The notes under the pieces were generated by a model. It was not told the DNA's origin. It saw only the letters and a program-made list of their open reading frames with translations, and searched no databases. This document shows positions 1 through 19,839 of a stretch of DNA of 19,839 nucleotides, piece after piece; positions within the stretch are counted from its first letter, which is position 1; each line of letters opens with the position of its first letter. Position numbers and translations under genes: made by a program. Source of the stretch: a virus (Duplodnaviria > Heunggongvirae > Uroviricota > Caudoviricetes); the IMG/VR virus record IMGVR_UViG_2778261687_000006, positions 1 through 19,839 of that record; one strand, written 5' to 3'.

Positions 1-195
1 TTAATTATTCTGCTGATTTTCTTCCATCTCTGCTTCTGCTGCCAGTGATTCAATTTTGTCTGCGAATATTGCTGACAGCGTTGCAAATTCAGCATCAGTG
101 ACAGCGGGAATTGGAACAAACCTGATCCCACTATGTGCAAGCATGTTTGCAGTTTCAAGGCATTTCCTTAAATCTGCAGGTGATGCCCTGTTCAT
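1..195 (-). CDS. Hypothetical small phage protein (about 64 aa); start ATG overlaps the stop of the upstream methyltransferase gene (ATGA)
   Basis: ORF track frame 1..315; internal ATG at 193-195 overlaps the TGA of the 192..842 gene, suggesting translational coupling. The longer 315 start would overlap the methyltransferase by about 120 nt. No family recognised. Confidence 0.4.
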   Translation of the reverse strand: MNRASPADLRKCLETANMLAHSGIRFVPIPAVTDAEFATLSAIFADKIESLAAEAEMEENQQNN

Positions 196-842
196 GCTGC
201 ACGCTCCCGTCCCTGGTTGTCTGTTGGTGACAGCGGAGCATTGCTGAATGCATTTGTTAATCCGCCAATATCCAACGCGTATCCTGGGTGTAGTTGCACG
301 GCCGGGTCTTCGCACTGATTACCCCAAACATCGAAGCCATGAGACGACTGGCGGGCGAACAGTTCAATGCGAGAAACATCGCCTAACAATTGCACAAGTT
401 TTTCACGAACGACATCTGGTTTTCTTGAATGCTCAAGCCGCGGTGCGGTAAATGACTGAACGATCCCTGCATTAATGCGCGTAGGTAGTTTTCCCTTAAC
501 TGCAAACAGGCAATCTTCACTATTGGCGCGAGTCATGTGCCCCATACCCATAACCAGTTTATCTGGTTGTCGACTACCACATTTTATCCACGTGAAGCCC
601 TTCATGGTCATCAGACGGAATCCCCAGGCTTCAACAACTTTTAGTGCTTCGAGTGGTTGTGTTGGCACCCACCACATGGCCAACAGACAGTTTTCACCGG
701 CCAAATCCCACACAGGAAGGCGGCAGATATCCAGCACACTCATAACCGGATATTTAAAACCGGCACCGCGATTACCATCTGCGGCTTTGTCCCGGTATAC
801 CCAGGGTGGATCTGCATAGATTAGTGTGTATTTCTTAGTCAT
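192..842 (-). CDS. MT-A70 family DNA N6-adenine methyltransferase (phage orphan methylase)
   Basis: 216 aa ORF with the catalytic DPPW motif in context LIYADPPWVY near the N-terminus, typical of MT-A70/Dam-like phage methyltransferases. No restriction endonuclease partner adjacent. Confidence 0.85.
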   Translation of the reverse strand: MTKKYTLIYADPPWVYRDKAADGNRGAGFKYPVMSVLDICRLPVWDLAGENCLLAMWWVPTQPLEALKVVEAWGFRLMTMKGFTWIKCGSRQPDKLVMGMGHMTRANSEDCLFAVKGKLPTRINAGIVQSFTAPRLEHSRKPDVVREKLVQLLGDVSRIELFARQSSHGFDVWGNQCEDPAVQLHPGYALDIGGLTNAFSNAPLSPTDNQGRERAA

Positions 843-1134
843 AAACCACCCCGCAACATCCTATGCCGCTATAGTCGCCACGGCGAAGGCCGTTACCTTT
901 TGTGATACATTGGTCCCTGCGAACCGCGATCCTTGCACGCTCAACATCACCAGAAGCAACATCCATACACTGAAGCCAAAGGTGGGCAGCAATGCGGAAC
1001 TGCCCTTTTTTCTCTCTTTCAATCGCGCGTTTTTCGATCTCTATCGCCGCAGGAGTAACGGCAACAACCTTTGAAGGGCTGCGCATTGAAACCTTGTTCA
1101 TGTGATATTTTTCAAGTCGGCTTAACTTTCTCAC
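835..1134 (-). CDS. Hypothetical phage protein; start uncertain (GTG 1134, ATG 1101 or ATG 1086)
   Basis: ORF of 99 codons from the GTG; 3' end overlaps the methyltransferase start by 8 nt. AAGG lies 6 nt upstream of the ATG at 1086. No recognisable domain. Confidence 0.4.
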   Translation of the reverse strand: MRKLSRLEKYHMNKVSMRSPSKVVAVTPAAIEIEKRAIEREKKGQFRIAAHLWLQCMDVASGDVERARIAVRRDQCITKGNGLRRGDYSGIGCCGVVYD

Positions 1135-1243
1135 TTAATCCAACCCTCTCTGAAAATTAATGCCAGCAGATAAAGCCATGCTGAAACAGAGGCCAGGAAT
1201 AAGTACCATCCTGACCATTTGCTCCAGAGCCTTAGCAGTACAC

Positions 1244-1492
1244 TCATGCCGCGTTGCTCACAGGACGATATACACGTTGCTGAACAGGAGGTTTTTTACC
1301 CTGGAACTCTGCCGGGCTTGCTGCCTGACGTTCATCAAGCCAACGCTCAACTTCATCACGGTTCCATGCGCAGCGTTTGTCAGTGATATACCAGCGTTTA
1401 GGAAATTCCCCTGCGCGCTCCATACGGTCGATAGTGCTCCATGACAGTGGCACCACCGCCAGGAGTTCCTTCTTACCTAATGCACCTTTCAT
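1244..1492 (-). CDS. AlpA-family phage transcriptional regulator / excisionase-like HTH protein
   Basis: 82 aa; segment LLAVVPLSWSTIDRMERAGEFPKRWYITDKRCAWNRDEVERWL matches the AlpA/Xis-like HTH pattern (helix ... AGEFP ... W..E...W). RBS GAGAGG 6 nt upstream of the ATG. Confidence 0.7.
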   Translation of the reverse strand: MKGALGKKELLAVVPLSWSTIDRMERAGEFPKRWYITDKRCAWNRDEVERWLDERQAASPAEFQGKKPPVQQRVYRPVSNAA

Positions 1493-1541
1493 AAATACCT
1501 CTCTTGGTTGCAGTGCGGCGCGTGTGGCGCCGCGGTGGTGG

Positions 1542-2483
1542 TTACATAGATGTTTCGTTTAATTCTTCCCGACGAACGCTGTAAACGTCGGTGGCTTTTG
1601 CCAGCAGTTCGTCATCATCTGAAAGTTTTTGTGCAATGTATTTGTAAGCCTTATCCAGTTCGGAGACAGTGCTGTAATTCATCGCTGCGCTGGTAAAGGC
1701 CATCAGCATTTCTTCTGGATCACGGCTATCCGATTTACGCGTTTGCTCATCAGGCTTTTTCGCTGGTTTAGCGTTGATCAGACTGTTCATTCCCGCAGCA
1801 GTGGTCGTTTGCGGAGTAATGTCTCGCTCAACGCGCGGTGCCGTTTCCTGTAATTCGTCTGGGGTGTAGACGCCCATGATTACGTCAGGACAGTGCAGGC
1901 GAGACCAGCGTTTTGTCGCAAGGTATGCGAGTTGTTGTTTCGGATCACTGGCCCAAAGTGTGGAGTTTCTTACCTGTGCTTGAGACAGCATTAACTCAAG
2001 CACTCGAGGTTGATCCTCGCCCTTCATGGTTGCCCATACGCGAACACCGCAGCCTTCTTCGTCTTTTAGAGTCCAGCCTGGTGCGATATATGGATTGCCG
2101 TTTTTGGATGTTTTCTCAACAAACTTACCGATCACGCGTTCCCACGGCCCGAACCACTCGTAGTTGATGCGATCTTTTGTTGGCGACATCGTTGAGATAA
2201 CTGCGTTTACTAATTGGGCTTCATAACCTAGCGTGCCGTTCACAACATGGGTTTTCTGAGCCACGGCAAACGGGTTCATTCCCCACTGCGCAGCCTGCAT
2301 TGCCACGGCCATGCAATCAGCTGGTTTCCCGGCGAGGTGCGCCGGTACCGTTACGCGGCTTTGCGCCATTACCTCGGCGAATTTCATCAGTTGGTTCAAG
2401 CCGTCTGGGCTGAAAATAGTTGCAGCAGTTCCAGCGATTGCTGTGTCTACTGGTGCGTTGATGTTTGCGATGTCGTTGCTCAT
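1542..2483 (-). CDS. RecT/Redbeta-superfamily single-strand annealing protein (phage recombinase)
   Basis: About 313 aa from the ATG at 2481-2483, which overlaps the TGA of the upstream exonuclease gene. Motifs WGMNPF and ERDITP resemble the lambda Bet / RecT family as I recall it. Paired with an exonuclease. Confidence 0.8.
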   Translation of the reverse strand: MSNDIANINAPVDTAIAGTAATIFSPDGLNQLMKFAEVMAQSRVTVPAHLAGKPADCMAVAMQAAQWGMNPFAVAQKTHVVNGTLGYEAQLVNAVISTMSPTKDRINYEWFGPWERVIGKFVEKTSKNGNPYIAPGWTLKDEEGCGVRVWATMKGEDQPRVLELMLSQAQVRNSTLWASDPKQQLAYLATKRWSRLHCPDVIMGVYTPDELQETAPRVERDITPQTTTAAGMNSLINAKPAKKPDEQTRKSDSRDPEEMLMAFTSAAMNYSTVSELDKAYKYIAQKLSDDDELLAKATDVYSVRREELNETSM

Positions 2484-3301
2484 ATGTACATATCCTGTTT
2501 GCGTGCCCACTCAGGGCGTTTAATGATTTCCACACCGCCCCATTCATCATTGATGCGGCATTCGTGATAGGTATTCAGATCCCGGCGGAACAGAGCGTGC
2601 CCGGCATCGACATCCTGCGCATCCAGCTCGAACACGCGTACCGGATACCGACCACAATCAATGCTTTCGCTCACGGCAAGAAAGAAAAAACCATGCGGCT
2701 GACCAGTAACCCTCATTGCGCCTTCGCGGTACATTGCGTCCTGCACGTGGTAGCGGAATTCCTCGATGTGGCGTGCAAAACGGTCCATATCTGCAACCTT
2801 TTTCACGTCGACGATCACGTTGTGCTCGTTCAGCCATTTGTCTGGACGAATTCGGCACAACTCACCCGTCTCTTCATCGTTCCAGTACATTGATGCTTCG
2901 CAGTAACCAGGTGCTTCCAACATCCAGCGTGCCGCCGGGTGAGCCATTGCGCTATCACGCATCAGCTCCAGTTTCCGCCACTGCTCGGCATCAAGTACCG
3001 TAATCCCCATATCCGCCACATCACGAAGAAATGCCTCTTCGTCAGCTTTACCTTGTTTCGTCCGACGATCGAATTTCGGTGAAACAATGAAGCGTTTGTC
3101 GAACTCTCTAGGCTCCAGAAGCAGACAGTGCAATGCGGTTCCCATATCCAGTGCAGACTTTTTCTCTTCGTCTTCTGGTGCTGCCTGAACCCATTTAAGA
3201 AGCGCCGGATTCTTGGCAACCATGTCCAGTTGCGACTTACTCACGCCGTCACCGGCGTGGTAGTCCTCATTGCTGATGTCGAAATAGATGCCAGTATTCA
3301 T
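2480..3301 (-). CDS. Phage PD-(D/E)XK exonuclease (YqaJ-like viral recombinase nuclease)
   Basis: 273 aa; N-terminal ISNEDYHAGDGVSKSQLD and a D...E.K-like core (RIRPDKW ... IVDVKKV), typical of YqaJ/lambda-Exo-like nucleases found upstream of RecT. Gene overlaps both neighbours. Confidence 0.8.
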   Translation of the reverse strand: MNTGIYFDISNEDYHAGDGVSKSQLDMVAKNPALLKWVQAAPEDEEKKSALDMGTALHCLLLEPREFDKRFIVSPKFDRRTKQGKADEEAFLRDVADMGITVLDAEQWRKLELMRDSAMAHPAARWMLEAPGYCEASMYWNDEETGELCRIRPDKWLNEHNVIVDVKKVADMDRFARHIEEFRYHVQDAMYREGAMRVTGQPHGFFFLAVSESIDCGRYPVRVFELDAQDVDAGHALFRRDLNTYHECRINDEWGGVEIIKRPEWARKQDMYI

Positions 3302-3504
3302 AACTTAACCTTGTATTCGTTCTGCTTGTTGGAACGGGTTCCATCGTGGAAATATATTGCGCTCCTGGTTACCTCTACCCATTTGCGACGTTCAAGCTCA
3401 GCGATGAACCAAGAAACCTTCGATCTTGAGATACCAAGAATCTTTGCCATATCTCGGATGCTGTGTTTTCCACCTCGCAGCAATGAGAGGAGTGTTGGTT
3501 TCAT
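3298..3504 (-). CDS. Small HTH / winged-helix DNA-binding protein
   Basis: 68 aa; HSIRDMAKILGISRSKVSWFIAELERRKWVEV looks like a helix-turn-helix. Start ATG 3502-3504 overlaps the stop of the upstream gene; stop overlaps the exonuclease start. Confidence 0.5.
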   Translation of the reverse strand: MKPTLLSLLRGGKHSIRDMAKILGISRSKVSWFIAELERRKWVEVTRSAIYFHDGTRSNKQNEYKVKL

Positions 3505-3800
3505 GCCGCGTCCCTCTGCCCATCAAGCTGATCAGCCAGATCCCAGCGGGCGATAATTGCCATTGCCTCGCGCCGGTAGGCATCCATTAGTTCTTCGAAC
3601 TCAGGGCTGTCTTTAGCGGCCTCCAGTACTTCCTGGCGAACGCCTTTAACTGTTACAACGTCGAAAGTTGATGCCAGTTGATGAAGCCGGATACTCTCAA
3701 TCAGTTCAACTTGTCGGTCATATAGCTGTTCTGACAGACGGTAGTCCTTGTCGAATGCCAGCATGATTTTTTGAAGATTTTTCTGCTGATTAACGTTCAT
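3501..3800 (-). CDS. Hypothetical early phage protein (99 aa)
   Basis: ORF in the 3501..3815 frame; preferred start is the ATG at 3798-3800 (MNVNQQ...), preceded by GGAGG at a good spacing. No family recognised. Confidence 0.5.
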   Translation of the reverse strand: MNVNQQKNLQKIMLAFDKDYRLSEQLYDRQVELIESIRLHQLASTFDVVTVKGVRQEVLEAAKDSPEFEELMDAYRREAMAIIARWDLADQLDGQRDAA

Positions 3801-3802
3801 TA

Positions 3803-3955
3803 TCAGCCCTCCCATATCTCGTTATCGTTGGCCACATCGCGAGCTTCTTTGCTGACGAAAGCCCACTTAATGCCTTCCTGTAAGGTGCGGAACTTCCAGC
3901 TCATGAATCCGCATGCAGTAACGCAGTACCAACCGTTGATGATTTTCCACTGCAT
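3803..3955 (-). CDS. Small 50-aa ORF, first gene of the leftward early operon; not in the ORF track
   Basis: Hand translation MQWKIINGWYCVTACGFMSWKFRTLQEGIKWAFVSKEARDVANDNEIWEG; GAGG 9 nt upstream; stop TGA 3803-3805 lies 2 nt from the next start (TGATAATG). Confidence 0.3.
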   Translation of the reverse strand: MQWKIINGWYCVTACGFMSWKFRTLQEGIKWAFVSKEARDVANDNEIWEG

Positions 3956-3974
3956 AACTTGTTACCTCGGTCTG

Positions 3975-3989
3975 TTACCGTTTAGGTAA
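3975..3989. promoter_or_regulatory. Dyad operator-like site TTACCGTTTAGGTAA
   Basis: Inverted half-sites TTACC / GGTAA with a 5-bp spacer, overlapping the start of the leftward transcript. Confidence 0.5.
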
Positions 3990-4017
3990 TAATTATGCGT
4001 ATGTGGTTTGATGTCAA
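3989..4017 (-). promoter_or_regulatory. Candidate leftward early promoter (pL-like): -35 TTGACA at 4012-4017 (minus strand), -10-like TAATTA near 3989-3994
   Basis: Perfect TTGACA on the minus strand, about 16 bp spacer, A/T hexamer; flanked by dyad sites at 3975-3989 and 4037-4051. Confidence 0.4.
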
Positions 4018-4036
4018 TAGATATGAGTTAAAAAAA

Positions 4037-4051
4037 TTACCCGTTAGGTAA
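4037..4051. promoter_or_regulatory. Dyad operator-like site TTACCCGTTAGGTAA
   Basis: Same TTACC-N5-GGTAA dyad, upstream of the pL-like -35. Confidence 0.5.
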
Positions 4052-4060
4052 TCGAATAGG

Positions 4061-4086
4061 CAATAAAAAAGCCGCCATAAGGCGGC
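4061..4086 (-). terminator. Rho-independent terminator for the repressor-like gene
   Basis: On the minus strand: GCCGCC-ttat-GGCGGC hairpin followed by TTTTTTATTG, directly downstream of the stop of the 4109..4693 gene. Confidence 0.7.
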
Positions 4087-4108
4087 TTACTTACTGAAAA
4101 ATATGGTT

Positions 4109-4693
4109 TTATTGTTTGTTTTTTTCGTTCTGGTTGATGACAAATTCAATGTAACTTTCGATCTTTGCTTTCTCGGTTTCGGGTAACAATGCGTAGCGCG
4201 AGCGATCATAGTTGATGGTCGCAGGGTCGTGCGGGTGAATCAGTAATTCATAGCCGTGACGCCCGAATGCGGATGCAACATTCTCCAGGGTGGAAATGGA
4301 AACGCTGACCTCATTGTTTAACAGGCGGCTGATTGTCACCTGGGCGACGCCGGATGCGCGGTGTAGTTTTCCCTGCGTTGAAAGGTCGCGGCTTTCGCTC
4401 ATCCAGCGTTCCAGGTTGTGAGCCGCCAACTGACCAATGTCGCTTGGGCCGACAGGCTGAAAACCTTCCTGAGAAAGCGAGCGATCGATATCAAGCCAGT
4501 TACGGGGTTTATTGGCGGCAGCTTCAATTTTTCGTGCAACCTGGTCGCCGATAACCTTCTTGCCAAGAGCCCAGCGGTTTACCAGATTTGCCTGAGTTCC
4601 AAGTTTTTCAGCCATCCGCGTCTGAACACCATTGAATTCACGGTCGATCAAGTCGTTGAGATTTTGCCTGCGGACGTCCTGGATACTTTTCAT
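4109..4693 (-). CDS. Phage repressor-like protein with two XRE-type HTH domains, no peptidase S24 domain evident
   Basis: 194 aa; two HTH-like segments (TRMAEKLGTQANLVNRWALGKKVIGDQVARKIEAA and LHRASGVAQVTISRLLNNEVSVSISTLENVASAFG). Divergent from a Cro-like gene with operator repeats between. No Ala-Gly/Ser/Lys autocleavage signature seen. Confidence 0.65.
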   Translation of the reverse strand: MKSIQDVRRQNLNDLIDREFNGVQTRMAEKLGTQANLVNRWALGKKVIGDQVARKIEAAANKPRNWLDIDRSLSQEGFQPVGPSDIGQLAAHNLERWMSESRDLSTQGKLHRASGVAQVTISRLLNNEVSVSISTLENVASAFGRHGYELLIHPHDPATINYDRSRYALLPETEKAKIESYIEFVINQNEKNKQ

Positions 4694-4748
4694 TTTCTGG
4701 AAAATCGCCTCATATCTGAATCAGAAGATGATTCAATTTAAAGCAATA

Positions 4749-4822
4749 TTACCCAACAGGTAAATGCACCTCACGGGTAACTATCCTTGATTTTTGTTAC
4801 CTTATAGGTGAATATTTATTAT
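4749..4822. promoter_or_regulatory. Immunity-region operator/promoter cluster: three dyad sites (4749-4763, 4766-4780 degenerate, 4797-4811) and a PR-like promoter (-35 TTGTTA 4794-4799, -10 TATTAT 4817-4822)
   Basis: Three TTACC-N5-GGTAA-type sites spaced about 17-30 bp apart between the divergent genes; the third sits in the spacer of a plus-strand promoter 26 bp upstream of the Cro-like ATG. Confidence 0.5.
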
Positions 4823-4847
4823 CTGAAATAAATATCAGGCAATAGCT

Positions 4848-5078
4848 ATGAGCGATAACGGACATTTCGATTTCAAAAAGCACTGGCTTGCACTTACTCC
4901 GGATGAGCGTGAAGCCTTCGCACAGGAAGCCGGAACGACGAGTCACTATATCCAGACTCACTTAACAGGTAAGCGCAAAATGCCAGGTAAGGTATTGATG
5001 GATGGGCTTTTTAAAGCCTGTAAATCAAGACAATGGCTGCGCTCAAAAGCAGAACTGGCATACTTCTTCTACTCATGA
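4848..5078 (+). CDS. Cro-like small HTH regulator
   Basis: 76 aa, divergent from the repressor-like gene; HTH-like segment TPDEREAFAQEAGTTSHYIQTHLTGKRKMP; followed directly by an intrinsic terminator. Confidence 0.55.
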   Translation: MSDNGHFDFKKHWLALTPDEREAFAQEAGTTSHYIQTHLTGKRKMPGKVLMDGLFKACKSRQWLRSKAELAYFFYS

Positions 5079-5100
5079 TATCCAGCCACAACCCTCTGTA

Positions 5101-5122
5101 GACCGCCATCCGGCGGTCTTTT
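5101..5122 (+). terminator. Rho-independent terminator after the Cro-like gene
   Basis: GACCGCC-atcc-GGCGGTC hairpin followed by TTTT. Confidence 0.6.
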
Positions 5123-5133
5123 CATATCTATTC

Positions 5134-5148
5134 GTACCTCAAAGGTAA
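5134..5148. promoter_or_regulatory. Dyad operator-like site GTACCTCAAAGGTAA
   Basis: TTACC-N5-GGTAA family member just after the Cro terminator; an ATATGGTT box follows at 5160-5167. Confidence 0.45.
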
Positions 5149-5161
5149 TAAAAAACCAAAT

Positions 5162-5422
5162 ATGGTTGATCTTTTTTTTGTGTCAGCACAAAATAACCGT
5201 AATCCCAATACCAATAACAGGGCTTACCATGGAAATCATTACACGTATTTCGCTGTGATGCTCGCCACCGGAGAGATGGAACTGCACGAAGTGAAAGGTT
5301 TCTGGACCGACGACGCCAGGGTGAAAACCAAAGTCGCCGCAGATCAGTATCCGTTCCGAATCATCGGGGTAACGGTTAAACCAAAGAAAGCAGGTGGTGG
5401 CTGGAACATCGAAGAGTTCTGA
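5162..5422 (+). CDS. Hypothetical small protein; start codon uncertain (ATG 5162, or internal ATGs giving about 48-55 aa)
   Basis: ORF track entry; the first ATG lies inside the conserved ATATGGTT box and lacks an RBS. Coding status doubtful. Confidence 0.3.
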   Translation: MVDLFFVSAQNNRNPNTNNRAYHGNHYTYFAVMLATGEMELHEVKGFWTDDARVKTKVAADQYPFRIIGVTVKPKKAGGGWNIEEF

Positions 5423-5483
5423 ATCGACGATCTTTTTAGTTATCAATGTAATCAATAAGTTATGTGGATAAGCGAGGGTAAAG

Positions 5484-6197
5484 ATGGAAAGTAATATCAA
5501 AGGGTTAGTTTCCGCCGGGCATGAGATGGCTTCGGAACTGAAAGCAGAATGTGGTGCCGTTGATATGCGCAGTGTGGCAAAGCTGATCAGCGATTTGGCA
5601 ACGCAACTGGAAGTGCAACTGGTGCGTGCTAATGCGCTGGCCGAAGACCACCAGAGAGCCATTGAGTCAATTAAACAGGCTGATTCGGCTGTTAAGTTGG
5701 CACACGAGAAGTTTTCGGCGCTGGCTGCGGAGAATGCAAGACTGAAGGCCGGGGCTATGTATTTCTCATATGGCTCTGAATTTAGTTTCGAGTGTCACAA
5801 AACTGCTGAGGAGGCTATCGCTGCTGCTGAGGCTGCAATTGACGACTATAGAGGCGATGCTTGCGATGGATGGAGCGAAGAGGTCGAAAGCATTTGCTGG
5901 GGGGTAATTATTCAGCAGGCAACCAAGGTCGGTGAACGCAAGAAGAGGAAATGCGACAGAGTATCACCATGGATTGAAAGAGTTTGTGATTATGAGCTTC
6001 GACCTAATGTCGAAACCCCAGCCACCGATGCTTTCCTTGCTGAAGTTCGGGCGCAGGGGGTGGATATGGCTCGTAACGCGATGATTGATTTTGTTGATGG
6101 TGAAGTTGGGCCAAACAAGAACGTTCCGGGGCTGATTAGAGGCGCAGAGATATGCGTAAGTATTGCTGAACAGCTTCGCAAAGGAGGCAACCAGTGA
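5484..6197 (+). CDS. Hypothetical phage early protein with coiled-coil N-terminus (possibly Ea22-like)
   Basis: 237 aa; RBS GAGGG before the ATG; heptad-like Ala/Glu-rich N-terminal region; stop overlaps the start of the next gene. Confidence 0.55.
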   Translation: MESNIKGLVSAGHEMASELKAECGAVDMRSVAKLISDLATQLEVQLVRANALAEDHQRAIESIKQADSAVKLAHEKFSALAAENARLKAGAMYFSYGSEFSFECHKTAEEAIAAAEAAIDDYRGDACDGWSEEVESICWGVIIQQATKVGERKKRKCDRVSPWIERVCDYELRPNVETPATDAFLAEVRAQGVDMARNAMIDFVDGEVGPNKNVPGLIRGAEICVSIAEQLRKGGNQ

Positions 6198-6613
6198 GCG
6201 AAATTAATTACCAGGCACTGCGTGAGGCGGCGGAACGTGCAATTCCAGCAATGGAACGCCTGTTAATGTTGCCAGCTGATGATGATTTGTTAAGTGAACA
6301 GGAACTTAAAGATTACGGTGTGGATATTGATGCGCTCAACGCCTTCAAATTTCTGGCCGGACCAGAAACCGTGCTGGCACTACTGGATGAACGGGAAAGG
6401 AACCAGCAATACATCAAATCCCGCGATCAGGAGAACGAGGATATTGCGCTAACGGTTGGGAGGCTGCTAATCGAAAACGGCCGGCTTGTTGCCGATACGC
6501 TACGCCACTTAGCTGATAACGAAATCGACTCTGATTATTTTGCTATCACCTCAACGAATGAGAACGGTACTGAAATTGATCATGAGATGGCTATTACTGA
6601 GCCGCCAGGATGA
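6194..6613 (+). CDS. Ead/Ea22-like family phage protein (recollection-based assignment)
   Basis: 139 aa; GTG start with strong RBS AAGGAGG 6 nt upstream; N-terminus MSEINYQALREAAERA and VLALLDERERNQQ resemble lambdoid Ea22-like proteins as I remember them. Confidence 0.55.
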   Translation: MSEINYQALREAAERAIPAMERLLMLPADDDLLSEQELKDYGVDIDALNAFKFLAGPETVLALLDERERNQQYIKSRDQENEDIALTVGRLLIENGRLVADTLRHLADNEIDSDYFAITSTNENGTEIDHEMAITEPPG

Positions 6614-6761
6614 TGCACGTGTGCGCTGGCGTATAAAATCGATCAGCAGAAAACGGTGCGGTAAGTGCGGCGAGAGAGTTCCTGTTAATTCATGCCCGTG
6701 TAATGGTGACTCGCAATGCTGGGTGAATAAAGGCTGGCATGAAACGAAATTAATAGTGTGA
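6540..6761 (+). CDS. Possible small Cys-rich (zinc-ribbon-like) protein; coding status uncertain
   Basis: ORF overlaps the 3' end of the previous gene in another frame; C-terminal CGKCGERVPVNSCPCNGDSQCW has CxxC ... CxC spacing. Its stop codon lies inside the GTGACATGTCAC palindrome. Confidence 0.25.
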   Translation: MLSPQRMRTVLKLIMRWLLLSRQDDARVRWRIKSISRKRCGKCGERVPVNSCPCNGDSQCWVNKGWHETKLIV

Positions 6762-6769
6762 CATGTCAC
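6758..6769. repeat. Perfect 12-bp palindrome GTGACATGTCAC, copy 1
   Basis: Read directly; overlaps the stop codon of the 6540..6761 ORF, upstream of the terS terminator. Confidence 0.9.
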
Positions 6770-6810
6770 GAGTAGATTATGCATGATGAATTTGATGGGT
6801 TTTGAATACT

Positions 6811-6837
6811 GCCGCCAACTATGGCGGCTTTATTTTG
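6811..6837 (+). terminator. Terminator-like hairpin upstream of terS
   Basis: GCCGCC-aactat-GGCGGC followed by TTTATTTTG; same stem sequence as the 4061-4086 terminator. Confidence 0.5.
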
Positions 6838-6843
6838 CATGGT

Positions 6844-6872
6844 ACTATTACCACAACGGTAACTATTACCAC
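6844..6872 (+). repeat. Tandem direct repeat ACTATTACCAC (6844-6854 and 6862-6872) immediately upstream of terS
   Basis: GGTACTATTACCACAACGGTAACTATTACCACGG read directly; includes an inverted GGTAA-cta-TTACC arrangement. Confidence 0.8.
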
Positions 6873-6879
6873 GGTGGTT

Positions 6880-7476
6880 ATGATGCCTGCTGAACCTAAA
6901 ACCTATAAACGCAAATCAACGCAATTTAAGCCACTAACAGCAATGCAGGAGGCTTATTGCCAGTCATACATCAAAACGCCTGAAAACCAGACTCAGGCAG
7001 CGATTAACGCAGGATTTTCCCCAAATACAGCGGCAGTTAAAGCCAGTGTCATGATGCGCGATGAACGCATTCAAAAACGGATTGCCGAGTTGATGGAGGA
7101 GCGCAACAAACGAATGCGCGTCAGTGCTGATTACGTTCTCATGCGCCTGGTGGAGATCGACCAGATGGACGTGATTGATATCCTCAACGACGATGGGAGC
7201 CTTAAGCCAATCCGCGAGTGGCCGAAAATCTGGCGCACTACGCTTAGTGGCTTTGATCTGTCGTCGACCATCATGAACATGAACGAGGATTCGATAGAGA
7301 CAATCCTCAAAAAAATTAAATGGCCTGACAAGGTGAAGAACCTTGAGCTGATTGGTAAGCATGTTGATGTCAACGCGTTCAAAGAACGTCTGGATGTTAA
7401 TGTGAATGTGACAATTGCTGATCGCATAGCAGCAGCCAGGAAGCGACTCAAAGAACGTCAGGATGGTAATCAGTGA
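6880..7476 (+). CDS. Terminase small subunit (TerS)
   Basis: About 198 aa from the ATGATG at 6880; positioned immediately upstream of and overlapping the large terminase gene; basic helical N-terminal region (TAVKASVMMRDERIQKRIAEL) consistent with a DNA-binding small terminase. The track's TTG-start extension translates a direct-repeat region. Confidence 0.65.
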   Translation: MMPAEPKTYKRKSTQFKPLTAMQEAYCQSYIKTPENQTQAAINAGFSPNTAAVKASVMMRDERIQKRIAELMEERNKRMRVSADYVLMRLVEIDQMDVIDILNDDGSLKPIREWPKIWRTTLSGFDLSSTIMNMNEDSIETILKKIKWPDKVKNLELIGKHVDVNAFKERLDVNVNVTIADRIAAARKRLKERQDGNQ

Positions 7477-8948
7477 CAGATACAGCGTTATCTCCTGAAG
7501 AGCAGTTGATCGAGGATATTGCAGGGTTCACTCACGATCCGCTTGGCTATGCCCTCTATGCGTTCCCGTGGGGGGAAGAGGGGACTGAACTGGCACATGC
7601 TACCGGTCCACGTCAGTGGCAGGCTGATGCGTTCCGAGAGATACGTGATCACCTGCAGAATCCAGAGACGCGCTATCAGCCGCTTATGCTGGCACGTGCT
7701 TCTGGTCACGGTATTGGTAAATCCGCATTCATCTCAATGCTGATCAACTGGGGCATGTCCACTTGCGAGGATTGTAAGGTCGTGGTGACCGCCAATACCG
7801 ACAACCAGCTACGAACGAAGACCTGGCCGGAAATTATCAAGTGGTCGAACCTTGCTATCACGAAAGACTGGTTCACCTGTACCGCTACCGCGATGTACAG
7901 CAATGATCCTGGGCACGACAAGCGGTGGCGAGCTGACGCAATCCCCTGGTCTGAGCACAATACTGAGGCGTTCGCCGGACTACACAACGAGCGCAAACGT
8001 ATCATCGTGGTATTCGATGAAGCGTCGAACATTGCGGATCTGGTGTGGGAAGTTGCCGAGGGTGCGCTTACGGACGAAGACACTGAGATTATCTGGGTGG
8101 CGTTCGGAAACCCGACGCGTAATACCGGACGTTTCCGAGAATGTTTCCGCAAATATAAACACCGCTGGAAAACTGCGCAGATTGACAGCCGGACGGTTGA
8201 AGGCACTAACAAACAGCAGTTGCAGAAATGGGTTGATGACTACGGGGAAGACAGCGACTTCGTTAAAATCCGTGTGCGTGGCATATTCCCTGATGCATCT
8301 GAATTGCAGTTTATCCCTACCGGTCTTACTGACGAGGCAATGAAACGGGTGGTAACCGCTGCGCAGGTGGCACATGCTCCGGTGATAATCGGCGTTGACC
8401 CGGCATACTCCGGCGTTGATGACGCGGTGATATACCTGCGGCAGGGGCTGCACAGTAAGGTGCTGTGGACTGGCAACAAGACCACCGACGATCTGATTAT
8501 GGCGAAGCGTATCGCTGACTTTGAAGACCAGTATCAGGCCGACGCGGTGTTCATCGACTTCGGTTACGGTACTGGCCTGAAGTCAATCGGTGACGACTGG
8601 GGGCGCACATGGCAACTTGTTCCGTTCGGTGGCGCGTCTACTGACCCGCAGATGCTCAACAAGCGTGGGGAGATGTTCAACTCATGTAAGACATGGCTGA
8701 GGCTGGGCGGGATGCTGGATGACCAGGAAACAGCGGACGACCTGTCGACGGCAGAGTACAAAGTTCGCGTGGACGGTAAAATCGTTATCGAACCGAAGGA
8801 AGATATCAAAGAGCGACTTGGGCGTTCGCCGGGGAAAGGCGATGCGCTATTGCTGACGTTTGCTTTCCCTGTGTCGAAGCGCCTGCGAATTCCCGGTCAG
8901 CAGAACCAGCAAGGCAAGGCCATCACAGATTACGACCCGTTTGCGTGA
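7473..8948 (+). CDS. Terminase large subunit (TerL), ATPase plus nuclease
   Basis: 491 aa; Walker A-like ASGHGIGKSAF, Walker B-like RIIVVFDEASN, C-terminal acidic nuclease-like motif VIIGVDPAYSG. GTG start overlaps the terS stop (GTGA). Confidence 0.85.
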   Translation: MTDTALSPEEQLIEDIAGFTHDPLGYALYAFPWGEEGTELAHATGPRQWQADAFREIRDHLQNPETRYQPLMLARASGHGIGKSAFISMLINWGMSTCEDCKVVVTANTDNQLRTKTWPEIIKWSNLAITKDWFTCTATAMYSNDPGHDKRWRADAIPWSEHNTEAFAGLHNERKRIIVVFDEASNIADLVWEVAEGALTDEDTEIIWVAFGNPTRNTGRFRECFRKYKHRWKTAQIDSRTVEGTNKQQLQKWVDDYGEDSDFVKIRVRGIFPDASELQFIPTGLTDEAMKRVVTAAQVAHAPVIIGVDPAYSGVDDAVIYLRQGLHSKVLWTGNKTTDDLIMAKRIADFEDQYQADAVFIDFGYGTGLKSIGDDWGRTWQLVPFGGASTDPQMLNKRGEMFNSCKTWLRLGGMLDDQETADDLSTAEYKVRVDGKIVIEPKEDIKERLGRSPGKGDALLLTFAFPVSKRLRIPGQQNQQGKAITDYDPFA

Positions 8949-8949
8949 T

Positions 8950-9690
8950 TTATTGCTTATTTTTCACGGCTTCAGCAATCATTCTCTCAGCCTGTGATGT
9001 ATATGTTTTTCGCAAGGGTTCATGGCCCATATGCAATACGATACCTTCCTTTTCTTTTTCCTTTAATTCTTGTATGAGATTATTTATTTTGGCCTCCCTA
9101 TCTTCAAGCATTCTGGCGGACTTTTCTGCCTCAATCTTTAACGCTGCAGCCACTGATTGCATGTTTTCCAGCTTCTTATTCAATTCCAAAACCTTATCGG
9201 AGAGCCTATCTCTTTCCGCCGTTAGCTCACCCATCCTGGCCTGTGACTCCGTAATTCTTTCCTTCATAGCCTGTATGTCTTTTTCGGCGCCAGTCTTAAC
9301 TTTGTCGTATGTCACATCGTGCTTTGCCTTCAGGCGCTGCAGGCGTGTGGCGCGATGAATGCGCTTGGCCTTCCGGTGGTTCTCTATCGAATCGTAATTA
9401 TCAAGAGGTTTGGCTTGCCACTTTGAAATCACGTTGTTGATCCAGGGCATGCCGCCGCACAGGATTATTGCTGAAACACATGGGAATGCTAATACCGTTT
9501 TCCAACTGCTATTACTGGAAATGTAGGTGATCTTGTCGATGATGCTGGAGTCGCTGAGGAGTAAGTATAAAATCGACTTCCAGTTAAAGGCGCACCATGA
9601 CAGTGCGAACGCTCCAAACACTGGATTTCTGACCCTTTGCGCAGCGGTATTAACGGTTGAAGATAGGTATTCTTTAAGTGATTCAAGCAT
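8950..9690 (-). CDS. AT-rich cargo gene: membrane-anchored coiled-coil protein of unknown function (candidate superinfection-exclusion or abortive-infection factor)
   Basis: 246 aa; two hydrophobic segments near the N-terminus, then a long charged heptad-like region (KERITESQARMGELTAERDRLSDKVLELNKKLENMQ). AAGGG RBS. Convergent with terL with a 1-nt gap. Visibly AT-rich compared with neighbours. Confidence 0.55.
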   Translation of the reverse strand: MLESLKEYLSSTVNTAAQRVRNPVFGAFALSWCAFNWKSILYLLLSDSSIIDKITYISSNSSWKTVLAFPCVSAIILCGGMPWINNVISKWQAKPLDNYDSIENHRKAKRIHRATRLQRLKAKHDVTYDKVKTGAEKDIQAMKERITESQARMGELTAERDRLSDKVLELNKKLENMQSVAAALKIEAEKSARMLEDREAKINNLIQELKEKEKEGIVLHMGHEPLRKTYTSQAERMIAEAVKNKQ

Positions 9691-9720
9691 GTCCAGGCCC
9701 TTTTAGGTTTTTTTCTGATT

Positions 9721-9735
9721 CTACCTTTAAGGTAA
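9721..9735. promoter_or_regulatory. Dyad operator-like site CTACCTTTAAGGTAA in the promoter of the 8950..9690 gene
   Basis: Lies in the spacer of a candidate minus-strand promoter (ATGACC ... TAGAAT) about 40 bp upstream of the start codon. Confidence 0.45.
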
Positions 9736-9757
9736 TCTTCGGTCATTATGAAAAACG

Positions 9758-9803
9758 TATCCCTATGAGGGGATAATGTCGTTGATATCCTCTGATGAGG
9801 ATA
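9758..9803. promoter_or_regulatory. Two tandem dyads of a second type, TATCC-N8-GGATA (9758-9775 and 9786-9803)
   Basis: TATCCctatgaggGGATA and TATCCtctgatgaGGATA, 28 bp apart, upstream of the 8950..9690 promoter. Confidence 0.4.
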
Positions 9804-9829
9804 AAACAAAGCCAGCTCATCGGCTGGCT
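9801..9829 (-). terminator. Rho-independent terminator after the 9850..10221 gene
   Basis: On the minus strand: AGCCAGC-cgatgag-GCTGGCT hairpin followed by TTGTTTTAT, about 20 nt past the stop codon. Confidence 0.5.
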
Positions 9830-9833
9830 GTTT

Positions 9834-9845
9834 GTGACATGTCAC
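9834..9845. repeat. Perfect 12-bp palindrome GTGACATGTCAC, copy 2
   Basis: Read directly; 5 nt beyond the stop of the 9850..10221 gene, before its terminator hairpin. Confidence 0.9.
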
Positions 9846-9849
9846 GGTG

Positions 9850-10221
9850 TTATTGCTCGCTTAACTTCTGCTTCAGCAAGTAACCTTCAAGCATCCAGAT
9901 TTTGTTTACAGCATTCTGCCGGGCAATCTTCCGACCAATTTCCGCATCAAAGTTTTCCGGGCTTGCACAGGCGCTCTCTCCGGTGACGGTGAAGCCGTTG
10001 CGCAGCACCAGAACGCAGAACGTCAGCAGAGAAAGTGATTCGTGCGGCTGGTAGTTTACCTCTCCGCCAGTATGTTTCGCTTTTATGGCTACGCCAAAGA
10101 CACCATCTTCTGCTGTGAAATATGCCTCCTGAGCAATAATGCTCTCGATATGGTCTGGCGTAACGCGCGGCGCGGCTAAACCTTTAGCCTGAATTTCAGA
10201 TTCAATGTCTTTGTCACTCAT
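9850..10221 (-). CDS. Conserved hypothetical phage protein (123 aa)
   Basis: ORF with RBS AAGGTGA; sequence feels familiar from enterobacterial prophages but I cannot name the family with confidence. Confidence 0.55.
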   Translation of the reverse strand: MSDKDIESEIQAKGLAAPRVTPDHIESIIAQEAYFTAEDGVFGVAIKAKHTGGEVNYQPHESLSLLTFCVLVLRNGFTVTGESACASPENFDAEIGRKIARQNAVNKIWMLEGYLLKQKLSEQ

Positions 10222-10424
10222 AGTCTAATCTCACCTTAAAAAAATGCCCGGCGAACCGGGCGAACTGGAAGCAATGAGTTATGCCTTCCGTGGCTGTACT
10301 GGTTTACAGCATGAAGTCATCGCAATGGCGTCCTGCTGTAAAAAGGGCGGTGATAGTCCTTCAAGGGAAACCATCACCGCCAAGCCCCTGGAACTTCTGG
10401 CATCACGGTCCTTAGGCGTGATTC

Positions 10425-10501
10425 TGGCGTGGCATGCAGGATTCGAACCTGCGACCAACCGCTTAGAAGGCGGTTGCTCTGTCCAACTGAGCTAATGCCA
10501 C
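10425..10501 (-). tRNA. tRNA-Arg (anticodon UCU), phage-encoded
   Basis: Hand-folded cloverleaf on the minus strand: acceptor GTGGCAT/ATGCCAC, D-arm GCTC-AGTTGGACA-GAGC, anticodon arm ACCGC-CTTCTAA-GCGGT (U33, anticodon TCT, A37), variable loop TGGTC, T-arm GCAGG-TTCGAAT-CCTGC, discriminator G, encoded CCA. Acceptor and anticodon stems differ from host argU as I recall it. Confidence 0.85.
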
Positions 10502-10823
10502 AACGCTGAGAGCACTTAGCCTGTTAAGGCGCCACACTTTGTCGCGGCTCCATAAATGCTCTCATCGTTGCACCCTCGTCTCTTCCGAGGCGTCACACCG
10601 AATCGCCGGGATGGTGAATCCCCGTGCGCGGAATAAAACCGCTCGACTTGCACATTCCGGCTACCTGGTTCGTTTGCCCGAGCAAGGGAGGGTGCCCCTT
10701 AAACGTATCCAGACCGCTATCGTCGCATGTGCCATACGCCGTACTGCTCAACATAAAAGCTCACTCCACCTGTTCAATTTAACGACAAGCCAGTCAGGTT
10801 AGTAACCGGAATGAACTCTTTTG

Positions 10824-10838
10824 TTACCTGAAAGGTAA
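10824..10838. promoter_or_regulatory. Dyad operator-like site TTACCTGAAAGGTAA
   Basis: Lies beside a minus-strand TTGACA (10855-10860) and about 70 bp upstream of a -10-like GATAAT (10899-10904) for the plus-strand operon. Confidence 0.45.
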
Positions 10839-10928
10839 TAATTTGCGCATTAAATGTCAACTGTCTACGACAAGTAAATCATATGTGGTTAAATTGGTGA
10901 TAATTTAATTGCGTACGGAGTCATTGAT

Positions 10929-11186
10929 ATGTGCATGGGTAGCTCACCATCAGTGCCTGCAACACCAGAAGTTCAGGCAGCACCACAGGAGCAGGATGCC
11001 GCCGTTGTTGATGCCCGCGACGAAGAAACTCGTCGCCGTCGCGCTGCTGCTGGTCGTAGTTCTACGCTGCTTGAGGCGGTGCAGAACCGCATGAACGATA
11101 TGTTCAATAAGTCGAATCTCTACCAGTCGCTGCCGGTGTTCAGCGGTATCTGCGTGTTAACTACTCCGTCGCAACTGGCCCACTAA
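10929..11186 (+). CDS. Hypothetical protein (85 aa); may be part of a frame-disrupted larger gene
   Basis: RBS GGAG 8 nt upstream of the ATG. A second frame stays open from 11111 to 11267 without any start codon and translates to protein-like sequence. Confidence 0.4.
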   Translation: MCMGSSPSVPATPEVQAAPQEQDAAVVDARDEETRRRRAAAGRSSTLLEAVQNRMNDMFNKSNLYQSLPVFSGICVLTTPSQLAH

Positions 11187-11279
11187 CGGCTGGCGAATTC
11201 ACTGCTGGTATCAGTCTTGATGTTGATGCCAATACGCCGTATCCGATCCGCTCAAAAGTAACTGGTTAAGGTGATATCG

Positions 11280-11630
11280 ATGTCAGGTGAGAAACCAAGA
11301 TACCGCGTTCTGCGCCTCTCTCATATCCATAACACTCTGTGGCCGGAGGGGGCAGAAATCGAATACGAAGGTGAGCCTGGTAGCGCACTGGAACCTGTTA
11401 ACGATGCAGCCAGACAGGCAAAAGCAAAGGTAGCAGGAAAGGTGTCAATGGCAGCAACCAGTACCAAAATCATCAACGATGTGTCAGATGATGGTGAGCT
11501 GGATAAGCTCCGTGAAGAGTACGAATTGCTCTTTAACGAGAAGCCACACCATAACGCCAAAGCCGAAACGCTCCGCGAGAAGATCGCAGATAACCGGTTC
11601 TGGTATTCAGCGTGGAACATGGAAAGGTGA
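11280..11630 (+). CDS. Hypothetical protein (116 aa)
   Basis: ATG at 11280 with RBS GGTGA 6 nt upstream; acidic, helical-looking sequence. The +1 frame stays open across its last 150 nt. Confidence 0.5.
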   Translation: MSGEKPRYRVLRLSHIHNTLWPEGAEIEYEGEPGSALEPVNDAARQAKAKVAGKVSMAATSTKIINDVSDDGELDKLREEYELLFNEKPHHNAKAETLREKIADNRFWYSAWNMER

Positions 11631-11679
11631 ATTAACGAGAAGTGTTTTCCTGTTTAAATCGTTCCCTATCTCGGTGGTT

Positions 11680-12240
11680 ATGCGTCACTGGTCACGCGCT
11701 ATGGGTATGCCGTCTGCTGGTGGGCGTGCGGCATATATTGCGACGTTTATTGCCAGTACGACCATTCTTGGAGCTTTGTCGCAGCAACTTAACGACCTTG
11801 CGTCTGGTCGTAATCCTCGCGAGATGACAGGAGAAGATGCCGCAAAATTCTGGCTTGGTGCTCTATTGAAAGGTGGTGGTCTTGGCCTTTACGGTGACTT
11901 TTTATTGTCAGATCACACTAGGTACGGAAGCGGCGCGCTGGCGTCGATGCTTGGCCCGGTGGCTGGTCTGGTTGATGACGTAGTGAAGATTGCTCAGGGC
12001 ATACCGTTAAATGCTGTGGAAGGGAAGAGTGAGCAGACTGGTGGTGATCTGGTGAAGCTGGGGAAAGGTTTGATGCCAGGTGCGAATCTCTGGTACTTGA
12101 AGGCGGCTCTCGATCACATGATCTTTAACCAGATGCAGGAGTATTTTTCACCAGGCTATTTGCGTAAAATGGAGCAACGTTCGAAGAAAGAGTTTAACCA
12201 GACATACTGGTGGCGACCTCAGGATGTCACTCCGCAATAA
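11680..12240 (+). CDS. Hypothetical protein with Gly-rich hydrophobic segments; start poorly defined (ATG 11680 or GTG 11674), possible frameshift fusion with the upstream ORF
   Basis: Long open frame 11479..12240, protein-like only after about 11640; no well-spaced RBS at the candidate starts. Confidence 0.45.
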   Translation: MRHWSRAMGMPSAGGRAAYIATFIASTTILGALSQQLNDLASGRNPREMTGEDAAKFWLGALLKGGGLGLYGDFLLSDHTRYGSGALASMLGPVAGLVDDVVKIAQGIPLNAVEGKSEQTGGDLVKLGKGLMPGANLWYLKAALDHMIFNQMQEYFSPGYLRKMEQRSKKEFNQTYWWRPQDVTPQ

Positions 12241-12249
12241 GGATGAGAA

Positions 12250-12390
12250 ATGATTGCTTTTATTCTTGTTGTATTTGTGCTTGTTGCCCTTGGCGTTATG
12301 AATCGTAAATGTATCATTGAAGACGGTGAATTTGCTGTAGCAGTTGTTTTGATATTATCTGGTGTAGCAGGGTACATAGGTTTGTCATAG
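12250..12390 (+). CDS. Small hydrophobic peptide (46 aa, two predicted membrane segments); not in the ORF track
   Basis: Hand translation MIAFILVVFVLVALGVMNRKCIIEDGEFAVAVVLILSGVAGYIGLS; RBS AGGA upstream; stop TAG at 12388-12390. Confidence 0.35.
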   Translation: MIAFILVVFVLVALGVMNRKCIIEDGEFAVAVVLILSGVAGYIGLS

Positions 12391-12397
12391 CTTGAGT

Positions 12398-12409
12398 GTG
12401 ACATGTCAC
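12398..12409. repeat. Perfect 12-bp palindrome GTGACATGTCAC, copy 3 (extended form TGTGACATGTCACA)
   Basis: Read directly; in the convergent gap between the 12250..12390 ORF and the 12434..12691 gene. Confidence 0.9.
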
Positions 12410-12433
12410 AGGCCGCTTTCGCGGCCCTTAAAT

Positions 12434-12691
12434 TTACCGGATTTGTTTTCGTAATTGTTCGGCACAATAGTCGAGATGTGTTTGCAGATCCTGCATAGAC
12501 ATCTGTGAGCTGGTGACGTAGTTAATCAGTGCAGTCAGTTCGGCAAGTGGGCCATCGACATTAAATCCATCCTTATCGAGATCCCGGAGTAATTTCATCA
12601 AGTGCGATCCCTCCACCAGTGACCTGACGCCTCCCGGCGTGTGAATCCTTTCGGTAAATCCGTCTTCCAGTGGATAGTGATACTGCTGCAT
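12434..12691 (-). CDS. Hypothetical protein (85 aa from the ATG at 12691)
   Basis: ORF track 12434..12757 with a GTG at 12757; the internal ATG at 12689-12691 has GGAG about 8 nt upstream. Divergent from the tailspike gene. Confidence 0.45.
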   Translation of the reverse strand: MQQYHYPLEDGFTERIHTPGGVRSLVEGSHLMKLLRDLDKDGFNVDGPLAELTALINYVTSSQMSMQDLQTHLDYCAEQLRKQIR

Positions 12692-12767
12692 CTTATCTTC
12701 TCCATGCAATAACTGTATATTTATGCAGTAGCAAATAATTTGTTTGCTATCCAGCACGTTTTGCGAA

Positions 12768-12782
12768 TCACCTGAAAGGTAA
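12768..12782. promoter_or_regulatory. Dyad operator-like site TCACCTGAAAGGTAA
   Basis: In the divergent intergenic region between the 12434..12691 gene and the tailspike gene; followed by the ATCCATATGTGGTT box (12809-12822) and a -10-like TAGAAT (12833-12838). Confidence 0.45.
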
Positions 12783-12886
12783 TATCTGTTCGTATTTATG
12801 GTTTATCTATCCATATGTGGTTTTTCAGGTAATAGAATAACCGGATATGCGGCGCAACGGGTGCTGCGACTATCTGGAGATTTAAC

Positions 12887-15571
12887 ATGACGGTCTCAAC
12901 CGAAGTTGACCATAACGAATATACAGGTAATGGCGTTACGACTTCATTTCCTTATACCTTTCGAATTTTTCAGAAGTCAGACCTGGTTGTGCAGGTTGTT
13001 GATCTGGATGAAAATATAACCACTCTTGTGCTTGATACTGATTATTCGATTACAGGTACTGGTGGATACACGGGGGGGAATGTTGTTTTATCAACTGCTT
13101 TAGGCAATGGGTATAAGATTTCTATTTCAAGAGAGTTGCCGGTTACCCAAGAAACAGACCTAAGGAACCAGGGGAAGTTTTTTGCAGAAGTGCATGAGGA
13201 TGCATTTGATAAGTTAACTATGCTTGTTCAGCAGGTAAGAAGTTGGTTTAGTCTGTCGTTAAGAAAACCATCCTTTGTAGCCAACTATTATGACGCCCTG
13301 GGCAACTATATCAGAAATCTCAGGGATCCATCTCGGCCGCAAGATGCTGCTACAAAGAACTATGTAGACAGTATTTCTGAAACCAATCTCAACAGAACGC
13401 TAAGAACACCTGAACCTATACCCACACTTCCATCTGCCGCTGTCAGGGCGAACAAGATAATAGCCTTCGATAATAGTGGGTCTCCTTTTGTAACATTGCC
13501 GCCATCTGGTTCTGCCACTGATGTTCTTGTTGAATTAGTGAAACCAACAGGTGCCGGGTTATCAGGTTATAGCGATTCTATCCAGTATCCTGACGGTACT
13601 GTTGGTAGTGCCATTAAAGATCAGAATTTCAGGAAAAAAATAATCTACAAACTTCCATTTCAGTTCGCTGGGTATTCTGATGCACTGGCGGCAATTGGAG
13701 CTGGAAGCATCATATACCCGCAGGGTGCTGACTATGATGATGATGGTCTACTCTTCATTAACTATGTGCCTAATGCTGGAGGGGCGCTTAGGGTTATAGT
13801 TGTTTATAACCAGGCAGGAGAGCAAGTAACGTGGTTTTATAGTCCAAACAGTAGTAATCAGTCTGTGGCTATATATGGCGGAAGTTCATCACGTAGATTG
13901 TATGACAGACGTCTTGGGGATGATTTTGTTTATTATTATGACATAACCACATTACCCGCAGCAGGTAGCACGCTTTCAGGGCACACAATAACGACAATTC
14001 AGTCGGCTGGATCACATATGTGCATTGAGGGTAATTTACTCTTCTGCACATTAAACGCGACACCAGTAGGATTGTCACAATCACAGACTGTTATAAATTC
14101 TTATCGTCTTGATACAGGTGAGAAGCAGGGAACAATAAATGTCTCTCAGATGCTTACAGGGTTTGCAACTCCAGAGCTCTCCCCTACCTACTATTACATG
14201 GTATGGAAAATTCAGGGTATAGCATACAAAAATGGGATCCTTCATATAGGCGTAGGTGGCAGTTATCGTCCTACATTTGATGATGCAAAATACCCTGTTC
14301 ATGATTACGGAGTCCTCAGAGTGTCACTCTCTGGTGAGTTAATAGACCACTCTGTTGTGAAATCAGATAAGTTGATGACTTATCTGGCATCAAACGGTTG
14401 CACCGTCTCAAGAACAGAGTCAGAGGGATGTTTCAAGCACCCTGACGGCACTATCCATTCAATTCTTATCGGTGATATGGCTGAATCATCTCCTAGCACA
14501 CCCAATGGCATTGTTATAATGAGGGAGTTTTCAAGAGATGGGTTTGACATGCTGGATGCCGCTTCAGGATACTGCCCGATACCAACATATGGATTTAATA
14601 GGCTCATGCGTTCGGAGCATGGGGAACTGCGCGATCCAGTCTTAAATACAGTCTTCAGCAGTGTTACTCAAATTCTTGATTTAATGGCTTCATTAAACAT
14701 AACTGAGTTCTCTTGGTTTTCAACCATTGCTCCTTCGCTCACCACGATACCTGGTCTTAACTACGTAATAGGACAAATTTACCATGTTACTAATATGAAC
14801 AATGCAGGATTCATTATTGAATCCTCCGGTACTGTACTTGGGCTAGAAATTTATTCCGTAGTTGGCAGAATTGGGTCATGGACAGCTACAAGGCGCTCAT
14901 TGTCAGGAACAAAGCTTAATATTAATAATTCAGGTGGTTTAGGCAAAATATCATTTACAACGTCAACAGGAAAAGAAGTTGGCATCGCTCAAATAAACTA
15001 TACCGGAACCTCTACGCCTCTTGTTATCGGCTCAGGGGGTACTTTAAACCCTAATGCTATTTTCTTCTTCACAAATCCGACAGTGACAAGTGAAAGTGGT
15101 GGGACTCAATCTCTTCAGATTTACAGTGATCAGGTATTGCCTGGCGTCGCTAGCGCGCAGTCTAACGGGAGTGCATCATTTAAATGGACTCAGGTCTACG
15201 CCGATTCTGGTTCCATTAACACATCTGACAGAAGAAAGAAGACAGATTTCGAGGATATAAGTGAAGCCGAAAAGCGTGTGGCTATCAAGATTAAGGGAAT
15301 GATTTGTCGGTACAGAATGAAGGATGCGGTAGCTATTAAAGGCGATGGCGCAAGATATCATATAGGTGCAATTGTCCAGGATGTTATCTCTGCGTTCGAG
15401 GATGAAGGGCTAGATCCCATGCGTTATGGGATGGTTTGCTACGATAAGTGGGATAAGAAGGAACCAGAATATGATGAAAATGGAATCATGACATTCTCAG
15501 GTTGCGAAGCTGGTGATGGTTACTCTTTGAGATATGATGAGATGTTATGTTTCATTATTTCTGCTATTTAA
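12887..15571 (+). CDS. Tailspike / tail fibre protein with C-terminal intramolecular chaperone (peptidase S74-like self-cleaving domain)
   Basis: 894 aa; N-terminus MTVSTEVDHNEYTGNGVTTSFPYTFRIF resembles the T7-gp17-type particle-binding domain and, from memory, epsilon15-like tailspikes; Ser/Thr/Gly-rich central region; C-terminal ...INTSDRRKKTDFEDISEAEKRVAIKIK... matches the endosialidase-type chaperone domain. RBS GGAG. Confidence 0.85.
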   Translation: MTVSTEVDHNEYTGNGVTTSFPYTFRIFQKSDLVVQVVDLDENITTLVLDTDYSITGTGGYTGGNVVLSTALGNGYKISISRELPVTQETDLRNQGKFFAEVHEDAFDKLTMLVQQVRSWFSLSLRKPSFVANYYDALGNYIRNLRDPSRPQDAATKNYVDSISETNLNRTLRTPEPIPTLPSAAVRANKIIAFDNSGSPFVTLPPSGSATDVLVELVKPTGAGLSGYSDSIQYPDGTVGSAIKDQNFRKKIIYKLPFQFAGYSDALAAIGAGSIIYPQGADYDDDGLLFINYVPNAGGALRVIVVYNQAGEQVTWFYSPNSSNQSVAIYGGSSSRRLYDRRLGDDFVYYYDITTLPAAGSTLSGHTITTIQSAGSHMCIEGNLLFCTLNATPVGLSQSQTVINSYRLDTGEKQGTINVSQMLTGFATPELSPTYYYMVWKIQGIAYKNGILHIGVGGSYRPTFDDAKYPVHDYGVLRVSLSGELIDHSVVKSDKLMTYLASNGCTVSRTESEGCFKHPDGTIHSILIGDMAESSPSTPNGIVIMREFSRDGFDMLDAASGYCPIPTYGFNRLMRSEHGELRDPVLNTVFSSVTQILDLMASLNITEFSWFSTIAPSLTTIPGLNYVIGQIYHVTNMNNAGFIIESSGTVLGLEIYSVVGRIGSWTATRRSLSGTKLNINNSGGLGKISFTTSTGKEVGIAQINYTGTSTPLVIGSGGTLNPNAIFFFTNPTVTSESGGTQSLQIYSDQVLPGVASAQSNGSASFKWTQVYADSGSINTSDRRKKTDFEDISEAEKRVAIKIKGMICRYRMKDAVAIKGDGARYHIGAIVQDVISAFEDEGLDPMRYGMVCYDKWDKKEPEYDENGIMTFSGCEAGDGYSLRYDEMLCFIISAI

Positions 15572-15576
15572 AAAAT

Positions 15577-15600
15577 GCCCCGTAGAGGGGCTTTTTTTTT
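15577..15600. terminator. Bidirectional rho-independent terminator shared by the tailspike and acyltransferase genes
   Basis: GCCCC-gtaga-GGGGC hairpin flanked by AAAAA upstream and TTTTTTTTT downstream. Confidence 0.75.
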
Positions 15601-16588
15601 ACTTGGCTATCACCCTATTTAACAAAGGAGTTTTTGAAAGTATCACAGCTATCAACAGGGACGCAAAGACATAAAATATAGTTGCAACAGGTATTCCCCA
15701 TGCATAATTTGATACTGGAGCTATTTTCCATGTTATAAATATAATAATAGGATGTATAAGATAAATTCCAAATGCATATTCGGAAATTAGAGTTACAAGT
15801 TTATTTGCATTTTTGCTTATTCTGTCTGCGTATCCAATGCAGGCGCAGGTTGTTGCTATTGCTGTCATGCCAACAATGGGGCTAAAGTTGCTTAGGTTTA
15901 CTCCTTTGATCCCATGAATCAATATAGCCTTATTTGTAAAGACACATATAACCGCAAGGATAACAGCAGTTAACGAAATGAAAGCGCGTAATTTTATGAT
16001 ATGGCTTTCAAGTCGTGCAACTATACATCCGGCAAAAATATAGAACATTAATGTACTTACAAATGGAATATCTATAGATGGTGCATTAGGAATAAAATTC
16101 TTTAGTTGTGGGTATAAAGAATTTCCATAGAATAGAATTAAAAATATCATCACGTTATACCGCAAATCCATGCGTTGGCATCCAATAATTATCATCGGGA
16201 GAAACATGTAAATCGCAATATAATGATACATAAACCATAGATGAACAGCAGATGGCTTCATGATATTAAAGCTGCTTACTGAAGTATCTTTAAATATAAT
16301 GTAATAAGATGCATATATTACCCACCAAAATACAAGAGGGACAAATAAGACATTAAAACCCTTTTTAATGTAATCATGGAATTCGAATTCCTTTTTATGG
16401 TAGTAAAGAAACCCTGTTATAACTATGAAAATACCAATGCATTGCTTTGATATGGCGCTATATACGTTAGCCCAATCCCAATCAGGCGAAGACTTTGCAC
16501 CAACTGGACCAGCGGCAACATGCAGCAACACCACCAGCACAATGGCGATGAAACGAGCTAAAACTACGCCATAGTTCTTCTCATTCAT
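15599..16588 (-). CDS. Acyltransferase family 3 integral membrane protein, likely O-antigen acetyltransferase (lysogenic conversion)
   Basis: 329 aa, about 10 hydrophobic segments; N-terminal VLARFIAIVLVVLLHVAAG matches the acyltransferase-3 signature (R-x-x-x-H in TM1); visibly AT-rich; sits directly after the tailspike gene as serotype-converting acetylases do in P22-like/Sf6-like phages. Confidence 0.8.
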   Translation of the reverse strand: MNEKNYGVVLARFIAIVLVVLLHVAAGPVGAKSSPDWDWANVYSAISKQCIGIFIVITGFLYYHKKEFEFHDYIKKGFNVLFVPLVFWWVIYASYYIIFKDTSVSSFNIMKPSAVHLWFMYHYIAIYMFLPMIIIGCQRMDLRYNVMIFLILFYGNSLYPQLKNFIPNAPSIDIPFVSTLMFYIFAGCIVARLESHIIKLRAFISLTAVILAVICVFTNKAILIHGIKGVNLSNFSPIVGMTAIATTCACIGYADRISKNANKLVTLISEYAFGIYLIHPIIIFITWKIAPVSNYAWGIPVATIFYVFASLLIAVILSKTPLLNRVIAK

Positions 16589-16641
16589 TTTAATATTTAT
16601 CCAATATTTTTAATGGGTTCCACAATCATTAACTACAATAT

Positions 16642-16656
16642 ATACCCATAAGGTAA
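16642..16656. promoter_or_regulatory. Dyad operator-like site ATACCCATAAGGTAA
   Basis: Between the acyltransferase and lysis genes; followed by ATCCATATATGGTT (16685-16699) and a -10-like TATGAT (16706-16711). Confidence 0.45.
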
Positions 16657-16752
16657 TTTAGTTAAGAGTTATCAGAGGTAAACTTATCCATATATGGTTT
16701 ATTGTGTATGATGGACTTACCAACTAAGGGGGTTCATTATGCACAGTAAACG

Positions 16753-17166
16753 GTGGCTGATATGTCAGCTCAGCTAACCAGTGAGTCTTTAAATCAGTGG
16801 CTTAGCATGGGTTCTCTGGCTGCTGTCATTGTCGGGGTTCCTCCAGAGGTCGCTCTTGGTGCTTTATCCGGCGCGGTAATATTTATTACCTCTGCCGTTG
16901 AGTATCCAATACGCCGTCGGGTTCTCCTATCGATGCTCAGCTTTCTCTGCGGGCTACTCTTCTACAAACCGACTGCATCAATTCTTATCGGCGTAGCCAG
17001 CATGATCCCAACTATCACGCAGGACTCATTCGAGAAAGGGATCGTCTTTTCTGCTGGCGCGTTCGTGTCGGCAATAGTCGCAGTACGTATTGGAATCTGG
17101 CTCTATCACCGCTCAGACAATCCACGCGATTTAATCCCTGGGAGAAAAGACGATGACAACTCATGA
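16753..17166 (+). CDS. Holin-like membrane protein (about 3 TM segments, charged C-terminus); start uncertain (GTG 16753 or ATG 16762)
   Basis: First gene of the lysis cassette; hydrophobic segments and C-terminal [19 protein letters not shown] strong SD AAGGGGG (16725-16732) is positioned for an ATG at 16739 in another frame (12-codon ORF). Confidence 0.5.
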   Translation: MADMSAQLTSESLNQWLSMGSLAAVIVGVPPEVALGALSGAVIFITSAVEYPIRRRVLLSMLSFLCGLLFYKPTASILIGVASMIPTITQDSFEKGIVFSAGAFVSAIVAVRIGIWLYHRSDNPRDLIPGRKDDDNS

Positions 17167-17461
17167 TCTGCTTTTACTTATTGCCAATGCAGTTATTTGT
17201 ACTGGCATAGCAATTCGCGTTGTCACATTCCGGCGTAACGGATCTCAACATCGAAGATGGGGAGGGTGGCTTGCTTATTTCCTTATTGTTGCTGCGGCCA
17301 GTATTCCTGTTCGTGTCGTCTATGCAATCTGGTTACGCACGCCAATGGCTGTGGATTTATCTGAGGTTATTATCAACGCTGTCATGCTTGCCGCTGTTAT
17401 TAAAACACACGGTAACGTTGTTCAGATTTTCAAAATATCGAGGTCTAAACATGGAGATTAA
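17153..17461 (+). CDS. Second holin/antiholin-like small membrane protein
   Basis: 102 aa with three hydrophobic segments; RBS GGGAG; overlaps both neighbours, immediately upstream of the endolysin. Confidence 0.5.
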
Positions 17462-18080
17462 ACAATTCCAGCGAGCTGCTGGTATTAGCGAGGCGCTGGC
17501 CGCACGCTGGTTCTCGCATATAACTTCTGCGATGAAAGAGTTTGGTATCAGAAAACCCGAAGATCAGGCAATGTTTATTGCTCAGGTCGGGCATGAGTCT
17601 GGAGGCTTCACCCGGTTGCAGGAGAATTTCAACTACAGCGTAACTGGACTGGCTAACTTCGTTCGGGCTGGGCGTCTCACTCAGGGACAGGCCAACGCAT
17701 TGGGGCGACGCGCAGGAGAACCACCATTGCCACTTGAGCGCCAGAGAGCGATTGCCAATCTGGTGTACAGCAAACGCATGGGGAACAATGCCCCCGGCGA
17801 TGGCTGGAATTACCGAGGTCGCGGACTTATCCAGATTACCGGTTTGAATAACTATCGTGACTGCGGAAACGGCTTGAAAGTTGACTTGCTGGAGAATCCT
17901 GAACTGCTGGCGCAGGACGAATACGCGGCTCGTAGCGCGGCGTGGTTCTTCTCCAGCAAAGGTTGCATGAAGTATACAGGCGATATTGCACGTGTAACTC
18001 TGATTATCAATGGTGGCCGGAACGGCATCGACGACCGGCGCGCGCGGTACATCACTGCCAGTAAGGTGCTGGCGGTATGA
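17451..18080 (+). CDS. Endolysin, glycoside hydrolase family 19 (chitinase-like lysozyme)
   Basis: 209 aa from the ATG at 17451 (RBS GAGG); GHESGGF catalytic region and [16 protein letters not shown] matching the GH19 signature; located between holin-like and spanin genes. Confidence 0.85.
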
Positions 18081-18574
18081 TCTGGGCATTCGCAAAAGCA
18101 TACAGGAAACAGTTGGTTATCATGGTGATGCTTGCTGTTCTGGTCATATCAGGAGTTGTAGCTTGGAATGCACACGGCAGTCGTCAGTACGACGCCGGGT
18201 ATGCGCAGGCACAGGAAGATCAGAAACAGGCTAATGATAAGGCCAGGTCACAACGTGATCAGGAGAAAACACAAATTGAACGTGAAGCACAATCCCGTAT
18301 CGATGTGGCGCGTGTTGATGCTGAGCATGCTAATGCCGCTGCTGACAGCCTGCGCGCCGAGCTTGACAAAACCAAGCGACTCGCCGAACACTATACCGGA
18401 TCTTTCCCCACTGGCACGCCAGCCAGCAAGGTCATCGGTGTGCTCGCCGACATGCTTGAAGAAAGCAATCGAGTTTACAACGCAACAGCAGCTGAGGCTG
18501 AAAAGTATCGGATTGCAGGAGAATCCTGCGAACAGCAATACGATTCACTGAAGAAGCAAAAATCGTGGTACTGA
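18077..18574 (+). CDS. Rz-like i-spanin
   Basis: 165 aa; N-terminal TM ([18 protein letters not shown]) followed by a charged coiled-coil periplasmic domain; start overlaps the endolysin stop (ATGA). Confidence 0.7.
18303..18551 (+). CDS. Rz1-like o-spanin lipoprotein, embedded in the +1 frame of the Rz gene
   Basis: Embedded ORF with signal [17 protein letters not shown] (lipobox LTAC) and a Pro-rich mature region ([25 protein letters not shown]). Start codon choice uncertain (18303, 18318 or 18333). Confidence 0.5.
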   Translation: MWRVLMLSMLMPLLTACAPSLTKPSDSPNTIPDLSPLARQPARSSVCSPTCLKKAIEFTTQQQLRLKSIGLQENPANSNTIH

Positions 18575-18704
18575 TTTCCGGTGACGGTATATAAAACGGT
18601 ACTAGAAAAATTAAGTTTTGGAAAAATGTTATCACTCAATTGGTTATGATTGTCGTAAATAATTGAGTGGGAATGATTTGACCCTGCACTATGAATGAAC
18701 AAAA

Positions 18705-18730
18705 CCCTCTGTTACTACAGAGGGTTTTTT
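18705..18730. terminator. Bidirectional rho-independent terminator after the lysis cassette
   Basis: CCCTCTGT-tact-ACAGAGGG hairpin followed by TTTTTT, preceded by AAAA on the other side. Confidence 0.7.
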
Positions 18731-18768
18731 ATCTTCAAGAATTATAGGATTGAAGTTACTAACATCGA

Positions 18769-19308
18769 TTAATTAAACCAGCTGTCCGATTTGTTCTCTT
18801 CTGCTTTGCCCACGCTTTTCATCAGATCGCGACCGCCTTCAGTCATATTTCTGTTGGCGTCAGCTTCAGATTGCACCACATCGGTTTGCGCAGCTTTGTG
18901 CTTCAGTTCCTGATCGATAAATTCGTTTTCTCGCTTAACGCGGGCTTCTTCTTTCGCCAGCGCCAGTTTTTGTTTCTGAATCTCTAAGCTGCGTAGCTCA
19001 TCTTCATAACTTTGATCGCGTTTTTTGTCCGCAGAGGCTTCGGCGTCCAGTTTATCCTGACGAGCTTTCTTATTTGCCGCTGCCGTTGCCGCTCTTTTGT
19101 TAGCGGCGGCCTGGGCATTTGCGCGACGTTGCTTCTCTTGCTGGATTTCCCTGTTGCGCTCCGCGACCCATTCGTCATGCTGCCTTTGCTCTTCATTTTT
19201 ACCTTGCTGTTCCGCTTCTGCGACAGCAGAGAGTTGATCCTGCAATGATGAGGCGATAGCCGGATAGCTTAAGGAGGCTAAGATGGCGCAAAGAAAAACT
19301 TTCTTCAT
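18769..19308 (-). CDS. Secreted, highly charged coiled-coil protein (signal peptide; Lys/Glu/Gln/Ala-rich)
   Basis: 179 aa; N-terminal signal MKKVFLCAILASLSYPAIA, then low-complexity charged helical sequence. Could be a host gene or a phage moron. Confidence 0.55.
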   Translation of the reverse strand: MKKVFLCAILASLSYPAIASSLQDQLSAVAEAEQQGKNEEQRQHDEWVAERNREIQQEKQRRANAQAAANKRAATAAANKKARQDKLDAEASADKKRDQSYEDELRSLEIQKQKLALAKEEARVKRENEFIDQELKHKAAQTDVVQSEADANRNMTEGGRDLMKSVGKAEENKSDSWFN

Positions 19309-19323
19309 GACTCCTCCTGATTA

Positions 19324-19839
19324 TTAGCTCTTTTCAGGACATTTGGTATTTGGCTGAATACGCGTTTCGTTATACGTCGTGGTAATAACAACGGCTAAAC
19401 CTGTCGTAAACTGGCACTCTTTACCCACCTGGGTAGAGGTATACACTTTGGTGCCTTCCTTATAGGTTAAAGAAACACCTTCCACTAAGGTTTTATCATT
19501 CACCATAGAACCCGCTGCCGCGCCTACAGCTCCGCCGCCAACTGCACCTGCCGTCGTTCCGGAATTGCTGCCAGACCCGACGTTGTGGCCGATAACACCG
19601 CCAGCGACTGCGCCAATAAGCGCGCCGAAGGCTTGTGCGTTCCGTTTATTTTGGGAGTTGTCTACGGCAACTTTTGCGGGAAGAATGGAAATAATATTAA
19701 CGGTTTTAGTTTCTTGTTTGGTATTCAGTTGATCGGTTTGATAAACATCGGCAGCATGATCGTCAGCATTTGACTGGCATCCTGCCAGAGTGAATGACGC
19801 TAACATTGCCACAGGCAGAAGACATTTTTTAAATTTCAT
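19324..19839 (-). CDS. Outer-membrane lipoprotein with glycine-zipper domain (SlyB/Pcp-like)
   Basis: 171 aa; lipobox LAGC in MKFKKCLLPVAMLASFTLAGC; Gly/Ala zipper GALIGAVAGGVIGHNVG...GAVGGGAVGAAAG. Start codon is the last three bases of the window. Confidence 0.65.
   Translation of the reverse strand: MKFKKCLLPVAMLASFTLAGCQSNADDHAADVYQTDQLNTKQETKTVNIISILPAKVAVDNSQNKRNAQAFGALIGAVAGGVIGHNVGSGSNSGTTAGAVGGGAVGAAAGSMVNDKTLVEGVSLTYKEGTKVYTSTQVGKECQFTTGLAVVITTTYNETRIQPNTKCPEKS

Follow-up and report, generated by a model that had tools for sequence, protein, structure and literature searches.

Does the stretch between positions 10929 and 12240 of this viral record encode a protein by programmed recoding, or does it hold what is left of broken structural genes? 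The window analysed here, by which we mean the whole stretch of DNA (19,839 nt; positions 1 to 19,839 of IMG/VR record IMGVR_UViG_2778261687_000006), carries at this point a series of open reading frames that had been described as changing frame three times. The original prediction proposed programmed +1 frameshifting at GAA-AGG-TGA, fusing the ORF that begins at 11280 to the frame downstream as in prfB, or else decayed fragments of structural genes, and mentioned sequencing error at homopolymers as a further possibility; the frames and coordinates that it listed are present in the ORF list and in the raw sequence (Table 1). Comparison with intact relatives points to the second reading. We estimate a probability of about 0.95 that 10929-12240 represents non-functional deletion scars, produced during ordinary prophage decay by three microhomology-mediated deletions in a defective phiV10/epsilon15-like prophage.

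Table 1. Open frames, gene fragments, alignment blocks and junctions at 10929-12240 and its flanks.
Feature	Window position	Strand	phiV10 position	Description
ORF, 85 aa	10929-11186	+		ATG 10929 to TAA 11184-11186
Start-less open frame	11111-11266	+		Closed by TAA 11267-11269
ORF, 116 aa	11280-11630	+		ATG 11280 to TGA 11628-11630
Third frame	to 12240	+		Open to TAA 12238-12240; protein homology from 11590
GAA-AGG-TGA	11622-11630	+		gp20 sequence read in the frame of gp12; accidental stop
gp06 remnant	10929-11072	+		phiV10 gp06, epsilon15 gp3-like; small gene upstream of portal; codons 1-48
Portal island, 63 nt	11073-11135	+		phiV10 gp07; codons 104-124
Bbp16-family capsid cement 3' remnant	11136-11269	+		phiV10 gp11; codons 102-145 and native TAA
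gp12 remnant	11280-11593	+		phiV10 gp12, epsilon15 gp9-like, 111 aa; codons 1 to ~105
gp20 3' remnant	11590-12240	+		824-aa internal virion/ejection-type protein; epsilon15 gp17 position; codons 609-824
gp21, intact	12250-12390	+		Small membrane-protein gene; blastx gp21 aa 1-46 at 91%; annotation of relatives
blastn block	9769-11072		2197-3500	98.4% identity
blastn block	11069-11135		3883-3949	98.5% identity
blastn block	11130-11596		7599-8065	99.6% identity
blastn block	11589-12426		18684-19521	
J1	11069-11072		3500 joined to 3887	GCTT microhomology; 386-bp deletion; in frame
J2	11130-11135		3949 joined to 7605	CTGCCG microhomology; 3,655-bp deletion; out of frame
J3	11589-11593		8062 joined to 18689	GATAA (5 nt exact); 10,626-bp deletion; out of frame

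The element and its intact relatives

When phage records were searched by megablast, phiV10 and other members of Uetakevirus (epsilon15-like) were matched only from window position 11589 onward, and full blastn against phiV10 (NC_007804.2) resolved the window as a colinear prophage with gaps, the adjacent blocks overlapping each other by 4, 6 and 8 nt. Intact chromosomal prophages of E. coli JML285 and E47 gave an identical block structure. Across the window, gene order is colinear with that of phiV10, JML285 and E47, nucleotide identity ranging from 83 to 99.6%, and this holds for the early, packaging, tailspike and lysis modules alike. Shared with Uetakevirus are the recombination genes, the repressor, the terminase, tRNA-Arg and the tailspike, as well as the O-antigen acyltransferase and the lysis cassette. 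In JML285 and E47 the prophage adjoins yfgI/yfgH, with guaA and the integrase at the opposite end in E47. The last genes in the window are likewise yfgI/yfgH, and its yfgI-side junction is identical to that of both strains; the window is therefore a chromosomal phiV10-like prophage of E. coli adjoining yfgI.

The window differs from phiV10 in the absence of phiV10 positions 3501-3886, 3950-7604 and 8063-18688, which comprise most of the interval from portal to gp20, and of 33228-35321, which holds replication genes. Its tailspike is of the JML285 type and not of the phiV10 type, and its terminase is followed by an additional 246-aa gene; a defence function for this gene was considered and rejected, PADLOC returning only weak coiled-coil-type matches. 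Of the morphogenesis module that a functional phage needs in full (portal, protease, major capsid, tail and ejection proteins), the four fragments at 10929-12240 are all that is left, so that the prophage is defective. Altogether some 14.7 kb has been lost from this block, including portal, protease, major capsid, capsid staple, tail, internal virion proteins and most of gp20, and the absence of morphogenesis genes from the element can thus be explained base by base.

Elsewhere in the window, a deletion at 5247-5249 (J4; phiV10 33227 joined to 35319-21 with a 3-nt overlap) removes the DnaT-like and P-like replication genes; no genome among 541 was contiguous across this region. The gp55 homologue is probably truncated by yet another junction, near 6594-6600.

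Fragments and junctions between 10929 and 12240

In searches with PHROG and Pfam profiles, which do not rely on phiV10, every piece of the region covers only part of a profile, and the families differ from piece to piece. The gp06 remnant, which keeps its native Shine-Dalgarno sequence and ATG, corresponds to gp06 aa 1-52 by blastx and to positions 3-50 of 70 in phrog_831, while the portal island corresponds to portal aa 103-128 and to positions 102-130 of 560 in phrog_332 (head-tail adaptor). The frame that had been listed as start-less is the own frame of gp11 and ends at the native stop codon of that gene; it matches gp11 aa 94-145 by blastx, positions 85-115 of 115 in Pfam PF21190 (Bbp16) and positions 99-142 of 142 in phrog_427. 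The gp12 remnant retains its native Shine-Dalgarno sequence (AAGGTGA) and ATG but has lost its C-terminus (blastx, gp12 aa 1-106 at 99%; phrog_590, positions 1-106 of 111). What remains of gp20 is its last 216 codons, in the native frame and without a start of its own (blastx, gp20 aa 600-824; phrog_684, virion structural protein, positions 619-831 of 840), and this region is 100% identical to its counterpart in JML285, C6 and OY754382, whose prophages are intact. The first undamaged gene past the scars is gp21.

The suggestion that decayed fragments of structural genes lie here, tied to the missing morphogenesis block, is therefore upheld, in that the segments map to four phage genes. These genes are separate and intact in the annotations of intact relatives, all of which show distances of as much as 10.6 kb between them. 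A search for one continuous homologue, which had been proposed as a check, found none spanning the frame changes by blastx or with PHROG and Pfam profiles. Of the three changes of frame, two are genuine breaks (J2 and J3), and the third, at 11267-11280, is the native boundary of two adjacent genes, consisting of a stop codon, the Shine-Dalgarno sequence AAGGTGA and an ATG. Nor are clean translation starts missing, as had been supposed: 10929 and 11280 are both native starts with good Shine-Dalgarno sequences. The last frame, thought to become protein-like only after about 11640, shows homology to gp20 already from 11590.

J1 fuses gp06 to the portal gene in frame, and had escaped the original prediction for that reason. 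J2 is out of frame, and the ORF that starts at 10929 consequently reads gp11 DNA to an accidental TAA at 11184-11186. Past J3, the gp12 frame runs out of frame into gp20 DNA and encounters a TGA after 11 codons; the shared sequence at this junction grows to 8 nt (11589-11596) if one mismatch is allowed. Against a null distribution of simulated random junctions in phiV10, 56% of which share 0 nt, the tail probabilities are 0.017 for 4 nt, 0.0018 for 6 nt, 0.0059 for 5 nt and 0.053 for the 3 nt of J4, giving a joint probability of approximately 1e-8 for J1-J3 together with J4. The region thus combines distant, colinear parent sites with an excess of shared bases, as a microhomology-mediated deletion scar should, and the junctions are typical of microhomology-mediated illegitimate recombination.

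The GAA-AGG-TGA motif

The case for programmed recoding began with real features. The ORF starting at 11280 does end in GAA (11622-11624), AGG (11625-11627) and TGA (11628-11630), placing an in-frame stop directly after a rare arginine codon, the purine-rich AAGGTGA is present at 11624-11630, and the +1 frame is open past the TGA. The element also carries a genuine tRNA-Arg gene with anticodon UCU (10425-10501, minus strand), found by both ARAGORN and Rfam. The cognate codon of tRNA-Arg(UCU) is AGA, AGG being read only by wobble.

The open +1 frame, however, is that of gp20 itself, in which the site reads ACA TGG AAA GGT GAA TTA, or T-W-K-G-E-L. The 30-mer that holds the motif occurs in 84 IMG/VR stretches, and gp20 was uninterrupted upstream in 80 of the 80 that were read; similarly, a 400-nt segment spanning the right side of J3 is uninterrupted in every one of the 312 complete E. 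coli genomes that carry it. The motif is therefore conserved as in-frame gp20 codons, and only as the codons for W-K-G-E, and has not been shaped as a shift site. The two frames that a shift would join come from unrelated genes brought together by deletion, 10.6 kb apart in phiV10, JML285, E47 and all other intact relatives, whereas recoding of any type should leave a continuous homologue with a conserved site; gp12 (phrog_590) and the gp20 C-terminus (phrog_684) are separate genes. Furthermore, in two unrelated deletion alleles of the phage family (L011 and L013) different upstream genes run into the identical TGA, which indicates that this codon is merely the first stop in that frame.

In prfB, frameshifting depends on a Shine-Dalgarno-like AGGGGG that ends 3 nt before the slippery CTT-T and 6 nt before the stop, and on a TGA followed by C (PMC12421855). 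The window site resembles this arrangement in its open +1 frame, in the purine-rich stretch nearby and in a stop read by RF2 in the frame of the ATG at 11280, but the in-frame TGA is the only one of the hallmarks that it possesses. The P site would hold AGG, to which GGT in the +1 frame is non-cognate, and there is no pyrimidine run; the sequence upstream is ..GGAACATGGAA-AGG-TGA, without a Shine-Dalgarno-like element at 3-nt spacing, and the sole purine run near the site (GGAAAGG/AAGGTGA) overlaps the shift codon as well as the stop. The TGA is followed by A instead of C, and no fused product is conserved. Rfam returned no match in 10850-12300, even at E<=1, and found only the tRNA when known RNA recoding elements were sought. 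The element belongs to no recoding family. Programmed +1 frameshifting at GAA-AGG-TGA has, in our judgement, next to no chance of being correct, and a plausible-looking +1 recoding site can be struck off.

Rarity of the allele and course of the deletions

The allele is rare. The chimeric 116-aa ORF (WP_089519679.1) was represented by 2 contigs in a cluster look-up, compared with at least 1000 contigs for the normal 111-aa gp12, and 4 carrying contigs were read. Among 5,426 complete E. coli genomes, 535 of which match parts of the region, none contains the contiguous mosaic and none has gp12 adjacent to the gp20 C-terminus; a search of IMG/VR for the exact J3 junction gave 0 matches. That so few assemblies carry it might suggest that homopolymer indels or misassembly had created the frame changes. 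Yet homopolymer error is irrelevant to changes that are deletions of 0.4-10.6 kb and not indels of 1-2 nt, and the mosaic recurs in two assemblies, Logan SRR3988171 and NCBI GCA_012386995.2, which both match the window at 100% identity over 18,560 bp, although they possibly derive from the same isolate or reads. The Logan and NCBI submitter pipelines differ and nonetheless agree perfectly across these 18.5 kb; identity in two assemblies of one rare clone makes misassembly by a single assembler unlikely. Moreover, assemblers use k-mers far longer than 4-6 nt, and joins at microhomologies this short should not be of their making. We consider a sequencing or assembly artefact to be very improbable.

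The deletions could have arisen by RecA-independent illegitimate recombination or by template switching at the 4-6 nt microhomologies, and probably a single complex event of several jumps removed almost the whole block, from the portal through most of gp20. Complex deletions through serial replication slippage or microhomology-mediated template switching are a known process, to which the region bears a likeness in its colinear jumps, 4-6 nt microhomologies, short islands and outer ends at a 9-nt direct repeat; it differs in that the mechanism is here only inferred. The repeat, ACCGGTTCT, has only two copies in phiV10 (3501 and 18688), both adjoining the outer breakpoints, and the same is true of JML285; ACCGGTTC(T) is likewise confined to phiV10 3501 and 18688, the exact sites of the outer breakpoints. 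The sequence deleted directly after the left outer breakpoint is identical to that retained at the right one. By simulation, the probability of such a coincidence is approximately 6e-4 with positional slack, or 4e-3 when alternative endpoint pairings are allowed, although this is one 9-nt coincidence, recognized post hoc, on which the case for a single event depends. Because the outer breakpoints adjoin the sole two copies, one serial template-switch or break-repair event seems to us preferable to three separate deletions, at roughly 60:35.

Three independent deletions, accumulated in sequence during slow prophage decay, make a credible if less probable history. The prophage has suffered a further, unlinked deletion at 5247-5249 and probably another near 6594-6600, and independent deletions have occurred elsewhere in the phage family (L011, L013, L105 and L106). 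Against such a history stand the position of the outer breakpoints, beside the only two copies of the repeat, and the failure to find any intermediate allele with no more than one or two of the junctions. The 85-aa ORF (J1 and J2) and the 116-aa ORF (J3) were both traced to Logan contig SRR3988171_56, their cluster records having one longest contig (218,333 bp) in common. The islands are also tiny (63 and ~460 nt) and 98.5-99.6% identical to intact phage, as serial template switching predicts; the identity of the fragments to intact relatives, at 97-100%, suggests that the event was recent.

A bolder version of the single event, in which all three junctions result from a multi-jump event nucleated at the 9-nt repeat ACCGGTTCT and the gp20 copy is a recurrent break- or stall-prone site, appears doubtful. 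The gp20 copy is GATAACCGGTTCTGG and contains the palindrome AACCGGTT. A look-up of the 186-aa gp20 remnant, which finds only truncations within ~125 nt, returned further damaged prophages, their lesions lying at phiV10 18684-18699; the deletions of L011 and L013 and a 1-nt insertion in L012 all fall within ~15 nt of the gp20 repeat copy. Control look-ups with the 138-aa and 179-aa forms added breakpoints at or before 18764 and at 18623/18793. With these included, 3 of ~6 points lie within 15 nt, which is not significant (P ~0.2, a rough scan-statistic estimate), and the apparent clustering at the ACCGGTTCT site disappears once the way in which the relatives were ascertained is controlled for. 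Were the gp20 copy recurrently prone to breakage, inactivation of prophages in the phiV10-like family would be partly site-directed and not random. Two specific causes of breakage were also rejected. CRISPR self-targeting at the breakpoint found no spacer-sized partial match in complete E. coli genomes (120-nt query, E<=10), and restriction cutting at ACCGGT/RCCGGY fits 3 of 8 endpoints, but phiV10 has 16 and 36 such sites respectively, and there are none near the other endpoints.

The genes that survive around the scars raise another question, namely whether decay has been selective. The terminases, the 894-aa tailspike, the O-antigen acyltransferase, the holins and the endolysin are exactly as long as their counterparts in intact relatives, and several independent deletion alleles also keep the gp20 3' end and the genes downstream. 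It could be argued from this that terminase, tailspike, acyltransferase and lysis genes have been kept on purpose in a selected, domesticated or satellite-like element, with the C-terminal fragment of gp20 functioning as a small protein. However, retention of the gp20 3' end in other alleles follows from the fact that these alleles were found by look-up of that very fragment, which in the window has neither a native start nor a Shine-Dalgarno sequence. Essentially a single clone carries the allele, and the replication genes have been deleted too, all of which renders such a function highly unlikely.

As a defective prophage with deletion scars, the element belongs to a class of object that is already well known. 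The cryptic prophages of K-12 are an example of deletional decay in E. coli, and E. coli cryptic and defective prophages generally resemble the window in having lost morphogenesis and replication genes, while truncated and chimeric ORFs stand beside intact accessory genes. The present case differs from them in appearing recent and clone-specific, with clean microhomology junctions and no involvement of IS elements. Nothing about it is even mildly unusual except its clean multi-jump structure with a 9-nt repeat as anchor, and it offers a tidy natural example of a microhomology-mediated complex deletion in prophage decay. For annotation, the ORFs at 10929-11186, 11280-11630 and 11680-12240 are best treated as pseudogene fragments of gp06/portal, gp12 and gp20 respectively, which could still be translated as junk peptides. 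At least two of these fragment ORFs have been deposited as hypothetical proteins (WP_089519679.1 and WP_172805311.1), and the third has a record as a 'phage protein'.

A deletion in the replication region and a probable junction in gp55

A fourth deletion junction interrupts the replication genes of the prophage (see the table), where two phiV10 segments are joined with a 3-nt overlap and approximately 2.1 kb of phiV10 sequence is gone, comprising most of gp42, the DnaT-like initiator and lambda-P-like genes, and the 5' portion of a DUF1064 gene. The 86-aa ORF that spans it is a chimeric remnant. Matches were present in 541 complete E. coli genomes, and in none of them did they run contiguously across this junction. 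A fifth junction is probably present at approximately window 6594-6600; Ead/Ea22-like similarity stops at about 6597-6600 and similarity to phiV10 restarts at 6594, already within the 3' end of the gene gp55, which encodes a homologue of transcriptional regulators and of which just the last 168 nt are left in the window. This region is highly mosaic, so the break in similarity at this candidate junction may stem from natural mosaicism as well as from a deletion.

Coordinates of features in the window, phiV10 and damaged phiV10-like relatives
Feature	Sequence	Position	Strand	Description
Fourth deletion junction	Window	5247-5249		In ORF 5162-5422; phiV10 33227 joined to about 35319-35322
246-aa gene	Window	8950-9690	-	Between large terminase and gp49/66-family gene
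83-aa ORF	Window	10244-10495	+	Counterpart of annotated phiV10 CDS PhiV10p04
tRNA-Arg(UCU) gene	Window	10425-10501	-	Overlaps 83-aa ORF on the other strand
ACCGGTTCT	Window	11593-11601
ACCGGTTCT, two copies	phiV10 (L003)	3501-3509; 18688-18696
gp20 lesion	L011	2918-2924		Deletion from P-like replication gene to phiV10 18692-98, at GTTCTGG
gp20 lesion	L013	2017-2066		Multi-junction deletion with 50-nt gp18 island; ends 18694-96
gp20 lesion	L012			+T insertion in GGTT, same spot as L011 and L013 ends
gp20 lesion	L010			Nonsense mutation TGG>TGA, ~20 nt downstream of that spot
gp20 lesion	L105	~2815		Deletion, end at or before phiV10 18764
gp20 lesion	L106	2875-2877		Internal 169-bp deletion, phiV10 18624-18792

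A short repeat and gp20 lesions in other prophages

phiV10 has just two copies of the sequence ACCGGTTCT, as does the prophage of E. coli JML285, and these sit precisely where the outermost breakpoints of the deletion junctions J1-J3 fall; one copy has been deleted and the other is kept at window 11593. By simulation with offset slack, the probability of this coincidence with the outer breakpoints is approximately 6e-4. The copy within gp20, the gene for an 824-aa virion protein, contains the palindrome AACCGGTT. This part of gp20 is also hit by independent lesions in further phiV10-like prophages from public assemblies; the clustering of these lesions is largely explained by the ascertainment of these loci, which were found through look-ups of the gp20 C-terminal remnant.

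Mosaic ancestry and accessory genes

The prophage is a mosaic. Fragments to the left of J3 are nearest to phiV10 (98.4-99.6%, against 91-97% to JML285). Over the whole stretch to its right, the prophage shares 99.7% identity with that of JML285, compared with just 83-97% with phiV10; this stretch includes the acyltransferase, the lysis cassette and the 894-aa tailspike, which has a C-terminal Peptidase_S74 domain.

The 246-aa gene is absent from both phiV10 and JML285, and was found at this position in only five complete E. coli genomes (UTME-9/10/12/14 and E47). Its product matches phrog_4780, a family of unknown function, with weak, sub-threshold Pfam matches to PEARLI-4 and UPF0242 and weak PADLOC matches to LmuB/JetC; the gene may be a moron.

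At the tRNA-Arg(UCU) site, JML285 and E47 are annotated with the tRNA alone and no CDS, and the phiV10 CDS PhiV10p04 is probably spurious. E47 is the closest intact relative having the 246-aa gene. Just upstream of its tailspike gene an ISKox3-family (ISL3-like) transposase is inserted (33060-34280 of the E47 locus, L007), which is another route of prophage damage within the phiV10-like family.

Follow-up and report, generated by a model that had tools for sequence, protein, structure and literature searches.

A 46-codon gene between the ejection and tailspike genes of a phiV10-like prophage encodes a catalogued putative membrane protein and lies in an exchangeable slot

The 46-codon open reading frame (ORF) at 12250..12390 on the plus strand of the window, by which we mean the whole 19,839-nt stretch of viral DNA that was analysed, is a real but ordinary small accessory phage gene encoding a putative membrane protein. 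A reading of the sequence without database searches (the sequence-only reading) had called the ORF unannotated. As a feature, however, it is an already known, catalogued phage protein of the putative membrane class: the identical protein stands in RefSeq as WP_040092269.1, and orthologs are annotated in phiV10, SPC32H, SPN1S and E. coli. The present upshot is a corrected label, since the ORF was catalogued and not overlooked. The gene is the last of the late structural operon in a prophage of the phiV10/epsilon15 type, where it forms one of several alternative cassettes behind the ejection gene gp17. Of the functions that had been proposed for it, small membrane toxin and holin-like peptide did not survive tests of promoter, Rfam, tail and family match, and exclusion of incoming phages is kept here as a tentative reading.

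Results

The ORF opens with the ATG at 12250, closes with the TAG at 12388-12390 and encodes the 46-aa product MIAFILVVFVLVALGVMNRKCIIEDGEFAVAVVLILSGVAGYIGLS, in agreement with the coordinates and translation of the sequence-only reading. Its start is preceded by the Shine-Dalgarno sequence AAGGA (12239..12243, plus strand, read directly), which contains the AGGA that had been claimed as the ribosome-binding site, lies 6 nt before the ATG and overlaps the TAA of gp17 (12238-12240). The gap between the gp17 stop and the ORF is 9 nt, and the same overlap of Shine-Dalgarno sequence and stop codon is seen in SPC32H, in two metagenome loci (L099 and L101) and in the other cassette types. The 1.7 kb around the locus holds 27 ORFs of at least 20 aa, and the length of the 46-aa ORF is by itself no proof of a gene.

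Instead, it is conservation with low dN/dS that identifies the ORF as a genuine protein-coding gene under purifying selection. Twelve variant E. coli alleles with synonymous differences, each compared with the window, had 5.5-9.5 synonymous and 2-4.5 nonsynonymous differences (dN/dS 0.07-0.20), and SPC32H had 13 and 6, respectively (dN/dS 0.12; P 9e-5 in a binomial test against neutrality). For three metagenome members of ~50% identity the counts were 22-28 synonymous and 29-34 nonsynonymous (binomial P 2e-4 to 7e-3); among these distant members, dN/dS was 0.25 for L101, and synonymous sites were saturated for L099 and L100. Thus, dN/dS of the ORF ranges overall from 0.07 to 0.25. The sequence-only reading had held that a lack of conservation in relatives would speak against its proposal; the ORF proved to be conserved, which clearly favours a real gene. 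An 82-aa ORF on the opposite strand (12219..12467, minus strand) was also considered as a gene and was rejected, given the low dN/dS in the plus frame and an open stretch on the minus strand that shrinks in homologs, where the frame across the 46-aa ORF goes from 69 to 42 codons.

The product matches PHROG 7892 over residues 1-46 of 46 (E 2.5e-31) and is an ortholog of PhiV10p21 (91% identity) and SPC32H_019 (87% identity). WP_040092269.1, the same protein, is encoded by a CDS in an intact prophage of E. coli JML285. PhiV10p21 is annotated in phiV10 as a 'putative integral membrane protein' with 'two predicted transmembrane helices', and SPC32H_019 and the SPN1S gene are likewise annotated as putative membrane proteins; in E. 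coli, 13 of the 13 matches listed, of 54 matches, are called hypothetical protein. Homologs fall into 48 clusters at 74-91% identity, found in E. coli, Salmonella, Citrobacter and Hafnia. An exhaustive profile search of 1.84 billion representative proteins returned six clusters only, all from the same narrow family and with no named relative among them. Neither the ORF nor the alternative cassette proteins described below had a match above threshold in Pfam, NCBIfam or PADLOC. For the ORF, Pfam at E up to 1 gave only DUF5367 (14 bits versus a cut-off of 25), and a PDB sequence search gave only a spurious match to a designed repeat protein. By sequence, position and architecture, the ORF belongs to the PhiV10p21/PHROG 7892 family; in our literature search, this family came up only in genome annotations.

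Two hydrophobic stretches separated by the charged turn NRKCIIEDGE had been noticed in the peptide, and we find them at residues 2-17 and 28-45 around N18-E27. The first is strongly hydrophobic (summed Hessa dG -4.2), the second moderately so (-0.3), and the loop carries R19, K20, E24, D25 and E27; the GRAVY of the protein is 1.83. AlphaFold2, using a 24-sequence alignment, gave a helical hairpin (H2-19 and H25-45) with a mean pLDDT of 91.7, and hydropathy and structure prediction both support a two-helix membrane hairpin. Basic residues are confined to the loop, yet the net charge of the loop is negative, and the orientation of the protein is not fixed by sequence. The protein ends in GVAGYIGLS with no charged residue after E27, and it has essentially no extramembrane domain. 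The conserved core of the family consists of the loop, (M/L)(N/E)RKG-I-x-acidic, and the C-terminal GVA(G/A)Y-G. Even members of ~50% identity keep the loop motif NRKGII-D/E and the C-terminal GVAGY-G, and helix 2 bears a conserved small-residue motif, S37/G38/G41/G44.

The window is a phiV10-like prophage (Uetakevirus, epsilon15 group) adjoining yfgI/yfgH. Its sequence from 11589 to the last position matches the JML285 prophage and the adjoining chromosome at 99.75% identity. Upstream of 11589, one deletion joint follows another when the sequence is compared with phiV10 and JML285, with breaks in phiV10 coordinates at 3500>3883, 3949>7599 and 8065>18684 and with 4-8 bp overlaps at the joints. 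This prophage has lost its portal, capsid, tail and most ejection genes, and the 46-aa gene is a surviving passenger in it; the same joints were found in none of the complete E. coli genomes of the collection. The frame-disrupted block that the sequence-only reading had seen upstream of the ORF is a deletion scar.

The gp17-type ejection protein gene, a homolog of T7 gp16/IVP-D, survives as a remnant at 11590..12240 on the plus strand (blastn versus phiV10 18684-19335; PHROG 684). It comprises the last 216 codons and the stop, fused out of frame to debris upstream of it in a chimeric ORF (11479..12240), and matches PHROG 684, 'virion structural protein', at profile positions 608-831 of 840 (E 2.7e-108). 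Epsilon15 gp17 has been assigned as a homolog of T7 gp16, or internal virion protein D (PMC4819975), and ejection proteins of the T7 gp16 class are believed to take the DNA conduit across the inner membrane (PMC8954989). Gp17 is also a homolog of P22 gp16. On the other side of the ORF, a convergent 85-aa gene (12434..12691, minus strand; identified by PHROG 450 and annotations) is a homolog of epsilon15 gp19, PhiV10p24 and SPC32H 'ant'; its match to PHROG 450 (E 8.7e-48) runs from residue 23, and the program-made ORF list extends the gene to 12757. The tailspike or tail fibre gene (12887..15571, plus strand; 894 aa; WP_137515051.1, tail fiber domain-containing protein) follows, giving the local order ejection gene, slot, ant, tailspike, with an O-antigen acyltransferase module adjoining as well. 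A lysis cassette with two holin-type genes, endolysin and spanin is located at 16753-18574, 4.4 kb from the 46-aa ORF.

The ORF had been placed between the frame-disrupted block and a palindrome, and both landmarks are there: the deletion joints upstream and, at 12398..12409, the 12-bp perfect palindrome GTGACATGTCAC. This palindrome starts eight bases after the stop of the ORF and forms the conserved right border of the slot that holds the cassette. The window has three exact copies of the sequence, versus 0.04 expected; the one at the slot occupies the same position in phiV10, JML285, SPC32H, Tyrion and epsilon15. A terminator scan placed an intrinsic terminator at 12411..12436 on the plus strand. 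Its stem-loop, GGCCGC-TTTC-GCGGCC (12411-12426; fold -16.4 kcal/mol, z -2.1), begins one base past the palindrome and is followed by a weak T-tract, CTTAAATTTA. The terminator closes the late structural operon, is annotated at this site in phiV10 and epsilon15 and keeps its stem in SPC32H (loop AGAA) and epsilon15 (loop AATA); it is the conserved terminator of the late operon, common to all cassette types.

We surveyed the slot, measured as the stretch from the gp17 stop to the palindrome/terminator, in 80 IMG/VR loci plus GenBank records (87 loci in total) with a gp17 C-terminus ~98-100% identical to that of the window. Type A, the cassette of the window, is present in 34 loci and carries the 46-aa ORF (ORF GC 36.9%). 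The gene is intact in 29 of these, truncated to 33 aa by a frameshift in one, and represented in four by a shared allele with a changed C-terminus; the frameshifts in 5 of the 34 loci suggest that it is dispensable in at least some prophages. Type B (42 loci, GC 42.6%) carries a 57-aa two-TM ORF and a 98-aa multi-TM protein (PHROG 3075), and type C (ZX5-like, 10 loci, GC 37.8%) carries a small TM ORF split over two frames (41+43 aa in ZX5) and a 126-aa lipoprotein with an LVGC lipobox (PHROG 3716). In every cassette type, the first ORF is small and hydrophobic, opens 9-10 nt past the gp17 stop and, in two of the three types, is an intact two-TM hairpin; all types end at the same palindrome/terminator. 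Homology between the types was not detectable (hhalign probability ~1%; different PHROGs).

In epsilon15 itself, the slot holds gp18 (64 aa, two TM, with its stop codon inside the same palindrome), and in Tyrion it holds a 103-aa two-TM protein. Of the more distant phages with gp17 homologs, BcepC6B, VP5, Ab31 and DU_RP_II have the gp17 homolog followed directly by a tail fibre gene, with no slot gene, and Acinetobacter TPWB-05 and Pseudomonas Shamal have other membrane proteins there. Among complete E. coli genomes, this gp17 end is present in 320 of 5426 (~6%), of which 54 have the type A cassette. A slot with three or more alternative cassettes between the gp17 stop and the palindrome/terminator, as described in our census, was not found in the literature searched. 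The census helps to annotate small genes missed by gene callers; ZX5 and Shamal, for example, have unannotated ORFs of this kind.

By sequence comparison, the history of the 46-aa gene is uncoupled from that of gp17. Between the window and SPC32H, synonymous divergence is 0.52 in the ORF versus 1.56 in the gp17 end, and among E. coli phages it is ~0.24 versus ~0.07. GC and GC3 are 36.9% and 24% in the ORF versus 49.9% and 48.6% in gp17; GC in the structural module is 50.6%. Furthermore, in locus L100 a ~50%-identical family member lies behind a 1129-aa gp17 analog, 26.5% identical over the C-terminus, and is there the second gene of its cassette with its own 54-nt spacer. Because cassettes are swapped behind near-identical gp17 ends and the family also occurs behind this 26%-identical analog, the gene is horizontally exchanged accessory cargo and not a dedicated gp17 partner. 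Of the marks of a moron in the sense of Juhala and Hendrix (summarised in PMC3594210), patchy presence and deviant base composition are found for the gene, whereas a promoter of its own is not (consensus and relaxed scans; 9-nt spacer), and the terminator that follows at 12411-12426 belongs to the whole late operon.

The consensus scan, which a weak or non-sigma70 promoter could escape, detected no sigma70-like promoter upstream of the ORF on the plus strand. A relaxed scan of the 350 nt upstream gave nothing usable, and no credible -35/-10 pair was seen in the 3' end of gp17 upon inspection of a seven-sequence alignment. The consensus scan also found no minus-strand promoter for an antisense RNA; the only promoter-like site at the locus lies inside the ORF. 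An Rfam scan of 11000-13500 gave only Histone3 (20 bits versus a cut-off of 34), which is the terminator hairpin. A search for the antisense RNA or antitoxin partner suggested by the sequence-only reading turned up neither a minus-strand promoter-like site nor an Rfam toxin or antitoxin RNA.

Because no promoter of its own was found, we infer that the gene is co-expressed late with gp17. Transcription of the late operon would reach it last, and its own strong Shine-Dalgarno sequence would drive its translation, possibly coupled to that of gp17. The protein would then be produced alongside gp17, either late in lytic growth or following induction, and would insert into the inner membrane of the producing cell. 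It is usually in the repressed lysogen that exclusion is of benefit, and expression in that state is unsupported, since there is no sigma70-like promoter within 350 nt upstream. In the window, expression would need read-through from a surviving late transcript, because the head, tail and most ejection genes have been lost.

Discussion

Given the lack of a promoter, an antisense promoter or an Rfam family, the uncharged tail and the location of the lysis genes elsewhere, the toxin and holin readings are unsupported, and an accessory function at the inner membrane remains. By analogy with known systems, we tentatively favour exclusion or injection immunity as this function. Sitting in the inner membrane, the 46-aa protein would keep related phages that arrive from opening a channel through that membrane with their ejection-protein conduit, and an infected or induced cell would thus be spared both superinfecting DNA and an ion leak that could trigger the holin early. 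Late expression would fit such a function, given that a secondary ejection into a cell near lysis would leak ions and may fire the holin ahead of time. T4 Imm acts during lytic infection, showing that a block of this kind is useful in lytic growth and not just in lysogens. A weak point of the exclusion reading is that the protein has little with which to recognise an incoming conduit; others are the frameshifts in five of the 34 type A copies and the failure of the scans to find a promoter for lysogenic expression.

A broader and more speculative idea, which we regard as improbable as it stands, is that epsilon15-like phages may keep a dedicated injection-immunity locus, with hot-swappable content, between their gp16-type ejection gene and their tailspike gene. 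The unrelated mini membrane proteins encoded there (hairpins of 46-64 aa, with multi-TM and lipoprotein companions) would each block inner-membrane DNA delivery by rival or sibling phages. If true, hardly any known exclusion protein would be smaller than the 46-aa hairpin, whose expression would go with that of the late genes instead of coming from the prophage. If exclusion were confirmed, the protein would be a minimal, genetically tractable tool for studying inner-membrane opening by short-tailed phages. The sieA principle, that exclusion genes lie beside the ejection genes they counter, would then extend to a second group of phages, which are common as E. coli and Salmonella prophages.

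Nearly as plausible as exclusion, and likewise unlikely in its own right, is a modulator of the lysogenic-conversion type, in which the mini-protein would bind to an enzyme or transporter in the host inner membrane and either inhibit it or adjust its activity. Bacterial small regulators such as AcrZ and MgtS are precedents for modulation of membrane proteins. Epsilon15 has an annotated two-TM 'alpha polymerase inhibitor' of 66 aa, directed against the host O-antigen polymerase and encoded near the tailspike and conversion genes, and the slot adjoins the tailspike gene and the O-antigen acyltransferase module. The low GC and horizontal exchange of the cargo are consistent with such a role, and the conserved loop together with S37/G38/G41/G44 in helix 2 would fit helix-helix packing with a partner. 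However, the consensus and relaxed scans found no promoter for expression in a lysogen, the 46-aa protein has no similarity (by eye) to the epsilon15 inhibitor and no family match, and no candidate host target emerged.

It seems rather unlikely that the protein is a lysis-timing factor, that is, a late membrane peptide working with or against the holin in the manner of an antiholin or pinholin, or perturbing the proton-motive force. Its gene would share a transcript with the late genes and runs up to the late terminator, the product is small with two TM helices like class II holins, and the second protein of the type B cassette has a sub-threshold Pfam holin match (E 0.027; 15 bits versus a cut-off of 29). 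In addition, lysis regulators are sometimes placed among structural genes in other phages, as are lysA/lysB of P2. Nevertheless, the protein lacks the hydrophilic, charged C-terminal tail of a holin, is shorter than known holins, has no holin family match in Pfam, PHROG or NCBIfam, and is not adjacent to the endolysin, whose complete cassette of two holin-type genes, endolysin and spanin lies 4.4 kb away; on these grounds the description of the peptide as holin-like is not upheld. Exchange for a cassette with a lipoprotein or a multi-TM protein while gp17 stays unchanged would also be unlike a tuned holin partner.

We give little credence to a helper of gp17, made in stoichiometric amounts through translational coupling, that would chaperone gp17 before packaging, or else be carried in the virion and become part of the inner-membrane channel. 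The 9-nt gap, the Shine-Dalgarno sequence overlapping the gp17 stop and the common starting point of every cassette type are in keeping with such a helper, as is the small two-TM ORF that epsilon15 and two of the three E. coli cassettes have in first place. Synonymous sites are also unusually conserved in the last ~40 codons of gp17, where third-position identity is 0.70-0.85 in all pairwise comparisons, including those with Tyrion, which has a different cassette. We take this conservation to mark a flank for homologous cassette exchange, which would explain it just as well as an embedded signal. On the other hand, the first genes behind 98-100% identical gp17 ends are non-homologous, and a peptide with this GRAVY should enter the membrane of the producing cell rather than be packaged. 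In epsilon15, gp18 is not known to be a component of the virion. A role as gp17 cofactor is contradicted by the free swapping of cassettes, by the family member in second place, behind a 54-nt spacer, downstream of an unrelated gp17 analog, and by the several gp17-bearing relatives without such a gene.

Finally, it is very improbable that the protein is a membrane toxin, whether of type I or stand-alone, that an antisense RNA or antitoxin neutralises. In favour, the peptide is small and very hydrophobic, and a leaky terminator could let the convergent transcript of the ant-like gene run antisense into the ORF. Against this, there is no promoter-like site on either strand bar the one inside the ORF and no Rfam family, the gene sits within an operon at 9 nt from the late structural gene before it, the product has two TM helices rather than the usual one, and the length of the minus-strand frame is not maintained in homologs (69 to 42 codons).

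Returning to exclusion, the known systems offer several comparisons. HK97 gp15 is a small inner-membrane exclusion protein whose gene is inserted within the tail operon with its own promoter and terminator (PMC3594210). The 46-aa gene resembles that of this YebO-like protein in encoding a small predicted inner-membrane protein of a phage inside a late operon, and differs from it in that the scans found no promoter of its own; the terminator behind it is that of the whole late operon. Both HK97 gp15 and T4 Imm block DNA entry without touching the surface receptor. The 46-aa protein may be likened to them by analogy, but it has no Pfam match to the gp15/YebO or Imm families at E up to 1.

The closer parallel is SieA of P22. 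[quoted passage not shown] SieA, of which there are three barely related types, has 162-164 aa, three or four TM helices and the conserved cytoplasmic motif FxRYPxEAxxFNK; it is expressed from the prophage and upregulated on induction (PMC10883804). Like SieA, the 46-aa protein is a predicted inner-membrane protein encoded between a gp16-type ejection gene and a tailspike gene in a temperate short-tailed phage. Both loci are polymorphic, with several unrelated types, only some relatives carrying the gene and an antirepressor gene in the same interval. The 46-aa protein therefore shares the position of SieA. It does not share its sequence, motif or size, having two helices, no FxRYPxEAxxFNK, no sequence similarity and no promoter of its own, and exclusion, a demonstrated function of SieA, is a putative one for the 46-aa protein. 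The analogy is suggestive and not diagnostic; the same slot also holds an antirepressor and other genes. Sequence searches linked the protein to no PADLOC defence model and to none of SieA, T4 Imm and HK97 gp15/YebO, and judged by its sequence the protein lies outside the SieA, Imm, gp15/YebO, holin and type I toxin families.

Within the epsilon15 group, the nearest counterparts by position are epsilon15 gp18, the 57-aa ORF of type B and the split ORF of ZX5, which share with the 46-aa gene the slot, the tight junction to gp17, small size, hydrophobicity and the same right border. Epsilon15 gp18 and the 57-aa ORF also share its hairpin layout, although none of these alternative first ORFs has detectable homology to it. 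The closest likeness is to PhiV10p21, SPC32H_019, the SPN1S gene and WP_040092269.1, all of 46 aa with two hydrophobic helices, 85-100% identical to the protein of the window and encoded in the same place after gp17 and before the palindrome and terminator. The gene itself shows no difference of substance from these, and what sets the window apart is the heavily deleted prophage around it.

Structure of the prophage

The prophage in the window is a deletion derivative. In the coordinates of the related phage phiV10, its deletion joints lie at 33227>35319, 3500>3883, 3949>7599, and 8065>18684, with overlaps of 4-8 bp at the last three. It lacks the portal, capsid, and tail genes and most of the ejection genes, and it retains the genes for terminase, ant, tailspike, and acyltransferase together with the lysis cassette and early region. 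The same set of joints was present in none of the complete E. coli genomes of our collection. Because the left part of the window (1-11596) is 96-98% identical to the intact prophage of E. coli JML285 and the right part (11589-19839) is 99.75% identical, the prophage is also mosaic.

Borders of the cassette slot

The 12-bp palindrome GTGACATGTCAC is found three times in the window, compared with 0.04 occurrences expected: shortly 5' of the small terminase gene (6758-6769), directly past the terminator that follows the large terminase gene (9834-9845), and immediately ahead of the terminator downstream of the 46-aa ORF (12398-12409). The JML285 prophage carries it at the same three positions, and phiV10 has two copies plus one divided between the ends of its record. 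At the right border of the slot, the interval after gp17 that holds exchangeable cassettes, one copy is retained in SPC32H, Tyrion, and epsilon15; in epsilon15 gp17 is only 28% identical, yet the palindrome is still there. GTGACATGTCAC appears to be a binding site for a putative dimeric regulator, which would punctuate the late operon.

On the left side, third-codon-position identity climbs from about 0.45-0.6 to 0.70-0.85 over the final ~40 codons of the gp17 remnant (12120-12240), a rise seen in every pairwise comparison among the window, SPC32H, and Tyrion, despite the different cassettes that follow gp17 in these three. The conserved end may serve as a recombination flank for cassette exchange, or it may harbour a signal embedded in the coding sequence, although a promoter consensus was not detected.

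Beyond the slot, a mechanically called minus-strand ORF of 107 aa with a GTG start (12434-12757) is an over-extension of the ant-like gene, whose start, according to its homologs and a PHROG 450 match, is the ATG at 12691, giving a product of 85 aa. Its likeness to antirepressors is confined to the C-terminal half (PHROG 1760, E = 4e-7). In phiV10 and phiv142-3, additional Bro-N antirepressor genes are inserted between the slot and the ant-like gene, and therefore the entire interval from gp17 to the tailspike gene is mosaic.

Cassettes in other phages

In Pseudomonas phage Shamal, the gp17 homolog and the tail fibre gene lie 464 nt apart, and the space between them is occupied by an unannotated multi-TM ORF of 116 aa (locus L091, 2187-2537). 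Acinetobacter phage TPWB-05 has an 89-aa protein in the same place that is similar, by eye, to the 98-aa E. coli type B protein (PHROG 3075); the distribution of at least one cassette protein may therefore extend across genera.

The ZX5-type cassette begins with another unannotated gene, which can be read as a two-TM hairpin divided between two overlapping frames of 41 aa and 43 aa (phage vB_EcoP_ZX5, locus L007, 4161-4333). All 10 loci of this type share exactly the same split, so a one-off sequencing error does not account for it. The arrangement could represent a pseudogene that has become fixed, a pair of single-TM peptides, or programmed frameshifting. The same cassette encodes a 126-aa lipoprotein (L007, 4372-4752; lipobox LVGC, PHROG 3716), and in Yersinia phage YeP6 a relative, again recognized by eye, lies directly past the gp17 homolog but on the opposite, minus strand (locus L092, 2162-2509). 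Lipoproteins encoded beside genes for receptor-binding or ejection proteins, for example Cor and Llp, count as classic exclusion factors.

Follow-up and report, generated by a model that had tools for sequence, protein, structure and literature searches.

A convergent tail spike and acyltransferase gene pair as a putative O28ac/O42 recognition and exclusion cassette in a phiV10/epsilon15-type prophage of Escherichia coli

A tail spike gene and a membrane acyltransferase gene lying tail to tail in a 19,839-nucleotide stretch of DNA (hereafter, the window) probably represent a cassette of the phiV10/epsilon15 type for recognition, acetylation and exclusion at the O28ac/O42 O-antigen, with a probability of roughly two in three (0.68). 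That temperate phages pair a receptor-binding protein with an O-antigen-acetylating enzyme is textbook knowledge, with Sf6 and phiV10 as examples. The design of the module is already known, and both genes are new versions of its parts. The features of the locus are as follows.

12887-15571, + strand: tail spike / receptor-binding protein gene, 894 aa (open reading frame; PHROG tail-protein families)
12887-13422, + strand: N-terminal particle-anchor domain, aa 1 to ~179, common with phiV10 and related to T7 gp17
13423-16639: exchangeable cassette, comprising the receptor-binding region, the S74 chaperone, the terminator, the acyltransferase and its promoter region
13619-14686, + strand: predicted five-bladed beta-propeller receptor-binding domain, aa ~245-600
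14687-15223, + strand: C-terminal beta-rich stalk/tip region, aa ~601-779, before the cleavage site
15224-15571, + strand: Peptidase_S74 (PF13884) intramolecular chaperone domain, aa 780-894, and stop codon
15577-15591, both strands: two-way intrinsic terminator common to both convergent genes, 5-bp GC stem with A6 and T9 flanks
15599-16588, - strand: AT3-only membrane acyltransferase, putative O-antigen O-acetyltransferase, 329 aa
16637-16665, - strand: sigma-70-like promoter candidate for the acyltransferase (TTAACT, 17 nt, TATATT)

Both open reading frames lie where a reading made from the sequence alone had placed them, but the genes are convergent, with a two-way terminator in between, and not divergent as that sequence-only reading had put it. 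The element is a phiV10/epsilon15-type prophage integrated at guaA-yfgI. Intact relatives are prophages of ~38.6 kb at the same site with BPP-1-type capsid genes; the prophage within the window lacks head and tail genes. This deletion is probably recent, because the deleted prophage shares 99.7% identity with an intact one across their common right-hand part (window 11589-19839). The spike protein is 99.9% identical to a protein of JML285 annotated as 'tail fiber domain-containing protein' and matches PHROG tail-protein families with a best E of 3.5e-145. No NCBIfam family matched either the spike or the acyltransferase. The dN/dS values of the two genes, 0.07-0.10, indicate purifying selection on both.

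The layout closely follows that of two known systems. The phage phiV10 (Uetakevirus) carries tail fibre gene p25, then oac (p26) on the opposite strand and then the lysis genes, and the order is the same here. In both, the AT3-only gene is followed by two holin-type membrane proteins, a GH19 endolysin and an Rz-like protein, and a conserved 16-nt motif precedes both the spike gene and the lysis genes. Synteny and flank identity together place the spike, the opposite-strand AT3 gene and the lysis cassette in a phiV10-like genome. According to the phiV10 record, oac acetylates the O-antigen of the host and confers immunity to superinfection. The target of phiV10 is O157, whereas the target here would be O28ac/O42. 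Sf6 has spike gp14, a terminator, an opposite-strand oac (gp15) with its own promoter and then int, a convergent arrangement as in the window. For the Oac proteins of Sf6 and phiV10, O-acetylation leads to serotype conversion or immunity, and the accepted logic for Sf6 is that it blocks the phage's own spike (PMC9558356). The earlier proposal that a receptor-binding protein is paired here with an O-antigen-modifying enzyme, as in these two phages, is supported by the common layout and by the joint exchange described below.

The N-terminal part of the spike is related to known particle anchors. Its first 236 aa are 75% identical to phiV10 p25, and beyond ~aa 236 the phiV10 spike is unrelated. 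Similarity to T7 gp17, already noticed from the sequence alone, holds at the level of profile homology, though the Pfam match to Phage_T7_tail (PF03906) stays under the cutoff (17.9 against 25.2 bits, E 0.0025). A 13-sequence N-terminal profile aligned by hhalign places spike aa 10-155 on T7 gp17 residues 9-149 (probability 91.3%, E 9.6e-7, 136 aligned columns). Furthermore, the N-termini of the solved Klebsiella phage spikes Dpo31/Dpo36 are matched at 6e-25.

The centre of the spike is modelled with high confidence as a five-bladed propeller, similar to the receptor-binding protein of Staphylococcus phage phi11 and conforming in prediction to the platform domain of the phi11 Gp45 type. The comparison with O-antigen lyases and hydrolases that had been suggested earlier thus gave a predicted propeller and not a beta-helix. 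The model contains no right-handed parallel beta-helix catalytic domain, and the propeller prediction argues against a beta-helix O-antigen depolymerase of the P22, Sf6 and HK620 class. Sf6 is P22-like and its spike is annotated as an endorhamnosidase, a class of spike with a beta-helix, whereas a five-bladed propeller is predicted here. The spike matched no pectate-lyase-like and no sialidase Pfam family, and a sequence search of solved structures returned no match for aa 230-630. Conserved polar residues of the propeller (P278, Q279, D284, K441, Q443, E511 and E513) fall on the first strands of blades 1, 4 and 5. The propeller relatives are the receptor-binding proteins of phi11 (Gp45, PDB 5efv), 80alpha and NF5, at a sequence identity of only ~10-25%. 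Gp45 belongs to a siphovirus baseplate and has a helical stem and tower domains without an S74 chaperone, whereas the spike here has S74. Gp45, to which the propeller is structurally closest, binds GlcNAc on wall teichoic acid, with no enzyme activity reported (PMC4901313), and this counts against the main reading. Whether by binding only or also by cleavage, the propeller would act on a glycan receptor.

The C-terminal part fits a self-cleaving chaperone, as had been noticed from the sequence. The stalk/tip region is modelled as beta strands over aa 607-752 (pLDDT 59-95), and spike aa 629-891 match the solved phage tail fibre 7y5s by sequence. Peptidase_S74 matches aa 780-842 at 40.2 bits (cutoff 22, E 4e-10), and S780 and K785 are present within the motif SDRRKK. 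Residues 1-104 of the released, solved chaperone 3gud align to spike aa 780-885, with residue 1 falling at aa 780, and Foldseek gives a TM-score of 0.82 between 3gud and the spike domain. Self-cleavage is accordingly predicted before S780. Peptidase_S74 is common to K1F endoNF, GA-1 gp12 and T5 pb1, with the same Ser/Lys spacing. Spikes of the K1F type also share the gp17-related N-terminus; those of the endosialidase type have a six-bladed sialidase propeller or a beta-helix, in contrast to the five blades predicted here.

The second gene encodes a ten-helix acyltransferase-3 protein, in agreement with the earlier description. Pfam Acyl_transf_3 (PF01757) matches aa 7-318 at 127.5 bits (cutoff 31), PHROG 3333 'O-acetyltransferase' is matched at 2.5e-16, and ten hydrophobic helices of 21-30 residues each are present without an SGNH domain. 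The three-dimensional model, made from a single sequence, has a pLDDT of 46, and only its helix positions were used, together with hydropathy. The R/K-X10-H motif of the first transmembrane helix (PMC9558356) is kept as R12-X10-H23, and neither residue varies when the protein is aligned with phiV10 Oac, Sf6 Oac and the relatives. The RXXR motif of the first cytoplasmic loop (R73/R75/R76 in Sf6 Oac), reported as essential for Sf6 Oac, is absent, the aligned positions being G-F-N-V. All five of the close relatives have K-G-[F/I]-N-[V/L] at this place, the Lys in front being the sole invariant position. Among characterised proteins the closest homologue is phiV10 Oac, which has RANR at the RXXR position and is 26-27% identical; Sf6 Oac is likewise AT3-only and ~330 aa long at just 19% identity. 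This low identity to characterised Oac proteins (19-27%), along with the loss of RXXR, counts against an O-antigen acetylase. A sequence search of solved structures gave nothing meaningful for the acyltransferase. Since it falls in no NCBIfam family, no non-LPS acyltransferase family matches it; with phiV10 Oac as nearest homologue, the clustering with non-LPS enzymes that would have spoken against the sequence-only reading was not found. Among homologues of 56-99% identity the reading frames are full-length with dN/dS of 0.08-0.09, and the identical protein occurs on 23 contigs.

The bidirectional terminator claimed between the two genes is present as the hairpin GCCCC-GTAGA-GGGGC between A6 and T9, which scores as a terminator on either strand. 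The promoter candidate of the acyltransferase, proposed from a consensus scan alone, matches 9/12 positions and lies 49 nt upstream of the ATG; the annotated oac promoter of Sf6 sits equivalently. The acyltransferase is indeed the most AT-rich gene of the window, with a GC content of 0.351 (GC3 0.318) compared with 0.424 for the spike and 0.473 for the window, and the lowest sliding-window GC (0.326-0.354) is found at 15.5-16.75 kb. The O-antigen gene cluster has a GC of 0.343, and this closeness counts in favour of the O-antigen cassette.

DNA homology to phiV10 breaks off after 13422 and returns at 16640, both flanks being 84-95% identical, so that the segment replaced relative to phiV10 consists of the receptor-binding part of the spike and the acyltransferase. 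In a Hafnia contig (L015), one 82%-identical block extends over 13496-16560. The four close relatives of the acyltransferase (56-92% identity) each converge on an S74 spike gene. They occur in the E. coli prophage itself, in a Hafnia phage contig whose lysis genes differ, in an E. coli siphovirus-type prophage that has a tape-measure gene and gtrABC alongside, and in a prophage remnant adjoining an AT3-SGNH gene. The pairing is therefore seen in every recovered context, on at least three phage backbones. These comparisons are clean evidence, at the level of sequence, that the receptor-binding region and the putative acetylase have been exchanged as one 3.2-kb cassette between genera as well as across podovirus and siphovirus backbones. 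PK5 and CUPF12 retain the acyltransferase with the spike gene almost gone; the PK5 copy is interrupted by IS5. A similar loss of the spike suspected in contig L023 was dropped, as the listing of reading frames shows an intact 895-aa frame. Relative to the Hafnia contig, dS is 2.0 for the acyltransferase and 0.69 for the receptor-binding region; with the acyltransferase more diverged, the two parts do not have a single common history, which also counts against the main reading. When the cassette was compared at high DNA identity with 50,697 phage records, the sole matches were to its N-terminal 528 nt and came from Salmonella phages; by this search the cassette is carried by no isolated phage.

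The acyltransferase is associated with one O-type. Three of 5,426 complete E. coli genomes contain the window-type cassette, and two more contain a related acyltransferase. The family is thus present in 5/7 genomes with the O28ac/O42 wzy (O-antigen polymerase) and in 0/5,419 without it. The hypergeometric probability of 5e-16 takes carriers as independent and is overstated because some are clonal, E47 and C6 differing by 2 SNPs in 17.8 kb. The carriers span at least two host lineages, and the host flank of the window differs by 1% from each of the three. NCTC9699 has the O28ac/O42 cluster and an empty guaA-yfgI site, which makes the gene accessory; conservation in the host core genome, which would have counted against the sequence-only reading, is therefore not seen. 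The O28ac/O42 cluster encodes an AT3 acyltransferase of its own, so a second acetylation site must be assumed, a point against the main reading. This enzyme was rejected as a relative or source of the prophage gene, BLASTP finding no similarity between them.

Taken as a working mechanism, the gp17-related anchor would dock the spike on the virion, and the five-bladed propeller would recognise the host O-antigen, presumably of the O28ac/O42 type. The S74 chaperone would aid trimer folding and then detach by self-cleavage at S780. Transcription of the acyltransferase, on the other strand, would probably start at a promoter of its own and stop at the common two-way terminator, which would permit expression in the lysogen independently of the late genes. 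The ten-helix AT3-only enzyme would most likely transfer acetyl from cytoplasmic acetyl-CoA to a sugar of the O28ac/O42 repeat unit. Such acetylation would change the serotype and stop adsorption of phages with this propeller, resulting in superinfection exclusion as in Sf6 and phiV10.

Other explanations are also to be considered. The acyltransferase could be a general lysogenic-conversion gene acting on the O-antigen for immune evasion or protection against other phages, its place beside the spike being merely a permissive slot at the end of the late operon. A promoter candidate of its own, a terminator and a deviant GC are typical of an independently acquired gene, the two parts have diverged differently, gtrABC occupies the same slot in the siphovirus-type prophage, and the gene persists in PK5 and CUPF12 with the spike gene nearly gone. 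However, the S74 spike recurs beside it in all recovered contexts, and the two were replaced together relative to phiV10, which leaves this explanation unlikely. That the acyltransferase is inactive or decaying cargo is scarcely credible, even if the RXXR loss and the IS5-split PK5 copy point that way and the host range of the carrying phage would by itself account for the O28ac/O42 lysogens: low dN/dS in full-length frames, retention of R12, H23 and other invariant AT3 positions, and one exact protein on 23 contigs all speak for a maintained gene.

A different substrate would be another envelope glycan (enterobacterial common antigen, colanic acid, periplasmic glucans or peptidoglycan), or a non-acetyl acyl group could be moved. 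AT3 proteins modify many glycans (PMC9558356), and this subfamily lacks RXXR, has no NCBIfam function and shows low identity to known Oac proteins. Those glycans are general in E. coli, whereas the family is confined to 5/7 O28ac/O42 genomes and absent from the 5,419 others; moreover, its nearest characterised homologue is phiV10 Oac, and it always adjoins receptor-binding genes, once with gtrABC. This substrate is accordingly considered improbable.

A more far-reaching version, which we regard as quite unlikely, is that the acyltransferase adds an O-acetyl that creates a serological sub-factor within O28ac/O42, and that the spike is a non-enzymatic, phi11-like propeller reading a glycerol-phosphate-bearing, teichoic-acid-like O-antigen. 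In that case, a single receptor-binding fold would have been reused for teichoic-acid-type ligands in Gram-positive and Gram-negative hosts. For the O28ac/O42 cassette itself, the predicted O-antigen is testable, as natural strains exist: JML285, E47 and C6 are lysogens with the cassette and NCTC9699 is prophage-free. Its two atypical parts, a propeller from a phage fold class that is poorly characterised and an RXXR-less AT3 subfamily, could inform the prediction of phage host range and the mechanism of AT3 enzymes. Additionally, the O28ac and O42 gene clusters are 98-99.9% identical and leave the serogroup distinction unexplained, and the cassette may bear on this serological separation.

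The spike gene and the acyltransferase gene lie tail to tail around one terminator. The features considered are as follows.

12887-15571, + strand: spike ORF, 894 codons
27-nt gap separating both stop codons, both strands: two-way intrinsic terminator, hairpin GCCCC-GTAGA-GGGGC set between A6 and T9
15599-16588, - strand: acyltransferase ORF, 329 codons
16665-16637, - strand: candidate for the acyltransferase gene's own promoter
11069-11593: deletion junctions (near 11070, 11132 and 11591), from comparison with the prophage of E. coli JML285

The hairpin reaches an intrinsic-terminator score on either strand and, together with the two ORFs, bears out the sequence-only reading of adjoining genes on opposite strands with a common bidirectional terminator. 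As the genes are convergent around it, the word divergent in the title of that reading can refer only to sequence, not to orientation. The GC minimum of the window (0.326-0.354 in 500-nt windows) falls in the acyltransferase region. The gene itself has a GC of 0.351 and a GC3 of 0.318, compared with 0.424 for the spike gene and 0.473 for the whole window, in agreement with its description as the most AT-rich gene.

From sequence comparison, the two genes form an exchange unit. DNA homology to phage phiV10 (85-95% identity) breaks off at 13422, and from 16640 onward the match returns at 84%; the 3.2 kb unrelated to phiV10 comprise spike aa ~180-894, the terminator, the acyltransferase gene and 50 nt upstream of it. 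A Hafnia contig carries 13496-16560 as a single block of 82% identity but differs from the window in the spike N-terminus and the lysis genes. Furthermore, a siphovirus-type E. coli prophage (L010/L011) that has both a tape-measure gene and a Tail_spike_N anchor shows 82% spike identity across aa 211-894; the convergent neighbouring gene encodes an acyltransferase of 56% identity, and gtrABC comes next. At a remnant locus (L014), a 59%-identical acyltransferase adjoins an S74 spike fragment and an AT3-SGNH gene, and the family is paired with an S74 spike in every recovered context. In L010 (7235-13471, GCA_012356715.2) and L011, gtrA, gtrB and a gene for a GtrC-type glucosyltransferase stand directly beside the related acyltransferase and spike, and therefore two O-antigen modification systems adjoin one receptor-binding gene.

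Against the Hafnia contig, the acyltransferase (15599-16588) has about three times the divergence of the adjoining receptor-binding region (13595-15223) despite the one collinear block, with dS of 2.0 versus 0.69 and dN of 0.168 versus 0.047. Because its dS exceeds that of the receptor-binding region, the two halves do not have one simple history in common, and their pairing has been kept nonetheless. Values of dN/dS of 0.07-0.10 indicate purifying selection on both genes.

Among 5,426 complete E. coli genomes, three (JML285, E47 and C6) contain prophages 99-99.9% identical to the cassette, which lies there inside a prophage of ~38.6 kb at the guaA/yfgI site. The front part of this prophage carries integrase, RecT-type early, terminase, portal, BPP-1-type capsid and ejection-protein genes. 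Behind them come the spike, acyltransferase and two holin-type genes, then those for a GH19 endolysin and a DUF2514 protein; this is the gene plan of phiV10/epsilon15 (Uetakevirus). Comparison with JML285 shows three blocks missing from the window prophage, of 383 bp, 3.65 kb and 10.6 kb, and the junctions overlap by 4-6 nt. With these blocks went the genes for portal, protease, major capsid, tail and ejection proteins, and the element is defective, as had been suspected. SRR3988171 and GCA_012386995.2, which are independent assemblies, both match window 5599-19839 at 100% identity, and thus the deletion is genuine. Retention of the module in a defective prophage through host benefit is plausible but hypothetical. 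The deleted copy is nearly identical to the intact copies over the common right-hand part, and the copy in the PK5 remnant is split by IS5. A further assembly, GCA_012753475.1, has another, larger deletion (window 5249 to 11589) and keeps the spike, acyltransferase and lysis genes.

The carriers share an O-antigen type. Group Gp2 of the PCR O-genotyping scheme is presumably the O28ac/O42 group. In all three genomes with the window-type cassette, wzx and wzy are named 'O28ac/O42 family' in the NCBI annotation, and JML285 has the published O-genotype 'Gp2':H8 (PMC8209727). A sensitive DNA search detected the acyltransferase in five genomes in total. The additional carriers, PK5 and CUPF12, have a different allele, of L010/L014 type, at a different site, where a prophage has decayed to a remnant close to tRNA-Asn, mtfA and yodB; both are among the seven genomes with the O28ac/O42 wzy gene. 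Carriers thus account for 5/7 O28ac/O42 genomes versus 0/5,419 others, with a hypergeometric probability of 5e-16. This value treats the carriers as more independent than they are, since only 2 SNPs in 17.8 kb of flank separate the near-clonal E47 and C6. The host flank of JML285 is 0.7% from that of E47/C6, and the window represents a further host lineage, since its flank differs by about 1% from all three. Strain NCTC9699 has the O28ac/O42 cluster and an empty guaA-yfgI junction; the cassette is therefore accessory and lies outside the core genome. Window 18700-19839 (yfgI, yfgH) is identical to NCTC9699 over 1,132 nt and ~1% off the three complete-genome carriers.

In phiV10, tail fibre p25 is followed by opposite-strand oac (p26) and then by the same lysis cassette as in the window prophage, and according to the annotation in its record, oac acetylates the O-antigen of the host and confers immunity to superinfection. 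This shared layout, the joint replacement relative to phiV10 and the exclusively O28ac/O42 carriers uphold the proposed serotype-conversion and host-range pairing. A model of Sf6/phiV10 type, combining an O28ac/O42-specific spike with receptor-altering O-acetylation, is the best supported and probably correct (roughly two chances in three). The spike would confer specificity for the O28ac/O42 O-antigen; in the lysogen, the acyltransferase would be expressed from its own candidate promoter, its transcription would end at the common terminator, and O-acetylation would alter receptor and serotype. An unlikely alternative, given the constant S74 spike partner though the two halves diverge unequally, is that the acyltransferase is a general conversion gene with no specific tie to the spike receptor-binding domain.

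The acyltransferase belongs to Pfam Acyl_transf_3 (127.5 bits) and has ten hydrophobic helices without an SGNH domain, as expected of the 10-TM acyltransferase-3 protein first described. Its best PHROG family is annotated as O-acetyltransferase, and its own family is very small, with four close clusters and then a fall to 28% identity among 5.8 billion proteins searched. The exact acyltransferase occurs on 23 contigs, in assemblies such as GCA_012386995.2, GCA_016666345.1, GCA_017355145.1 and GCA_012753475.1. Neither outcome named as refuting the sequence-only reading, a grouping of the acyltransferase with peptidoglycan or other non-LPS acyltransferases or its conservation in the host core genome independent of prophages, was observed. 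The O28ac/O42 cluster has its own AT3 gene, which showed no similarity to the prophage acyltransferase by BLASTP; a CDP-glycerol glycerophosphotransferase and a UDP-galactopyranose mutase are further products of that cluster. Another glycan as the substrate is improbable. R-X10-H and RXXR motifs have been defined for AT3 proteins (PMC9558356). R12-X10-H23 is invariant in the alignment with phiV10 Oac, Sf6 Oac and relatives, whereas RXXR, present in Sf6 Oac (R73/R75/R76) and phiV10 Oac (R-A-N-R), is absent from the window subfamily, which has G-F-N-V at the aligned positions. Strong purifying selection, taken together with this replacement, argues for an atypical AT3 that still functions and against a dead gene; inactive cargo is very improbable.

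The spike C-terminus matches Pfam Peptidase_S74 (aa 780-842) and contains the motif S780-D-R-R-K-K785, and the first residue of the solved, already-cleaved chaperone 3gud aligns with aa 780, which substantiates the predicted self-cleaving chaperone domain. The T7-gp17-like N-terminal adaptor stood in part: Pfam Phage_T7_tail scores 17.9 bits, below the 25.2-bit threshold, whereas a 13-sequence profile aligns with T7 gp17 residues 9-149 (hhalign probability 91%, E 1e-6), and the label is acceptable for a remote homology. The N-terminus also matches those of the solved Klebsiella phage spikes Dpo31/Dpo36 (6e-25). At aa 230-630, no Pfam family or solved structure was matched by sequence. Scanned in full with HMMER, 1.84 billion representative proteins yielded 170 remote relatives of this centre; the 40 scanned join it to T7-tail or Tail_spike_N anchors and S74 C-termini, and none has a Pfam domain across it. 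The centre is a predicted propeller likened to phi11 Gp45, a five-bladed propeller binding GlcNAc on wall teichoic acid, with no enzyme activity reported (PMC4901313). Because of this prediction, a P22/Sf6-type beta-helix depolymerase was ruled out. In the model, the first strands of blades 1, 4 and 5 carry the conserved polar residues Q279, D284, K441, Q443, E511 and E513, a placement that would suit a binding pocket in the central cavity as well as an active site there. The principle of a spike and O-antigen acyltransferase cassette is already known, and the window cassette is a new example; what it usefully adds is a predicted O-type, test strains that already exist, an unusual receptor-binding domain predicted to be a propeller, and an AT3 that lacks RXXR.

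The 16-nt motif TATCCATAT(G/A)TGGTTT occurs at 12808-12823 and 16685-16700 (+), upstream of the spike gene and the lysis operon, thus bracketing the cassette, with a weaker copy at 3994-4009 (~0.03 chance matches expected). It occupies the same two positions in phiV10 and JML285, with no further copy in the 43.7-kb JML285 locus. Possible roles are those of a common late promoter or regulator site, or of a sequence marking a recombination boundary. E47 carries an ISKox3-family (ISL3-like) transposase insertion (L002 18543-19763) between a small p24-like gene and the spike promoter region, ~240 bp upstream of the spike gene. The O28ac/O42 wzx of JML285 (L006 15921-17151) is annotated as frameshifted with an internal stop, and C6 and E47 have an intact copy; the cause could be an error in long-read assembly, or the strain could be truly rough. 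In the pig isolates CUPF12 (L020 1-12000) and PK5 (L021 8617-12789), an AT3-SGNH gene adjoins the AT3-only gene; the former is interrupted in CUPF12 by a resistance island with ISEcp1-blaCTX-M-55, qnrS1 and aac(3)-IId, and the latter is split by IS5 in PK5. A tRNA-Arg gene (anticodon TCT) at window 10425-10501 (-), between the terminase and portal regions, is also found in JML285 and E47.

Follow-up and report, generated by a model that had tools for sequence, protein, structure and literature searches.

Phages λ, P22, 21, T4 and MS2 time lysis through translational devices located where the holin or lysis gene begins. In λ, the sdi stem–loop is an RNA structure just upstream of the first lysis gene, S, that tunes initiation and, through it, the timing of lysis. 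In hok/mok of plasmid R1, and in the related systems of chromosomes and prophages, a membrane toxin with a poor start is translated only via mok, an overlapping upstream frame with a strong start; RNA structure shuts that start off until the molecule is remodelled. At gene L of MS2, in the scanning reinitiation model of Adhin and van Duin, ribosomes reportedly stop out of frame nearby and restart a few nucleotides away. To our knowledge, the epsilon15 group of phages has no described device of this translational kind, and neither has the widespread Phage_holin_8/Phage_holin_3_7 gene pair. In T4 gene e, the late promoter lies within the 5′ strand of a hairpin that sequesters the ribosome-binding site; late transcripts are made without the inhibitory arm and read-through transcripts are silent, an arrangement also found at soc, 49 and I-TevI (PMC3014915).

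The lysis cassette of the epsilon15 group is itself already catalogued, being annotated in several well-studied phages, and holds nothing new. In the window, the whole 19,839-nucleotide stretch of DNA that was analysed, positions 16762–18574 are the standard lysis cassette of an Escherichia coli prophage of the epsilon15/phiV10 type (temperate podophages, Uetakevirus). The genes for a Phage_holin_8 protein (g1), a Phage_holin_3_7 protein (g2), a GH19 endolysin and Rz with embedded Rz1 follow one another in this order, with overlaps of 14, 11 and 4 nt at the g1/g2, g2/endolysin and endolysin/Rz junctions (Table 1). The original prediction had read the locus as an epsilon15-like lysis cassette with embedded spanins, with this gene order and with every junction overlapping, and nucleotide identity, existing annotations and family scans bear this out. 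Against 35 phage records the identity is 80–92% over 72–93% of 2.17 kb, and the identical five genes are annotated in epsilon15, phiV10, Tyrion, PAT1, SPN1S and TL-2011b. Gene order, attP/int adjacency and DNA similarity to the type phages all place the cassette with Uetakevirus. Compared with epsilon15, phiV10, SPN1S and Tyrion, the genes, order and overlaps are the same and nothing essential differs, although about 15 kb of virion genes have been lost from the prophage around the present copy. The prophage is integrated beside yfgI, where the host junction lies. Similarity to epsilon15 stops near 18679–18701, and the attP region of epsilon15 has a terminator annotated at the place equivalent to the terminator-like hairpin found here. 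Cassette carriers make up 532 of 5426 complete E. coli genomes (about 10%); a genome-contig scan comprised 6 loci only. None of the five proteins matched NCBIfam beyond noise.

Table 1. Features of the lysis cassette and its leader, in coordinates of the window.
Feature	Position	Strand	Basis or remark
Operator-like inverted repeat TATACC-N5-GGTAAT	16641..16657	.	Matches epsilon15 'repressor' sites
14-nt motif ATCCATATATGGTT	16686..16699	+	Start of conserved leader block
Leader RNA hairpin, 22 + 2 bp, 6-nt loop	16697..16751	+	Folding, pairing conservation
-10-like hexamer TATGAT in hairpin 5′ arm, candidate late promoter	16707..16712	+	Inferred
Strong Shine-Dalgarno AAGGGGGT of mini-ORF	16726..16733	+	In hairpin 3′ arm; 16S 3′ pairing
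Mini-ORF, 12 codons + TAA	16739..16777	+	Overlaps g1 start; ATG invariant
GGTGG, weak Shine-Dalgarno of g1, includes in-frame GTG 16753	16752..16756	+	Invariant; -7.9 kcal/mol
g1, Phage_holin_8 membrane protein, epsilon15 gp23 homolog	16762..17166	+	PF16931, phrog_198
g2, Phage_holin_3_7 (DUF754) putative holin	17153..17461	+	PF05449, phrog_217
GH19 endolysin, cytoplasmic type (predicted)	17451..18080	+	PF00182, PDB 4OK7
Rz, i-spanin	18077..18574	+	DUF2514 7.7e-22; phrog_312 'Rz-like spanin' 5.7e-51
Rz1, o-spanin, +1 frame wholly inside Rz	18276 or 18303..18551	+	phrog_11621 2.5e-25
Terminator-like hairpin	18701..18728	+	Prophage/host junction just before yfgI; terminator scan

Both membrane proteins exceed the gathering thresholds of Pfam holin families. 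The g1 product scores 41.7 bits against PF16931 (cut-off 26.4, E = 1.5e-10; distant Phage_holin_8 relatives reach up to 108 bits) and matches phrog_198 'holin' at 4.6e-40. The g2 product scores 91.7 bits against PF05449 (cut-off 25.4, E = 3.1e-26), matches phrog_217 'holin' at 1.8e-34 and is labelled holin in the epsilon15, phiV10 and SPN1S records. Kyte–Doolittle hydropathy places three hydrophobic segments and a charged C-terminal tail in g1, and two to three segments and a basic tail in g2, as anticipated for two membrane proteins; both thus have the transmembrane segment(s), charged C terminus and adjacency to the endolysin that characterize predicted holins. They are not paralogues, with zero similarity between them. 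The Phage_holin_8–Phage_holin_3_7 pair recurs, among enterobacterial podophage-like prophages as well as P2-like Burkholderia phages, before endolysins of three different types, and this recurrence, together with the family scores, upholds the claim that both proteins are lysis-related.

The P2-like Burkholderia phages KS5, KS14 and KL3 and the tailocin BceTMilo carry the same two families in the same order, directly before endolysin and Rz/Rz1. Their endolysins differ, however, and tail gene X precedes the first gene without an intergenic leader; neither hairpin nor mini-ORF can be seen in the high-GC relatives, and the roles of antiholin and holin are predicted. The first gene of the Burkholderia homologs is annotated 'putative antiholin' and the DUF754 gene 'holin', both by prediction only (PMC3091744, PMC5411513). 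By these homolog annotations, g1 is likewise a putative antiholin or holin partner. For a separate-gene antiholin of the P2 LysA type, a second membrane protein that delays triggering of the holin, the evidence consists of synteny and these published predictions. A literature search found no experimental paper on the function or regulation of gp23/gp24 homologs.

The endolysin scores 38.6 bits against PF00182 (cut-off 25.5) and is nearly that of SPN1S, matching PDB 4OK7 over residues 1–208 (E = 6.1e-117). Its N terminus has no hydrophobic segment, no hydropathy window reaching 1.2, and the protein is predicted to be of the cytoplasmic, holin-dependent GH19 type, all sequence features of which it shows. 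A longer isoform with a hydrophobic extension, starting at TTG 17271 behind a G-rich run (17257–17268), was treated as incidental because the upstream open frame, 80 codons long here, has only 4–20 codons in 63 of 86 relatives. Rz has a single N-terminal transmembrane segment (residues 12–30). The embedded Rz1 frame, which may begin at TTG 18276 (preceded by the Shine-Dalgarno sequence CAGGAGA) or at ATG 18303, is offset from that of Rz by 199 nt (+1), the layout of a two-component embedded spanin. The lipoprotein signal expected of Rz1 is present as the lipobox LTAC, with the cysteine codon at 18351–18353; the protein aligns with the annotated Rz1 of epsilon15 and phiV10, in both of which the cysteine is kept. 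The listing of embedded spanins by Kongari et al. includes this Rz/Rz1 family as the 'Bcep176' family (PMC6139136).

The leader upstream of g1 is conserved over approximately 75 nt and contains two tandem translation initiation regions, TIR-1, formed by the Shine-Dalgarno sequence and ATG (16739) of a mini-ORF, and TIR-2, the start of g1 itself. The mini-ORF is unannotated in the records compared, and PGAP omits Rz1 as well. Predicted pairing with the 16S 3′ end amounts to −12.5 kcal/mol for the mini-ORF, against −7.9 for g1, −7.3 for g2, −7.1 for the endolysin and −6.3 for Rz, which makes this the strongest start-associated Shine-Dalgarno sequence of the cassette; the run at 17257–17268 within g2 is equally G-rich, with no conserved start behind it. 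The original prediction had singled out the same site as the strongest in the region, and this stands for start-associated sites of the cassette with a small correction, in that AAGGGGG occupies 16726–16732 and position 16725 is the preceding T. In shuffled windows, a strong Shine-Dalgarno sequence followed by ATG arises about twice per strand per 20 kb, so a single sequence carries no significance and the case rests on conservation.

That conservation is extensive. The mini-ORF start is present in 97 of 97 related loci scanned, 22–23 nt upstream of the g1 ATG; the tabulation of starts covered 95 of these, representing 58 unique upstream sequences, and the 2 later loci were covered by the leader analysis. 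Its ATG has no variant among 52 unique aligned leaders, and its Shine-Dalgarno run stays GGGGG, GGAGG or GGGAG in every lineage while spacers vary. At TIR-2, GGTGG is invariant in all 52 leaders, whatever the frame of the mini-ORF, and the 5-nt spacer between it and ATG 16762 is highly variable. Column by column, the leader therefore shows an invariant or near-invariant Shine-Dalgarno sequence, a variable spacer and an invariant ATG, two times in tandem. The invariant GGTGG had been overlooked when the locus was first described. The relative group L097–L109 has no mini-ORF with a strong Shine-Dalgarno sequence.

The mini-ORF overlaps both GTG 16753 and ATG 16762 of g1. Its peptide is MHSKRWLICQLS here, with the stop TAA at 16775–16777, and MHINGGKHVSSTNQ or MHSKRW in other lineages; the few substitutions seen are non-synonymous. 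In the sister lineage (class 2), which carries MHINGGKHVSSTNQ, a 1-nt deletion has moved the mini-ORF to the other frame, and in phiV10 it ends after 6 codons. Neither a conserved peptide nor regulatory codons were found across lineages. Given these differences in peptide, frame and length, a functional leader peptide is unlikely and was ruled out, and the peptide probably has no function of its own. The original prediction of a leader peptide that sets holin translation therefore loses its peptide and keeps its second part: as the mini-ORF start is conserved as a site of translation initiation, a role in setting holin translation is plausible. What the lineages share is a stop near the g1 start: counted from the g1 ATG, its last base is at −3, +15 or +22, a stop-to-start distance compatible with termination–reinitiation coupling in all of them. 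In 59 of 59 unique coding sequences, g1 has NTA as codon 5 with ACN after it, whereas NTA accounts for only 20% of the other leucine codons of g1; the TAA stop of the mini-ORF is thereby preserved.

The overlap at the start of g1 invites two further readings. In every relative a GTG precedes the ATG by three codons in the same frame (GGTGG-N5-ATG), as would be needed for a dual start like that of λ S, with a longer antiholin from GTG 16753 and a shorter holin from ATG 16762. Some gene callers do start upstream of the 16762 equivalent, possibly at this GTG, and the 138-residue proteins P0026 and P0058 begin MVxFM. The dual-start mechanism of λ, P22 and phage 21 depends, however, on added positive charge, and the extension here is AD, VT, VI, VV, VA or EN, with no basic residue in any lineage. 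GTG 16753 also has no Shine-Dalgarno sequence at a usable distance (−0.3 kcal/mol), GGTGG being better read as that of ATG 16762. In λ the two starts are in-frame starts of one gene, whereas the upstream start here, that of the mini-ORF, is out of frame. A dual start is on these grounds very improbable, and the λ type of it, lacking both basic residue and Shine-Dalgarno sequence, was ruled out.

The other reading is a frameshift, either a sequencing error, as raised by the original prediction, or a programmed event, that fuses the mini-ORF to g1 and yields an N-terminally extended protein. The overlap of the two frames and the basic residues (K and R) in the mini-ORF would fit. Yet g1 homologs are 133–134 residues long and start at the ATG equivalent to 16762, not upstream in the frame of 16739, and TAA 16747–16749 closes the g1 frame. 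Independent assemblies give an identical layout in all relatives scanned; positions 16750–16775 contain no X XXY YYZ slippery heptamer; and the class 2 mini-ORF is in the other frame and that of phiV10 has only 6 codons. A frameshift is scarcely credible and, as far as sequence comparison goes, ruled out in both its forms.

TIR-1 lies within an RNA hairpin. The plus strand of the 98-nt stretch 16684–16781 folds at −40.3 kcal/mol (z = −5.7), whereas its reverse complement reaches only −19.3 kcal/mol (z = −0.5), so the structure is strand-specific. Across 52 unique leaders, 92.2% of the cells are paired, against at most 56% when the partners are slid. Five pairs, several G–U pairs being present in the stem, have changed on both sides (12 cells), with compensatory GC-to-AU and UA-to-AU replacements; this covariation is modest, and much of the pairing is plain conserved sequence because the sequences are closely related. 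In the predicted fold of RNA with the whole leader, the Shine-Dalgarno sequence and ATG of the mini-ORF are in the 3′ arm and the g1 AUG is unpaired. In 48 of 49 unique leaders the probability that the mini-ORF ATG is paired exceeds 0.8; for the 7-nt Shine-Dalgarno window the median is 0.71. This pairing of the strong start was not part of the original prediction, which had overlooked it. Folding is weak (−14 to −22 kcal/mol, z about −0.4 to −1.0) in class 2 and in the leaders that have diverged most, the stem being shorter and weaker in class 2, L093 and L094. In one relative group, 39% identical, the corresponding place is taken by an unrelated hairpin of 17 bp, and what it sequesters is the Shine-Dalgarno sequence of g1 itself. 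Against Rfam 15, only a tRNA located elsewhere in the window reaches the gathering threshold, and 16560–16860 gives nothing meaningful at E up to 10.

With 22 + 2 bp, the stem has the double-stranded length of a predicted RNase III site (about 20 bp or more), and the site that the epsilon15 record (NC_004775) labels 'RNaseIII, mRNA processing', at 24755–24817, is the leader hairpin of this cassette. The hairpin could therefore be a processing or stability element only, an RNase III site or a 5′ stabiliser. Its Shine-Dalgarno-like run and ATG would then be by-products of pairing, mini-ORF translation would be without effect, and RNase III cutting would leave the Shine-Dalgarno sequence of g1 on a free 5′ end. 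The near-constant pairing of TIR-1 suggests that it is rarely used in the full-length leader, and L097–L109 have a hairpin with no strong mini-ORF start. The ATG moreover has the TAT of the −10-like hexamer as its pairing partner, and could owe some of its conservation to this as a by-product. The epsilon15 label is nevertheless a prediction, and the pattern of an invariant Shine-Dalgarno sequence, variable spacer and invariant ATG is that of a real initiation site. The stem partners of the ATG vary in 8, 4 and 1 sequences, all substitutions falling on the partner side, and A in place of the G of the ATG, which would improve the pairing, is never seen in the 52 unique leaders. The G run likewise stays Shine-Dalgarno-like in every lineage although A for G would pair better with U, and the constraint on codon 5 keeps the stop of an ORF that would have no role. 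These observations make a pure processing element a rather unlikely explanation, both for the hairpin and for the supposedly idle mini-ORF.

The reading that we favour, although we hold it at a little under even confidence, is an upstream start that a hairpin gates and that is coupled to the first lysis gene, with a promoter in the stem, as at T4 gene e, as the likeliest way of opening it. Its functional steps we infer throughout. The hairpin would gate TIR-1. Ribosomes would load at an open TIR-1, translate the mini-ORF across the weak start of g1 and terminate a few codons away; the terminated ribosomes would re-initiate at the g1 AUG, giving more of the first lysis protein. With a closed hairpin, g1 output would be low and come from its own weak GGUGG only. 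Opening would most probably follow the T4 gene e layout, with the −10 element of a late promoter in the 5′ arm: transcripts from a promoter with this −10 would start in the loop near 16719 and hence be free of the 5′ arm. Read-in transcripts from upstream would carry the full hairpin, the lethal genes on them would be poorly translated, and RNase III could cut them.

The candidate −10 element is TATGAT here, TATAAT in phiV10 and CATAAT or CATGAT in class 2, some leaders of which have CGTAAT, in which the key A is missing; its location is shared by the leaders of both classes, 1 and 2. The −35 region (TTATCC) is poor, and a sigma-70 scan returned no plus-strand promoter in 16500–16760. The 14-nt motif that begins the conserved block, upstream of which the sequence is a mosaic between relatives, recurs in the window at 5154, 10877 and 12809 and in epsilon15 at 2985, 19937, 24748 and 33749. 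Each copy is upstream of a plus-strand gene group, copies stand beside repressor-type operators, and those at 10877 and 12809 are followed 8–10 nt downstream by GATAAT and TAGAAT. Ahead of the leader, the inverted repeat at 16641 resembles the 'repressor' sites of epsilon15 (ATTACC-N5-GGTAAT in NC_004775, which has no such annotation at the equivalent position) and may have a regulatory role.

The likeness to T4 gene e is that a hairpin sequesters an initiation region at a lysis gene; the differences are that the sequestered start is that of the mini-ORF and not of g1, and that the promoter here is a −10-like hexamer only. Compared with hok/mok, the locus lacks an antisense RNA as well as a 3′ processing signal, the product is a lysis protein of 134 residues, and the mini-ORF is far shorter than mok. 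The terminating ribosomes of MS2 come from rare frameshifts in the coat gene, whereas here they would come from a dedicated mini-ORF.

Beside the modest covariation, the weak folds of some leaders, the poor promoter signals and the pairing of the ATG with the hexamer, further points run counter to the proposed gate. The group L097–L109 manages without a strong mini-ORF start, and ribosomes on the mini-ORF could equally block initiation at g1. In the latter case, ribosomes from TIR-1 would occlude the Shine-Dalgarno sequence and AUG of g1, and the translated mini-ORF would act negatively, making less of the first membrane protein in proportion to the second and so setting the antiholin-to-holin ratio and the time of lysis. 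The anatomy required is identical, the mini-ORFs of class 1 and class 2 cover the Shine-Dalgarno sequence and start codon of g1 completely, and g2, with a Shine-Dalgarno sequence of its own (GGGAGA), need not depend on g1 translation. Against such occlusion, the phiV10-type stop lies 2 nt before the g1 ATG (TGG TAA TT ATG), a classic layout for coupling, no stop lies more than 22 nt from the g1 start, and a phage in need of less g1 product could simply weaken the g1 start. We regard a negative role as improbable.

The gate may be taken a step further, to a leader that senses the origin of the transcript, in which only RNAs from its own late promoter would expose the start and read-in RNAs would fold, remain untranslated and be cleared by RNase III. 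We consider this extension speculative and, on present evidence, on the unlikely side. If true, the sensor would set the antiholin-to-holin ratio and the lysis clock, combining a logic like that of hok/mok with one like that of T4 gene e. Such logic is not known to have been described for the holin/antiholin genes of temperate phages.

It is thus the leader, not the cassette, that is of interest: a conserved strong start, locked in a hairpin, overlaps the start of the first lysis gene, and the device appears to be undescribed. In hundreds of E. coli genomes, neither the mini-ORF nor Rz1 is picked up by standard annotation. If the gate works, hairpin, mini-ORF and coupled gene would form a compact natural part for tightly closed expression of toxic proteins, and the gate would explain how lethal prophage genes located at the edge of the element are silenced against read-through transcription.

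The cassette at 16725-18574 is laid out as originally predicted, with two membrane-protein genes (g1 and g2), an endolysin gene and an Rz gene enclosing a +1-frame ORF, preceded by a strong Shine-Dalgarno sequence (SD) and a 12-codon mini-ORF. Overlaps at the g1/g2, g2/endolysin and endolysin/Rz junctions are 14, 11 and 4 nt. Comparison with epsilon15-like lysis cassettes gave the same picture: megablast against phage records returned 35 matches of 80-92% identity, all from epsilon15/phiV10-like phages (genus Uetakevirus), including epsilon15, phiV10, SPN1S, Tyrion, PAT1, TL-2011b and PAS61, and the matched records annotate the five genes alike, as membrane protein (gp23), holin, endolysin, Rz and Rz1. 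This cassette was previously known; its mini-ORF and Rz1 are both absent from the PGAP annotation.

Features of the lysis region, its leader and the related operator-like sites
Feature	Position	Strand	Basis or remark
'Repressor'-operator-type inverted repeats	5133-5149, about 10823-10839, 12767-12783, 16641-16657		likeness to ATTACC-N5-GGTAAT; upstream of four + strand gene groups
14-nt motif ATCCATATATGGTT	16686-16699	+	start of conserved leader block
Leader hairpin, 22 + 2 bp, 6-nt loop	16697-16751	+	RNA folding
-10-like TATGAT	16707-16712	+	7 nt after motif, inside hairpin 5' arm
Mini-ORF SD AAGGGGG	16726-16732	+	6 bases before ATG 16739
Mini-ORF, 12 codons MHSKRWLICQLS	ATG 16739 to TAA 16775-16777	+	ORF reading
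g1	open from GTG 16753, first ATG 16762, end 17166	+	ORF reading
g2	17153-17461	+	Pfam Phage_holin_3_7; PHROGs holin
Endolysin gene	17451-18080	+	Pfam Glyco_hydro_19; PHROGs endolysin
Rz gene	18077-18574	+	Pfam DUF2514; PHROGs Rz-like spanin
Rz1	within Rz gene, +1 frame; lipobox LTAC, Cys codon 18351	+	PHROGs Rz-like spanin
Terminator-like hairpin	18701-18728		terminator scan; downstream of cassette

The endolysin aligns over its full length with the solved SPN1S endolysin (4OK7, E 6e-117) and has no hydrophobic N-terminus, so that it needs a true holin. Its frame stays open for 80 codons ahead of the ATG (17220-17450), encoding a hydrophobic stretch, and a G-rich run in g2 (17257-17268, GGGGAGGGTGG, encoding RWGGW) has as much SD character as the one in the leader. 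The open frame is probably incidental because it is not conserved: in 63 of 86 relatives it spans only 4-20 codons. Rz has a single N-terminal transmembrane segment, and Rz1 can be aligned to its annotated counterparts in epsilon15 and phiV10, in which the lipobox cysteine is kept; the family is counted among embedded spanins (PMC6139136).

The g1 product scores 41.7 bits against Phage_holin_8 (cut-off 26.4; PHROGs, holin) and the g2 product 91.7 against Phage_holin_3_7, or DUF754 (cut-off 25.4). The two show no sequence relationship to each other, and the pair is kept far outside the epsilon15/phiV10-like phages. In a group of gtrAB-carrying prophages (L097-L109) whose g1 is 39% identical, it is followed by a different endolysin and embedded Rz/Rz1; these loci adjoin gtrA/gtrB, and their endolysin has 158 residues and no Pfam match. 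In high-GC P2-like phages (L110-L114, Burkholderia KS14, KL3, phiE12-2 and others), the pair lies after tail gene X and precedes other endolysin types. For such pairs, published predictions assign an antiholin to the first gene and a holin to the DUF754 gene (Lynch et al., PMC3091744; BceTMilo paper, PMC5411513), and our literature search found no experiment on either type of membrane protein. The conserved pairing and these earlier predictions are consistent with g1 and g2 forming a putative holin-antiholin pair.

With the terminator-like hairpin and then yfgI and yfgH of the host downstream, the cassette lies at the prophage edge, and it occupies the same place in 532 of 5426 complete E. coli genomes. 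The TL-2011b deposit (NC_019445) extends at 3295-4365 into yfgI and yfgH, and labels the yfgH-like lipoprotein gene 'DNA methyltransferase'. The prophage is without ~15 kb of virion genes, encoding portal, protease, capsid, tail and injection proteins (window 11137-11895 versus epsilon15 3.6-18.9 kb): the end of a gp17-like gene and the tailspike come almost directly after the terminase (6837-8940) and the beginning of the gp3/gp4 region. In none of the complete E. coli genomes of the collection is 10800-12900 contiguous. The prophage thus appears to be defective, with tailspike, O-acetyltransferase and lysis cassette left intact. A tRNA-Arg gene (anticodon TCT; 10425-10501, - strand) lies within the prophage, between a gp50-like gene and the head-gene promoter region.

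The start of g1 was examined for a frameshift, which the original prediction had raised. Its counterparts in the matched phage records are always the 405-nt version beginning at the ATG equivalent to 16762, and TAA 16747-16749 shuts the frame upstream, leaving a frameshift scarcely credible. A dual start using GTG 16753, which lies in the open part of the frame, is highly unlikely.

The mini-ORF site is predicted to pair with the 16S rRNA 3' end at -12.5 kcal/mol, compared with -6.3 to -7.9 at the four gene starts. A single SD and ATG of this strength is not improbable, since shuffled windows yield ~2 such sites per strand. Related loci were gathered from viral contigs, genomes and phage records, and all 97 that could be scanned carry both a strong SD whose ATG precedes that of g1 by 22-23 nt and GGTGG-N5-ATG at the g1 start. 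Starts were tabulated for 95 loci (58 unique upstream sequences); epsilon15 (L095) and L096, fetched later, were covered by the leader analysis. In class 1 leaders (those of the window and of relatives with protein identity as low as 72%), the mini-ORF has 12 codons and ends in a TAA made from g1 codons 5 (CTA, TTA or ATA) and 6 (ACN). In class 2, a 1-nt deletion puts it in another frame with 14 codons (MHINGGKHVSSTNQ), and in the phiV10 type it stops after 6 codons, 2 nt ahead of the g1 ATG. The proposed leader peptide thus varies in sequence, frame and length among lineages; what is conserved is the strong SD, the ATG and termination near the g1 start, always within 22 nt. Translation of the mini-ORF might instead occlude g1, whose start it overlaps in the window, although we consider this unlikely.

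Among 52 unique aligned leaders, the mini-ORF ATG and GGTGG show zero variation, the SD guanines vary in 1-8 sequences and stay SD-like, and variability is highest in the columns of the two spacers, one between SD and ATG and the other between GGTGG and ATG. Judged from these alignments, the pattern is the signature of two putative tandem initiation regions. All 59 unique g1 coding sequences have NTA as codon 5. Among the other Leu codons of the gene only 20% are NTA, and as many as five synonymous codons occur at other invariant Leu positions. This fits selection on the overlapping mini-ORF stop, an argument weakened by shared ancestry. The mini-ORF is neither annotated nor discussed in the phage and genome records and literature searched.

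The original prediction was silent on a conserved RNA hairpin in which the strongest SD is base-paired. The 3' arm holds the SD guanines and ATG 16739, and GGTGG begins directly past the hairpin foot. The first initiation region is strong and hairpin-locked, the second weak and open. The 98-nt + strand segment 16684-16781 folds at -40.3 kcal/mol (z -5.7), compared with -19.3 (z -0.5) for its reverse complement; several G-U pairs account for the asymmetry, which points to a sense-strand element at the RNA level. Standard pairs occupy 92.2% of cells in the 52 leaders, compared with 38-56% after the partners are shifted by 1-3 columns, and five stem pairs have changed on both sides (for example, GC in 40 and AU in 8). 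Class 2 hairpins keep the topology with a weaker stem (about -18), and only part of the hairpin remains in L093 and L094, the two leaders that have diverged furthest. In partition-function folds of the 73-nt leader (49 unique sequences), the mini-ORF ATG is paired with probability >0.8 in 48, and the g1 ATG is essentially unpaired (median 0.01). Rfam contains no family for this hairpin; it is already flagged in one database record, that of epsilon15, where a prediction at the same place (24755-24817) reads 'RNaseIII, mRNA processing'. A hairpin serving only in processing or stability, with the mini-ORF as a by-product, is a reading that we hold to be somewhat doubtful.

Upstream of the 14-nt motif, relatives are mosaic. 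Copies of the motif occur in the window at 5154-5167, 10877-10890, 12809-12822 and 16686-16699 and in epsilon15 at 2985, 19937, 24748 and 33749, all on the + strand and each upstream of a + strand gene group. The motif has the directional form A(A/T)YCATATRTGGTT with the palindromic core CCATATATGG, and its 15-mer gives 8 matches against 0.6 expected. Each window copy lies no more than ~45 nt downstream of an epsilon15 'repressor'-type site; the one at 16641-16657, between the O-acetyltransferase gene and the lysis cassette, has no annotated counterpart in the epsilon15 record. The motif is possibly a late-promoter or activator site. Two other copies are followed after 8-10 nt by the -10-like hexamers GATAAT and TAGAAT, and the position of TATGAT is taken by TATAAT in phiV10 and by CATAAT, CATGAT or CGTAAT in class 2; the imperfect hexamer in some class 2 leaders counts against a promoter in the stem. 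The promoter scan gave no + strand match at the lysis leader, where no -35 element was seen, and both results likewise speak against such a promoter. The sole sigma-70-like promoter it found in the intergenic region (16637-16665, - strand, TTAACT-17-TATATT) overlaps the operator-like repeat and is directed toward the O-acetyltransferase gene, away from the lysis genes, in keeping with a lysogenic-conversion gene that the prophage expresses.

We tentatively favour, at slightly under an even chance, one joint reading of these sequence features. The hairpin would gate the strong mini-ORF start and, with the gate open, the mini-ORF would hand ribosomes to g1 through termination-reinitiation. Transcripts from a promoter inside the stem, starting ~7 nt downstream of TATGAT and hence in the loop, would have the gate open; in read-through RNA it would be closed, and RNase III may also cut such RNA. 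The proposed gated leader resembles hok/mok and MS2 L in its logic. It also resembles T4 gene e, whose layout it would share if transcription began in the loop: T4 has late promoters within the DNA that encodes the 5' strand of a hairpin sequestering the ribosome-binding site, and only read-through transcripts are silenced (PMC3014915). The gtrAB-carrying L097-L109 loci are without the strong-SD mini-ORF and have at the same position a different, 17-bp hairpin (for example, L098 1930-2003) that pairs the GGUG SD of g1 itself. Hairpins in the leader of the first lysis gene therefore recur with different sequences.
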